Virus record (IMG/VR): IMGVR_UViG_3300022744_000020
Location: 186,001-250,000 of that record
Reading direction: 5' to 3' (one strand)
Length of the DNA stretch: 64,000 nt
Shown here: positions 1-64,000 of the stretch, piece by piece
Numbering within the stretch: position 1 is the stretch's first letter
Layout: the number at the start of each line of letters is the position of its first letter
Program-made: the position numbers and the translations under genes
The notes under the pieces: model-generated
What the model saw: only the letters and a program-made list of their open reading frames with translations
What the model was told of the DNA's origin: nothing
Databases searched by the model: none

Positions 1-3
1 GAA

Positions 4-546
4 TTGGATAACTCCCGACAATGGAGCCTTTCCTACCTGTGTGGTTGGCAAGTCTTTGTTTTCGGAAGGAAGCGAAGCGGAAAAACACGCCAGGCGTTGC
101 GGATATCAAGTCCAGGTAGAACCTCAAGATTTGGCATCGGTCAAGGCGCAAGCGATGGAATGGTTGAAAATCTGATGTCTTCTATCATCTTACCACACAC
201 GATCATTGACACAAGGGACGATCGTCGCAATCGTGCGATGTATCTGATCGATACCATGAGCCGGTGGAAGAGAAACCCACTCGTGAGAACCCTGGATAGT
301 TTGGCCATTCTGAGTAGCTTTGGGGTGCTCGTCGTCTATCGAAACGGTCACGCCGTTTCAGAGATCGATCCTGACTGGCTATCTGAAGATCATCCTATCT
401 GGTCCGATCAACATGTAGGGATGTACCTCTACGAGGAAGGAAGCTCCCAGGAAATGCAAGCCAAGAAACAAGGAAAGCCACTGACAATTCTTCGCAGTGA
501 TGCAATGGCGATCCAAGAAGAAGCCAAGCGCTGGCTGCGATTCTGA
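4..546 (+). CDS. P-loop-containing protein, probably 5'-truncated by the window edge
   Basis: Frame is open from base 1; Walker A-like FVFGRKRSGKT; followed by a terminator. Confidence 0.45.
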   Translation: MDNSRQWSLSYLCGWQVFVFGRKRSGKTRQALRISSPGRTSRFGIGQGASDGMVENLMSSIILPHTIIDTRDDRRNRAMYLIDTMSRWKRNPLVRTLDSLAILSSFGVLVVYRNGHAVSEIDPDWLSEDHPIWSDQHVGMYLYEEGSSQEMQAKKQGKPLTILRSDAMAIQEEAKRWLRF

Positions 547-564
547 TCTCGTTTGAATTGCAAC

Positions 565-595
565 GATGGGGCTTCGGCCCCGCTTTTTTTTTTTT
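565..595 (+). terminator. Rho-independent terminator
   Basis: GGGGC-TTCG-GCCCC followed by a 12-T run; the same 17-mer GATGGGGCTTCGGCCCC recurs at 50371. Confidence 0.85.
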
Positions 596-608
596 GACAT
601 AAAAAGAT

Positions 609-660
609 CCGGGTGAGCCGAAGCCCACCCGGAGTTCGTCCACCCAGACGAAAAAAAGGA
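609..660 (+). promoter_or_regulatory. Tandem hairpins in the thyA leader
   Basis: CCGGGTG-AGC-CGAA-GC-CCACCCGG, then TTCGTC-CACCCA-GACGAA running into AAAAAGGA. Confidence 0.45.
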
Positions 661-665
661 GATCG

Positions 666-716
666 ATGCTCACTCGATTCATTCCATACGATTATGAAAA
701 AATACTCCAGTTCTAA
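666..716 (+). CDS. Candidate 16-aa leader peptide MLTRFIPYDYEKILQF
   Basis: Read by hand; AAGGAG at 656-661, ATG at 666, TAA at 714-716. Confidence 0.35.
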   Translation: MLTRFIPYDYEKILQF

Positions 717-748
717 AATCAAGTGTCAGACAACCAACCCCTTTGATC

Positions 749-1747
749 ATGGAACAATACCTCGACATTCTTCGACACATCCGAGAAAACGGCAAGCCTT
801 CACCGGATCGAACTGGAACGGGCCGTACTCGAATCTTCGGCAGCATGCAGCGCTACAACCTACAAGACGGGTTCCCGATACTCACCTCGAAACAAACGAT
901 GTTCAAGGGAGCCATCGCTGAACTCCTTTGGTTTCTGGAGGGTTCAACCAACGTCAATCGACTCAAAGAGATTGCTGGCGGCAACTTGAAATTTTGGGAT
1001 CGGTGGGCAACCGAAACGGGTGATCTGGGCCCGATCTACGGTACTCAATGGACTCGCTTTTCCTCCATCGTTCACGATGGAAACGGCGAGGCCCATTTCA
1101 AAAAGATCAATCAGATCGATGAGCTGATCAAGAATCTCAACGAGCGTCCTTTCTCGGCGCGACACATCGTCACGGCCTGGAATCCGGCGGACTTGCCGGA
1201 TGAATCCAAGAGCCCTCAGGAAAATGTCCGTGACGGAAAGATGGCGTTGGCAGCCTGTCATTGCCTCTTTCAGTTCTTTGTGGCTGAGGCAGACGGAGAT
1301 TCCCGACTTCGCCATCTGAGCGCGATGTATCCGAATGGTTTGGAGATCAGCGATCGCCAATACGATCTGTCGAACGAGCCCGGACTGCATCGCCTGTGTG
1401 ACGACTATCAGGTACCGAAGCTTCAACTGTCGTGTTTGTTGTTCCAGCGCAGCTCCGACAAATTCGTCGGAGAGCCGGTGAACATCGTCAGTTATTCCCT
1501 CCTGACGCACATGGTGGCTCAGGTCACTGGAATGATTGTGGGGGATTTCGTCCACATGGGTGGTGATGTCCATATCTATCACGATCAGCTTGAAGGGGTC
1601 GACGAACTGCTGAGCCGAACCCCTGGAAAACTTCCCAAGCTGAAGCTCAATCAGGGTGTGAAATCTCTGAAAGATTTCAAGATGGAGGACTTTGAGTTGG
1701 TGGGCTACGATCCCCAGCCGGCAATTGCGGCGCCTGTTTCGGTTTAA
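749..1747 (+). CDS. thyA: Thymidylate synthase
   Basis: DRTGTG, LGPIYGTQW, catalytic ACH, QRSSD, PVN, DVHIY motifs; ATG at 749 preferred over TTG at 743. Confidence 0.97.
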   Translation: MEQYLDILRHIRENGKPSPDRTGTGRTRIFGSMQRYNLQDGFPILTSKQTMFKGAIAELLWFLEGSTNVNRLKEIAGGNLKFWDRWATETGDLGPIYGTQWTRFSSIVHDGNGEAHFKKINQIDELIKNLNERPFSARHIVTAWNPADLPDESKSPQENVRDGKMALAACHCLFQFFVAEADGDSRLRHLSAMYPNGLEISDRQYDLSNEPGLHRLCDDYQVPKLQLSCLLFQRSSDKFVGEPVNIVSYSLLTHMVAQVTGMIVGDFVHMGGDVHIYHDQLEGVDELLSRTPGKLPKLKLNQGVKSLKDFKMEDFELVGYDPQPAIAAPVSV

Positions 1748-1760
1748 CCGAATAGGATGT

Positions 1761-1788
1761 AAGAAGTGCGGTTTCGATCGCACTTCTT
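1761..1788. promoter_or_regulatory. 12-bp UUCG hairpin between thyA and nrdA (terminator or processing site)
   Basis: AAGAAGTGCGGT-TTCG-ATCGCACTTCTT. Confidence 0.6.
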
Positions 1789-1854
1789 ATGCTGGCTACA
1801 GATAAGTCCCGGCCCAAATTCCCCTCCATTTCTTTTCCTCTTTCCTCCAACACC

Positions 1855-4107
1855 ATGCTAAAAATAGCGATTAAGCGCGACGGTACCCACGAAGCGGCTC
1901 AGCCTCACAAGCTCCACAACTGGGTCCAATGGGGCGCCGGTGAGCTTCTCGGTGATCGGATTGACTGGTCCGGCATTTGCATGGACACCACCGCTCGTCT
2001 GGGCGAAGTGGAAACCACGGTACAGATCAACAAAACTCTCGTCGACGTCCTTATCGAGCAAGCAGACTGGCCTCACAACCTGATGGCTGGTCGCATCTAT
2101 GCTGCCGATCTGCGAAAGCAGCTCTACAACAACAAGCTGCCGACGATGCGTGAGATGTATGAAAAACTCCTGAAGTTGAACTTCATGGAGCCGCTGCCTT
2201 ACTCCGATTCAGATTGGGAGAAGATCGAGAAGATCATTGATCACGATCGTGATTTCACGATGGCTCATTTTCAGATCAGCCAAATCCACAACAAGTACAG
2301 CATTCAGGATCGTCACGCGAAGGTAAAATTCGAGATGCCTCAATACGTGTTCATGCGTATGGCTCTGGCTTTGTCGAAGAGTTCGGACAAGGATGTCCAA
2401 CTCTCCCTGATTCGCGATTTCTACGACTACTTTTCGTTCGGTCGAATCAACTCCCCCACCACGAACTACGTCTATCTCGGCACCCCGATGCATGGGCTGG
2501 CTTCGTGTTGCCTGTATTCCACGAGTGACACCGCAGACAGCATCGACGTGGGAGATTCAATCATCTCGCGCATGACCAAAATCGGCGCTGGTATCGGTGG
2601 CATGATCAACGTTCGATCGCCGGGGGATCCGGTTCGTAACGGCGCGATCATTCACAAGGGCAAGATGGATTATCTCCGCTCGGCTGAAGCTGCGGTGAAG
2701 AAAAACACCAAGGCCGGACGAGATGGCGCATGCACGCAGTATTACAGCGTGTACGATCCGGAGGCGATCTCTATTGCCACGGCACAGAACCCGAAAGCTA
2801 CCGACGCCAATCGAATTCGCGGTCTTCATTTCGCTGCAATTTACAACCGGTTCTTTGCCGATTGTGTTTTCCGAGATGATTCGATCTTCACGTTCAACTG
2901 CTTCACGGCTCCGGTTTTGTTCGACCTCATCTTCAGTGGCAATGAGGTGGCATTTGAGCAAGAATACAACCGACTGTTGGCGGACAGCTCTTTCAAGAAA
3001 ACGTTCGTTCGTGCCCGTGACGTGGCGCTGGCTTTCCTGATCCAAGAACAAGAGGTCTCGACCAACTACGAGTTCAATGCCACGGAAGTGAATTGGCACA
3101 CGCCGTTCAAGGAACTGATCCGTACGTCAAATCTGTGCTTGGAGGTGTGTCAGCCGCACTTCCCGTACGAGAATGAAATGGATCTGTATCTCGAAGAAGA
3201 TCACGGTCGAGGTGAAATCAGTGTCTGCTCACTGGGCGCAATCAATGTTGCCACCCCGATGACGGACGAGCAGTATCTGCGTGCGTGCTATCTGACACTG
3301 CTGATGATTGACGAGTGCATTCACCTCAGCGATTATCCGTATCCGCATCTGAAATTCACTGCCAAACAACGCATGAATGCCGGTGTCGGCATGATTGGGG
3401 TTGCGACGGTGATGGCACGCGCTGGAGTGAAGTACGGAAGTCTGGAGGGTCGCAACCTGCTGCACAAGCTCTCCGAGCGGCACATGTACTTCATGATCAA
3501 GGCGTCTCTTCAGCTTGGTCGCGAGAAGGGCAATGCTCCTTGGATGCACAAGACCAAGTGGCCCGAAGGTTGGTTGCCGATCGACACCTACAACCGATCG
3601 ATTGATGAGATCGTCACTGAGTCATATCACTACCCGTGGGAAGAGCTCCGAGCCGACGTTGTTGAAAACGGCGGCATTCGCAACTCCTGCCTCGTGGCGC
3701 ACATGCCCACCGAGTCTTCGTCCAAGGCTTCTGGTCCCCCGAATGGACTGTACCCGATTCGTGGCCTGTCGCTGCTGAAAACGGACCAGGGACATGCTAT
3801 CGATTGGGTTCCAATCGACGGCGATCTTCTCGGAGATGCGTACGAAAACGCCTTCGATACTGATCCGGTCGACATGGCCATGGCTTACGGCGTGGTTCAG
3901 AAGTTCACCGACCATGCTAGTTCGGCGGATGGATACATGGATCGGATCAGGAAGCCTGTGTTGAAACATAGCGATCTGGTGAGATTTTGGCACGCACGTG
4001 TGAAGTACGGGAACAAAACTGCTTACTACACCAACACCCGCACTCCGATGAATGCGACCGAACAATCAAAAGCCCCGGTTTGCGGATCTGGCGGCTGCAC
4101 GCTCTGA
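1855..4107 (+). CDS. nrdA: Class Ia ribonucleotide reductase alpha subunit with ATP-cone-like N-terminus
   Basis: LASCC, SNLCLE, VCSLGAIN, AYY and C-terminal CGSGGC; start MLKIAIKRDG (alternative ATG at 1789). Confidence 0.95.
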   Translation: MLKIAIKRDGTHEAAQPHKLHNWVQWGAGELLGDRIDWSGICMDTTARLGEVETTVQINKTLVDVLIEQADWPHNLMAGRIYAADLRKQLYNNKLPTMREMYEKLLKLNFMEPLPYSDSDWEKIEKIIDHDRDFTMAHFQISQIHNKYSIQDRHAKVKFEMPQYVFMRMALALSKSSDKDVQLSLIRDFYDYFSFGRINSPTTNYVYLGTPMHGLASCCLYSTSDTADSIDVGDSIISRMTKIGAGIGGMINVRSPGDPVRNGAIIHKGKMDYLRSAEAAVKKNTKAGRDGACTQYYSVYDPEAISIATAQNPKATDANRIRGLHFAAIYNRFFADCVFRDDSIFTFNCFTAPVLFDLIFSGNEVAFEQEYNRLLADSSFKKTFVRARDVALAFLIQEQEVSTNYEFNATEVNWHTPFKELIRTSNLCLEVCQPHFPYENEMDLYLEEDHGRGEISVCSLGAINVATPMTDEQYLRACYLTLLMIDECIHLSDYPYPHLKFTAKQRMNAGVGMIGVATVMARAGVKYGSLEGRNLLHKLSERHMYFMIKASLQLGREKGNAPWMHKTKWPEGWLPIDTYNRSIDEIVTESYHYPWEELRADVVENGGIRNSCLVAHMPTESSSKASGPPNGLYPIRGLSLLKTDQGHAIDWVPIDGDLLGDAYENAFDTDPVDMAMAYGVVQKFTDHASSADGYMDRIRKPVLKHSDLVRFWHARVKYGNKTAYYTNTRTPMNATEQSKAPVCGSGGCTL

Positions 4108-4118
4108 AGAGAAACAAC

Positions 4119-5237
4119 ATGATTCCAGTCAATATTCTCAACACCAGTAAGACCGACTACGAGAGCCCAGCCCTACTGTTGGGGGAGCAGCGTCCCGGTC
4201 TCTTCGACACCATCCATCCTCATCATCCGAGACTGCGGAGTTTGTTCCGAGATCTGAGAAATCAAGATTGGGACGAATTGGAGTTCCCTTTTGACTCGTG
4301 TGTGCAGGAGTTCAAAACCTGTGCTGAGCATGAGTTCGATGCGCTGATGGATGTGATTGCCTATCAGTGGGAAACGGACTCGGTGGCGGCTCAGAGCTTG
4401 GTGCCCATCACCTCGCAGTTTGTTACCTCGAACATCCTCAACCGACTGTATGCCCGTATTGGTGAGAACGAATACTTGCATGCACCCACCTACTCAGAGA
4501 TCCTGAAAAACTCGTTCGAGAACCCGGATGACATCCTGAAGGACATTCATTCTCGCCAGCACTCCTTCGATCGCTTGGAGGGTGTCACCCACATCTACGA
4601 AGAGGCTCGAATCGCGGGCTTGGAGTACGGTCTCGGTCAGCGTCCGAACAACCAAGAGTTGTACGAGATCGCCATGAAGTACCTGCTGACCAACCTGGCG
4701 ATGGAGGGCGTTCAATTCACGCCTTCCTTCACGTTGGCTTTTGCCTATGGCAAGCAGGGTCGCTTCATGCCGGTGGCCGACGCCATCCAAAAGATCGCTG
4801 TGGATGAATACCACATCCACGTCCCGACGGGACAATACGTTCTGGATTGGGAATTCGGAACGGAGCGCGGGATCACGGCCTGGCATCGCCTGTCCAAGTG
4901 GTTTATCCAACTGGTTCGTGGGATTGTTCACACCGAATATTCCTGGAATGCGCGTCAATTCCGGGGTGGTCGTGAGCACATGGGTCTGACGAACGAGCTG
5001 CTGGACATGTATGTTCGATATTGCGCCACCAAGATCCTGAAGTCTCTCAAAATCCCGGTGCCGGAAGATCTCCTGCAGGAGAGAAATCCTCTGCCTTGGA
5101 CGGAACAGTGGTTGAATCCGAATCTACGACAAGGGTCGGCCCAAGAACAGCGCGGCGGTAACTATCTGCTCGGCGGATTCGTGAACGATATCGGACGCCG
5201 TCCTCTACCCGAATTCTATTTGGGTCCGAGAAAGTAA
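4119..5237 (+). CDS. nrdB: Class Ia ribonucleotide reductase beta subunit
   Basis: Di-metal ligands in ETDS, ENEYLH, MEGVQF, DEYHIH; radical Tyr in HAPTY; C-terminal GNY. Confidence 0.95.
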   Translation: MIPVNILNTSKTDYESPALLLGEQRPGLFDTIHPHHPRLRSLFRDLRNQDWDELEFPFDSCVQEFKTCAEHEFDALMDVIAYQWETDSVAAQSLVPITSQFVTSNILNRLYARIGENEYLHAPTYSEILKNSFENPDDILKDIHSRQHSFDRLEGVTHIYEEARIAGLEYGLGQRPNNQELYEIAMKYLLTNLAMEGVQFTPSFTLAFAYGKQGRFMPVADAIQKIAVDEYHIHVPTGQYVLDWEFGTERGITAWHRLSKWFIQLVRGIVHTEYSWNARQFRGGREHMGLTNELLDMYVRYCATKILKSLKIPVPEDLLQERNPLPWTEQWLNPNLRQGSAQEQRGGNYLLGGFVNDIGRRPLPEFYLGPRK

Positions 5238-5247
5238 TTCCTCCTCC

Positions 5248-5299
5248 ACTGGAGTACCCTCTTGGCTCAAAAGGCCAAGAGGGTACTCCAGTATTTTTT
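5248..5299 (+). terminator. Long terminator hairpin, CAAAA loop
   Basis: 20-bp stem ACTGGAGTACCCTCTTGGCT/GGCCAAGAGGGTACTCCAGT followed by a T run. Confidence 0.85.
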
Positions 5300-5302
5300 G
5301 GG

Positions 5303-5317
5303 ACATATATTCTCATT
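5303..5317 (+). promoter_or_regulatory. Phage promoter-like motif
   Basis: ACATATATTCTCATT, member of the repeated intergenic ATATA/ATACATCAT family. Confidence 0.55.
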
Positions 5318-5334
5318 ACGAAGTCAACAACCAC

Positions 5335-5348
5335 TCCTGAGAAAAGGA
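5335..5348 (+). promoter_or_regulatory. RBS hairpin TCCT-GAGAAA-AGGA
   Basis: One of five covarying copies; ATG 6 nt downstream. Confidence 0.65.
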
Positions 5349-5354
5349 TTTGAA

Positions 5355-5924
5355 ATGAATTTGCCCGAAATGACAATGGCCGGTGAGATTTACCGTAAAG
5401 TGCATGAGAATCCAGGTATCTGGGTTTCCAAGTCTGGGAGTTTCTGGCGTGAGGACAAGAAGTTATTCATGACCCCAGTCACCAAGGTAAATTTCGCGCT
5501 GGTAACCCCTCGGAATTATTGGTACGTCAACTATCGGCTGACCGGGGAGCGACCCGTCAGTTTGTTGATCAATCGCCTGATGGCAAAAGCCTGGAAGGAG
5601 AAGCCGGTGGGGTTGAAAGAATACGATACGCTCCCGGTAATTTACCGAGTAAACCCGACAACGCTAGAGTTGGCGTTGGATTTGACCAACATGGCTTACT
5701 GTGTCGTCAAAAATTACTACTACAATTTTGTTTGTGGTCAGGTAACGATTGGAGAGAAAGTCATCGAGTTCAAAAGCAATCGCCACTTGGGATTAATTTT
5801 AGAAGAGAACAAAATCTCTTTGAACAGAGAACAAATTCGAACCCTGTTCAGAAGAAAAAGAACAGAACACCCCACCATAAAGGGGTTTTCTCTGACGTAC
5901 TACGACGAAAACAAAGTCGCGTAA
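5355..5924 (+). CDS. Degenerate NUMOD4/HNH homing-endonuclease-like protein
   Basis: WVSKSG, YWYVNY, INRLMAKAW and TNMAY align by eye to the HNH family pattern; HNH histidines absent. Confidence 0.45.
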   Translation: MNLPEMTMAGEIYRKVHENPGIWVSKSGSFWREDKKLFMTPVTKVNFALVTPRNYWYVNYRLTGERPVSLLINRLMAKAWKEKPVGLKEYDTLPVIYRVNPTTLELALDLTNMAYCVVKNYYYNFVCGQVTIGEKVIEFKSNRHLGLILEENKISLNREQIRTLFRRKRTEHPTIKGFSLTYYDENKVA

Positions 5925-5951
5925 TCATTTCAACCACCACGAGGATCAGCC

Positions 5952-6623
5952 ATGCATCAGCTCAACACCCCTAGTCAGCAATTCCACCACGTCGGAGCGG
6001 TTGAAATTCGCCCCAATAATTTTGCTGTCACGTTGCCGTTCGAGATTCTTGATCGGAAAATAAATATCAGTACCCATAAAAGTCTCACGTGGGGAGAGAT
6101 TCATTCGCTTCTCAGTAAGCACACGCGTGAAGGTCTGCGCATGTTCTTGGTGACGACCAAGGGACAAAGTCATCTCGTCTTGGAGACGGACAAGAACATG
6201 AATCCAACGGATGCCCGGAAATTGGAGCAGGAGGTCTACCTGCTTTTGACCAAGGCCATTGGAAGAGATGAGAATTCCAACGACGTGAAGTCCAGCCGGA
6301 GTAGAAACCTCACCGTGTTCGGTTTCTATCACGGAGATGATGCTGTGAAGTTTCTCAACGCTTACCGGTATTTTCGTGAGCCGGCCGAGCCGTTGAAGAT
6401 CTCTGAAACTGGCATGATGATGTTCTATGCCGGAGAACTCCCTGTGTTGGTCAATGCAAAGAACATCAACTACATCCGTCAAGATCAGCGAAGCAGTGAG
6501 TCTGTCGTGATCTCCTTCATGTCGAGTTCGGTTTTTGTGACCTACCCGTCGGAAGAAATCGCTGAGAAAGTGATCCTGAAAGCACAAGAGTACCTGATGG
6601 GTGTGGTCCCCACCCTTTCGTAA
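5952..6623 (+). CDS. Hypothetical protein, paralog family A
   Basis: C-terminal VTYPSEEIAEKV motif shared with the next two genes. Confidence 0.8.
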   Translation: MHQLNTPSQQFHHVGAVEIRPNNFAVTLPFEILDRKINISTHKSLTWGEIHSLLSKHTREGLRMFLVTTKGQSHLVLETDKNMNPTDARKLEQEVYLLLTKAIGRDENSNDVKSSRSRNLTVFGFYHGDDAVKFLNAYRYFREPAEPLKISETGMMMFYAGELPVLVNAKNINYIRQDQRSSESVVISFMSSSVFVTYPSEEIAEKVILKAQEYLMGVVPTLS

Positions 6624-6648
6624 AACTTCTCATTTCTCGGAGTAAAAA

Positions 6649-7338
6649 ATGGATTATTCTAGCCTTACCTCGTGCCAGAAGCATTACCGTCCTATCAACG
6701 TGAACCCTTCGGACGAGCACAGTCGCGAGAAGGCCGTCTACCTGGGTAGTCACTTCTATTTGACGATTCCAAAGATTGTCGATGTTGTGATGACTTTGGA
6801 TCGACCCGCGGGCTTCTCTTTCAGTTTCACCGAACTGGAAGGAGAATGTTACATGCATTTCGAGTTCTCGAAAGAGGACTCTCCGGTCGAAATCTCGAAC
6901 CATTTGAAAGAGTTCGAGCGGAAAGCAATCGAAGCGGCCGGCGGGGCTCACAAAGTCGGTCGGATTTATCAGAAAAAGATCGGCAACTCGGTGGTGTTTG
7001 GATTCTCCATCGATAGTGCCGCGATTGATTTCTTGAGGACGTATCTGTTCTTTCGTGAGGTGGACAAGGTTCCAAACGGTAAGGAGCCGAAAGCTCGCCC
7101 GGTTGTGAAGTTCAAGAACGGATTCGTCACCCTCTTTGATGGCCTGACCTCCCTTATGTGCCGTTTGTCGGCAATTACCTACGTCTACTCGGGTGCGGGG
7201 GAAAGGACAGAAGACTCGGCGCGAACGATTTACCTGGGTGTGGATGGGGTGCCCCAGCACCTGAAGTTCCCCAGCCCAGAGATCGCGGAGACCGTCGTTT
7301 CCGTGGTTCAGAACAACCTCATGGAAATCGACAATTAA
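6649..7338 (+). CDS. Hypothetical protein, paralog family A
   Basis: C-terminal LKFPSPEIAETV. Confidence 0.8.
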   Translation: MDYSSLTSCQKHYRPINVNPSDEHSREKAVYLGSHFYLTIPKIVDVVMTLDRPAGFSFSFTELEGECYMHFEFSKEDSPVEISNHLKEFERKAIEAAGGAHKVGRIYQKKIGNSVVFGFSIDSAAIDFLRTYLFFREVDKVPNGKEPKARPVVKFKNGFVTLFDGLTSLMCRLSAITYVYSGAGERTEDSARTIYLGVDGVPQHLKFPSPEIAETVVSVVQNNLMEIDN

Positions 7339-7347
7339 GGAGCCAAC

Positions 7348-8058
7348 ATGCCCGCCCAATCCGAAAAAGAGTATTACACCCCCGTCGCACGATGTATTGG
7401 CGGGGTCATCCAACTTAACCCCCTTAACCCACTGGACGTCGGCTCTTTGGATGGTTTCTTAAACCGTAAGGTTTTCGAAGATCGAGAACCTATGCTGGTC
7501 TCCGAGTACCTCCGAATCAGCAAGGATTTCTGGAGAGGCGAAGGTCCGAGAGACACGCTGGACATCATCTACGAATGGAAGGACGAGCTCCATGTGGTTT
7601 TGGAGTATTTAAAAGCGGAGAGTCCGGCTAGGATGCGGATTAATGCCAGAGTCCTGACAAAAGCACTCGCCGAAGTGGGACAACTGGGAGATCACCCGCG
7701 ATTGTCTAATGTGCGCGAACTCTTCGCTCTTGGCGGACACAGCCTTTTCCCAAAGCTGAATGTTCTCAACGCTGTTCACTATCACAAAGGAATAGCTAGG
7801 GGAATGAAGCCAATCTGGAGGGACGAGTTAGAAAACGTCGGCTTCTTCACGGGCGAAGTAAGAATGATGGTTCAGAGGAAGCAGATTCTTTCGTATTGGT
7901 TCGGGGGCAATGGTTGTGCTGAAATTGAACTGAGTCCGTCTGAACTGGCTTTGATCATTGGGTCCAATAGTCAGCCAATTCGGATCAGTTATCCATCTCC
8001 AGACATTGCGGAGTCTGTTGCTGAATCCCTTGAAAAGATGATGGGTTCGTTGGGCTAA
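7348..8058 (+). CDS. Hypothetical protein, paralog family A
   Basis: C-terminal ISYPSPDIAESV; AAGGAG RBS. Confidence 0.8.
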   Translation: MPAQSEKEYYTPVARCIGGVIQLNPLNPLDVGSLDGFLNRKVFEDREPMLVSEYLRISKDFWRGEGPRDTLDIIYEWKDELHVVLEYLKAESPARMRINARVLTKALAEVGQLGDHPRLSNVRELFALGGHSLFPKLNVLNAVHYHKGIARGMKPIWRDELENVGFFTGEVRMMVQRKQILSYWFGGNGCAEIELSPSELALIIGSNSQPIRISYPSPDIAESVAESLEKMMGSLG

Positions 8059-8075
8059 CTGCCGGCAAAAAGATA

Positions 8076-8113
8076 CTGACAGCCACCAGCCATGAAAGGC
8101 TGGTGGCTGTCAG
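8076..8113. terminator. Bidirectional terminator between convergent genes
   Basis: 16-bp perfect stem CTGACAGCCACCAGCC-ATGAAA-GGCTGGTGGCTGTCAG. Confidence 0.8.
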
Positions 8114-8116
8114 GTC

Positions 8117-8191
8117 TTACTTTTCTTTCTTCTGAATCGGACCAAACCAAATCATCCAAAAGAGCCACGGGTTCAACATCAGAACGGCCAT
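8117..8191 (-). CDS. 24-aa Trp-rich membrane peptide MAVLMLNPWLFWMIWFGPIQKKEK
   Basis: Read by hand; ATG 3 nt after the amidase stop; fills the gap to the terminator. Confidence 0.5.
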   Translation of the reverse strand: MAVLMLNPWLFWMIWFGPIQKKEK

Positions 8192-8194
8192 GAC

Positions 8195-8689
8195 TTAAGC
8201 CTCGCTTGCGGAAAAGCCACCCACGACACTCTGAACCTTCAGGTCCCGATTCGGCGTCGGCACACCCTTCGGCCACCGAATACCGATCAGTCTCGCCAGC
8301 GGGAATTTCACGTCACTGACCCGGTTGCCCTGATTCCCCCCACGAACCACCAGATGCCCATCGGGCGTCTTTCCGAGGATGAAGCCCACGTGACCACCAC
8401 CTTCTCGTGCGAAGATGCCTACGGCCCCTTCCTGCGCGATGGTGAGGGGTTGTCCGAATTCCATCCAGTCACGTGCTCGGAAATAGTTTTCAGGCGGCTT
8501 GATTCCCACCTGGTTCAGGCAGTAAGCCACATAAACCCCACACCACGCCCCTGCGTTGATGGTGGGATTGAAACTGTCTGAGAACCACTTCGGTCCCAGT
8601 TTTTTTGCCCAGCCCTTGATTTCGATGGAGTTTTTGTTCTCCTCGAAGCCAAGATACTTCTTTCCTTCTTCAAGCCAAGGTGTCGACAT
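8195..8689 (-). CDS. NlpC/P60-CHAP-like peptidoglycan hydrolase (TIGR02594-like)
   Basis: PWLEEGKKYLG, AWCGVYV (Cys), GGGHVGFI (His), GGNQGNRV; GGAGG RBS before MSTPW. Confidence 0.85.
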   Translation of the reverse strand: MSTPWLEEGKKYLGFEENKNSIEIKGWAKKLGPKWFSDSFNPTINAGAWCGVYVAYCLNQVGIKPPENYFRARDWMEFGQPLTIAQEGAVGIFAREGGGHVGFILGKTPDGHLVVRGGNQGNRVSDVKFPLARLIGIRWPKGVPTPNRDLKVQSVVGGFSASEA

Positions 8690-8816
8690 CGCGTCCTCCA
8701 ATAAGAGATCCGACCTAAATCTTAGATCAGACGATGGTTTTAAATTCACAGATCGACCTCATCAAGTGCCCGATAATTCAGGCGTTCCAACATCGACTTC
8801 CCGGAGAAATACGCTC

Positions 8817-9707
8817 ATGTCTAAAAAGCAACTTCCTCAGCCCGAACAAAATTTCTTTCTGACGAAAGAGTTTGTTTTGGATACGTTCCCGAAGCAGACG
8901 CATCTTCGACTCAATGCCGTCACAGCCATGCTTGACTCGTGGTCGGCATTGATCTGGCCGCACATCCAAACCGCTTCCCCAACCCCAGAGTTGAACTCGC
9001 TGAAAGATCAGCTTCAACGTGCGAAGCTGAAGATCCAGCAGGCTGACAAAATGCGGCCACAAGATCACTTTGAGGGGCGCGGGACCATCGGCGTCGAAGT
9101 CAGCATGCATCTGAGAATGACGACGATAGCGCAGCCGCACTCCATTCAGAATGAACGGCTGAATTATGAGTTTCGTCAGCTTTTCGTCTATCCTATCGAA
9201 GAGTTCAGTGCGGAGGAACTGGACAAAATTGGGCAGGATCTGCTTCTGCTCTGCAAGCGAGTGCACTCGGTCTCAGTTAATCACAATCCGGGAGAACAGG
9301 CAGACGACATTGGTATCGTCGCGGAAGATCGAATCTTCAATTCCAAGACCCCGCTGCTTTATCTTCGCGGTACCTCACGCCAACACGATCTGGAGGGGGT
9401 GCAGACCAACACCGAACCCGCCACCTATGCAATGTATTCCAGTGCAGCCGGGCATTTCAAGATCGTCATCAATCACCCGATCGAAGGACCGATCGACGTC
9501 AATGGCGCTTTCTTTCTCGAAGGAATGCTTCTGGGGATTGTTTTCGGTCTCTGGTTGATGTATAGTGATTTCAAACGCGTCACTGAAGATGAGTCGTTCC
9601 TGCTGAGCGATTACCAGTCATTTGAAAACAAATGGAAAAATGACTTCCTAGAAGGAACTAAGTCCAAGGCAGTGATAGATTGCCTGGATGATGCGCACGA
9701 AGAATAA
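8817..9707 (+). CDS. Hypothetical protein
   Basis: Long ORF; GGAG before MSKKQ. Confidence 0.8.
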   Translation: MSKKQLPQPEQNFFLTKEFVLDTFPKQTHLRLNAVTAMLDSWSALIWPHIQTASPTPELNSLKDQLQRAKLKIQQADKMRPQDHFEGRGTIGVEVSMHLRMTTIAQPHSIQNERLNYEFRQLFVYPIEEFSAEELDKIGQDLLLLCKRVHSVSVNHNPGEQADDIGIVAEDRIFNSKTPLLYLRGTSRQHDLEGVQTNTEPATYAMYSSAAGHFKIVINHPIEGPIDVNGAFFLEGMLLGIVFGLWLMYSDFKRVTEDESFLLSDYQSFENKWKNDFLEGTKSKAVIDCLDDAHEE

Positions 9708-9734
9708 CTCACTCACCTGAAACCTGGAAGAAAA

Positions 9735-10988
9735 ATGGAAAATTGCCTGAACCGAATCGTCGTTGCTTACGATCGCCGTGATTACGACGCCGCCCTTGCA
9801 GCGGCCCTGAAAATCTTCAACCTGCAGTCGGTGGGATATTCTCCCATCGTTCGCCCGATTGAGCCCAAACACCCGAATGAGAGCTTTTCTCAGTTCTACG
9901 GGTGTCAAACAGCGTACTTCCTCGGTTTCATGCCTGGACTGGCTGAGCTGATCGGGTTTCATGATGCTGGGTCCAGCGTCGTTGTCCATTACAACTTGCC
10001 GGATTCGGCTGAAATCCTTCGAGAACTCCCAGGAGCGCTGGGGACTCGCGTGGGGGATTGCCTCCTGCAGAAAACCCCCTTCCCTACGCAAGTGGCCATT
10101 TTGGCTCCGGTCACTCGGATTCTCATCACTGCGACTGAGAAGGAAAGCCTCACAACTCAAGTCTTGAAAGGACATCACGATGTTGCGTGGGATCGAATTC
10201 AGGCGCTTCCCGGCCTTGCTCATTGCCAGGAAGTTCTGACGGAGATCGAGGCGGGTCGGACCAAAATCACTTCCATGTACGATGACACCTTCGACCTCCT
10301 CAACCGTTGCCAAGATCCGGCAATGGCTTTTCTTCAACTTCTGACCCAGGGAGATCGGAAGGTACATGCGTCGAGAGAGGGGGAGCTTTCGGTCGGGATC
10401 CCGAATCTGCTGGAATACCCACTCCCTCGATTTCTGTTCACCCCTCCGAATTCGGGTCGCTGCATGGAAGCTACGATGGTTCGGGCCCCCGCCCATCTGG
10501 TTCGTTGTTACCTGAGAGTTCTTCGGGATATCAACCCGCTGGACTGGATCATCACGTATCAAGATGGTCCGGCGTTCAACTTCCAGTTTATGCCGCCGGA
10601 AAACGCCACCCCCGAGTACATCGAGGAGTTCGTCAAGACCCTTGGGGCACAATACAAGAACGGTTTCGGAACATTCAGTTGGGGAAGTATTTCTCACCTG
10701 AAGAAAATAGGCTACTTGGTGGATTTGCCCTCTGATGGCCAAGCTCCGAGGATGTGCCCGCTCTACGGCATCAATGACGGAACTGGAGCAATACCCAGCG
10801 CCTCGGGCCCTTTCCGGTCTTCGTATGAGATGCAGAGCCTGTTCGAACCCTGGGTCAGCGCGTGTCACAGTGAAGCACTGGCTGCAAAGCACATCCTGGA
10901 GAAAGCCAATCCAGAGAAAAAATATACCATATGTCAGCTTTCTCCGAGTGTTGATCAGACAAGCGCTGCGCGACTCTCGACTGTGTGA
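9735..10988 (+). CDS. Hypothetical protein
   Basis: 417-aa ORF in operon context. Confidence 0.8.
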   Translation: MENCLNRIVVAYDRRDYDAALAAALKIFNLQSVGYSPIVRPIEPKHPNESFSQFYGCQTAYFLGFMPGLAELIGFHDAGSSVVVHYNLPDSAEILRELPGALGTRVGDCLLQKTPFPTQVAILAPVTRILITATEKESLTTQVLKGHHDVAWDRIQALPGLAHCQEVLTEIEAGRTKITSMYDDTFDLLNRCQDPAMAFLQLLTQGDRKVHASREGELSVGIPNLLEYPLPRFLFTPPNSGRCMEATMVRAPAHLVRCYLRVLRDINPLDWIITYQDGPAFNFQFMPPENATPEYIEEFVKTLGAQYKNGFGTFSWGSISHLKKIGYLVDLPSDGQAPRMCPLYGINDGTGAIPSASGPFRSSYEMQSLFEPWVSACHSEALAAKHILEKANPEKKYTICQLSPSVDQTSAARLSTV

Positions 10989-11030
10989 GTCTAGGTTCTG
11001 ACAAATAGTATGCGATAGAAGAAGCATAAA

Positions 11031-11066
11031 AAAATGAAGCCGCTGGTCAAAGGCGGCTTCATTTTT
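11031..11066. terminator. Terminator hairpin
   Basis: AAAATGAAGCCGC...GCGGCTTCATTTT with A and T flanks. Confidence 0.75.
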
Positions 11067-11154
11067 GCAGCTCACGTCGTGGGGGATATTACCCAGAGCA
11101 ATAAGTGATCGCAAAGATCCGGGCTCTTTCTTTTTTGTCTATTCAGGACCTGAT

Positions 11155-12897
11155 ATGTTGAAATTAAAGTATCTGCTCTTAGGACTGGTCTTTGCGACAT
11201 TGTCCGCTTGCGGTGGTGGGGATGTGGAAGAAGCTCCCGTCAGCGCTCCACCAAGTGAATTTGTGGGTCCAGTGAGTCCCACACCGCCAGTCGTGGTGCC
11301 AGTTGATCCCACGCCGGTCAATCCAACTCCGACTCCAACGCCTATCACACCCGCCCCAGTCACCCCTACTCCCACACCAGTGATCACACCACCGGTAGTG
11401 GTTCCGGAACCCGTCCCCGTTGTGACCCCTCCTCCGGTCATTCCAGCGAACACCAAATGTTTGCCTGGGGTTGGATCCGACTATGTTGTCGGTGCTGGCC
11501 AACCTTATGGCTCCGCAGACTTGGTTCCGTGGGAAAGCTTGAAGGCCGGTGACAGCGTTCGCTTCACCTATTCAAGCTCACCATACAAAGCCAAATTCAT
11601 CGTGACTGGATTTGGTACTTCGGCTGCACCCATCACAATTTGCGGCATTCCTGGGCCGAATGGTGAAAGACCCATCATCGAAGGCGCGGGTGCTGTGACT
11701 CGCGCTAATCTGAACACGACCTACGGAAACTCGGAAGAGACCTTTGTTGCTCGAAGCGAACGCTCGATCATCGAAATCACGAAACCCAGCTATGGAACGT
11801 GGGATTCGTTCCCGAGCTATGTGGTGATCAAAGGTCTGAACATCCGTAATTTCAATAAGGGGGATACCTTCACCGATGCACGTGGTGCGTCACGGGTAGC
11901 TGCTCAGTTCAGTGCCTGTGTTTGGGTAGACCGTGGTCAAAATTTGGAATTCTCCGACAACGAGGTTTCGAATTGCTCGATGGCGATGTTCACGAAGTCC
12001 ACGAACGACGGGACCTTTGCGATCACCACGAATCTGAAAATCGCAGGAAACCACATGTGGGGACACGGTGTCGTCGGTTCAGACCGCGAACACACGATCT
12101 ATACCTCTGGATCGAACATTCTCTACGAGTTCAACCATTTCGGCCCTCTGAAATCCGGTGCCTTGGGTAACGCGATCAAAGATCGTTCGGCTGGTTTGAT
12201 GGTGCGATACAACTACATCGAAGAAGGAGCACACTCAATCGACATGGTGGAAGCGGAAGACTGGCCGGACATTGCCACGAAGCTGACTTCTTATCGCAGC
12301 ACTTATGTCTATGGCAACGTGATGAAGAAGACAGGGGACTCGGGGCCTTTCTTCCATTACGGCGGTGATCACTTCGGTGCCCCCGCAGGTGCAAACTGGG
12401 GAGAAACATTGTTCCGTCGAGGCACCCTGTACTTCTGGAACAACACAGTGATTGCCACTGGCGTAGAGGCTCGACTGTTCAAGCTTTCTACCACCCTGGA
12501 GACAGCTCAGATTTGGAACAATGTGTTCTACGGAACCGTCCCGACTGGGGCTTTCTTCCTTCGGCAAAATGAGAGCGACAATGTCTCGGCAAGTTATACT
12601 CGCGCTGGCAATCTGGTGTTTGGTGTTAACTGGGTTCGCGCGGACTATGCTGACAGCGACATCTATCACCCGATCCCAGGAACGATCAGTGGGATGAGTA
12701 ACTTCATCACTGGGACGCTCTCCCCGATTGAGTTGTCTACTTATCGCCCGGTTGCTGGGTCGTCCGTGATCGACAAAGCCCAAGCTAATCTGTCCGGCGT
12801 CAGCGGCATCTCGGTGAACTATCAATTCGTTGGTGGGCAGCCACAGAGTCGGACCACGACGGGTGCTGGTGTGGATCTTGGAGCTATTGAGTATTGA
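11155..12897 (+). CDS. Lipoprotein with Pro/Thr/Val linker and right-handed beta-helix (pectin-lyase-like) domain
   Basis: MLKLKYLLLGLVFATLSA-C lipobox; PVTPTPTP linker; repeated FSDNEV/IAGNHM/YEFNHF/VRYNYI/VYGNVM/FWNNTV/IWNNVF coils. Confidence 0.8.
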   Translation: MLKLKYLLLGLVFATLSACGGGDVEEAPVSAPPSEFVGPVSPTPPVVVPVDPTPVNPTPTPTPITPAPVTPTPTPVITPPVVVPEPVPVVTPPPVIPANTKCLPGVGSDYVVGAGQPYGSADLVPWESLKAGDSVRFTYSSSPYKAKFIVTGFGTSAAPITICGIPGPNGERPIIEGAGAVTRANLNTTYGNSEETFVARSERSIIEITKPSYGTWDSFPSYVVIKGLNIRNFNKGDTFTDARGASRVAAQFSACVWVDRGQNLEFSDNEVSNCSMAMFTKSTNDGTFAITTNLKIAGNHMWGHGVVGSDREHTIYTSGSNILYEFNHFGPLKSGALGNAIKDRSAGLMVRYNYIEEGAHSIDMVEAEDWPDIATKLTSYRSTYVYGNVMKKTGDSGPFFHYGGDHFGAPAGANWGETLFRRGTLYFWNNTVIATGVEARLFKLSTTLETAQIWNNVFYGTVPTGAFFLRQNESDNVSASYTRAGNLVFGVNWVRADYADSDIYHPIPGTISGMSNFITGTLSPIELSTYRPVAGSSVIDKAQANLSGVSGISVNYQFVGGQPQSRTTTGAGVDLGAIEY

Positions 12898-12911
12898 ACT
12901 CAAAATAGTGC

Positions 12912-12945
12912 AAAGGACAGGGCTTTCGGGCCCTGTCCTTTTTTT
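12912..12945 (+). terminator. Rho-independent terminator
   Basis: AAAGGACAGGGCT-TTCG-GGCCCTGTCCTTT plus T run. Confidence 0.9.
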
Positions 12946-12989
12946 ATGCCTTAGCGGTTTAGTATGTAAAAACCAACCGAGTAATTCCC

Positions 12990-14054
12990 ATGACCGAATT
13001 CAAGTATCTCAATCGCAAAACTGCTGAACTTCTTTTTGGAACTGACTTTCTAATACCTGGTCAGACCAACTCCGAACTCCATCGTGGGATTATAGCCACC
13101 AGGCAATCTCTTCAAATGCTGTCGGTTCAATTAGGGCAGCACTTCCCGATGCTCGGCACGATCTCTTTGTCGGACGCAAACATGTCCATCTTCCCAGAGG
13201 TTTCCGAGCAAGAGCAAATCAAGAACTTTCTCAAAGGAAAGAACGGGTACGGTGATGAAATTCGTCGTTTCATTGCTCGAATGGTTTGCTTCAGTGGACC
13301 TGTGTCGGAACGAATTGTGGATGACCGGATCATTTACCATCTGGGAACTCATCCGGAACTGACGGTTCTGAATAAAGAGTTTCTTTTGGCGTACCCCAAT
13401 AACCTGCCCCTATTGAGGATAAAGAATCCCAAGGATCTGAATGTCGCTTTCTTCCGATGGTTTCGTCAGCGTGCTCACAGTTTGAAAGTTCCTGTTTTCA
13501 AATCCGTTCGTTACCCGTTGGTGTCGATGGAGTTTGAACCCAATGGCGTTGGACACGCTATTCAGCACGAGCTAGAAGGTGTATTCACGTATGAAAACGA
13601 ATCGAGTATTCCGGACGATTTACTAGATGAAATAACCACCCACATTAGTAACCACGTTGGTCTGGGTCCGGATCTTGAACTTACGATGGAGGCCGTTCAG
13701 AGCACGCTGATTCAAATCTTGAACGAAGGAGTGAAATCTAAAGAATCACTGTATCTCTACGGTCAGGACCATCGCACTGAATCAAATCGCAGTCTGATTA
13801 TCAGTAAATTGAAAGAAGGTACGGTAATAGAAATACTTCTTAGCTATTACGACTATAACGGCCGAGAGGTTGGGTACAGACACGTCTGCGAAATTGGGGA
13901 GGAGTTGACGGAAGAAAAGAAAACGGAGGCTCTAAGCTGGATCAAAGATTGCTTTGAAAAGATCAAATCCCCCACCGATCAGTGGTTTGTCGCGGATGTC
14001 CTGATGAGGCGATACAAAGAACTGACCAAAGAAATCAAGTCCCAGCAGGAGTGA
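12990..14054 (+). CDS. Hypothetical protein
   Basis: 354-aa ORF. Confidence 0.8.
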   Translation: MTEFKYLNRKTAELLFGTDFLIPGQTNSELHRGIIATRQSLQMLSVQLGQHFPMLGTISLSDANMSIFPEVSEQEQIKNFLKGKNGYGDEIRRFIARMVCFSGPVSERIVDDRIIYHLGTHPELTVLNKEFLLAYPNNLPLLRIKNPKDLNVAFFRWFRQRAHSLKVPVFKSVRYPLVSMEFEPNGVGHAIQHELEGVFTYENESSIPDDLLDEITTHISNHVGLGPDLELTMEAVQSTLIQILNEGVKSKESLYLYGQDHRTESNRSLIISKLKEGTVIEILLSYYDYNGREVGYRHVCEIGEELTEEKKTEALSWIKDCFEKIKSPTDQWFVADVLMRRYKELTKEIKSQQE

Positions 14055-14067
14055 TTCCATCTTTTTT

Positions 14068-14094
14068 CAGTCACATATAACCTATGTGAATCGA
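14068..14094 (+). promoter_or_regulatory. Phage promoter-like motif
   Basis: CAGTCACATATAACCTATGTGAATCGA, near-identical copy at 38763; contains the TCACAT/ATGTGA inverted repeat. Confidence 0.65.
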
Positions 14095-14116
14095 AGCAAT
14101 CCTTGCTTCAGCCCAC

Positions 14117-14130
14117 TCCCGAGAAAGGGA
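14117..14130 (+). promoter_or_regulatory. RBS hairpin TCCC-GAGAAA-GGGA
   Basis: Covarying copy; ATG at 14138. Confidence 0.65.
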
Positions 14131-14137
14131 ATTAATC

Positions 14138-14443
14138 ATGGCAATGATGCGAATCACTTTTGGAAGACTGATGTTTTCCGTTCACGAAAAAGAGGCTGAA
14201 AAGTTAAATAAGGAGTTTATAGCGGCTGGTGGTGATCGCGCCGCCCTGGCAATACTCGTGAACAACGGCTGGAAGTTTCGTGTCATTCCAGCCCGACCAA
14301 ACCCTGGGGAGTTGGACCTCCCGCATGACTGGAAAGATATAGTCGAGGTAATTTCTCAGCCTCGCTTATCTTTGTGGGAAAGGTGCGTCCGACCCGAACC
14401 GATCCCCTTCCCCTCGTTTTCTGAATTTTCTCAGTTCTCCTGA
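14138..14443 (+). CDS. Hypothetical protein
   Basis: First gene after the promoter motif. Confidence 0.75.
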   Translation: MAMMRITFGRLMFSVHEKEAEKLNKEFIAAGGDRAALAILVNNGWKFRVIPARPNPGELDLPHDWKDIVEVISQPRLSLWERCVRPEPIPFPSFSEFSQFS

Positions 14444-14451
14444 TAAAAGGA
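14438..14451 (+). promoter_or_regulatory. RBS hairpin TCCT-GATAAA-AGGA
   Basis: Variant copy overlapping the upstream stop; ATG at 14460. Confidence 0.55.
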
Positions 14452-14459
14452 CCTTTCTC

Positions 14460-15029
14460 ATGAACGCCCTGAATATTCTTTCTCTCTCCTCGGTGACGCC
14501 TGCTGAACTCGATCAATGCATGCTCGAGAACCTTGGCGTCGTTGACAAAATCACCCTCGCGGACGGTACCTGCCTGAAATACTGGAACGAGTTCATTCCC
14601 AACCTCCTGCCCGGTGGTTGGTCCGTCCGTTGGGTTAATGTGAAGCCGACTTCGGCAGACCTGGTGCTTGTCCCAAACACCGGTCGTGCTCGTCACGTTC
14701 GGAAACAAGGGTTTGTCCAGCACTGGATGAAGAAGGGTCTTGACGCCGTCGAGGCTGAAGCACTCTACGAATGCCGCACGCAATACAAAATCGAGGTGGC
14801 CGACAAAGCCATTGAGATTTGGATCGCTCCTGAAAATGAGAAGCTCTATAATGCCTACCACGCACTATGCGACCATCCGGGATCGTACGGCTCTGGCTCC
14901 GGTCGCTCCGGCTGGCGCATGAAGAATCTCGATTCGCTCAAGGGAGCGGATCTACACGAGTGGTCCGCACAGCGAGAACTGGCATTGGTGATTTGCATTC
15001 GGGCACTTCAAGAAGCCAATGCCAACTGA
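14460..15029 (+). CDS. Hypothetical protein
   Basis: ORF in operon. Confidence 0.75.
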   Translation: MNALNILSLSSVTPAELDQCMLENLGVVDKITLADGTCLKYWNEFIPNLLPGGWSVRWVNVKPTSADLVLVPNTGRARHVRKQGFVQHWMKKGLDAVEAEALYECRTQYKIEVADKAIEIWIAPENEKLYNAYHALCDHPGSYGSGSGRSGWRMKNLDSLKGADLHEWSAQRELALVICIRALQEANAN

Positions 15030-15423
15030 GGGAAATCAAATGACGTTCGCAATCTTCAACCATCAAATTCTTCAGGCTCTTCCAGGAGTGCTGGAGGAAC
15101 TGGGGCTGATCCCTGGGCAAGTGGTATCGGCCGAGGAGGTGAAAATGATCACGGCCTCCAATCTGATGAAAATGTTGGAGGTCATGTCGGCTCCCAAGAT
15201 CCGATCGGAATACTTGTCCCGAAGACTCCCGACTGTGCCTCCCCAGGAAGCCGGAGGAAATTATGGGTACTCAAGCCGCGAGGAATTTCTGACCGCGGTG
15301 AAAGCGGCCACCTTTAGGAGAGAACAGACCGGACAAATCCCCGCACCCGCGTCCGATCTGATTGGATACCGTTTTCCGCTTGAGTTCTTCGCAGGTAAAG
15401 GGATCTGTCAGGATCTCAACTGA
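15019..15423 (+). CDS. Hypothetical protein
   Basis: ORF in operon; start may be 15040. Confidence 0.7.
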   Translation: MPTEGNQMTFAIFNHQILQALPGVLEELGLIPGQVVSAEEVKMITASNLMKMLEVMSAPKIRSEYLSRRLPTVPPQEAGGNYGYSSREEFLTAVKAATFRREQTGQIPAPASDLIGYRFPLEFFAGKGICQDLN

Positions 15424-15424
15424 A

Positions 15425-15467
15425 ACACAGCCCCGGATTTCTCCGGGGCTGTGTAACTTTATTTTTT
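15425..15467 (+). terminator. Terminator
   Basis: ACACAGCCCCGGA-TTTC-TCCGGGGCTGTGT followed by T-rich sequence. Confidence 0.8.
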
Positions 15468-15499
15468 GTCCTCTTACTCTGAACTCAAAGGAGCCCAAA

Positions 15500-15808
15500 A
15501 TGACCAATCAAGTTACCGGAACTTTTTATTTAAGAGAAGCCGGCTCGGATAACTTTCAATCTCAAATCGAGATGGGTAACCAGGAGAAAATAATTATGGT
15601 TATTGGAGTTTTGAAAGTCCCGGTTTCCTTTATTGCCGATGAACAATCCGTCCCAATTTCGGGAGTCGTAAAGGCAAATGGTGAGGTAGTTCTCAAAATG
15701 CACATGACGATGCGAGAGGACTATAGAGACAAAATAGGACTCAGAGGTTACTATTATTCCGGCCTCAAAATGGGTAGTTTGTTACTTGAACCGATATGGA
15801 AGGTTTAA
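15500..15808 (+). CDS. Hypothetical protein
   Basis: AAGGAG RBS before MTNQVTG. Confidence 0.7.
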   Translation: MTNQVTGTFYLREAGSDNFQSQIEMGNQEKIIMVIGVLKVPVSFIADEQSVPISGVVKANGEVVLKMHMTMREDYRDKIGLRGYYYSGLKMGSLLLEPIWKV

Positions 15809-16606
15809 ATGTTTACCTACGCTCGCTTTTCAAGCAAGGAAAAACCCGGCTATGAAGTGTCTAGTGCCGGGGATAATCGATTCTCAGCACTGAACGCTGT
15901 TCTAGAAGACGGCAGAAGCATTGAGATGCATTATCAACTAGACGTTAAAGGATATTCCCCTGGAGGGACGGATTGGAAACTAGGTAAAGGTAAACCGGGA
16001 CTTAATCCTCAGACGGACCTATGGTCCGAATACCTGAAACTCTGGTGGCGGTGGTGCAAACTTAATCCAAAAATGCTGGAGTTTCTTAGAGAGGTAGTAG
16101 AGAAAGAAAACAGCGGTCTTCTAACTGATAAGTTTGCCAGTACAGACATCAGCCAAGCTCGGGCACTTGCCGAGATATTGAACACGCCAATATCTAAATT
16201 GATAGTCGTACCCACAAGCTTTAATGAAAAGATACCAAGTAAGATAGAGCGGTATCTATCTCAAAATCATCCGAGCATTTTGGAACAGTATTTGACTCAC
16301 ATGGGGTTAAGCCGAGCTCAAAGCAACGACTGGTCCACCGATCAAACCCGAATGACGTGGACGTGGATCTGGTCAAGTCGTTCCGTGGAAGAGCTGTTAT
16401 TATTTTGGCCGTGCTTGCAAGTAGACTTCTTAGAGAAAGTTTGGAAGTTCAGAATCAACGAACTACTTCTTGAGAAACTGAAGTGGTATCCGGACATTCC
16501 TATCGTAATTCTTTCGCCATCGCCAGGCAAAACAATAGGACCCATTAGACAAATTTACCCGTACCTTCAAGAAAACAATAGAACATCGCAGTACCAATTT
16601 GTGTAA
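15809..16606 (+). CDS. NADAR-like domain protein with C-terminal extension
   Basis: RFSALNAVLEDGRSIEMHYQLDVK resembles NADAR S..F...SVEHYYQA.K; later NPKMLEFL and QARALAEIL. Confidence 0.45.
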   Translation: MFTYARFSSKEKPGYEVSSAGDNRFSALNAVLEDGRSIEMHYQLDVKGYSPGGTDWKLGKGKPGLNPQTDLWSEYLKLWWRWCKLNPKMLEFLREVVEKENSGLLTDKFASTDISQARALAEILNTPISKLIVVPTSFNEKIPSKIERYLSQNHPSILEQYLTHMGLSRAQSNDWSTDQTRMTWTWIWSSRSVEELLLFWPCLQVDFLEKVWKFRINELLLEKLKWYPDIPIVILSPSPGKTIGPIRQIYPYLQENNRTSQYQFV

Positions 16607-16614
16607 AAAGAAGA

Positions 16615-16654
16615 ACATATATCATTCAACTGAACCAACCCAGACGAAAAAGGA
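16615..16654 (+). promoter_or_regulatory. Promoter-like motif plus ACCCAGACGAAAAAGGA leader
   Basis: ACATATATCATT at 16615; leader 17-mer also at 642 and 35820. Confidence 0.6.
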
Positions 16655-16660
16655 ATTCCC

Positions 16661-17059
16661 ATGTCATACCCTCTCAGCCTTGCCCAATACACGCGCAAAG
16701 CCAGCAGCCGATTAATCGAGTACATGCTTGCGCATCTGAGCCCGCGAACCTTTGGCCCGACAAATGCCAAGCTGTTCGATAACGACGCGATCGTCGTTAT
16801 CGAATCGTCAATCGTTTCCAACAACCTCGGCCGTGTGGTGAAGATTCACAGCCCGGTACTTTGTTTAGTAGCCAACGACAAAGACAACAAAGCGGCCTAC
16901 TTCGCCCCAGGCGAGATCTATGTTGTTTTGGGAGCTGTAGCCCAAACCGATGGCCGTGAAGACTCCCAGCATTTTGGAACAGTTAGTTTGGCACTCGGCC
17001 AAAACCTAAGGCTCGCCACCCCCAATGAAATCAACACCTACAAATCCCAACAGGAGTAA
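16661..17059 (+). CDS. Hypothetical protein
   Basis: ORF after the promoter motif. Confidence 0.75.
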   Translation: MSYPLSLAQYTRKASSRLIEYMLAHLSPRTFGPTNAKLFDNDAIVVIESSIVSNNLGRVVKIHSPVLCLVANDKDNKAAYFAPGEIYVVLGAVAQTDGREDSQHFGTVSLALGQNLRLATPNEINTYKSQQE

Positions 17060-17064
17060 ACCCA

Positions 17065-17760
17065 ATGACAAATGCTAAGTATTATAACCTACAAGACTGC
17101 GCCATCGAGATCCCACACCGTGAGTTTCTGAAGTGCTCAACGCTCGACGTTCGACTGAAGTTCGGTCCTGATGTCGATGGACTCCCCAAAAACGGGGAAG
17201 AGATAACAGTTGGATCCGAGGAAAACCGAGAAACGTTCACGATCACGCACCCGGTGCTCGCTATCCGTTCGATCGAAACCCAGGAAATCATCTACTTCCC
17301 TCCCTTCGCGCTTTATCTGGCAAAATCCGTTACGGGTGAAGACGTCTTGCTCAAAGCGCCAGATATTCAGCGACTAACAGACGAAGAAAAACAGAGCCGT
17401 CTGATCGAAGCCGAACGACAAGAACGGATGGACCAGTATTTGAAAACCACGGATACTGCGGGTACCTCGAGCACTCTGGAAAGCCTCATTGATTCGACGA
17501 TACAAGATTGTCGACAACACGGCTCTAAAATGCTGGAAGAGGCTTCAATGGCCTTGATGCGCTTACGATTGGATCACTTGCCTCTGACCAAATGGCATTA
17601 CGATCTAGTCATAGAACGTGGGGTTGTGATTCTGGACAACCGTTTCCCGGATGATTTCGGAGTCCCTTTCTTCGAATATCAAGAAGCTCTCGGTCATTGT
17701 CCTGGATGGAAATACGATCTAGATCTGCTGGAGCGTCGTCGTCACTACTTTTACGGATAA
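17065..17760 (+). CDS. Hypothetical protein
   Basis: ORF in operon. Confidence 0.75.
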   Translation: MTNAKYYNLQDCAIEIPHREFLKCSTLDVRLKFGPDVDGLPKNGEEITVGSEENRETFTITHPVLAIRSIETQEIIYFPPFALYLAKSVTGEDVLLKAPDIQRLTDEEKQSRLIEAERQERMDQYLKTTDTAGTSSTLESLIDSTIQDCRQHGSKMLEEASMALMRLRLDHLPLTKWHYDLVIERGVVILDNRFPDDFGVPFFEYQEALGHCPGWKYDLDLLERRRHYFYG

Positions 17761-17767
17761 ACCACGC

Positions 17768-18394
17768 ATGAACGCAATCAAGCACGATTACCGGGATCTG
17801 ATCCCGACAGGTAACCGAATCGATACAATCATTAACAACTCGATGAAGTGCAGGCATCACACCCCTCACGAACTTCATCGCCTGATCGCCCATCCGGAAT
17901 CCGCCGAAGATCCGGGAAAGAAAATTCTCACTCGAAGCGCGTACACGGCTCAAGGAATCGTGCTTCGAGAGGATGCTCGTCAGGCGGCGGAAAAAAGCCT
18001 CAGAAAAACATCCTTAACCTTCCCGATTTGTGAAGCGGATTACGACCATGTCTGCCTGAGGATTATTTTGCTGATTCCTCAAGCCGGTGGATTCTTAGTG
18101 GGTGGTCGTTTCGATCATTACCGTCACAAAACGATTAAGGGACACAGCCTTAATCTTCTCACTTCTACACGAGAAGAGAACGCGGGCATTGACCTCCCGC
18201 GATGGTGGGATGGGGAAGCCTATAACAATCCTGGGAAAACGATCTACGACGAGGGCGTGAATCGGTCCGCAGTCAAAGCGATGAAGGAAGCTTCACGGGT
18301 TATTTCCACGGGGTATCCCTTTACTTGTGTTTTGTATTATTTTGAGTTACCTGAAACTCAAGAAACGGAGAATAGAGATGAGAGAGCCTCTTAA
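17768..18394 (+). CDS. Hypothetical protein
   Basis: ORF in operon. Confidence 0.7.
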   Translation: MNAIKHDYRDLIPTGNRIDTIINNSMKCRHHTPHELHRLIAHPESAEDPGKKILTRSAYTAQGIVLREDARQAAEKSLRKTSLTFPICEADYDHVCLRIILLIPQAGGFLVGGRFDHYRHKTIKGHSLNLLTSTREENAGIDLPRWWDGEAYNNPGKTIYDEGVNRSAVKAMKEASRVISTGYPFTCVLYYFELPETQETENRDERAS

Positions 18395-18668
18395 AGTCGG
18401 CGATCAAGCCAGGGTCGTTTGGGGGAAGTTCGGTGAACAATCACCCAACCGGGGCAAGATCGTCAAGGTCGAAGAAATGCGGGAAGATCACCCTGTCTTC
18501 GGTCGGATGTGGCGCTGTGGCGGAGAAGACCTGAAGTTCCACAACGAATTCAAGGTGTTGATTTCTGCGCCCTTTGCCATTTTCCCGGCAATCTGGCTGG
18601 AAAAGATCTACCCTCCGGAGCAGTCGGACACCACCACGAAGGTGGTCGAGAAAGAACTGACTGAATAA
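18378..18668 (+). CDS. Small SH3-like hypothetical protein
   Basis: LKVGDQARVV...GKIVKV...WLEKI pattern. Confidence 0.6.
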   Translation: MREPLKVGDQARVVWGKFGEQSPNRGKIVKVEEMREDHPVFGRMWRCGGEDLKFHNEFKVLISAPFAIFPAIWLEKIYPPEQSDTTTKVVEKELTE

Positions 18669-18674
18669 GTCATG

Positions 18675-18716
18675 AGACCCACCCACTCTGCCATAATAGG
18701 CAGAGTGGGTGGGTCT
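18675..18716. terminator. Bidirectional terminator between convergent genes
   Basis: 18-bp perfect stem AGACCCACCCACTCTGCC-ATAATA-GGCAGAGTGGGTGGGTCT. Confidence 0.85.
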
Positions 18717-18720
18717 GACT

Positions 18721-21700
18721 TTAAAGCAGTTTTGCTTTTACAACGCGCAAGTCAGCGTTGAGCCTTTCTACTTTGGTGGCTACCAAAGAACTCGATCCTT
18801 GGAACTCCTTGATCGAGTAATCCATACTGTCAAGAGTTTTGGCAAAGCTAGTTACCTCACCCGACTGCGCCAATTGAACTTCTTGTCCGTAAAACAAATA
18901 AGCCAGCCCGTTATCACCATACTCCAAAACAATCGGCCGAGCCTGCGTTCTCATCAACTCTACACCAGCGGCGTTTTTGCGGATGAAATAAGCGCTCTTG
19001 TTGACATTTGCACCCACATTGAATTCGTGGTCACCACTGCCCGTCAGTGTGGCGATCACTTGAGAATTTTCAGCCAGTACGACGTCCACAGTGTCGGTAA
19101 CCGCAGGACCCTGGAGATAAATTCTCGCATCTCCGATGTTCCATGCGCCCGGGTTAATGTTGGTTTTCAATGAGATCAAAGAGATCGATCTGCGACTACT
19201 GTAGCCAGCGCCCGGCAGAACCGTCAGTCTGAACCTCATCTGGAACCCGACATTCACTCCAGGAAGAACCAACGCACTCAGGTTTTCTTTGGTCAGCTTG
19301 GCCCAATTACTCCAAAGCTCATTCGGTAGTCTCCAAGAGAACTCAGCCAGAACGCCAGGGTCCAGATAGTCTCCTGCGTTTTGAGCCAAATTTGCGACTA
19401 CTTCATAATCTTTACCGCCTACCAGTGCCGAAGAATCTAACTTCAAACTCACCGAGTTCGGAAAGCCGAGATAGAAGTTCGAGGTCCATCCTCCGTTACT
19501 TGCGCTGGCTTGAAGTCCTGCACTTGCTGCATTCAGCGCTGCCGCAATGGTTCCCGCTCCAGCGTTGTACGGGATATCTGCTGTCGTGGCAATCGGCGCT
19601 CCGTATTGGTCATAGACCGAGAGTTTGAAAGTTCCAGAGGTCGGGGCAATCGCCGACACTAGAATGTGGTTCTTACTAGCTCCCGAATTTATCAGACCGA
19701 AGAGCAGAGGCCCCGCATTGACAAACGAGGTAACGCCATGAAACAAATACGGAACAGTTAGTAGCGCCGTGTCCCCCTCATTGGGAAGATAAAGAAGGCC
19801 AATCTGGTCAAACCAACACGTGCCTGAAATGATGGCTTCCGGCTCTCCTGAACACATTGGTCCGACGGTAATGTGTCCAGTGGTTGGTGAAAGCCCCATG
19901 TCAGCCCAATTACCTGCGACATAGTGAGTCGCTCCCGAGTGCGCTCTGGCAACCCCGCTTGGTGGGCAACTGACCAGATTGATTTGAGCGTTTTTGGAGA
20001 TCTTTCCCGCTGCGCTACCCCAAGGAGTAAACCCTGAAGCATTGGTAGCGAAGACCTTTCTCAGAATCAAATCCGTACCCAAATAATTTCCGGGCTCGTC
20101 CACAATAGAGGATCCAATGTTGTTTGTGAGCGAAATCCGGTCTACCTTCAACCCTGAACCCGAAGCATAAACCGCATTAGTGGCAAACCCACGACCATCA
20201 ATGTTAACGTCGGTGACGGTGGTGTTTTTAGAAGCTTGCAGTGAATAGATGATGTTTTGGCGATGCGGAGACGGAGCAGCCAAGGTAACACCAATCACTT
20301 TGGCATCTTCGCAATAGGCAACGCCCAAGCCACTGGGAACGTTAGCCAATAACGAACCAACTTCATTGGTTGGCTGATCAGCCAACTTTACATCAAAGAA
20401 TCGAACACCCGGACAACCACGTGCTTCAACATATCCTCCAGCAAACGTGAGGTTTCGAATGACCGTGTCTTTAGAAAGAGACTGAAAGATAGCCAGCGCC
20501 ATTGTTGCTCCGACATCCAAGGAGCGATCGAATGCGTAGCAAATAGTCGTCAGATCTTCAAGCGCTTTCACGTTTGGCAAATACTCAATCTGGAGTCTGG
20601 TACTTCCAGGGTTCTTACCGCAATTGAAAAGTCTCTTCAGTGAAACGTTCCCGTAGCAGCTCGACACGTACAAAAGCATTTGGTCGTTGACACGGTTTGT
20701 GAAGACTACTCCGTCGATATCAACATCGCCAGTCGTGCCGACGATGTAGGCACACGTCAGCCCGACCTGCCAAAGCTTCAGATACGTGAAAGCCACAGCA
20801 CGAAGATAAATTCTCGAGGTAAAACAGACCCACTCGGCGTCCATCGTTCCGGCAGGCTCCAACCAGATACAACTCATTCGGTCGCGATTTCGCTCCAGCG
20901 GATAGAGTCTCGGATTGGATTTTCCCTGGAGTTGAGTATTATCAATGGTCATTCTCATGGCTTTGGTATATTTTCCCCCGTTGGTGATGATGCCAAAGTT
21001 CGTCACACCTCCGTTGTAGCTGACGGCAAATGAGCTCGGACCCATACTCGGCAGTGCCGACAAAGCATCGGCCACCGCCTGTGGTGTCGTATTCCAAGCC
21101 AAAGCCGGAGTCGTTCCTAATGGTCCTGATTCATCTTCCAGAGAGATCGTGTAGGTTCCTCCGTTGATGATATTTTGGCCATTGTAGATTAACCACTCGT
21201 ACGTGTAATCAATCGGGAAGCGATTGGTGATGTAGATGTTGGGGATTCTAACTTTGCACCCGGTTGGAACCACGCAGCCGTTGATGCCATTTCCAGTGCT
21301 GAACACTCTGTCCGTGTGGTGCCAGAAGAAGAACTTCCCAGCCTCCCACGTACCCCCAACAAATCTATTTTTCTTTGTAGCGCCGTAGCAAATACCCGGA
21401 CCGACATCGTCGTTGTATTTGGGATCGATCGGTGCAATACCCCAAGGCTTGTATTTTCCGCTACCTGGAGCCGTCTCCACCTCCACGTAAGTGATCTCCG
21501 GAATTACGCCTCCGAAGAGCTGCTTGAAATCCCAAGTCTTTTCGGTTCCGTCACCAATACCGATCTCCATCGGAGTTCCACGGATGACCAATTTTCCTTG
21601 ACCCGTGGCCTTGATGTGCTGACCCATGTCATCCAGCACAATCACGATTGGTGTCGTGGCGCTTTCATTTTTTATCAGAATGGTTCCTCGACTCACGCAT

Positions 21701-21831
21701 TGAATCGATCCGGTATTCACCGTCGTACTCTGATCTATCGTGAGTACGGCGTTATTGATGATGTTGAATCCCTCGCCTTTGGCGTAGGTAACATCTTTCA
21801 AATTGGTGTTGGTTGCAACGACGATGGTCAT
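18721..21831 (-). CDS. Putative tailspike/receptor-binding virion protein (1036 aa)
   Basis: Beta-rich; central beta-helix-like coils; two GT(F/Y)xIS/LS...T..I/L.(W/Y)N....(V/I)A.AL repeats; C-terminal heptads. Confidence 0.6.
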   Translation of the reverse strand: MTIVVATNTNLKDVTYAKGEGFNIINNAVLTIDQSTTVNTGSIQCVSRGTILIKNESATTPIVIVLDDMGQHIKATGQGKLVIRGTPMEIGIGDGTEKTWDFKQLFGGVIPEITYVEVETAPGSGKYKPWGIAPIDPKYNDDVGPGICYGATKKNRFVGGTWEAGKFFFWHHTDRVFSTGNGINGCVVPTGCKVRIPNIYITNRFPIDYTYEWLIYNGQNIINGGTYTISLEDESGPLGTTPALAWNTTPQAVADALSALPSMGPSSFAVSYNGGVTNFGIITNGGKYTKAMRMTIDNTQLQGKSNPRLYPLERNRDRMSCIWLEPAGTMDAEWVCFTSRIYLRAVAFTYLKLWQVGLTCAYIVGTTGDVDIDGVVFTNRVNDQMLLYVSSCYGNVSLKRLFNCGKNPGSTRLQIEYLPNVKALEDLTTICYAFDRSLDVGATMALAIFQSLSKDTVIRNLTFAGGYVEARGCPGVRFFDVKLADQPTNEVGSLLANVPSGLGVAYCEDAKVIGVTLAAPSPHRQNIIYSLQASKNTTVTDVNIDGRGFATNAVYASGSGLKVDRISLTNNIGSSIVDEPGNYLGTDLILRKVFATNASGFTPWGSAAGKISKNAQINLVSCPPSGVARAHSGATHYVAGNWADMGLSPTTGHITVGPMCSGEPEAIISGTCWFDQIGLLYLPNEGDTALLTVPYLFHGVTSFVNAGPLLFGLINSGASKNHILVSAIAPTSGTFKLSVYDQYGAPIATTADIPYNAGAGTIAAALNAASAGLQASASNGGWTSNFYLGFPNSVSLKLDSSALVGGKDYEVVANLAQNAGDYLDPGVLAEFSWRLPNELWSNWAKLTKENLSALVLPGVNVGFQMRFRLTVLPGAGYSSRRSISLISLKTNINPGAWNIGDARIYLQGPAVTDTVDVVLAENSQVIATLTGSGDHEFNVGANVNKSAYFIRKNAAGVELMRTQARPIVLEYGDNGLAYLFYGQEVQLAQSGEVTSFAKTLDSMDYSIKEFQGSSSLVATKVERLNADLRVVKAKLL

Positions 21832-21834
21832 TTC

Positions 21835-22929
21835 TTAAGCCTGCTGGGCAGTTCCGTATTGGAGGGTGGCTCTGGTATTCCACGCCATAGACGCGTTGGT
21901 CATGGTCGGGTTGTTGATGGGTCCGGCGTAGTCGAACAAAACCCCTTCTCCGACGCTAGAAGCTCTGGCAACGCACCACGGAATGCGTGTGGTGGGACCC
22001 CCGATCTTCAGAGCGTACGTGATACCTGGGGTTTCGTCATTACTGATCGTAGTAACCAACCCATCTAACGGAGAATGGTAATGTGTCTTAAGTCCGGTAT
22101 CTAAGGCCACCAACTTCTGATTAATTAGCTCTATATCTGCCAAATCAAAACCCAACTCTACTTTGGAGATGGGTCGAAACTTCTTTGTGATTGGTTTGGA
22201 GTGATCTGCTGTCGGAGGAAGTTCACCGTTCTTTACGGCCCAACCAGTAAAGAAATTCTTGTTTGAAGCAGCCGAGTTGCAATGGGCATTGATCACATAC
22301 CGATTGAAATAGATGGCCGAGCCCCAATCAATCGCAAGCACCAACTTTCCGTTTACAAACCCACCAGACAACCCTGCGGGCTCCAGAGTTCCCCGACTAA
22401 TATAGCTGGGATTATAGAGTAGGTTTATCCCGAGTGGATCGGCGTAGGTGTAGAAAGAAATGGACAGGTCAGTGAACCCCCCGGGACCGTACGGGTAGCC
22501 AATCAAATCCAGACGAACCATAACGGCACTATTGACCGGAATGTTGGTTTCAATGTACTGGTATCTTTGAACTTCGGCACCAGCAAATTGAACAACTCCT
22601 GGAAATAATCCAGTGTCTCCAGGCTTTACTACGCTCGACAACAAATTGGCTAAACTGATGGTAACGACACTTCCATCTGATTTTGTCAGGGTTAGAGTTT
22701 GGTCAGTTGGAACATATGCTCCGGAAGCGATGGTCGGACCAGTCCCAGCCGGCGCTGTCGTCCCTGAGCCTGCTGCGGGTGCAGAAGTTGCTGTTCCAAA
22801 CAAGTGGACAACATCACTGTATTTAATCTTGGCTAGATTGCCATTAACCAACACAACGGCATAATCGTCAGCCGTTATGTCGGTAAGGGTAGATGTTCTT
22901 TCGAACATCGATTTGAAAGCGTCGCTCAT
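21835..22929 (-). CDS. Putative tail fibre protein
   Basis: Ala/Gly/Thr linker, TLTLTKSDGSVVTISL fibre-like motif, co-oriented with the 1036-aa gene. Confidence 0.55.
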   Translation of the reverse strand: MSDAFKSMFERTSTLTDITADDYAVVLVNGNLAKIKYSDVVHLFGTATSAPAAGSGTTAPAGTGPTIASGAYVPTDQTLTLTKSDGSVVTISLANLLSSVVKPGDTGLFPGVVQFAGAEVQRYQYIETNIPVNSAVMVRLDLIGYPYGPGGFTDLSISFYTYADPLGINLLYNPSYISRGTLEPAGLSGGFVNGKLVLAIDWGSAIYFNRYVINAHCNSAASNKNFFTGWAVKNGELPPTADHSKPITKKFRPISKVELGFDLADIELINQKLVALDTGLKTHYHSPLDGLVTTISNDETPGITYALKIGGPTTRIPWCVARASSVGEGVLFDYAGPINNPTMTNASMAWNTRATLQYGTAQQA

Positions 22930-23006
22930 TCGAGTGATCCTCTTCTAAAGTAGAATAAAAAGTCTGAATCATACCGTTGGTATTTTTATTTAGCTTGAAA
23001 TTTTTT

Positions 23007-23021
23007 AAAGCGATACATCAT
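23007..23021 (+). promoter_or_regulatory. Phage promoter-like motif
   Basis: AAAGCGATACATCAT, identical 15-mer at 45686. Confidence 0.65.
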
Positions 23022-23057
23022 AACAAAGACCTCCACCACCAAAAGGAATTCATTCTC

Positions 23058-23570
23058 ATGGAAACTCCCAACCTTGTCCAGCGCGCCACGATCAAAGTGC
23101 CTTTGGCTCCTGTCGGTTCTCGACTCAATGAGAGCGTCAATCTGGATTACATGGGTAATGCATACTTCGAGTTTGGTGCTTTGCCCAAATCGTTGCGCCG
23201 GATCGAACAGAAAGCCCATCTCTTTCGCATGAGGCGGCTTGAAGACATCAAGAGCGACACTGGGTTCACCCTGCGCGTGTACAGTTATCTCAACGACCGG
23301 GAGTTCGAACAATACCACAAATGCCTGCGCATGATGCGTGGGTTAGAAAAAGCGAACTTCAACTTAGAGGAGTCTACCCACTTTGAAGTCATGAAGAATG
23401 GAGGATTCTCTTTTGTCTCCGGTACCAACTTCTGGTGGGACATCAGAAACGATGTGATGTGGAGCTTCAACAAGACCTTCATGTCGCGCTTACCTAAGCA
23501 ACTCCAAGCGTCGTTCGATTACATGAACGAGAACTCCCCAGAAAACAAACTGCCGAAACTGATCGATTGA
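23058..23570 (+). CDS. Hypothetical protein
   Basis: AAAGGA RBS before METPNL. Confidence 0.75.
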   Translation: METPNLVQRATIKVPLAPVGSRLNESVNLDYMGNAYFEFGALPKSLRRIEQKAHLFRMRRLEDIKSDTGFTLRVYSYLNDREFEQYHKCLRMMRGLEKANFNLEESTHFEVMKNGGFSFVSGTNFWWDIRNDVMWSFNKTFMSRLPKQLQASFDYMNENSPENKLPKLID

Positions 23571-23842
23571 AATTAAGGAAGATGGTTATGTTTGTCTATC
23601 ACGTCTTTGCTGAAACCCGCGATGGGGAGTTGGATTTCAGTGGATTGATTCATTCCCCAGTGAAGATACTGACTCTTCCAGATTTTGAAAACCTGAAGGT
23701 AACCCTGGCAGATCGTTTTTGTGAGCACCCTACAGCCATTCGACAAGGAAGGGATCACATTGTCCGCAGCATGCAAATCAAGAGCCTGAGCTACTTAGGC
23801 GAAAAGTCCAACGAACTCACTGAGGAAAAACCAAATGAGTAA
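23567..23842 (+). CDS. Hypothetical protein
   Basis: Overlapping ORF in operon; start may be 23582. Confidence 0.65.
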   Translation: MKLRKMVMFVYHVFAETRDGELDFSGLIHSPVKILTLPDFENLKVTLADRFCEHPTAIRQGRDHIVRSMQIKSLSYLGEKSNELTEEKPNE

Positions 23843-24278
23843 CGATAAACAAGCAGCACTTCTTCTTGTGCAGGTAGATGATGGACGCGAGTCCTGCTCG
23901 ATGTACGAAGAAGCCTACTGGTCCGTCAGTCGGCGACACGGCGACATCAAGCAGGTCGGGTTGGTCTGTGGTAAAGTCGACCCCGGGGAAACGGCACTGG
24001 AGGCAGCCATTCGAGAAGGGAAAGAGGAAATCGGCCTGGAGGTTTCCGAAGAAGACAAGCAAAAGATCGTCGCCATCCACGCCGGGTGGGATAGCGGTCA
24101 TTGGGTCACAACCTTCCTCTATCCCGGAAAGATGAAGCTTGCCAATCTCGTCATGGAACCGGGTCTCTTACCCCGAGCAGTCACCCTGGACGAAATGTGT
24201 CGACCCGAAGTGAGTCCTTTCTGGAATTACAACTTGGGTATTCGTTTGGCCTTGTGGCGATATCGCGGCAGAAAATAA
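23835..24278 (+). CDS. Nudix hydrolase
   Basis: Nudix box GKVDPGETALEAAIREGKEEIGL. Confidence 0.92.
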   Translation: MSNDKQAALLLVQVDDGRESCSMYEEAYWSVSRRHGDIKQVGLVCGKVDPGETALEAAIREGKEEIGLEVSEEDKQKIVAIHAGWDSGHWVTTFLYPGKMKLANLVMEPGLLPRAVTLDEMCRPEVSPFWNYNLGIRLALWRYRGRK

Positions 24279-24295
24279 AGCGTCTCTGGAAGTAC

Positions 24296-24336
24296 AGCAC
24301 ACACCTATTGGAAGTCAGGTGTGTGCTCGTATTTTT
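24296..24336 (+). terminator. Terminator
   Basis: AGCACACACCT...AGGTGTGTGCT followed by a T run. Confidence 0.75.
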
Positions 24337-24420
24337 ATGTCATTACTTAATTTTTTGGCCCTAACCAACCAGATTGGGAAAGAGGAATGTAAATCGAGAC
24401 GCATTCCAGGTTTTTACAAC

Positions 24421-24481
24421 CGTATATAACTCTCATGAATCAAGTACGACTGTCGTGTTTGAACAACTCCCGAGAAAGGGA
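24421..24481 (+). promoter_or_regulatory. Promoter-like motif, 5' hairpin and RBS hairpin TCCC-GAGAAA-GGGA
   Basis: CGTATATAACTCTCATGAATC; stem TCAAGTACGA/TCGTGTTTGA; RBS hairpin at 24468-24481. Confidence 0.65.
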
Positions 24482-24488
24482 ATTAAAC

Positions 24489-24803
24489 ATGGAAAAGAAA
24501 GAAATTACCTATTTGGTCTACGCCCAAATAGGTGGAGGTTGGTCGCGACAGCCGCGATACATCCCCACCTCCACACGAAGCGATATGGTCGCTTCTTGGT
24601 GCCTGGTCTTTGGACCGGACACCGCCCGGTTGAATCCGGAGGGGGATGTAGAGGTGGAGACCAACAAGGTCTTCCAAGTTGCCGACTATGTCGGCTTGAC
24701 CAATCTGCTCGGTGAAGCAGATTGGCACCCCAGGACCAAAGTAGGTCTGGGGAACTTCATCGAAAGCTTGATCAGCTTATCGGTGCGCGGCATCTCGCCA
24801 TAA
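24489..24803 (+). CDS. Hypothetical protein
   Basis: ATG 7 nt after GGGA. Confidence 0.75.
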   Translation: MEKKEITYLVYAQIGGGWSRQPRYIPTSTRSDMVASWCLVFGPDTARLNPEGDVEVETNKVFQVADYVGLTNLLGEADWHPRTKVGLGNFIESLISLSVRGISP

Positions 24804-24845
24804 ACGAGAGCCAAAGGTTTTGTCGGGCTACCTTAAAGCCCGACA

Positions 24846-25226
24846 ATGAATTCTGAGGAGTTGGCAATGAAGAAGAATGGTGTTGTATTCAATCGAAAGA
24901 TGTTGAAGTGGGGCCGACAGATCGCCCAATGGGCCGTTCGCGGTCTCAATTTCCAGGACAAAGAGACTTATCGGTCCCTGGGGCAGGAGATCCTCAATGA
25001 CCCCAAGCTTGCCGAACGTCTGGGACGTGTGCTGAAAGGCATCACGACTGTGACCCAGACAGAAGCTGCAATGCTTCTTCAGGCTACCGTGGGTCGAATG
25101 GATCCCGAGTGGTTCAACGATTACGTTACGGAGACCGAGGAGAAGAACTTCTCTCGCTGGGAATTCAACCACCGCAACATGGTGGCCGACGCCGTGTGGG
25201 TTCTTCAACCCAGCGTCGTGCACTGA
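24846..25226 (+). CDS. Hypothetical protein
   Basis: ORF; 10-bp hairpin 24820-24846 abuts the ATG. Confidence 0.7.
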   Translation: MNSEELAMKKNGVVFNRKMLKWGRQIAQWAVRGLNFQDKETYRSLGQEILNDPKLAERLGRVLKGITTVTQTEAAMLLQATVGRMDPEWFNDYVTETEEKNFSRWEFNHRNMVADAVWVLQPSVVH

Positions 25227-25245
25227 CACTCGCGCGCAGAAGCGG

Positions 25246-25289
25246 ACCTCGAGGGAAACCCCCTCTTGGTCCACAACTCTTTTTTTTTT
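25246..25289 (+). terminator. Terminator
   Basis: GGACC..GAGGG-AAACC-CCCTC..GGTCC followed by an 11-T run. Confidence 0.65.
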
Positions 25290-25300
25290 GAAGGTTTTCC

Positions 25301-25675
25301 ATGAAGTTACTGATTGATCAAGACCTTTGGTATCGATTTGTCGCTAGTAAGCACGAAGATGAGAAAATCGACGAAGAGGCGATTACGGCCAATTTGGATC
25401 TCGTAGAGAAGCTAAAAAAGTACAGTTGTTACGTTCATCGTAAAATAACCCCGGAGGTCGTTGAGTTCAGAGTTCTCGCGCAAAAATGCACCCTGGAGGA
25501 ATTTGAAATGAATGCACTCCTTACCTATTTAGGGGAGCTTTTTGATCTTCGAGTAGAATACTATCCCCTTGGTGGATTGGGTTGTGGTATATGCTTGAAG
25601 ATTACCCATGCCGTTGCTTATTGTTTAGATGATCCAATTCCTGAGGAGAAAACAGATGGAACTATACCACGGTAG
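25301..25675 (+). CDS. Hypothetical protein
   Basis: ORF. Confidence 0.7.
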   Translation: MKLLIDQDLWYRFVASKHEDEKIDEEAITANLDLVEKLKKYSCYVHRKITPEVVEFRVLAQKCTLEEFEMNALLTYLGELFDLRVEYYPLGGLGCGICLKITHAVAYCLDDPIPEEKTDGTIPR

Positions 25676-26081
25676 CCGCTTTATCACCAATCTACTCAAG
25701 CCGGGTTTCGAACATACCGGCAAGTTGATCAAGTGGGATCAAACCGAAGACAACACGTGGCTCTATGCCTCTACGTCTCAAGCTGAAGCCTATCTGAATG
25801 CTCTGGCTTCAGCACTGGAAGCCAACCATGGTGCAAATAGAGTCTCGTTTGACTCAGAAGAGATTCGAATCTATTCGAGTGGAAAAATCACAGAAGAAGA
25901 GGTTCGAGGGATTCAGGTTTACGTCTATACTTTGTTGTTGACGCCAGATTGGAGAAAGGTCAACAACAAACACAATGGCTCAGACACCGAGTACAAGACA
26001 AGGTCTCACGTCAAGCCCATTTCAAATGAAATGATAACAGACCCCGTTGGTAATCGCGTGTTGCGGTTCTTCAACACCTGA
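25656..26081 (+). CDS. ADP-ribosyltransferase-fold-like protein
   Basis: LYHGS, WLYAST and late TEY motifs fit the H-Y-E ART pattern. Confidence 0.45.
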   Translation: MELYHGSRFITNLLKPGFEHTGKLIKWDQTEDNTWLYASTSQAEAYLNALASALEANHGANRVSFDSEEIRIYSSGKITEEEVRGIQVYVYTLLLTPDWRKVNNKHNGSDTEYKTRSHVKPISNEMITDPVGNRVLRFFNT

Positions 26082-26087
26082 AACCCA

Positions 26088-26113
26088 CCCCCTTAACCGG
26101 GGGTTTTTCTTTT
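26088..26113 (+). terminator. Terminator
   Basis: ACCCCC-TTAACC-GGGGGT followed by T-rich sequence. Confidence 0.7.
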
Positions 26114-26125
26114 TAGGCCAGACCC

Positions 26126-28894
26126 ATGTTTGAAATTTTGAGATCACTTGCTGGTATTCTCGATGTTCGAATCAACCGAAATGTCGTCACTGTCTCCGGA
26201 GTGAAGAAAGCCACAATCGAAGGCGGTATGAAGAAAGTGTTTGGCTCCGATAAGATCGCGGCCCACATTTTCAAAATCAAAAGCAACTCCTTCTCTTTTC
26301 AGGAGTGGTTCCTGCCAGATGTGGCTTTCGCTCTGCAGGAGATTGTCAACTCTCCCAAGTCTTACGCCGATCACAAAAGGACTTGTAAGCAAATTCTCAA
26401 TCAGCTTTACGAGAAGACATGGCTCGGTCGGATCAATACTGAAGCACCAAAGCGGCTTGACCGCTCCAAGCTTCGAGACATGGTCTTCACCCCTTTGGAT
26501 TTCCAGGAAGAGTTCTTCGACTATTTTGAGAAGAACGTCTACGCGTACAACCTGAAGGGTTTTCTTTTTGCTGGTGCGGCTGGTTCGGGCAAAGCCCAAC
26601 CAGACTCGGCACTCGTGAAAATCCCCAACGGATGGAAACCCATAGGGGAGATCAGAACCGGAGATTTAGTGGTCACGCCCGACGGAGCGCATGCTGTTGT
26701 TTCAGGTGTGTTTCCACAGGGAATGAAAAAAATCTACGAGATTTCCACGGTCGATGGTCGTCGCACTCAAGCGTGCCGTGAACACCTGTGGGAGATCATC
26801 ATTCCGGATCAGTCGATTTTCCGTGAACCGAAGGTGGTTAACACTCAGGCAGTTCTATCGCTGATCAGTTCCGGGATTCCGGTCTTTATTCCCACCACCA
26901 TTTGCTGCTCACCGACCGACATACCTCTCAGTGCAGATCCTGAGAAGTGCTCCCCAAGGGAGTTGATCGAAGCTTCATACGCCCAGAAAGAAGCCTTCTT
27001 TGTCGCTCAAGTGGGTCGAAAATATCGATACCTCAACAATTGGGCTCGAGTAACTGGCCAAGACCGAGAAGATTTCATCGCCCTCGTCAGGTCTTTTGGC
27101 GGGGTGATTGGACCAATCACGGAAGAAATGAGCCCGGACATTCTTCCGTACTACTTCGACTCTCTTGTTGAAATTGAGAACGTGCTTCTTGCCGAGGATC
27201 AATACGCTCGCTGCATCATGGTCGAAGATCCTCGTCATTTGTACGTGACCGATCAATACATCGCCACGCACAATACGTTTACCTCTTGCGCCCTGGCTCA
27301 TTGCTCTGGATCCGACAAGATCATCGTTGTTTGCCCGAACAACGCTTTGGATCGGGTTTGGAAAGATTCGGCTCTGACGGTGTTCAAGCAACCACAATCG
27401 GTCTGGATTAGTGACGGGAAAACCCCCTTTACTGGTAAAGAAAGATTCCTGGTATGTCACTATGAATGGCTGAGTAAGCTTCGAGCCAATCTGGACAAGA
27501 TTAGCTATCAGCGACTTACCGTCATTCTCGATGAATCGCACAACCTGAATGAGGCAGATAGCGGAAGAACCCAGAAATTCATTTCCCTGTGCGAGGAAGT
27601 GGACGCGGCTGAGGTCATCTGGCTTTCCGGCACTCCCATCAAAGCGCTTTCGACGGAAGCGATTCCCCTGATAAGATGTATCGACCCCTTGTTCACCCCG
27701 GAGGTGGAAGACATTTTCAAGGCCATCTTCCGAGGAGAAAACAACAAAGCGATTTCGATTCTCAAAAATCGAATCGGTCTGGTGTCGTTCAAGGTCGCCA
27801 AAGATCGTCTGGGTCTGAAAGAGCCACTCTTCACCAATTACAAGGTTGCGTTCCCGGGCGCTGAAGAGTTTACCCTCACCAAGATCCGGGAGAAGATGAC
27901 GGCCTTCATCCAACAGCGAGATGTCTACTATAAGTCTCGAGAAAAGGCCGATCTGGCTTACTACCAGAAAATCTTGGATCAGCACGCTGCAAAGCTGACG
28001 ACTCGTGAAGAAAAGGCGGAATTCGATCAATACGTTCGCAACGCGAACATGATACGCAAAACCCAAGGCATGGGCTGTTCAGACGAAATGAAGGCAGCCA
28101 ACCTCTATGAGCTGCGCAACATCATGCCTGGACTTAGCGCCGAGGATCGCATCAAGTTCAAGGAATCGAAGACGATCTACAAGTACCTCACCCTGAAGAT
28201 TCAAGGAGAATGCTTGGGTCAAATTGTTGGGCGTACCCGGATCGCTTGTCATGTTGAGTTGGCCAAACAGATCAAGTATGCTCCGATCCTTGAGTCGACT
28301 GAGAAGAAGACGGTTGTTTTCTCGTCATTCGTGGACGTGCTAAAAGCGGCTGAAGTGGAGCTGCAAGCTCAGCAGTATTCTCCAATGCTTGTTTACGGAG
28401 AAACCACCAGTAAACTGGCCCAGATAGTACAGCAGTTTGGAGAAGACGAATCAGTGAACCCGTTGGTGGCGACCTATGCTTCGTTGTCTACTGCGGTTCC
28501 TTTGATCATGGCCGACACCATGATTCTGATCGATGTGCCTTTCCGAGACTACATCCTTCAGCAAGCCGTGTCTCGAATCCATCGACTCGGACAGGTCAAC
28601 GACACACACATCTTCACGATCGTGCTGGATACTGGCAACGAGCCGAACATCTCTACCCGAACGGTGGACATTCTGCGCTGGTCACAACAGCAAATCGAAT
28701 CTATCTTGGGCATCAAGTCTCCTTTTGAAATCAAGGACGGGGAAGAGATCGCACTCGAAGCCATGGAAAGTCTGGATGATATCGACCTGACGCAAGTGGT
28801 CGATCCGTTCTTTGCTGGACTCAAGCAGATGGATCAATTCATCGATCCGGACGTGGTTGAAGTCTCTGTTGAAAACACCTATCTCTCTTGGTAA
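26126..28894 (+). CDS. SNF2/SF2 helicase precursor containing an intein
   Basis: GAAGSGK|T (split by the intein), ILDESH, LSGTP, VVFSSF, QAVSRIHRLGQ. Confidence 0.92.
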   Translation: MFEILRSLAGILDVRINRNVVTVSGVKKATIEGGMKKVFGSDKIAAHIFKIKSNSFSFQEWFLPDVAFALQEIVNSPKSYADHKRTCKQILNQLYEKTWLGRINTEAPKRLDRSKLRDMVFTPLDFQEEFFDYFEKNVYAYNLKGFLFAGAAGSGKAQPDSALVKIPNGWKPIGEIRTGDLVVTPDGAHAVVSGVFPQGMKKIYEISTVDGRRTQACREHLWEIIIPDQSIFREPKVVNTQAVLSLISSGIPVFIPTTICCSPTDIPLSADPEKCSPRELIEASYAQKEAFFVAQVGRKYRYLNNWARVTGQDREDFIALVRSFGGVIGPITEEMSPDILPYYFDSLVEIENVLLAEDQYARCIMVEDPRHLYVTDQYIATHNTFTSCALAHCSGSDKIIVVCPNNALDRVWKDSALTVFKQPQSVWISDGKTPFTGKERFLVCHYEWLSKLRANLDKISYQRLTVILDESHNLNEADSGRTQKFISLCEEVDAAEVIWLSGTPIKALSTEAIPLIRCIDPLFTPEVEDIFKAIFRGENNKAISILKNRIGLVSFKVAKDRLGLKEPLFTNYKVAFPGAEEFTLTKIREKMTAFIQQRDVYYKSREKADLAYYQKILDQHAAKLTTREEKAEFDQYVRNANMIRKTQGMGCSDEMKAANLYELRNIMPGLSAEDRIKFKESKTIYKYLTLKIQGECLGQIVGRTRIACHVELAKQIKYAPILESTEKKTVVFSSFVDVLKAAEVELQAQQYSPMLVYGETTSKLAQIVQQFGEDESVNPLVATYASLSTAVPLIMADTMILIDVPFRDYILQQAVSRIHRLGQVNDTHIFTIVLDTGNEPNISTRTVDILRWSQQQIESILGIKSPFEIKDGEEIALEAMESLDDIDLTQVVDPFFAGLKQMDQFIDPDVVEVSVENTYLSW
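26594..27274 (+). mobile_element. Class 3 intein (227 aa) with decayed endonuclease region
   Basis: Starts AQPDSA, ends IATHN/T; block B REHLW, block F ARCIMV, block G ATHN give the W-C-T triplet. Confidence 0.9.
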
Positions 28895-28901
28895 TAAGAT
28901 C

Positions 28902-29981
28902 ATGATCTACGACATGCAAGCTTGGGCTCCGAAGCAAAACGTTCGGCACATTCCTGAGTTGGTTGAAAAAGCCAATCGCTATCGAAACAAAACCCAGAAA
29001 ACGAACCAGGGCGGAAACGTTACCCACCTGGGAATGGAGGGGTTCTTCGATTGGTTCACCAAGAAAGAAGAGAAGAAAACCGAAGGCCAAAAGCCGGACC
29101 ACATTGTCGTCTCCGCTGGGGAAGTCGAGAGAGTCCTGGCGGAGGCATCTAAGAAGGTCTCGGAGGGGAAAGAATACCTCATTCGTTCCAGCTATCTTCG
29201 GGGATGTGGAACTCCGGAAAATGCGCTTAAATCTCTGGCAAACCTGGAGAAGGTGGCTCATGGGCTGCCCAAGAGAAGCGCGGAGCTTTACGCGCAGTTA
29301 GAAGAGCTTCACTCTCTTTTGGATTCCGCACTTGGTGGTGGGGAAGGCATCCCGGAAAAAGCTGAAGCCTTGGCCAAGAAGATCAAGGATCTCAAAGCCT
29401 ACTTCCCTTTCTTGGAGTCAAAGAAGCTCGGGGATCACGAAAGAGAAGACAAGCATCGGCTGAGTTTCGAGTATCTTGATCCAGAGGGTGGTTTCAAGGT
29501 CGGTGTTGAGATGCCCGTTACTACCGATCTGGATGAGTTCAAGACGAACTGGGTGATCATCCTGATGTCTTCCTTTGATTCGGCATGCCTGAATCTGATT
29601 CTGGAAGTTCAAAAGCAAGACGCCGAACAAGGATTTAAGATTGGAGCGCAAGAACTTCAGTCTCTGATCTCGACTCTGAGCAAGATGCACAAAGGCGTGG
29701 TGGAAATCACCGCTCGTGAGACATCTGGGCTTCAAGTGAATCTTCAGAAGAAAGCCGATCAGCTCTATGAACGCTACAGCGACATGGATGCCAATGAAGA
29801 TGAGCGGTACACACGGTTCGGTAAATCGGGATCGGAACACAGCGGAGTTGACCTGGACGAAATTGGCCAGATCCTTTACTGCTTCAACGAGTATTATTGC
29901 TGGTCGATGGACTCGTTTGCAGAGAACCTGCTGGACGTGTATTTGGACGTGGTTGCCCACGTTGCTAATGCGGTGAAGTAA
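28902..29981 (+). CDS. Putative phiKZ-like internal head protein
   Basis: N-terminal region ending LGME|GFFDWF, resembling S/A/G-x-E prohead protease sites; helical body. Confidence 0.55.
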   Translation: MIYDMQAWAPKQNVRHIPELVEKANRYRNKTQKTNQGGNVTHLGMEGFFDWFTKKEEKKTEGQKPDHIVVSAGEVERVLAEASKKVSEGKEYLIRSSYLRGCGTPENALKSLANLEKVAHGLPKRSAELYAQLEELHSLLDSALGGGEGIPEKAEALAKKIKDLKAYFPFLESKKLGDHEREDKHRLSFEYLDPEGGFKVGVEMPVTTDLDEFKTNWVIILMSSFDSACLNLILEVQKQDAEQGFKIGAQELQSLISTLSKMHKGVVEITARETSGLQVNLQKKADQLYERYSDMDANEDERYTRFGKSGSEHSGVDLDEIGQILYCFNEYYCWSMDSFAENLLDVYLDVVAHVANAVK

Positions 29982-29992
29982 TCACTTAAAGC

Positions 29993-30033
29993 TACAGCTA
30001 CCTTCCTTGGGTTATCCAAGGAAGGTAGCTGTA
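29993..30033. terminator. Long hairpin terminator
   Basis: 18-bp stem TACAGCTACCTTCCTTGG/CCAAGGAAGGTAGCTGTA. Confidence 0.8.
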
Positions 30034-30087
30034 TGTAGTTTATTTGGAACATAGATTATCTAGCACAAGCAACTTAAGAGGTGTAAG

Positions 30088-30498
30088 ATGTCTCTCCGCA
30101 CTAACGGCTTTAAGATCGATGCCAAAGTATTTGAAACCGATTCTTTCTACCCCAGTCCGGTGGAGGTGGAGTTGTTGAAGTTTATGGACGGAAACAACCC
30201 TGATCGTGAGTACGTCATTCCCGCGGAAGATCTCGGCCTTTTCATCAAGCTGATGTTCAACCGGTATCGAGGGTTGCGTGAGCTTACGGCTCAATTACGT
30301 CAAGAGTGTGACATCGACCACGACAATTCAAACGACTGGAAAAGTAGGGCAATGCAGGCAGAAGAAAAAATACAGGCATTGAATCGACAAGTGGCTGAAC
30401 TCACGCAGGAGCGAGATCGACTCAAGGGCAAATGCGATGACTTTCGGCTGGAGAAACTCAAGCTCGCTAGAGAGATCTCTAAATTCATCAACGAATGA
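30088..30498 (+). CDS. Coiled-coil hypothetical protein
   Basis: Heptad-rich C-terminal half. Confidence 0.75.
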   Translation: MSLRTNGFKIDAKVFETDSFYPSPVEVELLKFMDGNNPDREYVIPAEDLGLFIKLMFNRYRGLRELTAQLRQECDIDHDNSNDWKSRAMQAEEKIQALNRQVAELTQERDRLKGKCDDFRLEKLKLAREISKFINE

Positions 30499-30529
30499 TG
30501 TTTCTTCTTTGATAGAAAGGGGTTTGTAA

Positions 30530-31126
30530 ATGGAAAAACTACGGCTCGACCAACTTTGGTCGCTCATTGCGGAGGTTCGTTGGATCTTTGCCAATCATTA
30601 CGAACTGTATGGATCGGCAGGATCCCCAGGGATCCATGGTCGTCCCCCATTGTTCTCCTCGATTGACGTGATTCAAGTATATACGAAATGGACCAAAGAG
30701 CGTGCTGAAAACTACCTGGAGACTTTGAAAGAAAACGGGTTCGCCTTCACGTATCACTTTCTGGAAGATGTGTATTATTGCCCTATCCACGATCTGGTTC
30801 CTCAGTCTCCAAGCTTGGTTGATTTCACGGACAAATACCAGCAGTATAGAAAAGAAAAGCTGGAATTGGAAATGCCATTCGAAGAAGGAGTCTTGGAATG
30901 TCTTCGAGTAAGTTGCTACTTGAAGAGTCTTCTGCGCGAAATCAACCAAATGGGGGACTTCCGGAACATTGTCGAGAACCCATATCGGCGATCGGCTTTC
31001 CTGGTGCAGTATAATCCGATCTTGGGAATTCTGCAAGTTCGTGTTCGAGCCAACGACGAAGCAACTGCCCGGACGGCCCTGAACGTCGTCCAGGAAAAAT
31101 TCCCCAAACTTTTCGTAACGGAGTAA
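30530..31126 (+). CDS. Hypothetical protein
   Basis: ORF in operon. Confidence 0.75.
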   Translation: MEKLRLDQLWSLIAEVRWIFANHYELYGSAGSPGIHGRPPLFSSIDVIQVYTKWTKERAENYLETLKENGFAFTYHFLEDVYYCPIHDLVPQSPSLVDFTDKYQQYRKEKLELEMPFEEGVLECLRVSCYLKSLLREINQMGDFRNIVENPYRRSAFLVQYNPILGILQVRVRANDEATARTALNVVQEKFPKLFVTE

Positions 31127-31129
31127 AAA

Positions 31130-31717
31130 ATGCAAGCAATAAAATTGAATCTAGCATCCAACCTGCAAGAAGGTCACCACTTGATCGTCCATGGGGTCAA
31201 TACCCTCGGCTTCATGGGCGCTGGTGTGGCCAAGGCTCTGGCCAGGGAACATCCGAAACTCAGGGGTCATTACCGGAAGTACATATCGGATCGTCTGTCG
31301 GGTCAAGATTGTTTCGCCTCGTTCGATAAACCCCCAGCAAAAAGACATTCGGATCTGTTGGGTGAGATTTTTTACTTCGATGTGAATAACGGGAGAAAGT
31401 CTGGACCTGTCATCGCCAATCTTTTCTGTCAGGCGCAACTGAGGAAATATAAGGGAGAGGTGGTCGCAAGCCGGAACGCCATACTGAAAGGCATGGCGAA
31501 CATCATCCGTTCGGAGGCCGTCAATAACAGCCACGCCTTCATGTTCGATGATCCGAACTACGACAAGAAGGTCTCATCCATTCCGGCGACCAACATCTAT
31601 TTTCCTCGAATTGGATGCGATCTTGGGGGATTGGATTGGAATGAGTTGGGGCCAAAAATCTTTGAGTTGTTCAAGGACCAGACGCACGTTCGTCCGGTTC
31701 TGGTGGAGTGGCCTTGA
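31130..31717 (+). CDS. Macrodomain (ADP-ribose hydrolase-like) protein
   Basis: IVHGVNTLGFMGAGVAKAL, IANLFCQ, FPRIGCDLGGLDW. Confidence 0.9.
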   Translation: MQAIKLNLASNLQEGHHLIVHGVNTLGFMGAGVAKALAREHPKLRGHYRKYISDRLSGQDCFASFDKPPAKRHSDLLGEIFYFDVNNGRKSGPVIANLFCQAQLRKYKGEVVASRNAILKGMANIIRSEAVNNSHAFMFDDPNYDKKVSSIPATNIYFPRIGCDLGGLDWNELGPKIFELFKDQTHVRPVLVEWP

Positions 31718-31748
31718 GTTCTGTTTTCGCTTTTAATAGCAGGAGTAA

Positions 31749-31952
31749 GTGATGAGCACTGACTACAAACTCCTCTGCCGCGAACACAACGTGGCTATCG
31801 ATGCCTGCAGCCGACAAGCGTTCGGGGTCTGTATCGCTTCGGATGGTCACAACCTCGCGAACTTCATCATCGACCATCAAAGCTGCAAGTTGGAAGTAGC
31901 TCGTGAAGGCTCCGATGAATTTCAAGACACTCCTGACTACCAAGGAAGCTGA
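31749..31952 (+). CDS. Small hypothetical protein
   Basis: AGGAG RBS. Confidence 0.65.
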   Translation: MMSTDYKLLCREHNVAIDACSRQAFGVCIASDGHNLANFIIDHQSCKLEVAREGSDEFQDTPDYQGS

Positions 31953-31953
31953 A

Positions 31954-32205
31954 ATGAAAGCTCGAACTAAAAAGAAACTTCTCGTGGCAAAGTCATTCCA
32001 CGCTCTGAAAGAAAAGTCCGGCAACGCTCGTGCGTTGAGGTTCTCAGAAGGGTACTTCCCTCAGAACGACCTACATTTGGCCAATCTCGATACGTCCATG
32101 TTTCCGCTGACTTGCGATTGCGAGAATACGGTAGTGGAAACGCCGCACGAGATTGGGACAACGTGTCATCTCTGTGGTTGTGTGATTAACTTCCCCAAGG
32201 ATTAA
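31954..32205 (+). CDS. Small Cys-containing hypothetical protein
   Basis: CDC...CHLC; AAGGA RBS. Confidence 0.6.
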   Translation: MKARTKKKLLVAKSFHALKEKSGNARALRFSEGYFPQNDLHLANLDTSMFPLTCDCENTVVETPHEIGTTCHLCGCVINFPKD

Positions 32206-32208
32206 AAA

Positions 32209-32589
32209 ATGCCCTGTGCTGATACTCAAAGTAAAAGCATTGATGAATTCGTCCTCGACCATTACCGGCAAGGAGTAAGGATTCTTTGTGACCAAATCGG
32301 CAAAGAATTCAAAAGTGGAAAAGTGAGGAACCTCACAGTTCTGAAATGGTACCGAGATCACCGGTATCTGGACGCGTTTGGTTCCTTCGGATACAAAACC
32401 GATGCCACAATCGAGAGAATCCGTAGGAATTGCCAGGTTCGAGGTACTTTTGGAGATCCTCAAAAGACCCTCATCGTCCTCGAGCTTTTGGATGTCATCG
32501 AGACCCTTGCAAAGCTCGAGGGTATCACCGAAGAGCAGGTTCAAGTAAACGAGTTGAGGCTCGAAATTAAGAATCGGACCACGCTATGA
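32209..32589 (+). CDS. Hypothetical protein
   Basis: ORF in operon. Confidence 0.7.
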   Translation: MPCADTQSKSIDEFVLDHYRQGVRILCDQIGKEFKSGKVRNLTVLKWYRDHRYLDAFGSFGYKTDATIERIRRNCQVRGTFGDPQKTLIVLELLDVIETLAKLEGITEEQVQVNELRLEIKNRTTL

Positions 32590-33113
32590 AAATGAAACAA
32601 CGGCGCCGAATGGCCTCCATTCAGATCGAGCGCTTACCACGACAAGCAAAGATCTTCAAAGCCTCCGCAGCAACTCAAAAGGCCGCAGTCAAATGGTTCC
32701 GACTGCTGCGCTCCGGCTTTAAGATTGACGATGGCGGATTCTGCAATCCCGATCTGAAGGAATTCAACATCGCGCGACAGTATACACCTGGAGGCCATCA
32801 GCGACTCGAGGAGTATCTGGGGGCATTGATGTACGTGCAGCGCCTCGGGGTTGATTATCGTGGAAAGCCCGTCGGGAAGATTCTGCGCAAATCTTTCTGG
32901 AATACGATAAATTGGGTGGTTCGTGAGGTCAGCACTCGACGCTACGAGCACAGCCAACATACAGCGGAATACGAAGCCCGCTGGCTGAAAGAAGACGGCT
33001 ACGGCATCCCCGAGGGAAAGAAGGCCAAACACCAACCAGCCTGGAATGATCGAATTCGCTTCAAGGTGAAATCAGCCAACAGCAATTCCACAATGACCGT
33101 TTGGTTCGTCTAA
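32586..33113 (+). CDS. Hypothetical basic protein
   Basis: ORF in operon. Confidence 0.7.
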   Translation: MKMKQRRRMASIQIERLPRQAKIFKASAATQKAAVKWFRLLRSGFKIDDGGFCNPDLKEFNIARQYTPGGHQRLEEYLGALMYVQRLGVDYRGKPVGKILRKSFWNTINWVVREVSTRRYEHSQHTAEYEARWLKEDGYGIPEGKKAKHQPAWNDRIRFKVKSANSNSTMTVWFV

Positions 33114-33129
33114 CGACTGACCGGCGTAT

Positions 33130-33170
33130 ACCCAGCACCCACACCCCTTGAATGGGTGTGGGTGCTGGGT
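33130..33170. terminator. Bidirectional terminator between convergent genes
   Basis: 17-bp perfect stem ACCCAGCACCCACACCC/GGGTGTGGGTGCTGGGT. Confidence 0.85.
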
Positions 33171-33175
33171 TAGCC

Positions 33176-34189
33176 TTAAGCTATTTTGTTTTCGTCCAGA
33201 TACTGACGGTACCTGGGCTTGAGCTTCTTCAGAATCGTTTCCGCGTAGCTTCGATTGATCTCGAAGAACGTTTGTCGATACTCTTTCATTTTCGGCACGT
33301 TCTTCAGTCGGCTGGTGAGTTCTACGTTACCGAACCAGACATCTGGATCACAACCAGGGGTCACCTTGCAGATTTTCCGGTCACTAGAAACTCGACCCAA
33401 ACCAGCGTTGTAGCCAATCAGCATCATGGCCTCGTGATCTTCTCGGGTTTTAGTCCCAGTGATCTTTGACCAATTGTACCGATTCTTCAAAACGAAAGCT
33501 TGAATTTGATACCGACTGTTTTGAAGGTTTCGATCCCAACCCCAGTCTGCCAGATATTCTGGAAATTGAGCTCTAAGCTCGGATACCACGTCCATCTTGG
33601 CGGTGCGGGTGAACTGCCCCAGTCCAATTCCTTCTTCCCAGGCAGTTTTGGCACGAGCGGTCGGACTGAAGCAAAATCGGTGGGTTTCCGATGGACACGT
33701 CTCCCGGTGAATTTGTGCAGCCAGCGTTGCGAAGTCCGCATCAGGCCAAATTTTAGATCCTTCCCAAACGAGTTCCGGAATGACTTTCTTTGCAGCCTCA
33801 GGAACGCTTGCCTTAGAAGGCGAGGAGAACATCAGTAGCGATGCGAAGACGATGAAAATCCCCAACACGTACACCGACCTGGCCAACGGGTCCTTTTTGG
33901 AATCAAACCACGCTTCCTTGAGATTCACGTACGGCCAAAGCACTCGGCGCACGACGTGGAACGCAGCCATCATCCAGAACGCTTCTGCCGCCTTACCTCC
34001 AACGTAAGCCATTGCCGGCTCATTGAAAACAGAGGTCAGGAAATAAGAGAAGAAGTTCAGGAACAGCCCCATCGTGAACAGTCCAATCACGCGAGTCGTG
34101 TCGGACCATTTCTTTCGATTGAAAGAGAAGTTCGTGAAATCGGTGACGGCATCAAACAAGCCGTCTTTATCAGGTTTTTCGGTACTCAT
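33176..34189 (-). CDS. Three-TM holin-like domain fused to an SLT lytic transglycosylase
   Basis: Three hydrophobic segments, then AAQIHRET (catalytic Glu), GLGQFT, GYNAGLG. Confidence 0.75.
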   Translation of the reverse strand: MSTEKPDKDGLFDAVTDFTNFSFNRKKWSDTTRVIGLFTMGLFLNFFSYFLTSVFNEPAMAYVGGKAAEAFWMMAAFHVVRRVLWPYVNLKEAWFDSKKDPLARSVYVLGIFIVFASLLMFSSPSKASVPEAAKKVIPELVWEGSKIWPDADFATLAAQIHRETCPSETHRFCFSPTARAKTAWEEGIGLGQFTRTAKMDVVSELRAQFPEYLADWGWDRNLQNSRYQIQAFVLKNRYNWSKITGTKTREDHEAMMLIGYNAGLGRVSSDRKICKVTPGCDPDVWFGNVELTSRLKNVPKMKEYRQTFFEINRSYAETILKKLKPRYRQYLDENKIA

Positions 34190-34269
34190 ATACACCTTTC
34201 GGTTAATAAGAGGTAAACTCCTTACCCCTCTACACGATAAGAATAAACCACATTGCAGACTTATTTGAA

Positions 34270-34280
34270 CACATATTACC
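34270..34280 (+). promoter_or_regulatory. Phage promoter-like motif
   Basis: CACATATTACC; the opposite strand reads TATG upstream of the divergent SLT gene. Confidence 0.55.
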
Positions 34281-34319
34281 AGTCTGATTTATCACCCCCA
34301 ACTCAGGAGAAAAATCCTA

Positions 34320-34703
34320 ATGGACGACATGCAATTGGAAGCCTACAAGGCCGCTTTGAGGCTTGAAGCGGAATCGGTCGCCGAGAACGCCGTCGGCGCC
34401 TACCTTCATCAGAAGTACGATCTGATCAAGGAGATCCAGGATGAGGTTCTGGGTCAGAACCCGGATTGGTTTGAGATCCTGGATGGATTTGAGTTTCCTC
34501 GCAAGAAGGAGATCGAAGCAGTACACGAGGCCATCGACCAGGTCCTCAGTGGCTACGGCATCACTTCTGAAGGCCGTCCGAAGTATTCGTTCTTCCGGAC
34601 TCTTCCGGAGTTCGAGTTCTTCCCGGCCGAGAAAGATTCCTTCGGCTGGCTCATTGGTGGATGTCGGCGATTGAGTGATGACATCGTGGCTTACTACGGC
34701 TGA
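34320..34703 (+). CDS. Hypothetical acidic protein
   Basis: AGGAG RBS. Confidence 0.75.
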   Translation: MDDMQLEAYKAALRLEAESVAENAVGAYLHQKYDLIKEIQDEVLGQNPDWFEILDGFEFPRKKEIEAVHEAIDQVLSGYGITSEGRPKYSFFRTLPEFEFFPAEKDSFGWLIGGCRRLSDDIVAYYG

Positions 34704-34739
34704 TCTAAACTGGGGCAGAGATGCCCCTAGGAGAAACAA

Positions 34740-35189
34740 ATGTCTCTGATGATGTATCTGCTGGAGCGAAATATTCGCCTCAGCGAATGGGAAAATTACG
34801 CCGACGAAGGCATCCAAGCCACGCGTGGGGTTAGCGGAACGACCTTTGCCACGATGCCAGCATCCAAGTCGGACAAGATGGCAAACCATATTGTCAGCCA
34901 GCTCAGCCACGATAAGGTCGTCCAGCTCGTTGCGTCGGAGTGGGAGAGGCTCCCCAGCGTGATGCGTCTGCTGATCTCGGACAAGTGCCACAACGCCAAC
35001 TGCTCCGGCAATGCGCGAAAAGGCATTCAGCGCCTCGATAAGCTCCTGAAAGGAAAACTCCTCACTCAGGAGAAGTTCGAACTCAAGTCCAGAGTTCGTG
35101 TCGAGACAGTGGATGGCGTTCGATACGTCGATCGGCGCATCTCCGGGAGCGAGGCCGGCGCTCGTCGCAAACACCAACTCCTGAAGTAA
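34740..35189 (+). CDS. Hypothetical protein
   Basis: AGGAG RBS. Confidence 0.75.
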   Translation: MSLMMYLLERNIRLSEWENYADEGIQATRGVSGTTFATMPASKSDKMANHIVSQLSHDKVVQLVASEWERLPSVMRLLISDKCHNANCSGNARKGIQRLDKLLKGKLLTQEKFELKSRVRVETVDGVRYVDRRISGSEAGARRKHQLLK

Positions 35190-35200
35190 ACGGGAAAACC

Positions 35201-35812
35201 ATGAAAAAGCCAAGGAATATTGTCTGGTGTTCTAGCCGGCCGGATGTCCGAAATAGCTTGACCCCGACGATCTGTTTGGGGTGTTGGACCGTTCAAAGGT
35301 ATCCGCTTTTGGAGAAAATCCTTAGCGAGATCACCACTACCTTCAAGGGGACGGAAGTCATCATCGTCGAAGAAGAAGATCCGACAAAGTTCCAAGAGAT
35401 GGTGATCGTAGGGATTGACGATGGTCAGGCGGAGAAAATTCAGGCGTCCCTGAAAGAGATCGTGGCGCTGGAAAAGCTGGAAGATCCAATCTTCGACGAA
35501 TACAAAGGAGTAATGTCTTGGTCCGAAAATCTGACCAAGTCGTGGATCTATTACCGTCGCAATCAGATTGCCGGGCACGTCCCGATCGTCTGGATTGGTA
35601 ATGGTTTTGTTAAGATCGACACAGTCCAGGGCTGGGTCGTCGTGCGTGTGAGTGACCTGTCCTCTTACTGCCTGGCGGATTTCCGTGGAGATTCGCCGTT
35701 CCCCGATGCTGTGATTTTGAACCTCGGCCGCTCTGAAATCTTCCTCAGGTACCCCGATGAGAACGAAGCATTGAAAATGTTTCGGCTTCTTCAAGGCTGT
35801 GCTTTCCTGTAA
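35201..35812 (+). CDS. Hypothetical protein, dispersed member of paralog family A
   Basis: GNGFVKI...IFLRYPDENEALKM. Confidence 0.7.
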   Translation: MKKPRNIVWCSSRPDVRNSLTPTICLGCWTVQRYPLLEKILSEITTTFKGTEVIIVEEEDPTKFQEMVIVGIDDGQAEKIQASLKEIVALEKLEDPIFDEYKGVMSWSENLTKSWIYYRRNQIAGHVPIVWIGNGFVKIDTVQGWVVVRVSDLSSYCLADFRGDSPFPDAVILNLGRSEIFLRYPDENEALKMFRLLQGCAFL

Positions 35813-35843
35813 TTCAATCACCCAGACGAAAAAAGGATTCCCC

Positions 35844-37352
35844 ATGATTTTCTTCCCCAGCACCAAGAACAAGCACTGGTGGCTCGACGCCGCCACCCTG
35901 TCGACGATCGTGGATGATGCTCTCAAGTCTCTCAATGCGTCCGAGTCGTGGACGAAGTATCTGTCCGCCACCCTGATGGACTTCGACGGCGTCAAGATCT
36001 GGATATTCGATTACAAGTGTCCGTGGGATCCGACAAAGAACGTTTCCGAATGGAAGCGTGTCGAAAACTATCTCGATTTGGCTCAGCTCCGGGCCGTCCT
36101 CGAGGAGTCGGAACGCAAGGAGGTTTTCCGCTACGTCGGAGATCGTGATTTGCTCAAGGTGGGCGATGTCGTCACCTACTACGACGAAGAAGGCTGGGGG
36201 CAGAAGGCTCCGAACGGCATTCTTTTGCGGGTTAAGGAATTCGCTCCCAGGATCGGGCACAATGCCCCTTACTATTGGCCGATCAAGAGGAAAGGGATGG
36301 ATTCGGAAGAACTCGTCTGGTCGGTGTCGCGAGGCGAGGTCACGTACGTCCGCGAGGATACTGGTACTGAAGTCACGGACGCCAGCGAATACAACATCTC
36401 CCTGGCCACTCCGGTCTGTGGTGGGGATCCGGTGGCTGTTCTGGCGGAGCGCAAAGAGCACGCCAAGAAGAACCCCGGAGAGCACTCAAGGGTTCTTGGT
36501 CCCGTCGTGGATCCGAAATTCTATCCGGGCGATCAGGTCTGGTGGATGGATCCGAATCAAGGTCAGGAAACCTTGAAGATGATCGGAGATGCTTTCCCTC
36601 TGAACGGGGCAGAAGCTTGCTACAACTTCGATGAGCAAGGCCAGAAGGGCTATGCAAAGATCGAGGAAAAAGACCTCCGCCTCGACTCGCGCGGCAACCA
36701 CTACCGCTGGGCAACCGGAGGCGTGACGCACTTTACCACCATCGAAGAAGAGTTCAAGTTCTGGTGCGCCGTTGGCGTGATCAGTTCGGTTCGCAATCCG
36801 GATAACGGCTACTATTCGTGGACACTGGACGAGGTCTATGAACAACAGAACACAGGTCGTTGGCTTATCGCCCAAGGAGCCATGATCCAGACCGGTGAGA
36901 AACGGGCCAACTTGGACGTCTTGGAGATCCCCAGCAATCTCCCTCACGTCTGGGAATGGTTGAAAGAAAAGCAGCGTGTGGCTGTGGCGGAGGAAATGTC
37001 ACGCCCGGTGGAGGGGAAGGCTGTGGTTCGAGGCACCGGCCTGTTCCCGGAAGGCGGCCGCATCCTGATCACGCGCCCGATCCGAGACGAGCGCACGGGT
37101 GAGTGTTTCAGGACCGAGGTGACGGAGGAGATCTACATCTGCACTTCGGTACAGCCCGAGGGTTCTCGTGTGGGTCCTGGTGGGCGCGTGATCCGCATCC
37201 ATTGCACTGACAAGGTGATCGAGTACCGCAGCCATCGGGCCAGTATCGAAGTAAGCCGCATCCGAGCGCACTTTGCTGCACTGGAGAACGCACGGGTGAT
37301 CGCAAGCATGAAGCGCTTCGGAATCAACAACCCTGAAAAGAAAACCGACTGA
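35844..37352 (+). CDS. Multi-module hypothetical protein with SH3-like units
   Basis: ACCCAGACGAAAAAAGGA leader; LKVGDVV and FYPGDQVWW modules. Confidence 0.8.
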   Translation: MIFFPSTKNKHWWLDAATLSTIVDDALKSLNASESWTKYLSATLMDFDGVKIWIFDYKCPWDPTKNVSEWKRVENYLDLAQLRAVLEESERKEVFRYVGDRDLLKVGDVVTYYDEEGWGQKAPNGILLRVKEFAPRIGHNAPYYWPIKRKGMDSEELVWSVSRGEVTYVREDTGTEVTDASEYNISLATPVCGGDPVAVLAERKEHAKKNPGEHSRVLGPVVDPKFYPGDQVWWMDPNQGQETLKMIGDAFPLNGAEACYNFDEQGQKGYAKIEEKDLRLDSRGNHYRWATGGVTHFTTIEEEFKFWCAVGVISSVRNPDNGYYSWTLDEVYEQQNTGRWLIAQGAMIQTGEKRANLDVLEIPSNLPHVWEWLKEKQRVAVAEEMSRPVEGKAVVRGTGLFPEGGRILITRPIRDERTGECFRTEVTEEIYICTSVQPEGSRVGPGGRVIRIHCTDKVIEYRSHRASIEVSRIRAHFAALENARVIASMKRFGINNPEKKTD

Positions 37353-37454
37353 GCGAACATCGGGCGAGAAGCTAGAACTCCGACAAGGGTAAAGTCTTCT
37401 CGCCTATGTCGTTTCGTTAAAATCCATCGTTAATATCGAGCTAGTGAGAATCAG

Positions 37455-38237
37455 ATGCAAAAGCCTACCATCCCTGTCTTCGTTAAGCAAGAACCCATGG
37501 ACCCCAACCATCCGTTGGATGTGGACCAGAAGCTCATGGATGACCTCCGGGTGATCCAGGTCCTGGCGACTGAGCAGCCCAGTGGGGGTCCGAAGTCAAG
37601 CTTCCTGCAGGGGCTGCACAAGCAACTGACCTGGTACGGGATCTGGACCCGGCATCATGACTACAGCAGCCACGTAGCCGCCATGCGCGCGGTCTACTGG
37701 GCTGCGGGTTATTTGGTCGGCGCCAAGTCGCATGCGAACAACCCCGAAATGACGGCGCTGATCGACCTCCTCTCGGCCTGGGTGCAGAAGGCTGGCGACC
37801 ATCTCAGTCGCTGGATGTTCGATGATCGTTCCCGGGTTCCGCATCTGAACTATTGCCCGGAGCAGAAGATCAATACCTTCTCGGTCTTGCAAAAGACCGA
37901 CCGGCAGACCGCAGATCCTTCCTGGGATGGATTCACCTGCCCTCGCTGCCGTGGTCATCTGTTCAGCACGATGACTCTTCCGGCAACCACGGATCTGCCG
38001 GAAGGTCAGTCGGTTGGTTACTGCAATAGCTACCTCCCCAATGCCGTCCCTGACCTGACGACTCGCTGTGGCTTCACTTGGGATCGCAACGATCAAGCAA
38101 TGGAGGCGATCTGCATGTACTCCAAGCCGAGGGAGGAGTGGATGGATTCTTTCCCATCCGGATTCCCGACCCAGAAGACAGCGCCGATCGTCTCCCAGAT
38201 CCAGACCCTGGGAGACGATCCTCCGAATTACCCGTAA
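37455..38237 (+). CDS. Hypothetical protein with C-terminal Zn ribbon
   Basis: CPRC...YC...RC. Confidence 0.7.
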   Translation: MQKPTIPVFVKQEPMDPNHPLDVDQKLMDDLRVIQVLATEQPSGGPKSSFLQGLHKQLTWYGIWTRHHDYSSHVAAMRAVYWAAGYLVGAKSHANNPEMTALIDLLSAWVQKAGDHLSRWMFDDRSRVPHLNYCPEQKINTFSVLQKTDRQTADPSWDGFTCPRCRGHLFSTMTLPATTDLPEGQSVGYCNSYLPNAVPDLTTRCGFTWDRNDQAMEAICMYSKPREEWMDSFPSGFPTQKTAPIVSQIQTLGDDPPNYP

Positions 38238-38263
38238 CGCAATCCATTCTAGGAGCTTAAGTC

Positions 38264-38671
38264 ATGAATCGTTTCATCTGCCTCATCGTTCTGTTTCTCT
38301 CCCTCGGTGCCCAGGCGCAAGTCGTACCGCCAGCAAATCTGAGCATCGATCCGTATGCGGATCGAATCACGGCGTGGCTGAAGAAAAATTCGCGCGTCTA
38401 CCAGTGCGCTGATTCAGCCGTGAACCGACTGGTGGAAGATCGCAACGCGATTGTGACCCCTCAGGAATATGGGCGGATCGTCACGATTTGCTCGTCCTTC
38501 CCAGCGGCCAATCCAGGGTCGGCGATGCTTGGGGAGGAGCTCGACTACATGTGGTACGTGAAACCGCATGACCAAAAGCAACTCGCCGAGAAGAAGGCCG
38601 GTCGTCGTTGGCAAGACGTCGACGGGTACCTTCACTTTCCAGACGGCACCATCAGCAGTTCTCCCATGTAA
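38264..38671 (+). CDS. Secreted hypothetical protein
   Basis: Signal peptide MNRFICLIVLFLSLGAQA. Confidence 0.75.
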   Translation: MNRFICLIVLFLSLGAQAQVVPPANLSIDPYADRITAWLKKNSRVYQCADSAVNRLVEDRNAIVTPQEYGRIVTICSSFPAANPGSAMLGEELDYMWYVKPHDQKQLAEKKAGRRWQDVDGYLHFPDGTISSSPM

Positions 38672-38701
38672 CCGAGATCGGCTGAAGTCGGGAACGGCAA
38701 A

Positions 38702-38730
38702 GAAAAGGGGGCTCGTCCCCCTTTTCTTTT
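38702..38730 (+). terminator. Terminator
   Basis: GAAAAGGGGG-CTCGT-CCCCCTTTTC plus T run. Confidence 0.8.
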
Positions 38731-38762
38731 TACTAATTTAAAAACCATTTTCCAGATTTTTA

Positions 38763-38790
38763 CAGTCACATATAACCAATGTGAATCGAG
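38763..38790 (+). promoter_or_regulatory. Phage promoter-like motif
   Basis: CAGTCACATATAACCAATGTGAATCGAG, near-identical to 14068. Confidence 0.65.
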
Positions 38791-38840
38791 TACAAATCGT
38801 GTATTTGGTCACCATCAACCTTGACTCAATGGAGTTCCGA

Positions 38841-39143
38841 ATGCCCTTCCTCGCCCAAATCGCTGGCATCACCCTTCAAATCGTGCAGGTCTGCACACCG
38901 ACTCCGGAGTATCTGGCAGCAAAAGCCGCTCAGATGCCGCAAGCCCAGATCATGATGATCCAGCCCGCCAAGTGCGTCAACACGGGTCATTCCCTGATTG
39001 GCAAAAAGTTCTACTCCCCGGGCATTAGCGACCAATCGATGCGCACCTGCAAGCTTCAGCAAGATTACTGGAAGTGGGTTGCTTCAAAGCAAGGAGTGAC
39101 CATCACCAGTTGGTGCCTGATTGGCTCAGTCACGGCGAAATGA
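38841..39143 (+). CDS. Hypothetical protein
   Basis: GGAG 6 nt before ATG 38841. Confidence 0.65.
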   Translation: MPFLAQIAGITLQIVQVCTPTPEYLAAKAAQMPQAQIMMIQPAKCVNTGHSLIGKKFYSPGISDQSMRTCKLQQDYWKWVASKQGVTITSWCLIGSVTAK

Positions 39144-39174
39144 TCCGTGACCTGTGTTCGGTTTCATCTCGTCG

Positions 39175-39208
39175 AGAATAGGGGTTCGCCCCTATTCTTT
39201 TTTTTTTT
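39175..39208 (+). terminator. Rho-independent terminator
   Basis: AGAATAGGGG-TTCG-CCCCTATTCT plus T run. Confidence 0.9.
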
Positions 39209-39230
39209 GCCGTCTTCTATTAAAATTAAA

Positions 39231-39243
39231 CCCTATATCATCC
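39231..39243 (+). promoter_or_regulatory. Phage promoter-like motif
   Basis: CCCTATATCATCC, compare CCTATATCATC at 50847. Confidence 0.5.
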
Positions 39244-39275
39244 ATTTGCCAGTAACCCCCATGGGCTTTAGCGTA

Positions 39276-39758
39276 ATGGAAAAAAATCAAGCCATTCAAT
39301 TATTCTGGGTAGATGTCTCTCGCGCTGTTTCAAATGCTAAAGCAAATAAACTCCAGGTACATGTGGAGCGCTTTTCTTCGGATCAATGTGACGAGTTTAG
39401 ACTAATTGCAGGCGAATCCATTAAGGAGATAATGTTGAAAGATCAACCACGGAAGAAGTCCCTGATGTTTTACTGGGTCTTCTTGGCCCTCGTTTATTTG
39501 TTGGTGGGCGTGACGATTTACTTCAATGGATCTCAATGGTCCAGACAAAAGGACATCGAAGAAGCCGTGGCTGCTATGTACCTCGACTGCACCGAGCAAG
39601 CCCCACTGCAACGAATCCAAGAAGGTGTTTCACCCTCTCAGCATTTGCTTCTTTGCGGGGAGAGCAGCATGGCTTACCGAGCCATGCTGAAGAAATCAAT
39701 GCCAGATCCGCTGATCCAGGTGTTTGCATGGCCCGCCTTCATTTGGGGTAAAGTGTGA
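39276..39758 (+). CDS. Single-TM membrane protein
   Basis: LMFYWVFLALVYLLVGVTIYF. Confidence 0.7.
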   Translation: MEKNQAIQLFWVDVSRAVSNAKANKLQVHVERFSSDQCDEFRLIAGESIKEIMLKDQPRKKSLMFYWVFLALVYLLVGVTIYFNGSQWSRQKDIEEAVAAMYLDCTEQAPLQRIQEGVSPSQHLLLCGESSMAYRAMLKKSMPDPLIQVFAWPAFIWGKV

Positions 39759-39761
39759 GCT

Positions 39762-40286
39762 TTGCGATCTTTGTTTCCACGAAAGACGATAGGTGATAAA
39801 TTGATACTGCAAAACGTCTCGTTGAGACTGGCTACTCGCCCGTCCGACAAACGTCGAGATAAAATCGATGGTCCGGTGAACGTGATCATTCGAATTCTCG
39901 ACCATCTGACCGAAACTCACCCTACTGACCATGGGGTGGATTATTGGTTCGAAGAAGAAAGGCTTTGGGCCTATCAAGATCCCAGCATTCAAGTCCATGA
40001 ATTCCGTTTCAACAATGTGGACTGGATGAAGCCTGGAAGCATCAATCGAGAGCAAGCGCAGTCGATTGCCAAGATCCTGATCGAAGCAAACAAGAACAAT
40101 CACAACGTGCTCGTTCACTGCGTGCAAGGAGAGTCGCGCAGTGCCGCCGTTGTCAAAGCAGCGCTCCAGTCGTTCAAAGACGCCACGTGCCCCACTGAAA
40201 TTCCGTGGTGCAACAACAGCGTTTGCGATGTGATCAAGTACGAGATTCTCCGGGCTAATCGCCGGGAAGATCGTGCACCTCAGTAG
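39762..40286 (+). CDS. Cys-dependent protein tyrosine/dual-specificity phosphatase-like protein
   Basis: VLVHCVQGESRSAAV (HCx5R) and an upstream D-containing loop FNNVDW; start uncertain. Confidence 0.8.
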   Translation: MRSLFPRKTIGDKLILQNVSLRLATRPSDKRRDKIDGPVNVIIRILDHLTETHPTDHGVDYWFEEERLWAYQDPSIQVHEFRFNNVDWMKPGSINREQAQSIAKILIEANKNNHNVLVHCVQGESRSAAVVKAALQSFKDATCPTEIPWCNNSVCDVIKYEILRANRREDRAPQ

Positions 40287-41178
40287 ACCCACGCTCGCCA
40301 AGAAGGCGATTTCCAACCCCTCAGCAAGAAAGGCTGAACTCGTGACCACCAAACAAAAATCCGTCAAAATCGGGAAGATACTAGGATGCGCCGTTATCGG
40401 CGGCGTCGCCTTGTATTTCGCCGTCAAAATTCTGATTGCCACCATGGCGATCGTGGCCGCTGGAGCGATCGGCTTCACGGCTGTGATGCTCTACCCGACG
40501 TTCCTGGAGCTGTTGGCTTACAACCAGCTCCAAGGAATGATTGCCATCTGGAAAGGCAATCCTGGTTTTGCCTTGCGGCGAAATCTCTTCGACATGAACG
40601 AGGATCACCAAAACCGATCCAAATCGACACTGCAACTCATCGGGGTTGGGCGCACCCTAGAAGATCGCCACGCCGAATCTTCCCGTCGATATCCGGACTC
40701 AGCAACCACCAGGTCTCTCCTGAGCCGAATCGACATGGTTCGTAAATCGGTTGATCATCAAAAGAAATTACTCGCCAATTCGGCTCAGGCTCTCGAGGCG
40801 TACGAGGCGCGGATTGAAGAGCTGGAATTTGATTGGGAGTCCGATCAGCAGATCAACAAGGCCGCGGGCATCTTGTCGGCGCTTACCGGACAAAGTCGCC
40901 GAGCCGCCATGCGTCAGGTGCGCGAAGACACGGCGCTCAAAGCGATCCGCAGCCAAGCAGCCGAAGCCATGGCGGCACTTGAGATGTCTCAACTCGAAGG
41001 AAACGCATTCACCCGCGAGGTCGAAGTCTCGGCTCGCGAGAGTCGGATGGCCGAAGATCAGCGACAGAAGGATCGCGACCGCACCATCGAAGCAGCGCCC
41101 CAACTGGAAAACGAATCCCGCCGTGGGCTGTTCGACAGCTTTCAGCAACAAGATTCTCGTCAAACCCAAAAGAAGTAA
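40273..41178 (+). CDS. Membrane-anchored coiled-coil protein (PspA/IM30-like architecture)
   Basis: Two N-terminal hydrophobic helices, then long heptad segments; start may be later. Confidence 0.6.
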   Translation: MHLSRPTLAKKAISNPSARKAELVTTKQKSVKIGKILGCAVIGGVALYFAVKILIATMAIVAAGAIGFTAVMLYPTFLELLAYNQLQGMIAIWKGNPGFALRRNLFDMNEDHQNRSKSTLQLIGVGRTLEDRHAESSRRYPDSATTRSLLSRIDMVRKSVDHQKKLLANSAQALEAYEARIEELEFDWESDQQINKAAGILSALTGQSRRAAMRQVREDTALKAIRSQAAEAMAALEMSQLEGNAFTREVEVSARESRMAEDQRQKDRDRTIEAAPQLENESRRGLFDSFQQQDSRQTQKK

Positions 41179-41187
41179 AGGTCCATC

Positions 41188-41349
41188 ATGCGCCTGCTTT
41201 TTGCTACTCTCGTTCTGGCAGCCTGCTTGGCCGTCGCCTACTTCCGTTCGGAAGGTACCCTGGGACTGCCCGAAATGAATATGCCCTCCAGTGGAGCACC
41301 AGCCCCCGCGCCCGCCACTCCGGCCGGCACTTCTTCCTTCAAGCTCTGA
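41188..41349 (+). CDS. 53-aa membrane/secreted peptide not in the ORF track
   Basis: MRLLFATLVLAACLAVAYFRSEG...PAPAPATPAGTSSFKL, fills the gap between two co-oriented genes. Confidence 0.7.
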   Translation: MRLLFATLVLAACLAVAYFRSEGTLGLPEMNMPSSGAPAPAPATPAGTSSFKL

Positions 41350-41365
41350 ACCAAGGACTTCTCAA

Positions 41366-42283
41366 ATGAAAAAGCTTTTCCTCGGCCTGATCGTGGCCCT
41401 GTTCTCCTTCCAGGTGTTCGCTCAGTCGAAGCCTCTGATCCTCATTGGAGGCTCGAACACCGAGTCTTCGATGTACTCGGCCATGGCCAGAGAGATCATC
41501 GGAACCTGTCGGGCTGAGGTGGCCGCCGCCTCTGGGTACACCCTCACTCAGGGGTTCAGCACCGGTACGGTGGACACCTTCGGCAAGATGCGAGCCAAAG
41601 CAGGCTGGGTGGCATTTGCCCAAGACGACATCCGCCAACTCTACATGAACAATGAGAAGGCTTCGATGGCCGGTTTCCTTCCGCTGATGGGGCTGAATCA
41701 TGAAGCTTATCATTTCATCGGTCCGGCTTCGGTTAAAGACGGATGGTTCGGTAAAAAGGCTCCCCAACTGGTGGAAGATCTGAGCGGCATGACCATCGCA
41801 GTTACCGAAACGGGAATGCTGAGCCTTCGTTGGTACATGCACTTGACGGGTATTGCGTTGAATCCGGTTCAGTTCGCTGATTCGGATGCGGCGATCGACG
41901 CCGTTAAAACCGGCAAAGCGGCTGCTGCATTGATCGTGACTTCTCGCGACAACCCGGCTATTGAACAGATGGGGAAGAAGACTGGCGGCTCGCTGAAGCT
42001 GCTGGGTCTGAGCAAGGCCCATGCTGACAAACTCAAGGCGGCGGGCTATCTGATCGAATCGTTGTCCTACCCGGGCTTGGGAATGGCGGTCACGGCGTGG
42101 ACCCGGGTGGTTCTGATGGCTCAGAACTTCAATGCACCTGATCGTCGGAGTGGTATTTCCGCTCTGCGCAAGTGCATTTCCGACAACCTGCCTGAGCTGA
42201 TCGACGAAGCAACCTTCACGTCGGCAGCATGGCGCGGGGTGGATCTGAAGGCCCCGATCAAGGCCGAAGAACTCTGGAAGTAA
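41366..42283 (+). CDS. TAXI-family-like periplasmic solute-binding protein
   Basis: Signal peptide VFA|Q; GG...MY; STGTVDT; AFAQDD; LNHEAYHFI; VEDLSGMTIAV. Confidence 0.7.
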   Translation: MKKLFLGLIVALFSFQVFAQSKPLILIGGSNTESSMYSAMAREIIGTCRAEVAAASGYTLTQGFSTGTVDTFGKMRAKAGWVAFAQDDIRQLYMNNEKASMAGFLPLMGLNHEAYHFIGPASVKDGWFGKKAPQLVEDLSGMTIAVTETGMLSLRWYMHLTGIALNPVQFADSDAAIDAVKTGKAAAALIVTSRDNPAIEQMGKKTGGSLKLLGLSKAHADKLKAAGYLIESLSYPGLGMAVTAWTRVVLMAQNFNAPDRRSGISALRKCISDNLPELIDEATFTSAAWRGVDLKAPIKAEELWK

Positions 42284-42302
42284 AACTCTTCTGGTTTGAA
42301 GC

Positions 42303-42337
42303 GGGCGGATGGTTTCGGCCATCCGCTCTTTCTTTTT
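42303..42337 (+). terminator. Rho-independent terminator
   Basis: GGGCGGATGGT-TTCG-GCCATCCGCTC plus T run. Confidence 0.85.
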
Positions 42338-42347
42338 AGTTTGGAGC

Positions 42348-42845
42348 ATGGAAATGAAACTCGATCAAATTGAACAAAACTTAAGCTGGTTCACTCAGAA
42401 CCTGACCGCTGGATTTGTTGTAAATCTCATTGCCTCAAATCCACAAAAGACTTTCCTTTTAGCAAACCAAATAAAAAGGGCTCTTGATCCAGAAGAAACT
42501 AAGTTGGATTTTCTGGATCAAGACGCTTTCAGCCAAGAGGTGTCCGGCTGGGACCAATATCACGAATGGGTTGGAAAGCGTCGGCAACAACTCGGTCAAG
42601 AAGGCAAAGTTTTGGTACTTTGTGGAGTTCCTTCTTGGGTTCGCACCGTAACCCAAGAAGACGTGCTCACTGATTCAGGTGACACTACTGAGAACCTCTG
42701 GGTGTTCCAAAAATTCACCCGATGGATACAGGAATTGGATTGCGTTATTTCTGAAAACCGAAATGGAGACTTATTGCTTCACAAACTCCGAGGGGTTGCA
42801 AATGCAACATTTAGTTTGCGTGACCCATTGATCATTTCAAGTTGA
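42348..42845 (+). CDS. Hypothetical protein (possible degenerate RecA/DnaB-like fold)
   Basis: GGAG RBS; IASNPQKT, KVLVLCG, LLLHKLRG. Confidence 0.6.
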   Translation: MEMKLDQIEQNLSWFTQNLTAGFVVNLIASNPQKTFLLANQIKRALDPEETKLDFLDQDAFSQEVSGWDQYHEWVGKRRQQLGQEGKVLVLCGVPSWVRTVTQEDVLTDSGDTTENLWVFQKFTRWIQELDCVISENRNGDLLLHKLRGVANATFSLRDPLIISS

Positions 42846-42863
42846 CGTCACTCGGAGGCTGAA

Positions 42864-43319
42864 ATGAGATGGACACAAGCTCAAAGAGACCGCGCTTTTA
42901 AAGCGCTCAAGAATATTCACGAGCCCAAATACCAATCCAAAGAAGCGATGGTGCTCCTGGAGAGCTTAAGGAGGCATTTGGAAGAAAAGCAGGCACAAAT
43001 GCGCTACCTCAGCATCAATCTTGGTGTCGAGGTGTTGCAGCAAGAGACAAATGAGTTTCTCAGAAATTGGTCTGATCATCCAGATCGTTGCCTAGACCCG
43101 TTTTTCAAAACGGTGGCAGTTACCTGCGATCTCCAAACTGCACCACGTACCCAAGATGGCCCTCTGCTACCAACGGGGGTCGTATTGCTCAATTACAACT
43201 TAGCTTTGAATGATCTTCTTTTGGGAAGAGCACCGGTCTGTCTTTTCCGTCCATCGACATTCTCAGATCACCCACTTCAGCAAATGTGGTTTGATCAATT
43301 TGGAACCCAAAACCCCTGA
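42864..43319 (+). CDS. Hypothetical protein
   Basis: GGAGG RBS. Confidence 0.7.
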   Translation: MRWTQAQRDRAFKALKNIHEPKYQSKEAMVLLESLRRHLEEKQAQMRYLSINLGVEVLQQETNEFLRNWSDHPDRCLDPFFKTVAVTCDLQTAPRTQDGPLLPTGVVLLNYNLALNDLLLGRAPVCLFRPSTFSDHPLQQMWFDQFGTQNP

Positions 43320-43328
43320 GGAAAGAAA

Positions 43329-44015
43329 ATGGAACACACTGAAACTCAACCGAATAACACAGCTACCTTTGATCAATTCTTGACCGGTTGGCTTAGGCAG
43401 ATACCAAACATGCCAGGGGATGAATCGAGCGCACTAAGAGTTCTTGAAATCATCAGCAACCAGCAAGATAAGATGGCCTTGATGGCTTCCAATCGAGTCA
43501 ACGAAGCTCTGAATCTGCTTATCAGTACGACACATCACCAAGCTGTTCGACTCAGGAGCGAGGTTAAGTTTGTTCAAGGTCCTGAGCATTTGTCGAAAGA
43601 CGTGTCACTGATCCACGAGTTTGTTTCTGACTATCCTCGTGGCGGAATCCCCATCAAAAATAATAAAATCCGTGACACCGTCACGGATACGATTTTTTGG
43701 GCAATCATTGACAGTGTGGCGAGGCTCGACTACATTGGATCGAAAGAAGGGTTTCGTATTTTGTTCACCCCGGCAATCCTGACAAGCGTCTGGGATGAGG
43801 AGGATAACTTAGGACCTTGCCAAAAACAGAAGATCACCTTTGAATTGAGGTACACGTTTGATTACCCTGGATTAGTGAACCTTCACGACACCACACAGCT
43901 CAAGGAAAGATGCGATATTCTTTCGGCCAATGGTTTCTTTGAAAGTATCTTGAAGAAGGGGTTTCACGGCATTGTCCTGCAGCGCTTCGCTTCCAAGTAC
44001 CGAAACATCATTTAA
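43329..44015 (+). CDS. Hypothetical protein
   Basis: ORF in operon. Confidence 0.75.
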   Translation: MEHTETQPNNTATFDQFLTGWLRQIPNMPGDESSALRVLEIISNQQDKMALMASNRVNEALNLLISTTHHQAVRLRSEVKFVQGPEHLSKDVSLIHEFVSDYPRGGIPIKNNKIRDTVTDTIFWAIIDSVARLDYIGSKEGFRILFTPAILTSVWDEEDNLGPCQKQKITFELRYTFDYPGLVNLHDTTQLKERCDILSANGFFESILKKGFHGIVLQRFASKYRNII

Positions 44016-44035
44016 TCTACCAATACCCAGCCACC

Positions 44036-44629
44036 ATGAACGACGATTACTGCAACACCTGCCCCACCAATTCCAAGGGCAGCATCACGAACTGTTTGGC
44101 CACCACCTGCTCTCAACGCGATCTGATGGTTGAGGAGAATTGGCTTCTTGGCCGACTGATCACCGAACATCATCGGATTGTTGCCACTATTAAAAGGGGC
44201 AACCAGATTGTCGAAGAGAATCGTCTTCGCCGTGAGGCTTACACCAAAACCCCCGTGGTCTGGTCTGGCCTGACACTCACTCAGGAGGTCATTGATGATG
44301 CTGAGCGGCTGATCAAATCTCGACTGATGGAGAGTGTTCTGAAGCTTCTGCAAAGCCATGGCGCCACGCCTGCTCAAGCGCAACAGATCTACGATGAACG
44401 CAAGCTTGCGACGGATCTTCCGATTCCCGACAGCTACACGTTCAGCAACGGGTTCATTCTCGGCAAGATGAAAACCCGTGAGCTTTTCGCTCGGATCAAC
44501 GAGCGCCGGATCATGATGGCTGTGAAGTTGGCAATGGACAGCTTCAATGAAAACCATCCCAACATGGACACTGCCGGGTTGCTCAGGATTTTCCACGACG
44601 ACATCAAGAAAACCACGGATCAACTCTGA
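44036..44629 (+). CDS. Hypothetical protein with Cys-rich N-terminus
   Basis: CNTC...NC...TC. Confidence 0.75.
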   Translation: MNDDYCNTCPTNSKGSITNCLATTCSQRDLMVEENWLLGRLITEHHRIVATIKRGNQIVEENRLRREAYTKTPVVWSGLTLTQEVIDDAERLIKSRLMESVLKLLQSHGATPAQAQQIYDERKLATDLPIPDSYTFSNGFILGKMKTRELFARINERRIMMAVKLAMDSFNENHPNMDTAGLLRIFHDDIKKTTDQL

Positions 44630-45141
44630 TGAAACATCTGATCATCACCTACCTGCCGTACGTGCTCAGCACCATCACCATCTACCAGGTGTTTTTGGCA
44701 GGAAACAAAAACGTTCACGCGTGGATCATTGGGATGGGTAACCAGGTGCTCTGGTTGACTTGGATTCTTGTCAGCCAGAATTATGGTCTTCTCCCGATGA
44801 ACGTCGCGATGTGGGTCCTGTACACCCGCAACCATTTCAAATGGAGGAAAGAGGCTTCAAACCTCAAGAAGAAATCCCAACCGATAATCCACCCCACTCG
44901 CGAATTGGCTGTTTATCCTTGCGGTCTGCATTCGATTTCTTTCCTCACTTATCACGCGAGAACCGACCACTCTCCGGTGGTGGAGTGTCGCTTAGTGAGT
45001 GAGGATGATTTTCGCGGATGCGGGAAAGTCAAGTTCTCTACCGAAGAAGTTTCTTTCGACGATATGAGGCAAGCCTACGATTTGGCTCAGGTTGACCTTC
45101 AACAAACCATCTCTAAATATTGCGGACCTCAAAAATGCTGA
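44629..45141 (+). CDS. Half-size PnuC-like membrane domain fused to a soluble domain
   Basis: Three TM helices with AWIIGMGNQVLW and LYTRNHFKW. Confidence 0.55.
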   Translation: MKHLIITYLPYVLSTITIYQVFLAGNKNVHAWIIGMGNQVLWLTWILVSQNYGLLPMNVAMWVLYTRNHFKWRKEASNLKKKSQPIIHPTRELAVYPCGLHSISFLTYHARTDHSPVVECRLVSEDDFRGCGKVKFSTEEVSFDDMRQAYDLAQVDLQQTISKYCGPQKC

Positions 45142-45356
45142 CTGCAGAAACAACCGTGATCGTTCTTCGTGACCCGAAACTTAAGAACGAACTGGTCCCC
45201 TTCACGTTTCATAGTGAGCAGGGGTTTGAGCCGAATGCGTCGCTTAATCGGTTAGTCAGTCTGGGACTGCTCTCCCTGACGACGAAGAATGGAAGGTACC
45301 AGTTTTATAGAATCACTCCGGAAGGTCGTGAACTTTGTTTAGCCATTGGGTATTGA
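45135..45356 (+). CDS. Small winged-helix-like protein
   Basis: SLNRLVSLGLL...YRITPEGRE. Confidence 0.6.
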   Translation: MLTAETTVIVLRDPKLKNELVPFTFHSEQGFEPNASLNRLVSLGLLSLTTKNGRYQFYRITPEGRELCLAIGY

Positions 45357-45359
45357 ATT

Positions 45360-45683
45360 ATGAAAATTGCAGATAAACTCCGATTGCTTAATGTAAACCC
45401 AGAGACCTTAGAGGGGTGGAGTCCGAGCATTTTGTTACGGATTCTGCTCAACTCCGAAGAACTCAATGACCTTGAGGTGGAGGTTTTGCGGCTTCACGCT
45501 CCTAAAAAAGATAATCCGGATATTCTTCCAAAAAGGGTGATGATGAGTACCCAACAATTTCAAACCGCAAAAGGTCTTTACGAAAAAGGATTGTTATCGA
45601 AAACGACTCGAATGACCTATATTCTCAGCATCATGGGAACCTGGGTCTTGTCTATCATTCCTGAAGATTGTGATCGCAGCTAA
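45360..45683 (+). CDS. Small winged-helix-like protein
   Basis: AKGLYEKGLLSKTTRMTYILSIMG. Confidence 0.5.
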   Translation: MKIADKLRLLNVNPETLEGWSPSILLRILLNSEELNDLEVEVLRLHAPKKDNPDILPKRVMMSTQQFQTAKGLYEKGLLSKTTRMTYILSIMGTWVLSIIPEDCDRS

Positions 45684-45685
45684 AC

Positions 45686-45700
45686 AAAGCGATACATCAT
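45686..45700 (+). promoter_or_regulatory. Phage promoter-like motif
   Basis: AAAGCGATACATCAT, identical to 23007. Confidence 0.65.
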
Positions 45701-45729
45701 CCAACCGCCACAACCAACAAGGCACTGAC

Positions 45730-48700
45730 ATGAAGCTCTCCACCTACCTCAAGAACTACGCTCCATCCCTGAAGATTGTGTTTTTCAAAGACTCCCCCTC
45801 TTGGGAAGACGAGTCCGCTGAAACAAAACTCACTTTTCAGAATTTGGGCCTTTTAAACCCTCAAGACGGGATCAAAATGGATGACTTCCTGAAAAAGAAT
45901 CAGTGTTGGGGTCTGTTTTTCAGCATGCAAGGGCGTCCGCGAGATACAGACGCCAGCACGATTCTGGGGGCTTTCCAATTCGGTCAGAATCCGGAGATCC
46001 TGCGCCGCTTGCCGAACGAGTGTTTGCTTTTCTGCGATGTTGAAATCACTCAGGAAGATCTCGACATCTTTGATGAGACACTGAAGCAGTCGGGAACCAA
46101 CATCGAGAACAACTGGTTTTCCACGAGGATCAAAGATCCGATGTTCGTGGATTGCCCGGAGCCACCAACCACCTGCGTGCTTCCCTCGGCTCCGGACGAG
46201 ATGATGTTGGCGGCATACATGCTGCGCTCTGCCGCTCGTCTCGGCGTGAAGCTTCTGAGAAGTGAGTCGGACCCGGACAGTATTCTGGTATTCCGTCCCA
46301 ATAGCTGTCCGGTCGATCCGATACATGTGCTGTTGAAAGCATGCGAGCTGAATTTCGACAAGAAAGAAGACCTCATTTTGTCACAGTTCGAGCTCACAAC
46401 GGGGAAGAGATTGACCCGTAACGAACTGGATCAATCTCCGATCTATTGTTTCACCGACGTCTCAATCACCGACGAGGACCTGATCGATGCTCGAAGGAAA
46501 ATGCCACAACTCTTGGCAGAAGATCGTCCGATCCTGGATTGGTTCATGGAAACTGTGAGCGGTGAGGTTGCCAAACCAGAAACCGTGAACAGTACCCCCG
46601 CCCCGGCTCCTCTTCTGAAAGATCTCATAATCGAAACCCATAAGAAAATCATAAAAGAGATCCTTCCCGCACCAACCGAAACTCGGGAAAAGGCTCTTGA
46701 TGAGGCACTGAAGAAAATGCATGAACGCGTCTTTGAAAAGGCCAGTCTTGCAAATGCATCGGAATGCATCCAAGGCCAAATCCCGTCGAAACAATCCGCG
46801 GAAGAAAACCCCATGAAAACTACGAAGCTCAGCGAATACATGGCCTTTGAAATCGGCCGCCTTGGTGGGATTGTCCTCCCGTCCGGGATCCACATGTACC
46901 CGTTTGTGGTCATGCTGCCGATGAGTATTCCGGTCATCGATGATCCGATCTGGTCCTGGCTCAATATGCCGATGGCTGGGTTTTGCAATCGGACTGCGTT
47001 CGGCAAGATATTTCAGGCGTTCCGAAGCCTCCCAGTAGGTCGATCCATCCTCCCTCCGTTTGGGAATTCTCCGCGATACGTCTTCGAGGAGGTGCTGATC
47101 ACCAAGCAAGATCTGGACATCGCTCAGGACGACACTCAGAAAATCGCACAGCGATATGGTCGTTACATGCGGCAATACTTCGTCCAGAAACCCAACACAT
47201 ATGCAGCAGCCCCAATGACGAATCCGTTCTTGTGCCAGCCCTCTGGCTTCATCCCGAGAAGTCCCTTTTCTCCTGAAAGCATTGCCCTCCCTCATTCTGA
47301 ATGGGAAGATTGTCGTCGTAGGATCAACCCCCAACCAGAACCCAGCATGTATCTCTCCGAGTATCTTGGAAAGACCCTCCACACCGTGAACGCGCCGTTT
47401 AATGTGTTGGGGTTCCCGAGCAATGGGCGCGATGCTGGACTGATTGTGAAATCGACAACAGCCATGCTAACGGCCAGCAGCGGTGTCGATCAGCAATGGA
47501 GGAACATAGTAACCAATGGCGCCTCTTGGGGCGAGAGGAACGTCAAGATCTTCGAAGCATTTCAAGTTCAGGCGTATGAGGGGCAGTTTGATTCCCTCCA
47601 TACGCGATACGCTGGGCCTTCCTCCAACATCTTTCTGGCTTTCCGTGATATCAAGATCACTCAGGCGGACATCGAACTCGCTCGTCAAGCGATGCGGCAG
47701 TTCACGGGGGTTCAAGCTACTCACCCGTGGCTTGGACTGGATCTTCCACTCAGTCCGACTTCTCAATTTACTGGAGTCTCCGAACCCATGAAAACCAACC
47801 CTTTCCCGCGCATGGGGATGTATGAAACAAAAATCCACACCCTGGGCTCGTACCTTCGTCGGTCGCTGGAGCGCTCGACGTCCCAATTGTCCGTCATCCA
47901 GCTTCGTCAACTGGGTACCGCGGCAATTGTCCAGCATGGTGCCCTGAGTGGAGAAAACGCGTATCTGTGGCCAGCCTGGATGGGGGTAATTACTCTTTCA
48001 GACGCATCGTCACTGTACTGTAATCCTATTTTCCGGGCTTTCTTACACGTTATCCCTGATACCAGCCGCAACTGGATGCGCATGAGTGGTAATCATGATC
48101 TGGTCTTGGGGTATTTTCACGATTACGTGATCACTCAGAAAGACCTCGAGCATGCGCGACAATACATGACCCTGGATGGGAAGCCTCATCCGTGGTTAAA
48201 AATGGACCTCGAAGAACTCGAACCCGCGAAGCTCGGACTCTACCAGTATCTCCGTCGCGAGGTGGAAAACTGCAACAATCGGTTCCGTGTTGTCCTGCGC
48301 ACCAATCAGGATCAGTCAGTTGGAGTGATCTGCTACGACTATGACAAGGAAGACGATGGGGATGGATCGGCTTACAACTGGGCCATCGCTGTTTACAACT
48401 ACCGGCAGCAAAATCGCCATGATTCCGTCATCTTCAACATGTTCCTGAACGGACTGAGAACGAAAGACTTCTACAACGAACGCCCGAAGAGTCGCGCTGA
48501 TTTCATCTTCCTCAACGCCGACATCAGCCAGTTGGACATTGACAAAGCACGTCAGGTTTATCAAGAGGTGACCAAAATGACTCAGGTACATCCCTGGCTT
48601 ATTTCGGACCTCGTCAAGGGCGTGGTTTTCACCGGACAGCCGATTGCGCCGTCACAAGCTGGTTATGTTCCCATCCCGCCAACGCAGCCGGGACCGCAGT

Positions 48701-49068
48701 TCGTGACGGAAAGTGGCTGGAAGCCGATCCCAATCCCGGAATGGGCGCGGACCATCCGAGAAGAAGCCATGGATCAAGCATTTCCTCATCGTCGGGATCA
48801 GTCCAATTTGGCAGAGGCGGCAAAGGTCCAAGCTATCTTTGGTCTGGTTGAAAACCTGAGTCATGGCGCACGATGCGTGCTGAGGACCCTGAAAGAAGTC
48901 GGGGCCACTGCTGCTAGTTCGATCATTGAGACCCATGGACTGAAGGCTTTGGAGGAAGCCAGGTTTGTTCTGCGATTCCGCAGCCAAGGAGAAAGTCACG
49001 TGTCGATCAATAAAGACGGTGTGATAGCACTGAAGATGCTGAAGGTCCTCTTTCCGAATGAGGGATAA
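45730..49068 (+). CDS. 1112-aa protein with six divergent tandem domains and a C-terminal winged-helix-like domain
   Basis: Six L[SAGY]xY[LM] ... F.D..IT..D[LI]..A units. Confidence 0.85.
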   Translation: MKLSTYLKNYAPSLKIVFFKDSPSWEDESAETKLTFQNLGLLNPQDGIKMDDFLKKNQCWGLFFSMQGRPRDTDASTILGAFQFGQNPEILRRLPNECLLFCDVEITQEDLDIFDETLKQSGTNIENNWFSTRIKDPMFVDCPEPPTTCVLPSAPDEMMLAAYMLRSAARLGVKLLRSESDPDSILVFRPNSCPVDPIHVLLKACELNFDKKEDLILSQFELTTGKRLTRNELDQSPIYCFTDVSITDEDLIDARRKMPQLLAEDRPILDWFMETVSGEVAKPETVNSTPAPAPLLKDLIIETHKKIIKEILPAPTETREKALDEALKKMHERVFEKASLANASECIQGQIPSKQSAEENPMKTTKLSEYMAFEIGRLGGIVLPSGIHMYPFVVMLPMSIPVIDDPIWSWLNMPMAGFCNRTAFGKIFQAFRSLPVGRSILPPFGNSPRYVFEEVLITKQDLDIAQDDTQKIAQRYGRYMRQYFVQKPNTYAAAPMTNPFLCQPSGFIPRSPFSPESIALPHSEWEDCRRRINPQPEPSMYLSEYLGKTLHTVNAPFNVLGFPSNGRDAGLIVKSTTAMLTASSGVDQQWRNIVTNGASWGERNVKIFEAFQVQAYEGQFDSLHTRYAGPSSNIFLAFRDIKITQADIELARQAMRQFTGVQATHPWLGLDLPLSPTSQFTGVSEPMKTNPFPRMGMYETKIHTLGSYLRRSLERSTSQLSVIQLRQLGTAAIVQHGALSGENAYLWPAWMGVITLSDASSLYCNPIFRAFLHVIPDTSRNWMRMSGNHDLVLGYFHDYVITQKDLEHARQYMTLDGKPHPWLKMDLEELEPAKLGLYQYLRREVENCNNRFRVVLRTNQDQSVGVICYDYDKEDDGDGSAYNWAIAVYNYRQQNRHDSVIFNMFLNGLRTKDFYNERPKSRADFIFLNADISQLDIDKARQVYQEVTKMTQVHPWLISDLVKGVVFTGQPIAPSQAGYVPIPPTQPGPQFVTESGWKPIPIPEWARTIREEAMDQAFPHRRDQSNLAEAAKVQAIFGLVENLSHGARCVLRTLKEVGATAASSIIETHGLKALEEARFVLRFRSQGESHVSINKDGVIALKMLKVLFPNEG

Positions 49069-49084
49069 AATCCCCTGATGGAAT

Positions 49085-49135
49085 GCTACTACCCTGGACG
49101 CCAAAAGCGTCCAGGGTAGTAGCTCCTTCTTTTTT
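49085..49135 (+). terminator. Long terminator hairpin, CAAAA loop
   Basis: GCTACTACCCTGGACGC-CAAAA-GCGTCCAGGGTAGTAGC plus T-rich tail. Confidence 0.85.
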
Positions 49136-49189
49136 ATATCGTTCCGGCATTTTGTACAAATCCACCACACCGATCGCTGGAGCTTACCC

Positions 49190-49975
49190 ATGATTTCCTT
49201 GCAACTCGCTTCAAAGAAAGAAGCTTTTGATTTCTTCCCTGGCTTTGAAGACATCTGGCCCTCCAAATGGAGCGAGCAAGCCATGGTCGCTACAACCGAC
49301 TGGACTCTTGATGAAGCCGATGGAGAGATTTTCTACATTCTTAACGACGGCAAGAAGATTGGAATTACTGGCTGGTGGCCGTTATCCGAATCAATGGCCG
49401 GGCTTCGCTGGCATGGCGTCATCCCTGAATGCCGAGGTCATGGATTTGGAAAGCAAGCGCTTATTTACCTTACCAATCGTCTTGCTTCAAACTACAAAAA
49501 ATTGATCGAAGTCACCATGAGTGATGCACCGATCAAGTTCTTTCGTTCTTTCGGATTCGAAGAAATTACGGACCCGATCTTGATTGAATTTACCAAGAAA
49601 TTGGTAGGGGATTACGGACATCGTTTTTTGGAATTTCGATTGGAGGAGAAGCGGATCTCGTACAAAGACTACGACTATCCGTGGGATTGTGTCAGCGTGT
49701 TTAAGCTGACCACAGAACATTGGGGCCCCTCTTATCGGCTGGATCAATACTGGCGTGGGTTGGGTCCTGGCCAGAATCTTTTTGTGGAAGTTTCATATTT
49801 CAAACTAGGAACTGAGAATAACGACCACAAGGTTTTGGTTCGTGGTGGGGACGCCGGTGGAATGGAGCGTACGTTCCCAGGACGGGCGGCAGCAAAAGAG
49901 TTCTTTGATAAAATTGTGGAGTTGCCAAGGGTTAACGGAGCAGAACTCAAAGCCCTAGGCTTCACCTACATTTAA
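49190..49975 (+). CDS. GNAT acetyltransferase fused to an unknown C-terminal domain
   Basis: WHGVIPECRGHGFGK motif A; FFRSFGF motif B. Confidence 0.8.
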   Translation: MISLQLASKKEAFDFFPGFEDIWPSKWSEQAMVATTDWTLDEADGEIFYILNDGKKIGITGWWPLSESMAGLRWHGVIPECRGHGFGKQALIYLTNRLASNYKKLIEVTMSDAPIKFFRSFGFEEITDPILIEFTKKLVGDYGHRFLEFRLEEKRISYKDYDYPWDCVSVFKLTTEHWGPSYRLDQYWRGLGPGQNLFVEVSYFKLGTENNDHKVLVRGGDAGGMERTFPGRAAAKEFFDKIVELPRVNGAELKALGFTYI

Positions 49976-50006
49976 GATGGTGTAGTCACATTCCAAAAAT
50001 TCATGG

Positions 50007-50072
50007 TCATATATACTCTCATTGAATCGCAAAGCAATTTCGCATAACGATTCACCCTCCTGAGAAAAAGGA
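50007..50072 (+). promoter_or_regulatory. Promoter-like motif, 5' hairpin and RBS hairpin TCCT-GAGAAAA-AGGA
   Basis: TCATATATACTCTCATTGAATC; GAATCG/CGATTC stem; RBS hairpin at 50058-50072. Confidence 0.65.
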
Positions 50073-50078
50073 ACTTTT

Positions 50079-50360
50079 ATGACCATCGTCGTTACCACCT
50101 CCGCACACGCTCTTCAGTTCATGACCGACCTCCGGGTCGGTGTGATTGGGTATGCCAAGGCGACCATCTCGGAGGCAATGGAGGAGCTGGCAGAAGCTGC
50201 TCAAATGGGTAATCGAGTTGTTCTCTTCAACGTCGGGGAGGACTCCCTGGTGGAAGGAATCCCCTTCGTCATTGAAACGGATGCTGAGAAGATCAGCGGC
50301 GTCCGACAGGTGTTCATTCGTCCCCAGTCTCTGGCAGATGTTTGGATGATCCTGGAGTAA
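50079..50360 (+). CDS. Hypothetical protein
   Basis: Monocistronic between promoter motif and terminator. Confidence 0.75.
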   Translation: MTIVVTTSAHALQFMTDLRVGVIGYAKATISEAMEELAEAAQMGNRVVLFNVGEDSLVEGIPFVIETDAEKISGVRQVFIRPQSLADVWMILE

Positions 50361-50369
50361 TCTCTGGGT

Positions 50370-50400
50370 GGATGGGGCTTCGGCCCCTCCTTAATTTTTT
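50370..50400 (+). terminator. Terminator
   Basis: GGATGGGGC-TTCG-GCCCCTCC followed by T-rich sequence. Confidence 0.8.
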
Positions 50401-50417
50401 CTTGGAAGGAAGATCAA

Positions 50418-50843
50418 ATGCACGACGGAAGTATTCCTAGCTGGAAAAATTTCGGCACAGATAGCGTTCAGCGCCGTCCCTCAAAACCAACCCAGCCCGA
50501 TCCACTTTACCCCTTTTGCGAGCCGGTGGAAATGGTCATGACTGAGAACGGACCAAGACAGGCTGAAACGGATTTAATGAAATTCAAGCGCACCGGTAAC
50601 GCCCTCTGCGCGGCAAAGCTTTTGTCCGATCAAATACTTCAGGACCTGAAAAAGCCGGAGATCAAAATTCGTCGAGATTATCTCGAATGGCTTCTGGCCT
50701 ATTTAGAGGTTGATTGGGACTCGATCATGGAAAGTAACAACCGAGCTACTCGGAATGTGAATGATTTAATGGAGCGAGCCCAAGAAAACAAAGAAAACCA
50801 AAAGCTCGTGGTGGCCAGACTCGCAACCATTAGAAAAGATTAA
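50418..50843 (+). CDS. Hypothetical protein
   Basis: ORF with RBS. Confidence 0.7.
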   Translation: MHDGSIPSWKNFGTDSVQRRPSKPTQPDPLYPFCEPVEMVMTENGPRQAETDLMKFKRTGNALCAAKLLSDQILQDLKKPEIKIRRDYLEWLLAYLEVDWDSIMESNNRATRNVNDLMERAQENKENQKLVVARLATIRKD

Positions 50844-50846
50844 GAT

Positions 50847-50882
50847 CCTATATCATCGATCTGGATAATCCAAATCCAGATC
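50847..50882 (+). promoter_or_regulatory. Promoter-like motif plus 5' hairpin
   Basis: CCTATATCATC, then GATCTGGAT/ATCCAGATC. Confidence 0.55.
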
Positions 50883-50901
50883 AACCAAACCAACCGCCAT
50901 C

Positions 50902-51774
50902 ATGACCATTCCTACCGTCTACTCCCAAGCCCGCCCGCAGATCTTTACCGAGGAGGAAATCGCACAGATGACTCCCGTCAATCAACTCGCTTACGCGCGA
51001 CTGAAAAGACTCAATCCGGAGGAGGAAGCAGGCTTCTTCCGCTGGAGCGCCGGCTCGTTGGCCTTTGATTCCGATGTGGAGAACCATCCCTGCTGGGGCC
51101 ACATCTACGCCAATCGGATCCGTGAATTATTGGTGGGGCTCAAAGATGAGAATCTCTACGTTGAGGTGTTTGACATGGGGGAGTTCTGGGTCTACAACCT
51201 TCAGCTCAACAACCCTCAGCAATGGAAGATTCTCAATCAGGGGGTCTACCACTTTCAGACGGAATACCAGCAAAGTTTTGGCCATGTGTCGTCGGACGCA
51301 GATACCATGACGGTGATGTACAAATCCCGACCCATGGGCCCGGTTCCGGATCACAGCATCGATGCCTGGTGGATCTCGGACAGCTTGTTGACCCGCATGG
51401 TCGACTACTGGTCGGCCAAGAAGTATTTCCAGCGGCTGGAAACTCAGCAGCACCGATACGAAGTAGCCCCCATTACCCGGCTCATTTTGGAGTCGAGCAA
51501 CGGAGAAAAGAAACTGGTGGACATTTCCGGGCTTGTCGGCATGTTCCATTACGGGGACGAGGGTTCTGTGAGGCTGGCCTTTCGGTATTTGGACAACCAG
51601 AGAGACACTGGCTTGGAGGTGGGTACCAAGGAAGCCGCTGATCGTTACCAGAAGTTCATTTTGGACGAGTTGGCTGCTCAGGGGGTTCCCGTTCTGAACA
51701 ACAAGGCACCGGATCTGAAGGCGTTCTATCCCGCTCAAAACTACCGTCGATCTGCCCCGCTAATCCTCAGATAA
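50902..51774 (+). CDS. Hypothetical protein
   Basis: 290-aa ORF; C-terminus weakly resembles family A. Confidence 0.8.
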   Translation: MTIPTVYSQARPQIFTEEEIAQMTPVNQLAYARLKRLNPEEEAGFFRWSAGSLAFDSDVENHPCWGHIYANRIRELLVGLKDENLYVEVFDMGEFWVYNLQLNNPQQWKILNQGVYHFQTEYQQSFGHVSSDADTMTVMYKSRPMGPVPDHSIDAWWISDSLLTRMVDYWSAKKYFQRLETQQHRYEVAPITRLILESSNGEKKLVDISGLVGMFHYGDEGSVRLAFRYLDNQRDTGLEVGTKEAADRYQKFILDELAAQGVPVLNNKAPDLKAFYPAQNYRRSAPLILR

Positions 51775-51805
51775 GCCTCAAAAACTGAAGCTTTAAGACA
51801 GCTCA

Positions 51806-51850
51806 ATACTGCCCCTTCCTCAAAAAGGAAGGGGCAGTATGCTTTTCTTT
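51806..51850 (+). terminator. Long terminator hairpin, CAAAA loop
   Basis: ATACTGCCCCTTCCT-CAAAA-AGGAAGGGGCAGTAT plus T-rich tail. Confidence 0.85.
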
Positions 51851-51904
51851 TTCTTTTATTCTCTGCCGGCAAGTAAATTCTCAAACTTAACCAGGAGTGC
51901 ATCC

Positions 51905-52495
51905 ATGCAACCCCTTAAGCAATTGATTTTATTGCTGTGTTTTCTGTTCAGCACCAATGCGTTCAGTCACACACCGCAGTGGATAACTCACCAAACTAAA
52001 GGCCGAGTAAGTCAATCTCTGGCTGTAAAAATTGTCTCTTTTGTGCATGCCTACTCACTCAAGCGGGATCTAGATCCTGACTTGGTGTTTCGGTTCATCA
52101 CGGTGGAGTCAGGGTTTCGATACAATGCATTATCCAAAGCCAACGCTCGTGGATATATGCAAGTAGTACCACAGTACCACCCTGAAAAAATAAGAGGTCG
52201 CAACCTCTTTGATCTCGAAACCAACATTGAAGTTGGGACGGCAGTGTTTCAAGAATATCTACTCAAGTATGGTGACGTTGATAAAGCCATTCGCGCTTAT
52301 CAAGGAAATCATCGCAGTGATGTCTACTTGAACAAAATTCGAGCAGTCAAGTTTATTGACTATCCGAATTACTACCCCAACACATCCCTCATTCCTGTCG
52401 AGTCGAATGCTGTAGATTTTAATGAACCTACATCATCAATTTGCGACGAGTTAGATCACTACGCTTGCATGCCTGACGAATTGCGTCGGCCATAA
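51905..52495 (+). CDS. Secreted SLT-domain lytic transglycosylase
   Basis: Signal peptide; ITVESGF (catalytic Glu), ARGYMQV, AIRAYQG. Confidence 0.88.
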   Translation: MQPLKQLILLLCFLFSTNAFSHTPQWITHQTKGRVSQSLAVKIVSFVHAYSLKRDLDPDLVFRFITVESGFRYNALSKANARGYMQVVPQYHPEKIRGRNLFDLETNIEVGTAVFQEYLLKYGDVDKAIRAYQGNHRSDVYLNKIRAVKFIDYPNYYPNTSLIPVESNAVDFNEPTSSICDELDHYACMPDELRRP

Positions 52496-52563
52496 GCTTT
52501 TGATCTCTGCTCTGACGCAAATGTAAAACTCTTCATGCGCTAAGCGCAGAAAGAAATAGCCCC

Positions 52564-53103
52564 GTGATCAAATCACTCAAATGGGTCTTGATGACCCTGA
52601 TTTTAAGTCTTTCGATTCCCTGCTTCCCGATGTCGGTGCAGTGGATTCAGTATGCGTCGTCAAACCGCATCGATCCCATCCGGGCAGTTTACCTCAAAGA
52701 CATGATTGCCAGGATCGCCAAAGAGAAAGGCGTGCCGGTAAAGCTGGCGCATCAACTGATCTCTACCGAATCTGCATACATTGCCCGAGCCAAGCACGGC
52801 CCAGCAGTAGGAATGACCCAGGTCATTCCTAGGTTCCATCAAGATCGATTCTTGACTGGAAACTATTACAACGAGGAAAACAACGTCCGAGCCGGGTTGG
52901 ATTATTTGGCAGAGTGTTTGGAAGATGCTCACGGTAATCAGGCGGTCGCTCTGGCTCTGTACAACCGAGGACCGCATCGATACGCATACGCCAGCAAAGT
53001 CCTTCGGGTGAACTTCAAGATACCAGCTTCATTCCATCGCTCTCAAGCAAAGAAACAATTGTATGCGAGCCGCGACGTGAGTCGACCACGGAGCAAGGGA
53101 TAA
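52564..53103 (+). CDS. Second secreted SLT-domain lytic transglycosylase
   Basis: Signal peptide; ISTESAY, AVGMTQV, ALALYNRG. Confidence 0.85.
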   Translation: MIKSLKWVLMTLILSLSIPCFPMSVQWIQYASSNRIDPIRAVYLKDMIARIAKEKGVPVKLAHQLISTESAYIARAKHGPAVGMTQVIPRFHQDRFLTGNYYNEENNVRAGLDYLAECLEDAHGNQAVALALYNRGPHRYAYASKVLRVNFKIPASFHRSQAKKQLYASRDVSRPRSKG

Positions 53104-53149
53104 CTCCGATCATCTTGCTCTGACCGCTTGGTATCTCAACCTTGCTAAA

Positions 53150-53460
53150 TCAGTGTACTCTTCTGTTATCGAGAGTAATCGTGACGGGTGAAGACTGGGC
53201 TCGCCGGCCCCTCAAGTCGTGTCCTGTAACCCATGATCTGCTTTGAAATGAGTAGCACGGCAATTGTTCGGGATAGCCCCACCCAAGCCCAAACGCCATC
53301 GAGGTGAATGGACTAAGATAAGTAAACTCAGTGGGGCTCTTACGGTTGTATGCACGCACGCGACAACTCGTGAATTTACAGAGTGCGCAAATAAGAAATT
53401 ATTTGTTTTGCACATCTGTTGCGTGAAGACGTCGAGTGATGTTCTTCTAGGGTGCACGTT
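53150..53460 (+). ncRNA. Candidate ~310-nt structured ncRNA
   Basis: Intergenic; helices TACTCTT/GAGAGTA, GACT/AGTC around GGGC/GCCC, AGCCCCAC/GTGGGGCT, nested ACTCG/CGAGT, ACAGA/TCTGT, CAAATAA-GAAA-TTATTTG. Confidence 0.45.
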
Positions 53461-53473
53461 TTGGAGGCGGATC

Positions 53474-53698
53474 ATGGAAAGATTCGAGGTATGGATTTCA
53501 ACATTCTGGGGAATGGGGCAGATCCAGCGTTCTCGACGGGTGTACGTCTGTCAGGCTAAGACTTTTGACGAGGCGTGCTCAAAATTTGTCGAAAGATACC
53601 CCGAGTACCGAGAAGGTTGGAAGCCAGAGTCGCGACAAATTGGCTGGGATCAAAAGCTTTTCCCTTCCAAGAAAGAAGCAGACGCGTACTTGAGATAA
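53474..53698 (+). CDS. Small hypothetical protein (74 aa)
   Basis: GGAGG RBS before MERFEVW. Confidence 0.7.
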   Translation: MERFEVWISTFWGMGQIQRSRRVYVCQAKTFDEACSKFVERYPEYREGWKPESRQIGWDQKLFPSKKEADAYLR

Positions 53699-53708
53699 GG
53701 GATTTTCA

Positions 53709-53796
53709 GGGTCCTGTCCCAACACCGGCCTTCTAAGCCGGCGACATAAAACGGTTGGACGGAAGTCAAGAAGTTCGATTCTTCCAGGACCCCCCA
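53709..53796 (+). tRNA. Atypical tRNA-like RNA, Arg(UCU) anticodon arm, no D arm
   Basis: GGGTCCTG/CAGGACCC acceptor, CCGGC-CTTCTAA-GCCGG, GAAG-TTCGATT-CTTC T arm, 3' C-CCA. Confidence 0.7.
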
Positions 53797-53805
53797 AGTC
53801 ACCTG

Positions 53806-53862
53806 TCATACATTCACTCCAGAGTCCAAAAGACTCTGGAGTGAATGTATGATGCTTTTTTT
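53806..53862 (+). terminator. Long terminator hairpin, CAAAA loop
   Basis: 21-bp perfect stem TCATACATTCACTCCAGAGTC/GACTCTGGAGTGAATGTATGA plus T run. Confidence 0.88.
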
Positions 53863-53907
53863 ATGCCGATCTAAAATAGGGTACAACCTCCTTGGAGAAA
53901 TAGAAGC

Positions 53908-54375
53908 ATGCCTGATAACCACACTCAGCTCTGGACCAGTATTCGCCCCGGTCAAAAATGGCATTTCACTTTGCTGGCGATCGTTCCGAACCATTGGCTA
54001 TCGAAATCGGGCCCGAGCATAAAGGAGAGAATTCAGCAGAATCCAGAATGCCTGAAAGAGATCCAGCGATTCACTGAAGACGGAAAAACTCTCTTTCATG
54101 GCGGTACCATGTTTGAGCTTAAAGCCACACATGGAGTTCCGCTCGATTTTCTGTTGGATAAAATTGTCAACGAGTTTGGCTTTGCTGTCAGTTGGATCGA
54201 TTTCATTGAACAGTCGCGCAAGAATGGGAGATGGGATTTCCAGACCATCAAAGAGATTGATTACGGCCTCAAGGACGCAATGATCGATCGACAGTACGCC
54301 GAAGGAATTCTGATCCGATGTAAGATCTACATGACACAAGTCGCTCACCCGCTTTTGAAGGAACAAACCAAATGA
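53908..54375 (+). CDS. Protein with an alanyl-tRNA-synthetase-like helical motif
   Basis: GGTMFELKATHGVPLDF...EFGFAVSWIDF resembles AlaRS G..AFKLYDTYGFPLD...E.G..VD..GF. Confidence 0.55.
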   Translation: MPDNHTQLWTSIRPGQKWHFTLLAIVPNHWLSKSGPSIKERIQQNPECLKEIQRFTEDGKTLFHGGTMFELKATHGVPLDFLLDKIVNEFGFAVSWIDFIEQSRKNGRWDFQTIKEIDYGLKDAMIDRQYAEGILIRCKIYMTQVAHPLLKEQTK

Positions 54376-54593
54376 AATACAACCAACTCAACATTGGTCC
54401 AGCTTTTTACTATCCAGACGAATTGGAGCGGTTAGAGGTATCTGTGGAAGTATCCCAACCGAACAAGGGAAAAGTTTGGGTCAAGGCTCGCCCTTTAAGT
54501 TGTTCCAATAACGCTTCCTTCCTGCATCGCCTCAAGATGGCTTGGGAAGTTTTTCGTGGTAAATCCGACGTTCTTCGCTGGAGAGGTCAATGA
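54372..54593 (+). CDS. Small hypothetical protein
   Basis: ATGA overlap with the upstream gene. Confidence 0.7.
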   Translation: MKYNQLNIGPAFYYPDELERLEVSVEVSQPNKGKVWVKARPLSCSNNASFLHRLKMAWEVFRGKSDVLRWRGQ

Positions 54594-55144
54594 CTCAACC
54601 GATTCTTTTCGAGCAAATCCCTACGACTTCAATTAAGGACCTAATAAAGTTCTTTGATGAAAATGAACGGGAGTCTCTTAAGTCGATAAGTGCTTTTGAT
54701 TTTGAATCCCAGTTACTTCAGATCTACTGCTTCAAACCTGATGATCCGGTTAATACCTATAGACTTTTCTTTGTTTTAGCTTACTACCGCGAGTTTTGTG
54801 TGAATCCGGCAGAGTGCCGACCATTCGCAAAACTTCCGAACGGGGAAGTTTGTGAGATCGATGTCTCACTACTGGGGATAAGGATTAGGCCAATCACCAC
54901 CACCCTGAAGTACATGGTCGTGGATCGGGACCAACTTAACGTCCCGAGTAGGTATGGATTGCCCGCTATCGCCTTTGATGAAGTCGCCTGGTATCTCGGA
55001 AGTGGTCCTTTTGATGCAGAAGCAAACCCCACGATAGTTGAGCAGGTTCACACAGCTACAAAAGCTCGACTTCAAAAGTTCCCAGAAGAAGATTTCTTCG
55101 GTAAGGCACCTCACCCAAAAGTAAAGAATCGCAAAAAGTCCTGA
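54590..55144 (+). CDS. Hypothetical protein
   Basis: ATGA overlap. Confidence 0.7.
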   Translation: MTQPILFEQIPTTSIKDLIKFFDENERESLKSISAFDFESQLLQIYCFKPDDPVNTYRLFFVLAYYREFCVNPAECRPFAKLPNGEVCEIDVSLLGIRIRPITTTLKYMVVDRDQLNVPSRYGLPAIAFDEVAWYLGSGPFDAEANPTIVEQVHTATKARLQKFPEEDFFGKAPHPKVKNRKKS

Positions 55145-55145
55145 G

Positions 55146-55157
55146 CATATATTACCA
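55146..55157 (+). promoter_or_regulatory. Phage early-promoter-like motif
   Basis: CATATATTACCA contains TATATTAC, the phiKZ early promoter core. Confidence 0.65.
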
Positions 55158-55212
55158 AGGACTAAAGTAATCTTTGCTTAGTAACGAAACCACAACGATT
55201 GGAAAATCGATA

Positions 55213-55674
55213 ATGTCCGATACTGAAAAGCTCGCACTCATTTCCCCGGCACCTTGGCCGTATTTCGGTCTCGTTGACGGTGTGACTAAATATCAAGAAG
55301 ACCGAGAGCATAATCCGGAAGCCTTGCTCACAATGAAGATGAACGAGGAAACTCTTTCTGGTATGTTGGGCTATCTGCTCTCCGTCAAACAGTCTAATCG
55401 GGAACTCACGGCCCAGCGACAAGCGGTTGCCAACGAACTCGATTTCGCAAAAGGAGGGGATTTAACCCAACTAGCTTTAGCTGTTAGAAAACTAAACGGC
55501 GACCTCTTTGATAAGCACGGAGAATGGGCGCTCGAAAGAAGGCGAGCTGAAGAACTTCAAGGACAACTGAGTAAAGAGACTGCCAGAACTAAAGAGCTAG
55601 AAGAAAAATGTGCACGACTCGAGAAAATCAACGAGCGGCAACAAATCGCATTGCTTAATTTCTTAGGGGCTTAA
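55213..55674 (+). CDS. Coiled-coil hypothetical protein
   Basis: Heptad-rich C-terminus. Confidence 0.7.
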   Translation: MSDTEKLALISPAPWPYFGLVDGVTKYQEDREHNPEALLTMKMNEETLSGMLGYLLSVKQSNRELTAQRQAVANELDFAKGGDLTQLALAVRKLNGDLFDKHGEWALERRRAEELQGQLSKETARTKELEEKCARLEKINERQQIALLNFLGA

Positions 55675-55721
55675 GACGACCTAAACCGTCCAGCTCAACA
55701 ACCAACGTAGGAGTAACTCCC

Positions 55722-56435
55722 ATGGCATTAGATCTTCAAAATCCCGTCAGCGAAACCCAATTCATCGAGAGTCAGCAAGAAAAATACGTCTTGGTCGACG
55801 AGGCGGCTCGCACTCAACTCAGCGAGACCATCAAGGCTATCGTCCTGCAAAATAGCAGCGAGTTCAACGCCGTTGTGGCGTGGTACTGCAAGTGCGTGGA
55901 GCAGTTCATGGGGCCGTTTGCCGAATGGCAAAAGCCAACAGTTCACGCCAGTGCCATTGCCTACGGAAACGAAAGCGATACCCACTTTCGTTTCGACATC
56001 TACCTGGGTTGTCTTTGGAAGAACGTCCGTCAGTTCGAGAACAACCCTGCAGCAACACGCAATCCGATTGCTCCTTTTGGGCTGGATACGGATCGCAGTT
56101 TGCCCATTGTGGATGAGGTGACTCGTCAGTTACTCGCCGCTCTGGCTTCAGAGTTCCTCCTGGTACCGACTTCTCGTGCCAGGCTCGGTAAATTCGGCTC
56201 TTTCAGCGAAGGGTCTCCGGAATGCGTCTATAAGCCAAATGGAAACATGATGGTTGGATTTTCCGTGATCTACAGTGTCACCGATTTGGTATGCGTCAAT
56301 ACCCGGATGCGCGGAATGGAAGGTAAGACTCCGTCGGCACTGTACGTGTTTTCTCGCATCTCCCCAAGGGTCATCGATGGGACACTCAAGCTGGCAGTGC
56401 AGCGAGTGATGAATATCGACGGCTCGATGATCTGA
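55722..56435 (+). CDS. Hypothetical protein
   Basis: AGGAG RBS. Confidence 0.75.
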   Translation: MALDLQNPVSETQFIESQQEKYVLVDEAARTQLSETIKAIVLQNSSEFNAVVAWYCKCVEQFMGPFAEWQKPTVHASAIAYGNESDTHFRFDIYLGCLWKNVRQFENNPAATRNPIAPFGLDTDRSLPIVDEVTRQLLAALASEFLLVPTSRARLGKFGSFSEGSPECVYKPNGNMMVGFSVIYSVTDLVCVNTRMRGMEGKTPSALYVFSRISPRVIDGTLKLAVQRVMNIDGSMI

Positions 56436-56456
56436 ATCAGGTCAAAAGGAAAAGAA

Positions 56457-57044
56457 ATGGCAATCGACACCATTCCGGAGATGAAGGACCAATCTCTCGA
56501 CGTGACAATCGAGGCGAATCGGTTTGCGCGGTACATGGTCTATCTCCAGGACTTATTTGCTTCTCCAAAGGCAGGTAATAAAGAGCCCGCTGAAGTTACG
56601 GTTGTGCTCAATGAAGATCGACCCCGCTACCTGGTAAAGTTTTACTGTCGGTATGCCATATCGAGCTACTTCGGTCTGGATTACACAGAGTTCATCGATC
56701 GCATCCTGAAGAAGAGAACCTACGTCGAGGCAATGGTGATTCCGGCAGGAGTTACGTCGCGCTGGACGCATTGCGCGGAGATCATCGTCGGGATACCCTG
56801 TAAGGAATATTACCGTGGCTATTTGACCGGGGTTCTTTTCGGGGAGGACAACCCTCTGGCATTCGTTACCGACGAATTCGAAATCAAGAATTATTTCTGG
56901 CGATATACTCGGGAAACTTTACTGGAGTGGTCGCTTGAAAACGACCAGAAGTCAAGAGGAGTTCAAGAACAATACCAGCTACAGTGTGCTTTGGATAATA
57001 AATTCCGAGCATTTAAAGATCAACTGATTTCCATCGCCAACTGA
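56457..57044 (+). CDS. Hypothetical protein
   Basis: AAAGGA RBS. Confidence 0.75.
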   Translation: MAIDTIPEMKDQSLDVTIEANRFARYMVYLQDLFASPKAGNKEPAEVTVVLNEDRPRYLVKFYCRYAISSYFGLDYTEFIDRILKKRTYVEAMVIPAGVTSRWTHCAEIIVGIPCKEYYRGYLTGVLFGEDNPLAFVTDEFEIKNYFWRYTRETLLEWSLENDQKSRGVQEQYQLQCALDNKFRAFKDQLISIAN

Positions 57045-57051
57045 GAACACC

Positions 57052-57261
57052 ATGGCCAAACTGAGTAAAGAAGCAAAAGAAGCGTTTCTGGAAGAACTGA
57101 ACCAACTGACCCGCAAACACGGAATTCACATCTGGGGTTGCGGCTGCTGTGGCGGGCCGGCACTGGTAGGTCTGACCGAAAAGGAAACCAGCCCCGACCA
57201 CCGGTATCGTTTTGATGACGCTGAAGAAAGCGACGGACATATCGAGTGGGCGGACAAATGA
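57052..57261 (+). CDS. Small Cys-cluster protein
   Basis: IWGCGCCGGP. Confidence 0.7.
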   Translation: MAKLSKEAKEAFLEELNQLTRKHGIHIWGCGCCGGPALVGLTEKETSPDHRYRFDDAEESDGHIEWADK

Positions 57262-57539
57262 GTCAGGAGCCTGAAAACCAATTCAGGCTCTCATTTCACT
57301 ACTTTGGGGTCAAGCTAGTTTTCACGATAGTTAGATCCCTTACTGGTGAGGTGAGCTGCACTATACGTGCTACTTACAGTGGAGTAAAAGAGCCTGAAGA
57401 GTTCGGGCTCAAATTTACCGATAAAGCGCAAAAAGCAGCGCGTGAAAACTGGCCGCTTTACTTGGAGAAGGCAAAGGCCAATGAGCTAACCTTCTTCTCC
57501 TCTCTTTTCGAAAACTCTCAAGAGGTGACACATGGCTGA
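57258..57539 (+). CDS. Hypothetical protein
   Basis: ATGA overlap. Confidence 0.65.
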   Translation: MSQEPENQFRLSFHYFGVKLVFTIVRSLTGEVSCTIRATYSGVKEPEEFGLKFTDKAQKAARENWPLYLEKAKANELTFFSSLFENSQEVTHG

Positions 57540-58143
57540 TGCTGAAAACAACCAAGAATCAAGCGATCACCCCGCTACGCAAACCGGACAATTGGGGGAG
57601 TTCTTTATCTACCTCCAACAAGTTCTTGCTCCATCGACTTACCCGGTGATTTTCAGATCTGAGGAAATAGAGGCTGAGCCGGAACATACTCAACTCATCT
57701 TTACCACGGACTTTCCAGCAAAGTTCGAGGATGTGAGCGAGGACTGGAATTACAACGCAGTTATTCAAAAAATCCTAGGCCGAAATGCCACCCACCAAAA
57801 CATCCGGCATGCGCACTATTTCGCCCGAGATTATCCAACTCGGATTTTCTACTGGTGGACCTACGAACGAGAACTCAATATCCTGGCTCCGAAGATCGTA
57901 CTCCGGGAACAAACACTCGCCTCTACCCTGTTCCCGGAAATGGAAAATGATGAGCGTGCAAACATCAATCAGGGATACCGAAAGCAAGTGTTCTTGAAAG
58001 CAATCTATTCGATTGCTCAAGCAGTGCGAGAAGAACAGCAAGCGAAAATTTCGGATCTGATTCAAGAACTCTCCGAGCGCCAAAAGACCAGTCGTGCTTT
58101 AGATAAGGATCTGGTGCGTTGGTCAAAAATGGTTGCGATCTAA
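57532..58143 (+). CDS. Hypothetical protein
   Basis: GAGGT RBS. Confidence 0.75.
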   Translation: MADAENNQESSDHPATQTGQLGEFFIYLQQVLAPSTYPVIFRSEEIEAEPEHTQLIFTTDFPAKFEDVSEDWNYNAVIQKILGRNATHQNIRHAHYFARDYPTRIFYWWTYERELNILAPKIVLREQTLASTLFPEMENDERANINQGYRKQVFLKAIYSIAQAVREEQQAKISDLIQELSERQKTSRALDKDLVRWSKMVAI

Positions 58144-58176
58144 ATCCCTTCATTCCAAAATAGAAAGGCCAGCATC

Positions 58177-58419
58177 GTGGGAATTGACCATTTTATCCTT
58201 TGCAGTAAATGCCAAGAATCGGCACCAACCGTAGGGACTTCAGCGGGATGCTCTGAGCCTCGTTGGATGCCTGACTCTTTGGAGGTGCTACCCGCGTTCA
58301 TAATGGCTCATCTTGGCCATCCGATTGAGTTGGTTCATGAATCTGATCCGCGCGCTTACCTGTTTGAGCAATGGGATGATGAAACCTTTGAAGCGATGAA
58401 AAATAAAATCCGCCCCTAA
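58177..58419 (+). CDS. Small Zn-finger-like protein
   Basis: CSKC...HLGH. Confidence 0.6.
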   Translation: MGIDHFILCSKCQESAPTVGTSAGCSEPRWMPDSLEVLPAFIMAHLGHPIELVHESDPRAYLFEQWDDETFEAMKNKIRP

Positions 58420-58437
58420 ATTACCAGCGACAACGAC

Positions 58438-58863
58438 ATGAAAACACTTGCCACTCCGCTCCCCCTAGATCCTTTCCTGGCTCAACATGCTTGGTTCCAA
58501 TCCGTCCAAAGCAAGAAACACTATTTGTTCTGGTGGTGTCCTGCCAACGAATGCTGGTCTTCTGGTCCCGATCTTCCGGCTGCGAGCGAGATCGGAGATT
58601 TCAGCTTTTTCTCCTGCTGTCCCAATCCGGGGTATCTTCCCGCCAAAGACACCCTCGTGATCGAGTACCTGCAATCCATTCGATCGATAGTGCCTCCGAC
58701 TGAACTCCGATATGCACATCGTGCCGAACTCATCAAACTCTTTCGATCTAAACTTGGATTTAGCTTGAGGCAAGCCAAGGATGAAAGCGAAGCGATCCTG
58801 GACCGGCTCTGGATGAGCGATTCGGACACTTACGCCGGTGCCCTACTGAACGCCGTTGGTTAA
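58438..58863 (+). CDS. Hypothetical protein with C-terminal bL12-CTD-like motif
   Basis: ELIKLFRSKLGFSLRQAKDESE. Confidence 0.6.
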   Translation: MKTLATPLPLDPFLAQHAWFQSVQSKKHYLFWWCPANECWSSGPDLPAASEIGDFSFFSCCPNPGYLPAKDTLVIEYLQSIRSIVPPTELRYAHRAELIKLFRSKLGFSLRQAKDESEAILDRLWMSDSDTYAGALLNAVG

Positions 58864-58888
58864 ATCACTCACTCCGCAAGGAAATTCA

Positions 58889-59938
58889 ATGACTACACGC
58901 ACTAATTCTGGAATCGTTACCTTTGGTTGGAACGGCAGCATTCACGACCAATATTTCACCTCGAACCCTATGGAGCTTTTGGAACCAGGGCAATACGAAT
59001 TCATGCAAGACAGTGGCATGTTGTCGGCAATTGAGTCTCGTACTCAGCCGGTTGAGTTGTCTCTCTGGGCTATTGAAAGTTCCAATCACTGTCTTCGTCA
59101 CGGCTTTGATACGCTGAATATTTCAATGTACGCTGCTCCAAAAAAGGCCCTACAGACCAACAAGTTCTTGCTTTCGGAAATTGTCATCGACCCAAAAACA
59201 GACAAGGCTCGGTTCAGTCATCAAAAATTAGAACTAAAGAAGCCCCTCTACGTTTGGTTGGAGCCTAAAGACGGTTGGAAACTTCGCGATGGTCGGGCAA
59301 CTCATCCAAATGCGGAGCGTATTGGAAAGACATCTTCAATCAGTATCAACCTGCAACGCATGAGCGTGACTGAGGTCGGGGACGCCCTTCCCAATTATTC
59401 GCTGCCAGAAGCGATGAAGGCGGTGCAGTCTAATTCAAAAGAACATTGGTTTAAATTCATTGCTGGAAATTATGAAGGAAAACCCCCACGACCCACTGAT
59501 TCATTGTTGGAAGCCTTGATGGTGCAGGCCGCAACTATGGAAGGAATTCACGATAAAGAATACCTCAAGCTTTGTACAGCGCTGAGTGAAACCCATTCTG
59601 GTCTTAATTGGCCTCAAGAAGTTCTGACCAAGGCTTTTGAGGCGATGGCTGGGGATCGTTCACTCAATACCGCGGCTGAAAATCTGCACTATGAAGGATT
59701 GTTTGGTCGCGCCCTGATTCTGTCCGGTGCCGCTCGGGCCACCTTGTTGGCTTTGCATCGTGTCGGACCTCTGAGAGATGGCGACGTCCCGAGTAAAGCC
59801 GGCAGGGACGAGTTATTGGCGATCGGATTGATCGAAAAGATCATCGTTCGTGGAGAGGACGGGTATCAAGCCTGCAATTATCGAGGTCGCGATGTGATGA
59901 AAGCACTGAACGTTCTTTATCCGGATAAAAAATTATAG
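58889..59938 (+). CDS. Hypothetical protein with C-terminal winged-helix-like segment
   Basis: AAGGA RBS; DELLAIGLIEK...CNYRGRDV. Confidence 0.75.
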   Translation: MTTRTNSGIVTFGWNGSIHDQYFTSNPMELLEPGQYEFMQDSGMLSAIESRTQPVELSLWAIESSNHCLRHGFDTLNISMYAAPKKALQTNKFLLSEIVIDPKTDKARFSHQKLELKKPLYVWLEPKDGWKLRDGRATHPNAERIGKTSSISINLQRMSVTEVGDALPNYSLPEAMKAVQSNSKEHWFKFIAGNYEGKPPRPTDSLLEALMVQAATMEGIHDKEYLKLCTALSETHSGLNWPQEVLTKAFEAMAGDRSLNTAAENLHYEGLFGRALILSGAARATLLALHRVGPLRDGDVPSKAGRDELLAIGLIEKIIVRGEDGYQACNYRGRDVMKALNVLYPDKKL

Positions 59939-59940
59939 GA

Positions 59941-60468
59941 AGATCCCTATAATCTGCGAAAGCAGAAATGCCATTTGAGATAGGGTTGGGACTGGTAACG
60001 GGGCCCAATGACTTCAACCTTAACGGGTTGCGCTCCAGTGGAGCAGCGAAGTCGCAGATGCTGTCTCTGGAAGACCGGGAACCTGAAAAGTAATCCCGCG
60101 TCGGCATCACTGTGCCTATGGGTGTAGTCAGTGATGTTTATAAACGAACCATCCGTGACAACTCAGACTTGTCACGGAGTTCAAGGTAGGGAGGGAAATC
60201 GAAATTAACTCCCCTAGAAGTCCTTGGTCATGCCCACCACTCGGAAAGCCCCCTTCCGCTGGGAATGTTTCGACGAAATTCCAGACTCTGAGGGGTTTGG
60301 ATGGATGAAAATCCACTCGTGACTTTAAGCCGGGCCTCAGCCCAAAACCTGCCCGTGTAGCCGGGCATAGGCAAGGGTATGCCGAAGTTAAAATCGGAAG
60401 TCGCACCACAGATCTTCCACCCAAAAGAAACGAATCTTCGCCTGCTACCTTGCGTGGAAGACCAGTCT
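59941..60468 (+). ncRNA. Candidate large ornate ncRNA (~530 nt)
   Basis: No credible ORF; at least 14 helices in nested multibranch domains; GAAA x3 and GTAA tetraloops; own terminator. Confidence 0.75.
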
Positions 60469-60470
60469 CT

Positions 60471-60520
60471 CTGCCCCACCCTCATGCTCAAAAGGCGTGA
60501 GGGTGGGGCAGTTCTTTTTT
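60471..60520 (+). terminator. Long terminator hairpin, CAAAA loop
   Basis: CTGCCCCACCCTCATGCT-CAAAA-GGCGTGAGGGTGGGGCAG plus T run. Confidence 0.88.
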
Positions 60521-60540
60521 GGTTATTCTAAAGATTAATA

Positions 60541-60553
60541 GACACATATCATC
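60541..60553 (+). promoter_or_regulatory. Phage promoter-like motif
   Basis: GACACATATCATC after an AT-rich tract. Confidence 0.55.
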
Positions 60554-60583
60554 AAGGTGTAACCACCGCCAACGAAAGCAGAT

Positions 60584-60964
60584 ATGTCGCAACAAAAGAC
60601 CCATGCCGAAATCCTGCAAGCCCAGTGCTTGAGCCTTGGTGAGCTTTACCAGGCTGCCAAAGCCACTCTGGACGAAAACACCAGACTGACAGCCACTTTG
60701 GCTTCCTGTACTCGTGAGCGAGATGAAGCTCGGAAGAAGCTTGCCGAACTGCAAACAGCCGGGACAACCGAAGGTGATCAGATCACTTTGTCGAAAGAAA
60801 CTTTCCAGAAGCTGATCGATCTCGGGGAAAGATTTCTCGATAGGGATTTTGATGCGTTCACTGACCGGTCGGTGTTCCGAGGCACTTCGGAAGAATACCA
60901 TCAGAAATACAACCCTCAGGAGTATGAGTTGATCCAAGCTCTTCAGAAACGCATGTACGAATAA
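60584..60964 (+). CDS. Coiled-coil hypothetical protein
   Basis: First gene after the promoter motif. Confidence 0.75.
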   Translation: MSQQKTHAEILQAQCLSLGELYQAAKATLDENTRLTATLASCTRERDEARKKLAELQTAGTTEGDQITLSKETFQKLIDLGERFLDRDFDAFTDRSVFRGTSEEYHQKYNPQEYELIQALQKRMYE

Positions 60965-60973
60965 GGAGTTGTA

Positions 60974-61255
60974 ATGAAATACCCATTTATTGGTACCAAG
61001 AGATCCCTCGAGCTCAGGTATGCACCCACAGATACAGAAAAACGAAAGCCGTTCCTGTTAATGCCGGCAGGAGAAGCAAACGTTTACCGGATTCTTTGTG
61101 GTGCTCGACTTGAGGGTGGTAAATTGTATCTCAAAGTAAAGACCTGGAATGACGTTCCAGAATACTCGAGTCTTCAACCTGTTGAGATCGTCACCTCGGA
61201 GCAGATCGAGTTTTCTCGGGCCTGTCTTGAAGCGGTAGACAAAAGCACTGCGTGA
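60974..61255 (+). CDS. Hypothetical protein
   Basis: AAGGAG RBS. Confidence 0.7.
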   Translation: MKYPFIGTKRSLELRYAPTDTEKRKPFLLMPAGEANVYRILCGARLEGGKLYLKVKTWNDVPEYSSLQPVEIVTSEQIEFSRACLEAVDKSTA

Positions 61256-61261
61256 AAGGAA

Positions 61262-61597
61262 ATGCGCATGATGAAGAAAGTTTTGGAGCGATGCGTTGCC
61301 ATGGAGCGGCCTTTTCTTATGGAGCTTGAATGGTGTTTCAAAGAACTCATTCGAGAAATCTTCAAGGAAGGGTTTGTTCGTTTTGGAGCGATTGAGAAAA
61401 TCGCAATACTGAAAAAGAAGATGGCGAGGATCCACGAAGAGGACGAGTTGGACCATAATCGACAAATGGTTTATCTGATCTATTGTACTCACCAGGAAGA
61501 GAACAACCCGGGCTCTTTGGAAATCCGCGCTCGAAGAGTCTCCCTACTGCATGCGTGCGGTCTCGGGGACTTCATCCCCCATCAGCTTCAGGATTAA
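61262..61597 (+). CDS. Hypothetical protein
   Basis: AAAGGA RBS. Confidence 0.65.
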   Translation: MRMMKKVLERCVAMERPFLMELEWCFKELIREIFKEGFVRFGAIEKIAILKKKMARIHEEDELDHNRQMVYLIYCTHQEENNPGSLEIRARRVSLLHACGLGDFIPHQLQD

Positions 61598-61601
61598 AAG
61601 C

Positions 61602-61979
61602 ATGGCACACAAAACCAAAGAAGATCGACAGAAGGAAGCAGCGGTTCGTCGTCGAAAAGATCTCCCAACCTTGGAGTCTTTCTTCAAGGAGGCTTTGCTG
61701 CAGGCACTGAAGAAGGATGGGACCAAGGAATATCAATACGAAGCCATCCGCCGCAGTCGCCAAAATCTATCCAGCAAGATGGAAGATTGCGACTACGCCG
61801 AACCCGCCATTGAGCGACGGATCGCCGTACTGATTCGAGAAGTCCTCATCGAAACCAACAAGACACCGAGGGACTTCGCACACATCGACTACCAGCACGT
61901 CATCGGCTACTATCTCGAAGTCCCTTTGTTGGACTCCCAAAAGAAAGAACTCAATCTGCATGCTCTCTTACCTACTTAA
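61602..61979 (+). CDS. Hypothetical protein
   Basis: AGGA RBS before MAHKTK. Confidence 0.7.
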   Translation: MAHKTKEDRQKEAAVRRRKDLPTLESFFKEALLQALKKDGTKEYQYEAIRRSRQNLSSKMEDCDYAEPAIERRIAVLIREVLIETNKTPRDFAHIDYQHVIGYYLEVPLLDSQKKELNLHALLPT

Positions 61980-62403
61980 ACCCTTCTTCAAACCTCCAGT
62001 GAGGTCGGAGTTCCACTTCCATGGCACGATAGCCAATCGCGAGTACCCTTCCCCGGCAGAGGAATTCAAAAGAGGACCAGGTATCTTTGTGGTGAAGGCA
62101 GTCACCTACGAGCATGCGACTCCGGCGACACCCGTTCGATGGAAGCTCTCCATTCGGACATTGGTACTGGATGAAGTTCGACCTTCACGCTGGTTCAACA
62201 AGCCGGCTGGTGGTTTCGGGTTACTGCGCGGCGTGATCCCTGTCTCGGATGAGAATTTTGCATTCCGAGTGATGCCGAATTCAGGGTTTCAACTTACCGC
62301 TAAACGCAAGTTGCAGTTCCGGAAATCGGACCGGAAAAAGCTGGGCTTTGCCCGTGATCTCACGGTTGTCGTGGATTTTTACGAGTACCGCTGGCCTTTT
62401 TAA
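61960..62403 (+). CDS. Hypothetical protein
   Basis: Overlapping ORF in operon. Confidence 0.65.
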   Translation: MLSYLLKPFFKPPVRSEFHFHGTIANREYPSPAEEFKRGPGIFVVKAVTYEHATPATPVRWKLSIRTLVLDEVRPSRWFNKPAGGFGLLRGVIPVSDENFAFRVMPNSGFQLTAKRKLQFRKSDRKKLGFARDLTVVVDFYEYRWPF

Positions 62404-62455
62404 GAAAACAGCCCCCATTTATTGACACCAACCTAGCACTATCTGGAAGGGAGTA

Positions 62456-63055
62456 ATGCCCCAAACCCAGGTAAGGCTAGGCTGTTTATTTTTTGTCAAA
62501 TCCCCAAATGTCGAGGAAATCATCGTGCAAATCACCCACGTATCTGGCGAAGTCGTCTCCCAATCTGAATCTTATCAGGACTGGGAAGAGGGTCTTCATT
62601 TTGATGTGACCACTTTAGAGACCCGAATTCTCAGAGATAATTACGCGCTGGAGGGTGTTGTATTTGTGCGTAACCGATCCTCTAAAAAACTACTCTTGAG
62701 AAAGACTGATCAGCTCCGAGCTTACAGTTGTTTCTTCCCGAAGATTCCTGATCCGTTTCACTCCAGCATTGCTGAGCATCTGTGCCGTCAAGTCTCCTGG
62801 GTCACAGGGGTACGCGTCACCGAAGCCGAGAAGAACGTCTATTTCCAAAAGCTTAGCCTGGGTCGAGCTTTTGGTTTTGTTGACCCGAAACAAAGAACAG
62901 CTCGAATCATCACCTGTTTGGATGTCACGTGCGATGACCTGATCTCATCTGGTTGGTCCTGGTACGAAGACACTTCATCGGTGAGGAGAAGCGGTGAGTT
63001 CATGCGCGAATGCCTGTCGGATGAATCCGTCCGGGCATTGAACTTCAGCCAGTGA
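62456..63055 (+). CDS. Hypothetical protein, possible single copy of the 45730 repeat domain
   Basis: SIAEHLCRQV ... FRAF-like RAFGF ... CLDVTCDDL. Confidence 0.7.
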   Translation: MPQTQVRLGCLFFVKSPNVEEIIVQITHVSGEVVSQSESYQDWEEGLHFDVTTLETRILRDNYALEGVVFVRNRSSKKLLLRKTDQLRAYSCFFPKIPDPFHSSIAEHLCRQVSWVTGVRVTEAEKNVYFQKLSLGRAFGFVDPKQRTARIITCLDVTCDDLISSGWSWYEDTSSVRRSGEFMRECLSDESVRALNFSQ

Positions 63056-63073
63056 CCATTGAAGAGAAACAAA

Positions 63074-63643
63074 ATGAAAGCCCCTGTCCCCTACATGAAG
63101 GCCATCTGGGCCGAGTCTGCCAACGGCATCATCGGAAATCAAGGAGCTCTTCCATGGAAGTCCAGTGAGGACATGAAGATTTTCAAAGAGAAGACGGCCG
63201 GCAGTACCGTCATCATGGGTCGAAAGACCTGGGATTCTCTGCCGATCCAGCCGCTCCCTGGTCGTGAAAACATCATCGTCACGAGGGACTTCTTCAACGT
63301 GAACCCCCCAGACGTTCATGGTTTTTCCACTAACCAACTCGATCGGGCTTTCTTTGATGATTACCCCAAGGGAATTCATCAAAGCCTCATGGCGCGGACG
63401 ATTGAGAATCGTCGACCGATCTGGGTCATTGGTGGATCTCAGATCTTCAAAGAGTTCTGGCCTTACATCGCCGAGCTTCACATCACCATCTTCCCGGATC
63501 TGATCGTGAATGGAGACACGTCCTCCCCTCTGCTGGATCGGTCGGACGAACTTCCGATGCATTGGGAAATGAAGGAGAGCGAGTGCCGGTTCATCAAGAC
63601 TGATCGAGAGAGCCTGGATCACCTCGTCTTCGTGCGTAAGTGA
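63074..63643 (+). CDS. folA: Dihydrofolate reductase
   Basis: AIWAESANGIIG, LPWKSSED, VIMGRKTW, PLPGRENIIVTR, WVIGGSQIF. Confidence 0.96.
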   Translation: MKAPVPYMKAIWAESANGIIGNQGALPWKSSEDMKIFKEKTAGSTVIMGRKTWDSLPIQPLPGRENIIVTRDFFNVNPPDVHGFSTNQLDRAFFDDYPKGIHQSLMARTIENRRPIWVIGGSQIFKEFWPYIAELHITIFPDLIVNGDTSSPLLDRSDELPMHWEMKESECRFIKTDRESLDHLVFVRK

Positions 63644-63660
63644 TTTGGTATTTTTTACAA

Positions 63661-63690
63661 ACATACATCATCGGTTAGGTAAAACTAACC
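63661..63690 (+). promoter_or_regulatory. Promoter-like motif plus 5' hairpin
   Basis: ACATACATCATC, then GGTTAG-GTAAAA-CTAACC. Confidence 0.55.
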
Positions 63691-63703
63691 GGTGGTGTGC
63701 ATT

Positions 63704-64000
63704 ATGACGTTTCTCCAAGAACAGATTGCTCGAGTCGAATACCTTCGTGCAAAAATCGCAGCAATGGATCGCGACTACCACGAACAGGGACTTCCCCGCG
63801 TTAGCGACGATGTCTATAATCAGGCTTATTCGGAGCTAGTGAAGCTTGAAGAATTGACGGGATTGGATTCCAGCCGTTCCCCGACCCAGGTGGCTACTTG
63901 GAAGCCAAAGAAGACCTTCGAGAAATACACTCACCAGCGCCCTATGCTTTCCATCAAGACGCTGACGGACTCCAGTAAAGAGGCCGCGGTACAGTTTGTA
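63704..64000 (+). CDS. ligA: NAD-dependent DNA ligase, N-terminal fragment (runs off the window)
   Basis: Hand translation MTFLQEQIARVEYLRAKIAAMDRDYHEQGLPRVSDDVYNQ...LE...SPTQV...FEKYTHQRPMLSI. Confidence 0.88.
   Translation, partial: MTFLQEQIARVEYLRAKIAAMDRDYHEQGLPRVSDDVYNQAYSELVKLEELTGLDSSRSPTQVATWKPKKTFEKYTHQRPMLSIKTLTDSSKEAAVQFV

What the first reader, a model, noticed from the sequence alone, without database searches (positions are those of the whole stretch)
39276..42283. Envelope operon: TM protein, Cys-phosphatase, PspA-like coiled coil, 53-aa peptide and TAXI-like binding protein
Seen in sequence: five tightly packed genes between a promoter motif (39231) and a terminator (42303). 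They include an unannotated 53-aa membrane peptide and a secreted solute-binding protein with no TRAP permease beside it. Established: TAXI proteins normally serve TRAP transporters, and PspA/IM30 proteins polymerise on stressed inner membranes. Inference: an orphan periplasmic sensor, a small TM peptide and a membrane-anchored coiled coil form an undescribed trans-envelope module, for example for membrane protection, superinfection exclusion or ligand sensing, possibly linked to dephosphorylation.
Basis: partly seen in the sequence, partly recalled or inferred. Interest (0 to 1): 0.66.

Follow-up and report, generated by a model that had tools for sequence, protein, structure and literature searches.

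The report
Conserved jumbo-phage binding-protein membrane triad
The last three genes of this operon (a two-helix membrane protein with a long helical cytoplasmic domain, a tiny membrane peptide and a secreted TAXI-type binding protein) form a module that recurs in many large phages of Gram-negative bacteria, always without a transporter permease, and its function has not been studied.

Summary
Five tightly packed + strand genes lie between two strong terminator hairpins in a 270-kb phage genome. A recurrent phage motif sits 32 nt before the first gene.

The 305-aa product is a secreted TAXI-fold binding protein. The model has pLDDT 92, the top PDB matches are all TAXI proteins, and the family profile hits 1US4 at 1.5e-20. 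Neither this genome nor five other complete phage genomes carrying its relatives encode a DctM-type permease.

The 53-aa ORF is a real gene. A relative whose binding protein is 80% identical differs from it at 15 synonymous and 3 non-synonymous codons.

The main result is the order [two-TM helical protein ~250-300 aa]-[42-64 aa TM peptide]-[TAXI-like protein]. It recurs in:
- Ralstonia phage RP12, and phiRSL1 with an insertion;
- Achromobacter phage Motura;
- Vibrio phages RYC, K406 and Va1;
- every metagenomic contig that had upstream sequence.

The identity matrices of the two large proteins correlate (r 0.79).

The TM protein (g1) and the Cys-phosphatase-like protein (g2) are not part of this conserved set. 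"PspA-like" is only a weak fold lead: Vipp1/PspA fill the top ten Foldseek rows at E 0.014-0.055, but HMM and profile comparisons find nothing.

Function is unknown. The best guess is a phage-owned, permease-independent, binding-protein-dependent inner-membrane device. I found no description of it in the papers searched.

The parts
39174..39209 (+). Intrinsic terminator-like hairpin plus T-run that closes the upstream unit
   Evidence: 11-pair stem, 5 G-C pairs, followed by a run of T
39234..39244 (+). Recurrent phage motif TATATCATCCA, a candidate promoter element 32 nt before the g1 ATG
   Evidence: 8 + strand copies in the genome at one mismatch or fewer, 6 of them upstream of a likely gene start; not a sigma-70 consensus match
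39276..39758 (+). g1: 160-aa bitopic membrane protein (hydrophobic segment at residues 61-86, RKK before it). No relatives found; not part of the conserved triad
39762..40286 (+). g2: 174-aa Cys-phosphatase-like protein (dual-specificity P-loop VLVHCxxGxSRS). TTG start is uncertain; not conserved with the triad
   Evidence: Pfam DSPc E 1.8e-6 (28.2 bits, cut-off 33.5); phrog_5614 at 5.5e-8; PDB DUPD1 at 1.1e-3
40342..41178 (+). g3: membrane protein with a two-helix TM hairpin and a cytoplasmic all-helical domain of about 220 aa. It is 278 aa from the GTG at 40342; the longest ORF starts at 40273 (301 aa)
   Evidence: Hydrophobic stretch at residues 31-78 of the 301-aa form, with a K/R-rich N flank. 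AF2 model shows a helical hairpin at 97-139/144-205 with pLDDT 86-92. phrog_27316 at 9e-6. Profile A5 finds RP12 at 3.6e-53, phiRSL1 at 1.6e-32, Motura at 6e-32 and RYC at 1e-13. Start:
41188..41349 (+). g4: 53-aa peptide with an N-terminal hydrophobic helix, a Pro/Ala/Ser-rich tail and a C-terminal FKL. It is either a membrane anchor or a cleavable signal peptide; this is undecided
   Evidence: 15 synonymous and 3 non-synonymous codon differences to L026. An analogous 42-64-aa ORF sits in the same position in all related loci
41366..42283 (+). g5: secreted TAXI-type solute-binding protein homologue, 305 aa, with a signal peptide ending VFA|QS
   Evidence: AF2 pLDDT 92.3. Foldseek top hits are 4DDD, 9IBP, 8U79, 1US4 and 9IBO. 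Atlas TM 0.83. Profile A1 against 1US4 scores 1.5e-20. phrog_6856 at 6.7e-16
42303..42337 (+). Intrinsic terminator-like hairpin that closes the operon
   Evidence: 11-pair stem, 7 G-C pairs, T-rich tail

Best explanation
g3, g4 and g5 are one conserved functional module of large phages that infect Gram-negative bacteria. g1 and g2 are lineage-specific passengers in the same operon.

Shown: the three genes are kept together and in order, often with overlapping stop and start codons. They are inherited as a unit. g5 is a TAXI-fold binding protein with a signal peptide. No TRAP permease exists in these phages.

Inferred from sequence:
- g5 is exported to the periplasm. It keeps most residues that bind the alpha-amino and alpha-carboxyl groups of glutamate in the Vibrio cholerae TAXI protein VcGluP, so it probably binds a small amino-acid-like ligand.
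- g4 puts a short flexible tail with a conserved hydrophobic C-terminus into the periplasm.
- g3 is anchored by a TM hairpin with both ends in the cytoplasm, and carries a long helical-hairpin domain there.

Proposed mechanism (inference): the phage supplies its own membrane partners, g3 and g4, for the binding protein in place of a TRAP permease. The three form an inner-membrane complex that couples ligand occupancy of g5 in the periplasm to the membrane-bound helical domain of g3 in the cytoplasm. The purpose would be sensing, or membrane stabilisation or remodelling during infection, rather than solute transport.
For: Synteny of [~250-300 aa two-TM helical protein]-[42-64 aa TM peptide]-[~300 aa TAXI-like protein] is seen in:
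- Va1;
- contigs L003, L004, L006, L015, L016 and L017, and an ENA contig;
- RP12 and Motura;
- RYC and K406;
- phiRSL1, where ORF096 is the g3 homologue and two extra genes lie between it and the peptide and binding-protein genes.

The g3 profile finds the neighbours at E 1e-13 to 4e-53. The g3 and g5 identity matrices correlate, r 0.79, Mantel p 2e-4 over 12 modules. g4 is under purifying selection.

The TAXI fold and homology of g5 rest. The equivalents of VcGluP residues Y45, S75, Q93 and E125 are kept in 50-57 of 57 family members, with residue roles taken from PMC11574862. A Cys pair is nearly invariant.

There is no DctM in six complete or near-complete phage genomes.

For g3, the TM hairpin and K/R-rich N flank come, and the confident helical hairpin.

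The module sits in a discrete operon bounded by terminators.
Against: No physical interaction has been shown.

Correlated divergence may reflect shared phage ancestry only.

The g3 model is poor outside the hairpin (mean pLDDT 64), and its fold matches are generic.

It is not settled whether g4 stays in the membrane or is cleaved. In several homologues small residues precede the aromatic pair after the hydrophobic stretch.

In g5's own subclade two second-lobe loops differ from the family consensus: GAVGGS becomes AVTETG and VGGAP becomes VTSRD. Ligand binding may therefore differ or be weakened.

In other phages the neighbours are metabolic genes (NAD salvage, polyamine, ModAB-like), which fits a nutrient-uptake role as well.
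Confidence: 0.4

Rival explanations
1. Auxiliary metabolic gene. g5 is a nutrient-scavenging binding protein that docks onto the host's own TAXI-TRAP (or other) permease to raise uptake of an amino-acid-like or carboxylate nutrient during infection, as cyanophage PstS does with the host Pst system (own knowledge). g3 and g4 merely tether or concentrate it at the membrane, or have a separate role.
For: Ligand-binding residues are conserved. The module's neighbours in other phages include PRPP synthetase and NAPRT-like genes (RYC; L007), an NMNAT/Nudix gene and pncB (phiRSL1), polyamine synthases (Motura), and a ModA-like binding protein with an ABC permease (RP12). Membrane tethering of TAXI proteins is discussed for cellular systems (PMC11574862).
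Against: The viral clade is far from cellular TAXI proteins: 13-17% identity to solved ones, and g5 scores only 12 bits on Pfam NMT1_3. It is found in phages of Vibrio, Ralstonia and Achromobacter with 20-50% identity among themselves, so docking onto each host's permease would need repeated re-adaptation. The two membrane partners are as conserved in position as the binding protein. This phage lacks the NAD-salvage genes.
Confidence: 0.25
2. Envelope guard. The triad senses or blocks events in the periplasm of an infected cell. It could act in superinfection exclusion, or in lysis timing as T4 Imm/Sp or RI/T do (own knowledge). For example, g5 might bind a peptidoglycan-derived amino-acid head group released by a second phage's tail lysozyme.
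For: All three products are envelope proteins. They are expressed as a separate operon in a region rich in other secreted or membrane proteins. Only large lytic phages carry it. The pocket keeps alpha-amino and alpha-carboxyl binding residues that would also fit the free D-centre of diaminopimelate (inference).
Against: There is no similarity to any known exclusion or lysis-inhibition protein, and no hit in PADLOC. No lysis genes were identified next to it. No experiment bears on it.
Confidence: 0.15
3. Peptide signal and receptor. g4 is cleaved by signal peptidase and released as a small periplasmic peptide whose conserved C-terminus (FKL, YKL, YKF, MKF, ...F) is the ligand of g5. g3 transduces the signal.
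For: The hydrophobic stretch of g4 is short (17-20 residues), and in several homologues it is followed by small residues at -3 and -1 before an aromatic pair. A hydrophobic C-terminal residue recurs after a variable low-complexity linker.
Against: The pocket residues that bind a free alpha-amino group are conserved, and a peptide C-terminus lacks such a group. C-termini are not uniform; some end in K, Q or G. There is no support from any interaction test.
Confidence: 0.05
4. No joint function. The three genes are adjacent only because they travel in the same variable region of related phages.
For: Function is untested, and correlated divergence can come from common descent.
Against: The same order is kept across phage lineages that share little else (RP12 is phiKZ-related, PMC5468394; Mieseafarmvirus RSL1, Moturavirus and Vibrio phages of 144-195 kb), while the flanking genes differ in every case. 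Stop and start codons frequently overlap.
Confidence: 0.05

Closest known systems
TAXI-type TRAP solute-binding proteins (Thermus GluBP 1US4/8U79, Vibrio cholerae VcGluP 8S4J/9IBO, VCA0144 9IBP, Ehrlichia 4DDD)
   Same: Same two-lobe fold and detectable homology. Sec signal peptide. Conserved equivalents of the Tyr, Ser, Gln and Glu residues that hold the amino-acid head group in VcGluP.
   Different: A separate viral clade with 13-17% identity to solved proteins. There is no Q/M permease gene in any of six phage genomes. It is always paired with a two-TM helical protein and a mini-peptide, which TRAP systems lack.
PspA / Vipp1 (IM30) / ESCRT-III membrane-remodelling proteins, and the phage-encoded PspA modules reported in huge phages (bioRxiv 10.64898/2026.10.24.761521)
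   Same: Long helical hairpin followed by further helices. Vipp1/PspA chains fill Foldseek ranks 1-10. One relative (L015) has an SPFH/Band_7 gene immediately upstream, a neighbour also reported for phage PspA, as are transport proteins.
   Different: No PspA_IM30 HMM match. hhalign gives 3.7% probability. Foldseek E-values are only 0.014-0.055 with TM 0.2-0.3. An integral TM hairpin replaces the amphipathic N-terminal helix. Generic coiled-coil hairpins score as well.
Cyanophage PstS and other phage-borne binding proteins used as auxiliary metabolic genes (own knowledge)
   Same: A phage carries a periplasmic binding protein without the matching permease.
   Different: Those genes are close copies of host genes and work with the host transporter. 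Here the protein is deeply diverged and comes with two dedicated phage membrane proteins.
Binding-protein-dependent membrane sensors such as LuxP-LuxQ (own knowledge)
   Same: A periplasmic binding protein reports ligand occupancy to a membrane protein, not to a transporter.
   Different: g3 has no kinase, HAMP or other recognisable output domain, and almost no periplasmic loop. Contact would have to go through g4 or the membrane surface.
Two-component spanins Rz/Rz1
   Same: A membrane-anchored coiled-coil protein is followed by a very small Pro-rich envelope peptide. g4 has an LAAC lipobox-like string.
   Different: g3 has two TM helices, so its helical domain is predicted to be cytoplasmic. 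The Cys of g4 is absent from the L004, RP12, Motura and Va1 homologues. A 300-aa binding protein is no part of spanin cassettes.

Membership tests
TAXI family of TRAP solute-binding proteins (Pfam NMT1_3, PF16868) | Type II periplasmic-binding fold of the TAXI kind | tested here: met
   AF2 model has pLDDT 92.3. Seven of the top ten Foldseek PDB rows are TAXI proteins at E 9e-15 to 2e-12, TM 0.56-0.70. The Atlas model has TM 0.83 to an NMT1_3 cluster.
TAXI family of TRAP solute-binding proteins (Pfam NMT1_3, PF16868) | Sequence homology to TAXI proteins | tested here: met
   g5 alone scores only 12.1 bits against a cut-off of 27. The profile of 57 clade members hits 1US4 at 1.5e-20, 4DDD at 1.2e-16 and 8S4J at 3.3e-16. 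Several relatives carry a precomputed PF16868 hit.
TAXI family of TRAP solute-binding proteins (Pfam NMT1_3, PF16868) | Ligand-contact residues as in VcGluP (Y45, S75, Q93, H123, E125) | tested here: inconclusive
   Across the clade: Tyr 55/57, Ser/Thr 50/57, Gln 53/57, His 39/57 (Asn in g5), Glu 57/57. The second-lobe loops of g5 differ from the consensus. No ligand was tested.
TAXI family of TRAP solute-binding proteins (Pfam NMT1_3, PF16868) | Works with a TRAP Q/M membrane permease, usually encoded beside it | tested here: not met
   No DctM (PF06808) match in this genome or in the phiRSL1, RP12, Motura, RYC and Va1 genomes. Use of a host permease could not be tested.
PspA / IM30 (PF04012) | Match to the family HMM or profile | tested here: not met
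   No Pfam hit for g3 or seven relatives. No six-frame hit in the genome, while 13 of 14 control genomes hit. hhalign against E. coli PspA gives 3.7% probability.
PspA / IM30 (PF04012) | ESCRT-III-like fold (hairpin alpha1-alpha2/3, then alpha4 and alpha5) | tested here: inconclusive
PspA / IM30 (PF04012) | Peripheral membrane binding through an N-terminal amphipathic helix | tested here: not met
   g3 and all its homologues instead have an integral hydrophobic hairpin of about 45 residues.
Dual-specificity / Cys-based protein phosphatases (PF00782) | HCx5R(S/T) P-loop | tested here: met
   HCVQGESRS lies within VLVHC...SRSA and aligns to the P-loops of DUPD1 and poxvirus H1 phosphatase.
Dual-specificity / Cys-based protein phosphatases (PF00782) | Family HMM above the curated threshold over the whole domain | tested here: not met
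   28.2 bits against a cut-off of 33.5, and only profile positions 60-93 of 133 are matched. The fold of g2 was not predicted.
Two-component spanin (Rz/Rz1) | The o-spanin is an outer-membrane lipoprotein with a conserved lipobox Cys; the i-spanin has one N-terminal TM and a periplasmic coiled coil | tested here: not met
   The Cys is not conserved in g4 homologues. g3 has two TM helices, with K/R-rich flanks that predict a cytoplasmic helical domain.

The most novel reading that the evidence does not exclude
The triad is a previously unrecognised class of binding-protein-dependent trans-membrane device owned by large phages. A TAXI-derived periplasmic receptor has exchanged its TRAP permease for a mini-peptide and a membrane-anchored ESCRT-III/PspA-like helical protein. 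The infected cell can then read a periplasmic amino-acid-like cue (a nutrient, or a peptidoglycan fragment that signals attack by another phage) and respond at the inner membrane, for example by stabilising it or by timing lysis.
Probability: 0.25. Interest if true: 0.8.

Novelty: new variant of a known kind. Interest (0 to 1): 0.62.

Why it matters
Binding proteins of the TAXI kind are known only as feeders of TRAP transporters. Here a whole viral clade of them is kept for long evolutionary times with two small membrane partners and no permease. The exhaustive search found 89 cluster representatives, and all those inspected lie in phage-like contexts. That points to a second way of using such proteins.

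The module occurs in cultured phages: RP12, phiRSL1, Motura and several Vibrio phages. Its role can therefore be tested directly by deletion, pull-down and ligand screening.

It adds a concrete, widely conserved example to the recent view that large phages manipulate the host envelope. It also shows that an unannotated gene of about 50 codons belongs to it.

Tried and rejected
- **Complex prediction.** Complex prediction was run on mature g5 with the g4 tail. Searches found the machine busy. One search returned 'no answer' (score 0.08, mark 0.32). This is evidence neither for nor against binding and is not used.
- **Word-index protein searches.** They found almost nothing: g5 gave one 80% relative, g3 gave none, and the g3 profile gave two fragments or relatives.
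- **Scans for related loci.** Three IMG/VR scans returned no relatives. The metagenome scan returned only the window's own contig and L004. Two alignments were too diverse for pattern scans, so genome contigs was never searched.
- **Direct searches of the phage collection.** megablast with the operon and tblastn with g5 at E 1e-5 found nothing. Relatives appeared only at looser thresholds or with a closer query.
- **PspA membership.** Rejected on HMM and profile evidence.
- **Spanin reading.** Rejected; see the membership test.
- **Link to NAD salvage.** Considered because of the neighbours in RYC, phiRSL1 and L007. This phage has no NAPRTase or PRPP-synthetase gene, and the RYC 'putative phosphatase' is unrelated to g2.
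- **Other checks.** The Va1 gene upstream of the triad is unrelated to g2. PADLOC gave no hits.


Full report
**Setting.** The window is bases 186001-250000 of a 270,383-bp IMG/VR virus record that CheckV rates 98% complete. It carries no tRNA gene. It encodes a ribonucleotide reductase large subunit and a large helicase. It is therefore a jumbo phage, with G+C near 50%.

**What is in the sequence.**

Five + strand ORFs are packed between 39276 and 42283:

| Gene | Coordinates | Length |
|---|---|---|
| g1 | 39276-39758 | 160 aa |
| g2 | 39762-40286 | 174 aa |
| g3 | 40273-41178 (longest ORF) | 301 aa |
| g4 | 41188-41349 | 53 aa |
| g5 | 41366-42283 | 305 aa |

- g3 more probably starts at the GTG at 40342. 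That codon follows an AGAAAGG box and matches where the homologues begin, giving 278 aa.
- The two strongest terminator-like hairpins of the region bracket the set: 39174-39199 with a T-run, and 42303-42328.
- A sigma-70 scan finds nothing near 39231.
- The 11-mer TATATCATCCA at 39234 occurs eight times on the + strand of the genome at one mismatch or fewer. Six copies lie a few tens of bases before a likely start codon.
- The 336-aa antisense ORF at 41339-42349 overlaps g5 completely and is best read as a mirror ORF.

**The individual products.**

- *g1* has one central hydrophobic segment and no detectable relatives.
- *g2* carries the dual-specificity-phosphatase P-loop. It matches Pfam DSPc at E 1.8e-6, below the curated cut-off, phrog_5614 at 5.5e-8, and human DUPD1 at 1.1e-3.
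- *g5* begins with a typical Sec signal peptide.
  - An AlphaFold2 model built on 57 relatives has pLDDT 92.3.
  - Seven of its ten best Foldseek PDB rows are TAXI proteins (4DDD, 9IBP, 8U79, 1US4, 9IBO, 8S4J) at E 9e-15 to 2e-12.
  - The family profile hits 1US4 at 1.5e-20.
  - The ESM Atlas model has TM 0.83 to an NMT1_3 cluster.
  - On its own, g5 scores only 12 bits on the Pfam model.
- *g5 pocket.* The equivalents of the VcGluP residues that hold the alpha-amino and alpha-carboxyl groups of glutamate (PMC11574862) are kept across the clade: Tyr 55/57, Ser/Thr 50/57, Gln 53/57, Glu 57/57. A Cys pair is nearly invariant. In g5's own subclade two loops of the second lobe depart from the consensus.
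- *g4* is a real gene. In a relative whose binding protein is 80% identical (L026) it differs by 15 synonymous and 3 non-synonymous codons. That ratio is stricter than for g5 (103 and 60) or the g3 C-terminal half (72 and 43).
- *g3* has a K/R-rich N-terminus and a hydrophobic stretch of about 45 residues that reads as two TM helices joined by one or two residues. The rest is all-helical. By the positive-inside rule both ends are cytoplasmic.

**Is g3 PspA-like?** Only as a weak lead.

- The model is confident for a helical hairpin (residues 97-139 and 144-205, pLDDT 86-92) and poor elsewhere.
- Vipp1/PspA chains fill Foldseek ranks 1-10, but at E 0.014-0.055 and TM about 0.2-0.25.
- The Atlas shape search returns generic coiled coils.
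- The PspA_IM30 HMM finds nothing in g3, in its relatives or anywhere in the genome.
- A profile comparison with E. coli PspA gives 3.7% probability.
- An integral TM hairpin stands where PspA has an amphipathic helix.

**The decisive finding: a conserved triad.**

An exhaustive HMMER search with g5 gave 89 cluster representatives at E <= 1e-3. Every look-up that returned upstream sequence showed the same order: a protein of about 250-270 aa, a 42-64-aa ORF, then the binding protein. This holds for L003, L004, L006, L015, L016 (its peptide gene was not called) and an ENA contig. In L017 the contig end cuts the first gene, and in L007 only the peptide and the binding protein fit on the contig.

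The same triad is present in cultured phages:

- Vibrio phage Va1, where the peptide is unannotated;
- Ralstonia phage RP12, ORF195/194/193;
- Achromobacter phage Motura, gp278/277/276;
- Vibrio phages RYC and K406;
- phiRSL1, where ORF096 is the g3 homologue and a small membrane protein and a Lar-like gene have been inserted before ORF100/ORF101.

A profile of the g3 family finds these neighbours at E 3.6e-53 (RP12), 1.6e-32 (phiRSL1), 6e-32 (Motura) and 1e-13 (RYC). BFVD structure matches point to RP12 and two other uncharacterised phage proteins of similar length.

Stop and start codons often overlap. Pairwise identities of the g3-like and g5-like proteins across 12 modules correlate (r 0.79, Mantel p 2e-4). 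This shows inheritance as a unit, though not physical contact.

The flanking genes differ in every lineage. g1 and g2 have no counterparts next to the other triads.

None of six complete or near-complete phage genomes with the triad has a DctM-type permease.

**Recurrent small features.** The mini-peptides share an M-K/R start, a hydrophobic stretch of 17-20 residues often ending in G/A-Y-F, a low-complexity Pro/Ser/Ala/Gln tail, and frequently a C-terminal aromatic-Lys-Leu/Phe or a terminal Phe. The closest g3 relatives share a C-terminal LFxxF/W motif after a disordered linker. Whether g4 is a membrane anchor or a cleaved signal peptide cannot be settled from sequence.

**Interpretation.**

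The fold test is passed for the 305-aa protein and left open for the 301-aa protein.

The most economical reading is that large phages of Proteobacteria carry a TAXI-derived periplasmic binding protein that works with two phage-encoded inner-membrane partners instead of a TRAP permease. I take the likeliest mechanism to be a ligand-dependent membrane complex that links the periplasm to the cytoplasmic helical domain of g3 (confidence 0.4).

The rivals are:
- an auxiliary metabolic role through a host permease (0.25). Metabolic neighbours in other phages favour it. The depth of divergence and the constant partners argue against it.
- an exclusion or lysis-timing sensor (0.15);
- a peptide-and-receptor pair (0.05);
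- mere adjacency (0.05).

**Comparison with the literature.**

[quoted passage not shown] I found no paper that treats the three genes as a module or tests them.

A 2026 preprint reports Pfam-confirmed PspA genes in huge phages, often next to SPFH and transport genes. The g3 family is not detected by that criterion. One relative has an SPFH gene immediately upstream, so the two themes may be related.

**Limits.**

- No expression or read data could be obtained.
- The complex prediction gave no verdict.
- The g3 alignment is shallow, at eight sequences.
- Bacterial genomes were not searched for the triad.

Noticed in passing
window 38767-38789 and 14072-14094; also genome positions 64926, 121423, 134153, 167350, 168169: A conserved element of about 60 nt with core CACATATAACCAATGTGAATCGA occurs seven times, on the + strand only. 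At least three copies follow a terminator. It looks like a second class of phage promoter or 5' leader. It overlaps the nominal GTG start at 38781, so that gene more likely starts at the ATG at 38841.
   Followed up: partly
window 44629-45141 (+): A 170-aa multi-TM protein whose first ~85 residues weakly match the PnuC nicotinamide-riboside/NMN transporter family (PF04973, E 1.2e-4, below the cut-off). It may be a half-size, SemiSWEET-like relative. This is notable because triads in other phages sit next to NAD-salvage genes.
   Followed up: partly
L020 (Vibrio phage RYC) 4347-6843; L012 (phiRSL1) 5365-8420; L007 1582-3206: In three lineages the triad is followed within 0.4-1.5 kb by NAD-salvage or NAD-reconstitution-type genes: PRPP-synthetase-like plus NAPRT/NAMPT-like, or NMNAT/Nudix plus pncB. 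The window's phage has neither.
   Followed up: partly
L014 (Achromobacter phage Motura) 4926-7751; L013 (RP12) 4924-6449; L015 1673-2533: Other neighbours of the triad are homospermidine synthase and glutathionylspermidine synthase (Motura), a ModA-like SBP_bac_11 protein plus an ABC permease (RP12), and an SPFH/Band_7 protein (L015).
   Followed up: partly
window 38264-38671 (+): A 135-aa ORF with a clear signal peptide and no family match lies upstream of the operon. It is another secreted product in this region.
   Followed up: no
window 41339-42349 (-): A 336-aa open frame runs antisense across all of g5. It has no support as a gene and is probably a mirror ORF of the G+C-rich coding strand.
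   Followed up: no
window 41116-41133 (g3 residues 282-287 of the 301-aa form); same position in L003, L004, L006: A C-terminal LFxxF/W motif follows a disordered, charged linker in the closest g3 relatives. It is a candidate short docking motif of unknown partner.
   Followed up: no
L012 (phiRSL1) 2543-3668: In phiRSL1 a 51-aa ORF, a 99-aa membrane protein and a 225-aa protein with an N-terminal Lar (restriction alleviation) domain lie between the g3 homologue (ORF096) and the peptide and binding-protein pair (ORF100/101). The module therefore tolerates insertion.
   Followed up: partly
L019 (Ralstonia phage RsoM2USA) 1599-4004: A variant arrangement: a 308-aa multi-TM helical protein that the g3 profile does not detect, then a 122-aa TM protein with a long Pro/Glu/Lys-rich tail in place of the mini-peptide, then the binding protein.
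   Followed up: no
window 1789-4107 and 26126-28894 (+): A ribonucleotide reductase large subunit (phrog_84, 2e-195) and a 922-aa helicase (phrog_62, 9.5e-94). Most other large ORFs tested (610, 1035, 1108-1132 and 517 aa) have no informative family match in PHROGs or, where tested, Pfam.
   Followed up: no

What the first reader, a model, noticed from the sequence alone, without database searches (positions are those of the whole stretch)
45730..49068. 1112-aa protein built from six divergent copies of an unrecognised ~120-aa domain plus a winged helix
Seen in sequence: units begin KLSTYL (45730), MLAAYM (46201), KLSEYM (about 46825), YLSEYL (47350), TLGSYL (about 47838) and LGLYQYL (about 48232). 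They end FCDVEITQEDL, FTDVSITDEDL, FEEVLITKQDL, FRDIKITQADI, FHDYVITQKDL and FLNADISQLDI, the last three followed by HPWL. Pro-rich linkers separate the units, and most have a central IF.AF motif. 62456-63055 may hold a solo copy. The gene has its own promoter motif and terminator. Inference: a multivalent scaffold or decoy array in which each copy binds a different target variant, tethered to DNA.
Basis: partly seen in the sequence, partly recalled or inferred. Interest (0 to 1): 0.62.

Follow-up and report, generated by a model that had tools for sequence, protein, structure and literature searches.

The report
Six-repeat orphan protein, jumbo phage
A giant nucleus-forming phage from a freshwater metagenome encodes a 1112-residue protein made of six very divergent copies of a ~125-residue domain that matches no known family or solved fold; the repeats are real but the function is still a guess.

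Summary
The ORF (45730-49068, +) and its six repeats are real. Each unit is recovered by an HMM built from the other five (E 6e-4 to 9e-9). The end motif F-x-[DEN]-x-x-I-[TS]-x-x-D-[LI] occurs six times against 0.0006 expected, and nowhere else in the 270-kb genome.

The genome is a divergent Chimalliviridae (phiKZ-like) jumbo phage. The domain is an orphan: no Pfam, PHROG, NCBIfam or PADLOC match and no tblastn match in 50,697 phage records. A unit profile run against 1.84 billion representative proteins found only a fragment from a ~95%-identical wastewater phage. There the gene stays open (dN/dS about 0.27).

The invariant positions are five hydrophobic or aromatic residues, a Tyr and a helix-capping Asp. 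I therefore favour a non-catalytic array of binding modules on Pro-rich tethers (confidence 0.3).

The terminator is confirmed. The gene is the last in a probable eight-gene operon.

The parts
45730..49068 (+). Gene for the 1112-aa repeat protein (P0001). The ATG at 45730 is the preferred start. The GTG at 45670 would add 20 aa and overlap the upstream ORF.
   Evidence: An AAGG lies 8 nt upstream of the ATG. In the ~95%-identical wastewater relative, similarity begins at 45702 and the sequence upstream differs, which argues against the GTG start. dN/dS is 0.27 over the last 506 codons.
45730..46119 (+). Unit 1 (residues 1-130): KLSTYL ... ILGAF ... FCDVEITQEDL ... WF
   Evidence: Leave-one-out HMM E 3.1e-4.
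46198..46545 (+). Unit 2 (residues 157-272): MLAAYM ... ILSQF ... FTDVSITDEDL ... WF
   Evidence: Leave-one-out HMM E 4.2e-4.
46546..46818 (+). Long second linker (residues 273-363). It has a Pro/Thr-rich start and then predicted helices at about 293-340. This was the only stretch above pLDDT 50 in the single-sequence model.
46819..47181 (+). Unit 3 (residues 364-484): KLSEYM ... IFQAF ... FEEVLITKQDL ... YF
   Evidence: Leave-one-out HMM E 1.4e-4.
47347..47733 (+). Unit 4 (residues 540-668): YLSEYL ... IFEAF ... FRDIKITQADI ... HPWL
   Evidence: Leave-one-out HMM E 8.7e-9.
47833..48198 (+). Unit 5 (residues 702-823): TLGSYL ... IFRAF ... FHDYVITQKDL ... HPWL
   Evidence: Leave-one-out HMM E 5.8e-4.
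48229..48600 (+). Unit 6 (residues 834-957): LGLYQYL ... IFNMF ... FLNADISQLDI ... HPWL. This is the unit that was folded.
   Evidence: Leave-one-out HMM E 1.5e-5. AlphaFold2 model with an 8-row alignment: pLDDT 85.9, pTM 0.82, order helix-strand-strand-helix-helix-strand-helix.
48601..48756 (+). Pro-rich last linker (residues 958-1009, 19% Pro). The relative carries an in-frame 9-nt insertion after 48607.
48757..49065 (+). C-terminal non-repeat domain (residues 1010-1112). Predicted helical at low confidence. Its identity as a winged helix is unproven.
49085..49133 (+). Intrinsic terminator: 17-bp stem, 5-nt loop, T-rich tail.
42309..45683 (+). Seven co-directional upstream ORFs, probably co-transcribed with the gene. 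They lie between the strong terminators at 42303-42328 and 49085-49123. They include a 78-aa ORF (45120-45356) with a sub-threshold winged-helix match and a 107-aa ORF (45360-45683) that is replaced or diverged in the relative.

Best explanation
The gene encodes a non-catalytic, multivalent binding or scaffold protein of a divergent nucleus-forming (Chimalliviridae) jumbo phage.

Shown:
- Six ancient, strongly diverged duplicates of one compact ~125-residue alpha/beta domain are strung on flexible linkers of 7-95 residues, mostly Pro-rich.
- They are followed by a distinct ~100-residue C-terminal domain.
- The gene is a lineage-restricted accessory gene under purifying selection.
- It is the last gene of a probable eight-gene operon of orphan genes.

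Inferred:
- Only fold-maintaining positions are conserved between units: a hydrophobic core, a T/S-x-x-D helix-capping box and a terminal aromatic pair.
- Each unit therefore presents a different surface and binds a different partner or site.
- The C-terminal domain anchors the array to DNA or to a phage or host structure.
- The protein then gathers or sequesters several macromolecules in the infected cell.
For: - The repeats are real and collinear.
- The invariant columns are L, Y, I, F, F, I and D only. The Ser/Thr sits one residue before the last helix of the model and the Asp three residues later, which is a capping box (and the sequence itself).
- Linkers are 14-21% Pro.
- The unit model is confident: pLDDT 85.9, pTM 0.82.
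- No enzyme family matches in Pfam, PHROGs, NCBIfam or PADLOC.
- The ORF is kept intact in a ~95%-identical relative, with an in-frame indel only and dN/dS 0.27.
- The genome is a chimallivirus: chimallin, RNAP beta and phiKZ gp68/gp69 homologues lie in synteny with PhiPA3, and the helicase is ~40% identical to PhiPA3's.
- The neighbours are orphan accessory genes.
Against: - No partner, localisation or expression timing is known.
- Conservation of only core residues is also what neutral drift under a fold constraint would give in a purely structural protein.
- The C-terminal anchor role is a guess.
- The fold rests on one AlphaFold2 model from an 8-row alignment of paralogues.
- That model disagrees with the single-sequence model on whether residues 880-893 are helix or strand.
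Confidence: 0.3

Rival explanations
1. It is a structural or packaged virion protein, such as an inner-body, ejected or decoration protein. The repeats serve as spacers or building blocks, and the C-terminal domain docks onto the capsid, tail or DNA.
For: - phiKZ-like phages carry many large, lineage-specific virion and inner-body proteins that form paralogue families (my own knowledge of the phiKZ and 201phi2-1 proteome studies, not tested here).
- A beads-on-a-string array with a terminal anchor is also the plan of decoration proteins such as T4 Hoc (own knowledge).
- Two lytic transglycosylase genes lie 2.8 kb downstream.
Against: - No similarity to any protein of any sequenced phage, including all phiKZ-like virion proteins.
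- The immediate operon holds small orphan genes, a winged-helix-like ORF and, just downstream, a GNAT, rather than morphogenesis genes.
- The [SAG]-x-E sites, the kind cut by the phiKZ prohead protease (own knowledge), number 12 and are not concentrated in the linkers.
Confidence: 0.2
2. It is a polyprotein. The Pro-rich linkers are cut by a phage or host protease, releasing six different single-domain proteins and a C-terminal protein.
For: - Long unstructured linkers lie between compact domains.
- Processing of multidomain phage proteins is a known theme in polyvalent proteins (PMC5512222 abstract).
Against: - No peptidase domain in the protein or its operon.
- No shared sequence motif among the linkers.
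- The fifth linker is only 7 residues long.
Confidence: 0.1
3. The units are degenerate protein-kinase-like N-lobe modules, a kind of pseudokinase half-domain. They bind nucleotides or kinase-interacting partners.
For: - More than 40 of the 50 best rows among 48,161 representative PDB chains are protein-kinase-like N-lobes: Mps1, PknE, Bud32, APH(9), LanKC kinase domains. About 70-100 residues align at 3.4-4.0 A.
- ESM Atlas rows for kinase families reach TM 0.48-0.49.
Against: - Foldseek finds nothing at E of 0.001 or better.
- No invariant Lys, Glu or Gly-rich loop.
- No C-lobe, HRD or DFG motifs. The unit profile hits no kinase among 1.84 billion proteins.
Confidence: 0.08
4. It is an artefact: a chimeric assembly or a non-coding open frame.
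For: The window comes from a metagenome contig.
Against: - Independent wastewater assemblies from another study carry the same gene at ~95% identity. Their contigs bridge several units (45702-47158 and 47546-49073) and carry no frameshift.
- dN/dS is 0.27.
- The repeat structure exists only in this reading frame.
Confidence: 0.01

Closest known systems
Protein-kinase-like N-lobe (structural resemblance only)
   Different: The scores are below the noise guide. There is no Gly-rich loop, VAIK Lys, alphaC Glu or C-lobe. There is no sequence relationship.
Tandem arrays of divergent immunity or antagonist domains (SUKH superfamily arrays; herpesviral US22/TRS1 with two tandem SUKH domains; PMC3113570)
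   Same: Several strongly diverged paralogous copies of one small alpha/beta binding domain are kept side by side in a conflict-prone genome. That paper interprets such arrays as binding different targets.
   Different: No SMI1_KNR4/SUKH or other Imm family match. Here the copies are fused in one polypeptide rather than sitting in adjacent genes. No toxin gene lies next to them.
Polyvalent proteins of phages and conjugative elements (PMC5512222)
   Same: It is a very large multidomain protein of a phage, in a lineage-specific accessory region. It may carry a nucleic-acid-binding or anchoring end domain.
   Different: Polyvalent proteins are defined by combining domains with disparate activities. 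This protein repeats one domain six times and has none of their known domains.
Winged-helix regulators of the MarR, PadR and EarA type (C-terminal domain only)
   Same: The sequence pattern in residues 1049-1107 can be read as helix-helix-helix-hairpin. Language-model neighbours include HTH_27, MarR_2 and HTH_45 clusters.
   Different: Those neighbours score 0.78-0.84, at the level reached by shuffled proteins. There is no HMM or PDB-sequence match. The low-confidence model shows only helices.

Membership tests
Protein-kinase-like superfamily | Significant structural match of the whole catalytic domain (N-lobe plus C-lobe) | tested here: not met
Protein-kinase-like superfamily | Gly-rich loop, beta3 Lys, alphaC Glu, and HRD and DFG motifs (or recognisable remnants of them) | tested here: not met
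   The invariant columns of the six units are L, Y, I, F, F, I and D only. No Pkinase, APH or Kdo Pfam match even at E of 10 or better.
SUKH / SMI1_KNR4 and other Imm immunity domains | Profile match to the family HMMs | tested here: not met
   Pfam scans of the whole protein and of single units found nothing relevant.
SUKH / SMI1_KNR4 and other Imm immunity domains | Genomic linkage to a toxin gene | tested here: not met
   The neighbours are orphans, a GNAT and transglycosylases. No nuclease or toxin family was seen.
Polyvalent proteins (Iyer et al. 2017) | Several domains of disparate biochemical activity in one polypeptide | tested here: not met
   There are six copies of one domain plus one unassigned domain, and none of the catalogued domains (definition).
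Winged helix-turn-helix DNA-binding domains | HMM or structural match of the C-terminal domain to a winged-helix family | tested here: inconclusive
   No HMM, PDB-sequence or word-search match. Feature-space neighbours are at noise level.
Type III secretion class I chaperone fold (CesT, Spa15) | Structural match to the alpha-beta3-alpha-beta2-alpha fold | tested here: not met
   Foldseek E 0.39-0.8 and TM 0.15-0.21. Absent from the VIA-align lists.
Chimalliviridae (identity of the genome, not of the protein) | Chimallin (nuclear shell protein) and multisubunit RNAP genes in phiKZ-like synteny | tested here: met
   tblastn of PhiPA3 proteins against the genome: chimallin E 3e-9, RNAP beta E 1e-65, gp68/gp69 homologues E 1e-25 and 2e-18, DNA polymerase E 1e-129, all collinear at 98-113 kb. 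No PhuZ was found by Pfam Tubulin_2.

The most novel reading that the evidence does not exclude
The unit is a genuinely new protein fold family that so far exists only in one lineage of nucleus-forming jumbo phages. The six-unit array is a multi-target sponge or adaptor: each diverged surface captures a different host defence or takeover target, or a different cargo for the phage nucleus, and the C-terminal domain fixes the array to DNA or to the nuclear shell.
Probability: 0.12. Interest if true: 0.75.

Novelty: new variant of a known kind. Interest (0 to 1): 0.45.

Why it matters
The architecture is familiar: diverged paralogous modules on flexible tethers, as in immunity-domain arrays and large phage accessory proteins. 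The module itself has no relative in 1.84 billion representative proteins and no convincing match among solved or predicted structures.

If the units prove to be independent binding modules, this would be a compact natural example of one phage protein addressing several targets at once in a nucleus-forming phage. In such phages, where a protein acts (cytoplasm, shell or nucleus) is a central question. It would also add a new domain family, and possibly a new fold, to phage protein space.

If it is only a structural spacer protein, it is one more jumbo-phage ORFan.

Tried and rejected
- Self-BLAST of the whole protein gave no off-diagonal hits. Repeats this divergent needed unit-wise Smith-Waterman with shuffles and HMMs.
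- Megablast and tblastn of the gene and protein against 50,697 phage records: no match.
- Word-index protein search, whole length: none. C-terminal domain alone: none.
- Unit profile against 1.84 billion representatives: only P0002, a fragment from the near-identical relative. P0003 and P0004 are repeat-inflated chance hits; hhalign probability is 1.4% for P0004.
- IMG/VR scan: none. The metagenome scan returned only the source contig itself.
- The 90% cluster holds only P0001 and P0002.
- The unit profile against PDB sequences gave only a chance hit, E 0.04 to Nat1.
- The ESM-Atlas feature search for U6 gave noise-level scores of 0.80.
- The whole-protein single-sequence AlphaFold2 model is unusable, pLDDT 33.6.
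- A shared winged-helix domain between the C-terminus and the two small upstream ORFs: E 0.04-1.1 and an unconvincing alignment, so dropped.
- DNA-mimic decoy: rejected because the units are not acidic.
- DNA-level tandem repeats: none.
- A de-novo search for a shared intergenic promoter word found only T-runs.
The HMM sweep with filters off had already found none.
Full report
THE GENE

The window is bases 186001-250000 of a single 270,383-bp virus record. That record is JGI metagenome contig Ga0228700_1000008, from a freshwater metagenome. On the + strand one frame is open from 45670 (GTG) or 45730 (ATG) to the stop at 49066-49068.

I take the ATG at 45730 as the start, giving 1112 aa (P0001), for two reasons. 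An AAGG lies 8 nt upstream. In a ~95%-identical relative from wastewater metagenomes, similarity begins at 45702 and the sequence upstream is different.

THE REPEATS ARE REAL

- The pattern F-x-[DEN]-x-x-I-[TS]-x-x-D-[LI] occurs six times, at residues 101, 241, 452, 638, 796 and 927. Shuffles of the protein give 0.00055 on average. No other ORF of 50 aa or more in the genome has it.
- Unit-against-unit Smith-Waterman scores reach z = 13.5 (U4-U6), 9.5 (U2-U3) and 8.6 (U4-U5). Ten of the 15 pairs are matched by at most 3 of 200 shuffles. U6 against U1-U3 is not significant on its own.
- In leave-one-out tests, an HMM of five units always ranks the sixth first among about 1,400 genome ORFs plus 1,000 shuffles, with E from 5.8e-4 to 8.7e-9.
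- The six units align collinearly. The seven invariant columns are L and Y in the first helix, I and F in the central I-F-x-A-F motif, and F, I and D in the end motif.
- 'HPWL' is the local form of an aromatic pair (WF, WF, YF, WL, WL, WL) that follows the I-T/S by 20-26 residues in all six units.
- The units are therefore residues 1-130, 157-272, 364-484, 540-668, 702-823 and 834-957.
- The linkers are 26, 91, 55, 33, 10 and 52 residues by these bounds. They are 14-21% Pro, except the long second one at 8% (measured on bounds a few residues different). The second linker contains predicted helices.
- There is no DNA-level repeat, so the duplications are old.
- U4-U6 form one subgroup. U1-U3 are more loosely related to one another.

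SUB-CLAIMS THAT FAIL OR STAY OPEN

- ORF 62456-63055 is not a solo copy. The unit HMM gives it -0.2 bits, and with filters off nothing in the genome scores better than E 0.085.
- No sigma-70-like promoter lies directly upstream. The nearest site, at 45092-45121, is upstream of the two small preceding ORFs, and such sites are no more frequent than in shuffles.
- Strong + strand terminators lie at 42303-42328 and 49085-49123, with none of comparable strength between genes in that interval. The gene is therefore most simply the last of eight co-directional ORFs (42309-49068). The terminator right after the gene is confirmed: 17-bp stem and T-run.
- The C-terminal 'winged helix' could not be verified. 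Pfam finds nothing even at E of 10 or better, PDB sequences nothing and the word search nothing. Language-model neighbours include winged-helix clusters, but at scores of 0.78-0.84 that shuffled sequences also reach.

THE GENE IS FUNCTIONAL

Contigs from wastewater runs of a different study cover the whole gene at about 95% identity. Pieces bridge several units. The changes are mostly transitions, there is one in-frame 9-nt insertion after 48607, and there are no frameshifts. For the last 506 codons, compared with contig L001, dN = 0.026 and dS = 0.097, so dN/dS is 0.27. This excludes an assembly chimera or a spurious frame.

GENOMIC SETTING

- The window's SNF2/DarB-like helicase is about 40% identical to those of PhiPA3, phiKZ-like and related jumbo phages.
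- PhiPA3's nuclear shell protein (chimallin), RNAP beta subunits, the phiKZ gp68 and gp69 homologues and the DNA polymerase all find collinear homologues at 98-113 kb of this genome.
- The phage is therefore a divergent member of the nucleus-forming Chimalliviridae. A PhuZ-type tubulin was not detected with Pfam Tubulin_2.
- Genes around the finding are almost all orphans.
- Upstream lie a small membrane-type protein (phrog_2421, with a weak NMN-transporter match), a 78-aa ORF with a sub-threshold winged-helix match (EarA E 7.7e-4, below the cut-off), and a 107-aa ORF.
- Downstream lie a GNAT acetyltransferase and two lytic transglycosylases.
- This is an accessory region, not a conserved morphogenesis or replication block.

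THE DOMAIN IS AN ORPHAN

- There is no match in Pfam, PHROGs, NCBIfam or PADLOC.
- tblastn of the protein against all phage records found nothing.
- The six-unit profile, scored by HMMER against 1.84 billion cluster representatives, found one real hit. It is P0002, a 429-aa fragment of the near-identical wastewater relative on a 1,559-bp contig.
- The two other hits (E 3e-5 and 7e-4) are internally repetitive proteins whose partial matches add up. hhalign gives 1.4% probability for P0004.
- IMG/VR and JGI metagenome scans found only the source contig.

FOLD

- The whole protein folded without an alignment is useless: pLDDT 33.6.
- Unit 6 was folded with the other units and the relative's two units as an 8-row alignment. 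This gives pLDDT 85.9 and pTM 0.82, with all five models at 80 or above.
- The model has helix 6-17, strands 21-27 and 32-39, helices 49-62 and 69-77, strand 90-97 and helix 103-117.
- The conserved Ser/Thr sits immediately before the last helix and the conserved Asp three residues later. This is the classical S/T-x-x-D/E capping box (established knowledge). The end motif is therefore structural, not catalytic.
- One caveat: the single-sequence model made residues 883-890 a strand, whereas the alignment-based model makes them a helix.
- Foldseek finds nothing at E of 0.001 or better in the PDB or BFVD.
- The ESM-Atlas shape search peaks at TM 0.49.
- The lists are, however, dominated by one superfamily, the protein-kinase-like N-lobes, extending through alphaD and alphaE.
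- I treat this as the nearest known arrangement, not as membership. The units lack every kinase signature and have no C-lobe.

MECHANISM

Shown:
- Six fold-equivalent, sequence-diverged modules on flexible tethers, plus a different C-terminal domain.
- No invariant residue of catalytic type.
- Purifying selection.
- Accessory status in a chimallivirus.

Inferred, confidence about 0.3: a non-catalytic multivalent binder or scaffold. Its units present different surfaces and its C-terminal domain anchors the array. The units are not acidic, which argues against DNA mimicry.

Rivals:
- A structural or packaged virion protein (0.2).
- A polyprotein cut in the linkers (0.1).
- Degenerate kinase-N-lobe-like nucleotide or partner binders (0.08).
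- An artefact (0.01).

COMPARISON WITH KNOWN SYSTEMS

- The plan resembles tandem arrays of diverged immunity or antagonist domains (SUKH arrays; two tandem SUKH domains in herpesviral proteins; PMC3113570). It also resembles large phage accessory 'polyvalent' proteins (PMC5512222).
- It fails the defining tests of both. There is no SUKH or Imm profile match and no linked toxin. It has one repeated domain rather than disparate activities.
- I therefore file it as a new variant of a known architectural kind, built from a domain family that is itself new.

LIMITS

- No host, expression timing, localisation or partner is known.
- The fold rests on one model.
- The C-terminal domain is uncharacterised.
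No non-standard genetic code was used.

Noticed in passing
window 45380-45701 (ORF 45360-45683, 107 aa): In the ~95%-identical wastewater relative, both flanks match but this ~320-bp stretch is replaced or more than 20% diverged. The contigs show loose ends at 45379 and 45702. This is a hypervariable small gene directly upstream of the repeat gene. One other sample (X5) does carry window-like sequence here.
   Followed up: partly
window 48358-48420 (residues 877-897 of unit 6): Six of the ten amino-acid differences in unit 6 between the window and the relative fall within 21 residues, spaced roughly every 3-5 positions. In the model this segment is the loop and second helix. It could be a fast-evolving surface patch, but the numbers are small.
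   Followed up: partly
window 45120-45356 and 45360-45683: The two small ORFs just upstream align weakly with each other (E 0.04) around an L..GLLS.TT motif. The first has sub-threshold winged-helix matches: EarA E 7.7e-4 and HTH_27 E 0.04.
   Followed up: partly
window 743-1747, 1789-4107, 63059-63643: Nucleotide-metabolism genes: thymidylate synthase (Pfam E 6e-91), ribonucleotide reductase large subunit (PHROG E 2e-195) and dihydrofolate reductase (Pfam E 3e-34).
   Followed up: yes
window 51839-52495 and 52564-53103: Two adjacent lytic-transglycosylase genes. The first has a hydrophobic N-terminus.
   Followed up: partly
window 18721-21831 (- strand) and 11065-12897 (+): Two further large orphan ORFs (1036 aa and 610 aa). 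The 1036-aa ORF has no Pfam or PHROG match. The 610-aa ORF has no PHROG match and no tblastn match in any phage record (it was not scanned against Pfam).
   Followed up: partly
genome C1:102578-103573 (outside the window): A chimallin (nuclear shell protein) homologue, only 24% identical to PhiPA3 gp53, lies next to an RNAP beta homologue. No PhuZ tubulin was detected with Pfam Tubulin_2. This marks a deep-branching chimallivirus.
   Followed up: partly
window 35000-54000: Intrinsic-terminator-like hairpins are about twice as frequent as in shuffles (46 against 21.8). Very long perfect stems on the + strand at 42303, 49085, 51806 and 53807 appear to delimit operons.
   Followed up: partly

Follow-up and report, generated by a model that had tools for sequence, protein, structure and literature searches.

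A putative phage tRNA-Arg(UCU) with a split D arm and a pseudoknotted core

What is encoded by an 88-base element that has the acceptor, anticodon and T arms of a tRNA and ends in CCA, but has no hairpin where the D arm is expected? The element (positions 53709–53796, + strand) lies in a 64-kb stretch of a 270-kb IMG/VR contig (L050); this whole stretch, referred to here as the window, contains genes of the type found in large phages (a ribonucleotide reductase, a helicase and two SLT transglycosylases). A sequence-only reading of the window had described a tRNA-like RNA lacking a D arm, and proposed that it is either a functional, nuclease-resistant decoder of AGA codons or a tRNA mimic or decoy. 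All of the strings of bases quoted in that reading are present at its positions, and the parts of the locus, all on the + strand, are as follows.

53474–53698, +: small ORF with a likely ATG start at 53474, preceded by GGAGG (53464–53468); its stop is 11 nt before the tRNA-like element
53709–53716, +: 5′ strand of the acceptor, GGGTCCTG (8 nt), complementary to CAGGACCC
53717–53724, +: 8-nt linker TCCCAACA, separating the acceptor from the anticodon stem
53717–53718, +: connector of two nucleotides (U, C), standing where positions 8–9 would be
53719–53723, +: CCAAC, 5′ strand of a rebuilt D-like helix (HD), with its partner at 53754–53758
53724, +: lone A between HD and the anticodon stem, similar to position 26 (A in 62 of 73 family members)
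53725–53741, +: anticodon arm with a 5-bp stem, CCGGC/GCCGG (53725–53729 with 53737–53741)
53730–53736, +: anticodon loop CTTCTAA, with anticodon TCT (UCU) at 53732–53734
53742–53769, +: 28-nt insert
53743–53745, +: GAC, 5′ strand of a crossing helix (HV), with its partner GTC at 53765–53767
53746–53753, +: A-rich single-stranded segment between the HV 5′ strand and the HD 3′ strand
53754–53758, +: GTTGG, 3′ strand of HD, complementary to CCAAC at 53719–53723
53759–53764, +: ACGGAA, in which GGA (53761–53763) is a conserved family motif
53765–53767, +: GTC, 3′ strand of HV
53770–53784, +: T arm with a 4-bp stem, GAAG/CTTC, and loop TTCGATT
53785–53792, +: 3′ strand of the acceptor, CAGGACCC, forming 8 bp with 53709–53716
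53793, +: discriminator C
53794–53796, +: encoded CCA
53807–53862, +: intrinsic terminator with a 20-bp stem and 5-nt loop (hairpin 53807–53851) and a run of seven T (53856–53862)

The gene sits in a 209-nt gap between the small ORF and a second ORF at 53908–54375, and stands alone outside any tRNA cluster, as does its relative in Salmonella phage Arash, which is found near 33.4 kb of OQ632216.1. The small ORF is probably co-transcribed with it, and a promoter search upstream reveals one weak promoter-like site (53375–53402). The terminator begins 10 nt past the CCA, where the sequence-only reading had placed it, with a computed stem 1 bp shorter than the 21 bp it had given. Neither flanking ORF matches any family in Pfam and PHROG scans, and the same scans of these ORFs and ten other window proteins identify no synthetase, nuclease, ligase or CCA-adding enzyme that could be a partner. 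A 16-bit match suggesting that ORF 53908–54375 is an AlaRS fragment is far under threshold and was dismissed.

Standard tRNA-finding tools pass over the gene. ARAGORN calls no tRNA genes in the whole 64-kb window, as had been anticipated from the sequence, and Rfam at its gathering thresholds gives no match in the window, RF00005 included. A permissive Rfam scan returns a full-length match of the gene to tRNA-Sec (RF01852) with the D arm deleted, at 27.4 bits against a gathering threshold of 47. Folding of the window element by itself (MFE) does not recover HD, and its z-score is a modest −2.4; the helix emerges clearly only from comparison with relatives.

Relatives of the gene are nonetheless numerous. 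An exact search of IMG/VR with the anticodon arm yields for the most part standard tRNA-Arg(UCU) genes, the window's 17-mer being present in 68 canonical genes, together with one copy (L031) that has the same odd layout but different helix sequences, and which likewise has a terminator 3′ of the gene. Pattern scans based on this layout return 15, 27, 97 and 77 stretches from IMG/VR, and 15 from one-genome-per-species bacterial and archaeal contigs (185,579 species genomes), 12 of these last being true members. After filtering, the family, which we refer to as split-D, contains 73 distinct sequences at 104 loci in IMG/VR phage contigs, tRNA arrays of MAGs and cultured phages. The nearest relatives of the window gene (72–75% identity) come from contigs of large phages, the longest being 249 kb, and from tRNA arrays in Verrucomicrobiota MAGs; the MAG arrays that carry a split-D gene have few PHROG matches, all of unknown function.

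A blastn search of GenBank phages with 1 kb around the window gene gives no match, and homologues there were retrieved solely with the short element itself, by way of a relative. With one family member as the query, about 339 GenBank phage records match, mostly 114-kb Vibrio phages; the remainder include about 30 Acinetobacter phages (T4-like Lazarusvirus and the 235-kb ME3), Aeromonas phages, Salicola phage SCTP-2, Escherichia phage Av-05 and Salmonella phage Arash. Among the matches listed, the site has no annotation, is annotated as a 'hypothetical protein', or lies in an unannotated record. The gene is absent from 5,426 complete E. coli genomes, and outside phages and tRNA arrays of phage-like type the family is all but missing.

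Membership of the window gene in this family was assessed with a leave-one-out covariance model, built from 72 relatives without the window sequence and using the structure derived by RNAalifold itself. The window gene scores 86.0 bits (E ~1e-21), the match running from end to end with every modelled pair standard; elsewhere in the 64 kb the best score is 11 bits. The window thus holds exactly one copy, a bona fide family member, and the match is far beyond chance. The family covariance model separates members (71–95 bits) from canonical tRNAs (≤30 bits), whereas against RF01852 the members score 26–38 bits, all below gathering. ARAGORN calls just one of the 104 loci (L071), and with an incorrect fold composed of a shifted, mismatched acceptor and a 3-bp 'D arm'; isolated 'tRNA-Arg' annotations may therefore exist in which the structure has gone unnoticed. 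A paper on H20-like Vibrio phages reports an ARAGORN-called tRNA-Arg(AGA), a possible further member of the family. ARAGORN, which we used for locating canonical tRNAs, has its own blind spots.

Members of the split-D family are 84–91 nt long and share a common plan: the acceptor is 8 bp and the T stem 4 bp, the 5′ linker measures 8 nt, the anticodon arm is normal, and the insert is 23–30 nt. Across the 73-sequence alignment 94.6% of pair cells are standard, compared with 69.5% in column shuffles and at most 52% when the partners are slid by 1–3 columns. All five helices are held by compensatory changes, and the structure encoded by these sequences thus appears to be under selection.

The 8/4 acceptor/T stack and the Arg-UCU anticodon arm described in the sequence-only reading are present base for base and covary in the family. 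All eight acceptor pairs covary, and the eighth forms in 65 of 73 members, whereas the alternative fifth T pair is possible in only five, showing that the split is truly 8/4 and not 7/5. The first acceptor pair is G.U in 30 of 73, which is unusual for bacterial elongator tRNAs, and one clade (e.g. L087, L179 and L095, which is phage Av-05) has G.U at the third acceptor pair, a feature that the window gene does not share. The T stem is nearly invariant (GAGG/CCTC), the GAAG/CTTC of the window being the sole compensatory variant, and the T loop TTCGATT, of the TTCRANY type, is invariant; acceptor and T stem together provide 8+4 = 12 bp. The anticodon arm is canonical, with a 5-bp stem (99% paired, five of five pairs covarying), a 7-nt loop, U33 and a purine at 37, and the loop CTTCTAA is invariant in the alignment save for one CCU member. 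CCA is encoded in 63 of 73, and the discriminator is variable (29 G, 27 U, 14 A and 3 C; n = 73).

The region between acceptor and anticodon stem is where the plan departs from the cloverleaf. Only 8 nt are available there, no D hairpin forms, and the sequences depart from both the canonical cloverleaf D arm and the 7/5 arrangement. The first linker base is U in 37 and C in 25 of 73 members. HD, the CCAAC/GTTGG helix proposed to close around the anticodon arm, was subjected to a covariation test set in advance and came through it: it is 97–100% paired (97% overall), four of its five pairs show double changes among the 73 sequences, and it is complete in 72 of them. One HD pair alone occurs as CG (31), GU (13), AU (11), UA (11) and GC (3). 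HD is predicted unprompted by RNAalifold, and by MFE folding of individual members as well. Directly 3′ of the HD insert strand is the motif NNGGA (ACGGA in the window), present in about 70 of 73 members with the GG conserved in at least 90%.

The second helix of the insert, HV, pairs bases just 3′ of the anticodon stem with bases just 5′ of the T stem (e.g. ACGT/ACGT, ACCT/AGGT, ACTT/AAGT, TGAC/GTCA and CGAC/GTCG). MAFFT shifts the HV register between clades, with the result that one HV pair is only 49% paired in the global alignment, and HV was instead evaluated with a clade-specific alignment and a shuffle-controlled parse. In the clade of the window gene HV is 93% paired with double changes at three of four pairs, and that clade is 98.5% paired overall with HV included; across the family, a run of at least four contiguous pairs is found in 64% of members against 19% of shuffles. 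HV is reduced to a CC/GG core in one large clade, and in the window it is only 3 bp, C53742 and A53768 forming a mismatch. Since the 5′ strand of HV is inside HD and its 3′ strand is outside, the two helices form a pseudoknot. The description of the D arm as absent was thus correct with respect to the hairpin, but the D stem appears to be rebuilt in trans, accompanied by a GGA resembling G18-G19-A20 and by a crossing helix that the sequence-only reading had not seen.

These elements can be placed on a normal tRNA by their connectivity. In the cloverleaf, A14, R15, G18 and G19, and in Arg tRNAs A20, come after the D stem's 5′ strand, and the 3′ strand of the D stem leads by way of position 26 to the anticodon stem's 5′ strand. 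The simplest reading of the split-D sequences is that the linker strand corresponds to the D stem 3′ strand, in place and almost directly joined to the acceptor, while the D stem 5′ strand and the functional half of the loop would have moved into the loop of a short variable arm. By this mapping of strands, GGA is the candidate equivalent of G18-G19-A20.

Bacterial Arg identity is set by A20 (the main determinant for E. coli ArgRS), C35, U or G at position 36, and a permissive position 73 (PMC9976931). The split-D family retains C35 and U36, has an A beside the GG, and has a variable discriminator. Two scans performed without an anticodon constraint find UCU in all but a few members. The exceptions are a CCU copy located 6 nt upstream of a UCU copy (L089), an ACG copy scoring 64.8 bits (L207), and a degenerate relative (L208) that has a GUA loop, is mismatched at two acceptor pairs and lacks CCA; a related 7/5 variant of the same topology with anticodon ACG is present in the tRNA cluster of T5-like Vibrio phages. 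The anticodons UCU, CCU and ACG all have C35 and either U36 or G36.

The genomic locations of split-D genes are those of tRNA genes. A canonical tRNA is within 300 nt of 40 of the 104 copies, always on the same strand. In Acinetobacter phage Stupor the gene directly follows tRNA-Thr within a T4-type tRNA cluster, in ME3 it is 16 nt before tRNA-Met, and in Escherichia phage Av-05 it occupies complement 7394–7478 of NC_025830.1, with tRNA-Thr and tRNA-Cys on its two sides. No canonical tRNA-Arg(UCU) is present at any of the 104 loci, a comparison that covers stretches of 6–50 kb as distinct from whole genomes. In MAG arrays of 13–25 tRNAs, canonical Arg tRNAs with ACG, UCG or GCG anticodons are present, often adjoining the split-D gene, and the UCU slot is occupied by the split-D gene itself. 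Canonical Arg tRNAs are altogether missing from the tRNA regions examined in Stupor, with 7 annotated tRNAs, in Vibrio phage D419, with 18, and in Av-05, with 14, and at another locus (L144) a canonical tRNA-Arg(CCU) is 2 nt downstream of the split-D gene.

Codon usage is compatible with a need for such a decoder. AGA is used moderately in the window (7.3 per 1000 codons; 11.8% of Arg codons) and at 4 to 38 per 1000 in the readable stretches of other carriers, with 13.4 per 1000 in Av-05. Alignment of the window ribonucleotide reductase to E. coli NrdA yields just one AGA, opposite Lys, and one AGG, opposite Arg, which are too few codons to be informative.

From these sequence comparisons, the window gene probably encodes a working elongator tRNA-Arg(UCU) whose body plan departs from the canonical one in having its D arm split. 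Of the two roles offered for it at the outset, decoding of AGA is favoured because split-D genes lie in same-strand tRNA arrays, fill the Arg-UCU slot, and vary in anticodon among Arg only. Transcription would cover the small upstream ORF and the gene and stop at the strong terminator; RNase P cleavage, and trimming of the 3′ side back to the encoded CCA, would then free an RNA of ~88 nt. The 8-bp acceptor would stack on the 4-bp T stem to give the usual 12-bp arm; CCAAC would continue through one A into the anticodon stem, with GTTGG from the insert supplying its partner, and HV (GAC/GTC) would close the insert in the manner of a variable arm while crossing HD. The GG of GGA may contact the T loop and so build the elbow, and its A may be the chief feature read by ArgRS, alongside C35 and U36. 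The 12-bp stack, T loop and GG, with the anticodon stem on the 5-bp D-like helix, could then adopt an L shape of normal dimensions, and the tRNA would read AGA, and possibly also AGG, for the phage.

An unlikely alternative is that the RNA is a tRNA mimic or decoy, processed as a tRNA but not used in translation, which soaks up a nuclease or modification enzyme directed at tRNA-Arg or marks the upstream mRNA's 3′ end for regulation or processing. The departure from the cloverleaf and the below-threshold scores with standard models are consistent with this, as is the solitary position of the gene in the window and in Arash, and tRNA-targeting defences exist, some of which are proposed to cleave D loops and one of which cuts acceptor stems, including that of tRNA-Arg (PMC12916289). 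A decoy would, however, be expected beside a canonical tRNA-Arg(UCU) and not in its place, and the two do not co-occur in the 104 loci; moreover, the retention of a 12-bp EF-Tu-binding arm, encoded CCA and the anticodon loop, with anticodon changes restricted to Arg, fits decoding better.

A recoding or mistranslating tRNA, in which a synthetase other than ArgRS charges the RNA (SerRS through the long insert, or AlaRS through a G.U pair) and AGA is read as another amino acid, is somewhat less likely still. The combination of an 8/4 split with a long variable region does recall the allo-tRNAs, which inserted Ser, Ala or Cys at sense or stop codons in E. coli (PMC5389517), and the G.U at the third acceptor pair is an AlaRS determinant; but this pair is limited to the one clade and is missing from the window gene, the variable discriminator fits Arg and misfits Ser (G73), Leu, Tyr and Ala (A73) and His, and the anticodons remain in Arg boxes. 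Because the split-D gene replaces the canonical UCU isoacceptor, recoding would also mean mistranslation of AGA across the genome.

It is very improbable that the gene is a decaying tRNA pseudogene, an att-site remnant or a chance resemblance. Its missing D arm and rejection by tRNA finders could point to decay, and prophage ends often carry partial tRNA genes, some of which are seen among the canonical matches. The family is conserved over its full length in phages of unrelated hosts, with compensatory changes in all of its helices, and the window copy has both ends intact, an encoded CCA and its own terminator in addition to its high score in the leave-one-out model; the covariation effectively refutes this explanation. 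Least credible of all is a selenocysteine tRNA or an allo-tRNA proper, suggested by the 8/4 split and by RF01852 being the best Rfam match, since every member is below gathering, the anticodon is UCU and not UCA, the stack is 12 bp and not 13 bp, and both of those classes have D arms (PMC5389517, PMC7609411) whereas split-D has no 6-bp D stem. C4/CI-type phage RNAs were also considered and rejected, there being no Rfam match.

If the gene is a functional tRNA-Arg(UCU), the question arises of why phages would maintain such a body plan. Its anticodon loop does not differ from the loop in canonical tRNA-Arg(UCU) genes, so it does not represent evasion of anticodon-loop nucleases by loop mutation. 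Defences that act on the tRNA body exist, among them those noted above and Septu, which is described in one report as cutting the variable loop of tRNA-Tyr (PMC13096335), and they make counter-defence a reasonable, though speculative, explanation of the remodelled D region. We tentatively suggest that the plan is phage-specific and selected for counter-defence or insulation: without a D hairpin or loop, the RNA may escape host effectors that target the D arm or elbow, or the phage's own enzymes that degrade host tRNAs, and still serve ArgRS, EF-Tu and the ribosome. If correct, this would be structural immune evasion by a tRNA, distinct from the anticodon-loop mutations described so far, and also the first demonstration that translation of the cellular type can employ an elongator tRNA that is pseudoknotted and has no D hairpin.

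A functional split-D tRNA would widen the range of folds accepted by ArgRS, RNase P, EF-Tu and the bacterial ribosome. It would also offer a testable candidate for adaptation of tRNAs at the level of the body, as opposed to the anticodon loop, in the phage-host arms race, and a natural scaffold for orthogonal tRNA engineering. The family points to a systematic blind spot, in that hundreds of sequenced phages, among them phages of E. coli, Salmonella, Acinetobacter and Vibrio, have what is probably a tRNA gene that went unannotated or, in some cases, was miscalled a hypothetical protein, and analyses of phage tRNAs and codon usage would consequently undercount Arg decoders.

To our knowledge, the elongator tRNAs of bacteria and phages have all been drawn as cloverleaves, and loss of the D arm has been deemed a mitochondrial oddity. 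A search of openly searchable full text, including PMC7609411 and PMC5389517, finds no description of a bacterial or phage tRNA of split-D architecture (subscription-only literature was outside its scope). Several known systems nonetheless share parts of the plan. The order of segments is rearranged in the permuted and split tRNA genes of Cyanidioschyzon, Nanoarchaeum and Caldivirga, but there processing restores a canonical cloverleaf, whereas the split-D rearrangement would persist in the mature RNA. The 3′ TLS of plant viruses and the tRNA-like domain of tmRNA also achieve a tRNA shape through non-cloverleaf, pseudoknotted connectivity; their pseudoknots are in the acceptor region and they are not free elongator tRNAs, whereas the split-D pseudoknot involves the D/variable core, and the gene stands alone, is of tRNA size and includes an anticodon arm.

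The nematode and metazoan mt-tRNA-Ser(UCU/GCU) (PMC7609411) similarly have no D hairpin and a short connector after the acceptor, and decode AGN codons. Mitochondrial D-armless tRNAs are ~55–65 nt with a flexible loop for the D arm and no rebuilt helix, and depend on specialised organellar factors; split-D RNAs are longer than normal tRNAs, have the connector strand paired (97%) and a canonical T loop, and occur in phages. Their greater length, rebuilt D helix and canonical T loop suggest use by the ordinary bacterial machinery. tRNA-Sec (RF01852) resembles split-D in its long acceptor, short T stem and long variable region, but its stack is 13 bp (8/5 or 9/4), its D stem 6 bp and its anticodon UCA, none of which split-D shares.

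The (8/4) allo-tRNAs (PMC5389517), to which the sequence-only reading had likened the gene, are alike in the 8-bp acceptor, 4-bp T stem and long variable region, and are also found in bacteria and phages where standard tools miss or misassign them. The analogy holds for the 8/4 split and breaks down beyond it: allo-tRNAs retain the D arm, form their V arm as a hairpin, have Ser identity and have very diverse anticodons, whereas split-D has none of these and instead a pseudoknot and Arg anticodons. Mukai et al. 2017 (PMC5389517) make no mention of a UCU anticodon or a missing D arm.

The closest relative in function is the ordinary phage-borne tRNA-Arg(UCU) of the argU type, which occupies the same niche as a common phage-borne decoder of the rare AGA codon. 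It has the same loop, CTTCTAA, often the same anticodon stem, a TTCGA-type T loop and a 12-bp stack. The canonical form is 7/5, with a D hairpin, a 5-nt variable loop and a length of ~76 nt, whereas split-D is 8/4, with HD and HV, and is 84–91 nt. As judged from their sequences, split-D genes therefore probably encode this familiar tRNA in a new body plan.

The absence of a D hairpin is seen in a second Arg-type layout, found in T5-like Vibrio phages and represented in the locus L187:

L187, 17930-18012 (+): odd Arg tRNA-like gene of Vibrio phage D419 (OZ195672.1, ~65929-66011), also found in loci L188 and L189

This gene is positioned within the tRNA cluster of the phage and contains a 7 bp acceptor, an 8 nt linker, a 23 nt insert and a 5 bp T stem, followed by G and CCA. 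In the minimum free energy fold the linker CCGU pairs with ACGG of the insert around the anticodon arm, whose loop is CTACGAA (anticodon ACG). ARAGORN makes no call for the gene, and the tRNA numbering in the D419 record jumps over 0010 where it sits. Because this gene has an ACG anticodon and no D hairpin, the layout extends beyond AGA decoders.

Anticodon variants are also present within the split-D tRNA-Arg family (8 bp acceptor, 4 bp T stem) and among related or tRNA-like sequences:

L089, 1449-1536 and 1543-1627 (+): tandem family pair on a 115.7-kb IMG/VR contig
L207, 5689-5773 (+): member of the 8/4 family whose anticodon is ACG, 64.8 bits
L208, 11252-11340 (+): family relative with a GUA (Tyr) loop, 53.9 bits
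L108, 9778-9856 (+): tRNA-like, with a CTCCAAA loop (CCA, Trp), 29.9 bits with R1, a covariance model of the family

The tandem copies are separated by 6 nt; the first has anticodon CCU (AGG) and scores 80.0 bits with R1, and the second has UCU with a GGGG/CCTC T stem and scores 84.7 bits. The Tyr-loop relative lacks a CCA and is mismatched at two acceptor positions; it could be either a pseudogene or an offshoot of Tyr type. The Trp-loop sequence has a long insert and a badly paired acceptor. Within the window the family models match just one further place, 5243-5293 (-) (11 bits, E ~0.5-0.9), a short hairpin that resembles a tRNA-like anticodon arm and was taken as a chance match. Protein-coding features of the window include:

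49190-49975: GNAT acetyltransferase
51839-52495 and 52564-53103 (+): two adjacent genes with one SLT lytic transglycosylase domain each; the tRNA gene lies ~0.6-1.9 kb downstream of them

Other carriers of the family have varied features in and around their tRNA regions:

L183, 1258-1611 (-): tmRNA gene with tag GETQLMAA, Flavobacteriaceae MAG contig
L172, 867-2306 (-): 479-aa protein with a match (E 2e-45) to PHROG 850, 'RNA-binding protein', Verrucomicrobiales MAG
L084, 3282-3914: two matches to the group I intron model (Rfam RF00028), one exceeding the threshold at 81 bits and the other at 29 bits, Acinetobacter phage ME3
L086, 945-1019 / L186, 20795-20869: tRNA with anticodon CUA, Acinetobacter phage Stupor (ARAGORN and record label, tRNA-Pyl)

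The tmRNA gene sits within a dense tRNA array that also contains one split-D member and one tRNA called with a 4-base anticodon. The 479-aa protein adjoins a 14-tRNA array containing a split-D member and might conceivably be connected with repair or quality control of RNA. The ME3 intron matches lie directly 3′ of tRNA-Met and tRNA-Leu, where the record has no annotation. Escherichia phage Av-05 (NC_025830.1, 392-14478) has 14 canonical ARAGORN-called tRNAs together with its split-D gene, and the RefSeq record annotates zero tRNAs in this region. The Stupor CUA tRNA is more likely an amber-suppressor-type tRNA of a T4-like phage than a tRNA-Pyl.

One clade (L087, L090, L095/L219 from Av-05, L099, L154 and L179) carries GGGCGGTG/CACCGTCT as its acceptor, or a sequence close to it, in which the first and third acceptor pairs are G.U; the window copy lacks the third-pair G.U. 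G3.U70 is the AlaRS determinant and corresponds to this third pair, such that mischarging with Ala is conceivable for tRNAs of this clade.
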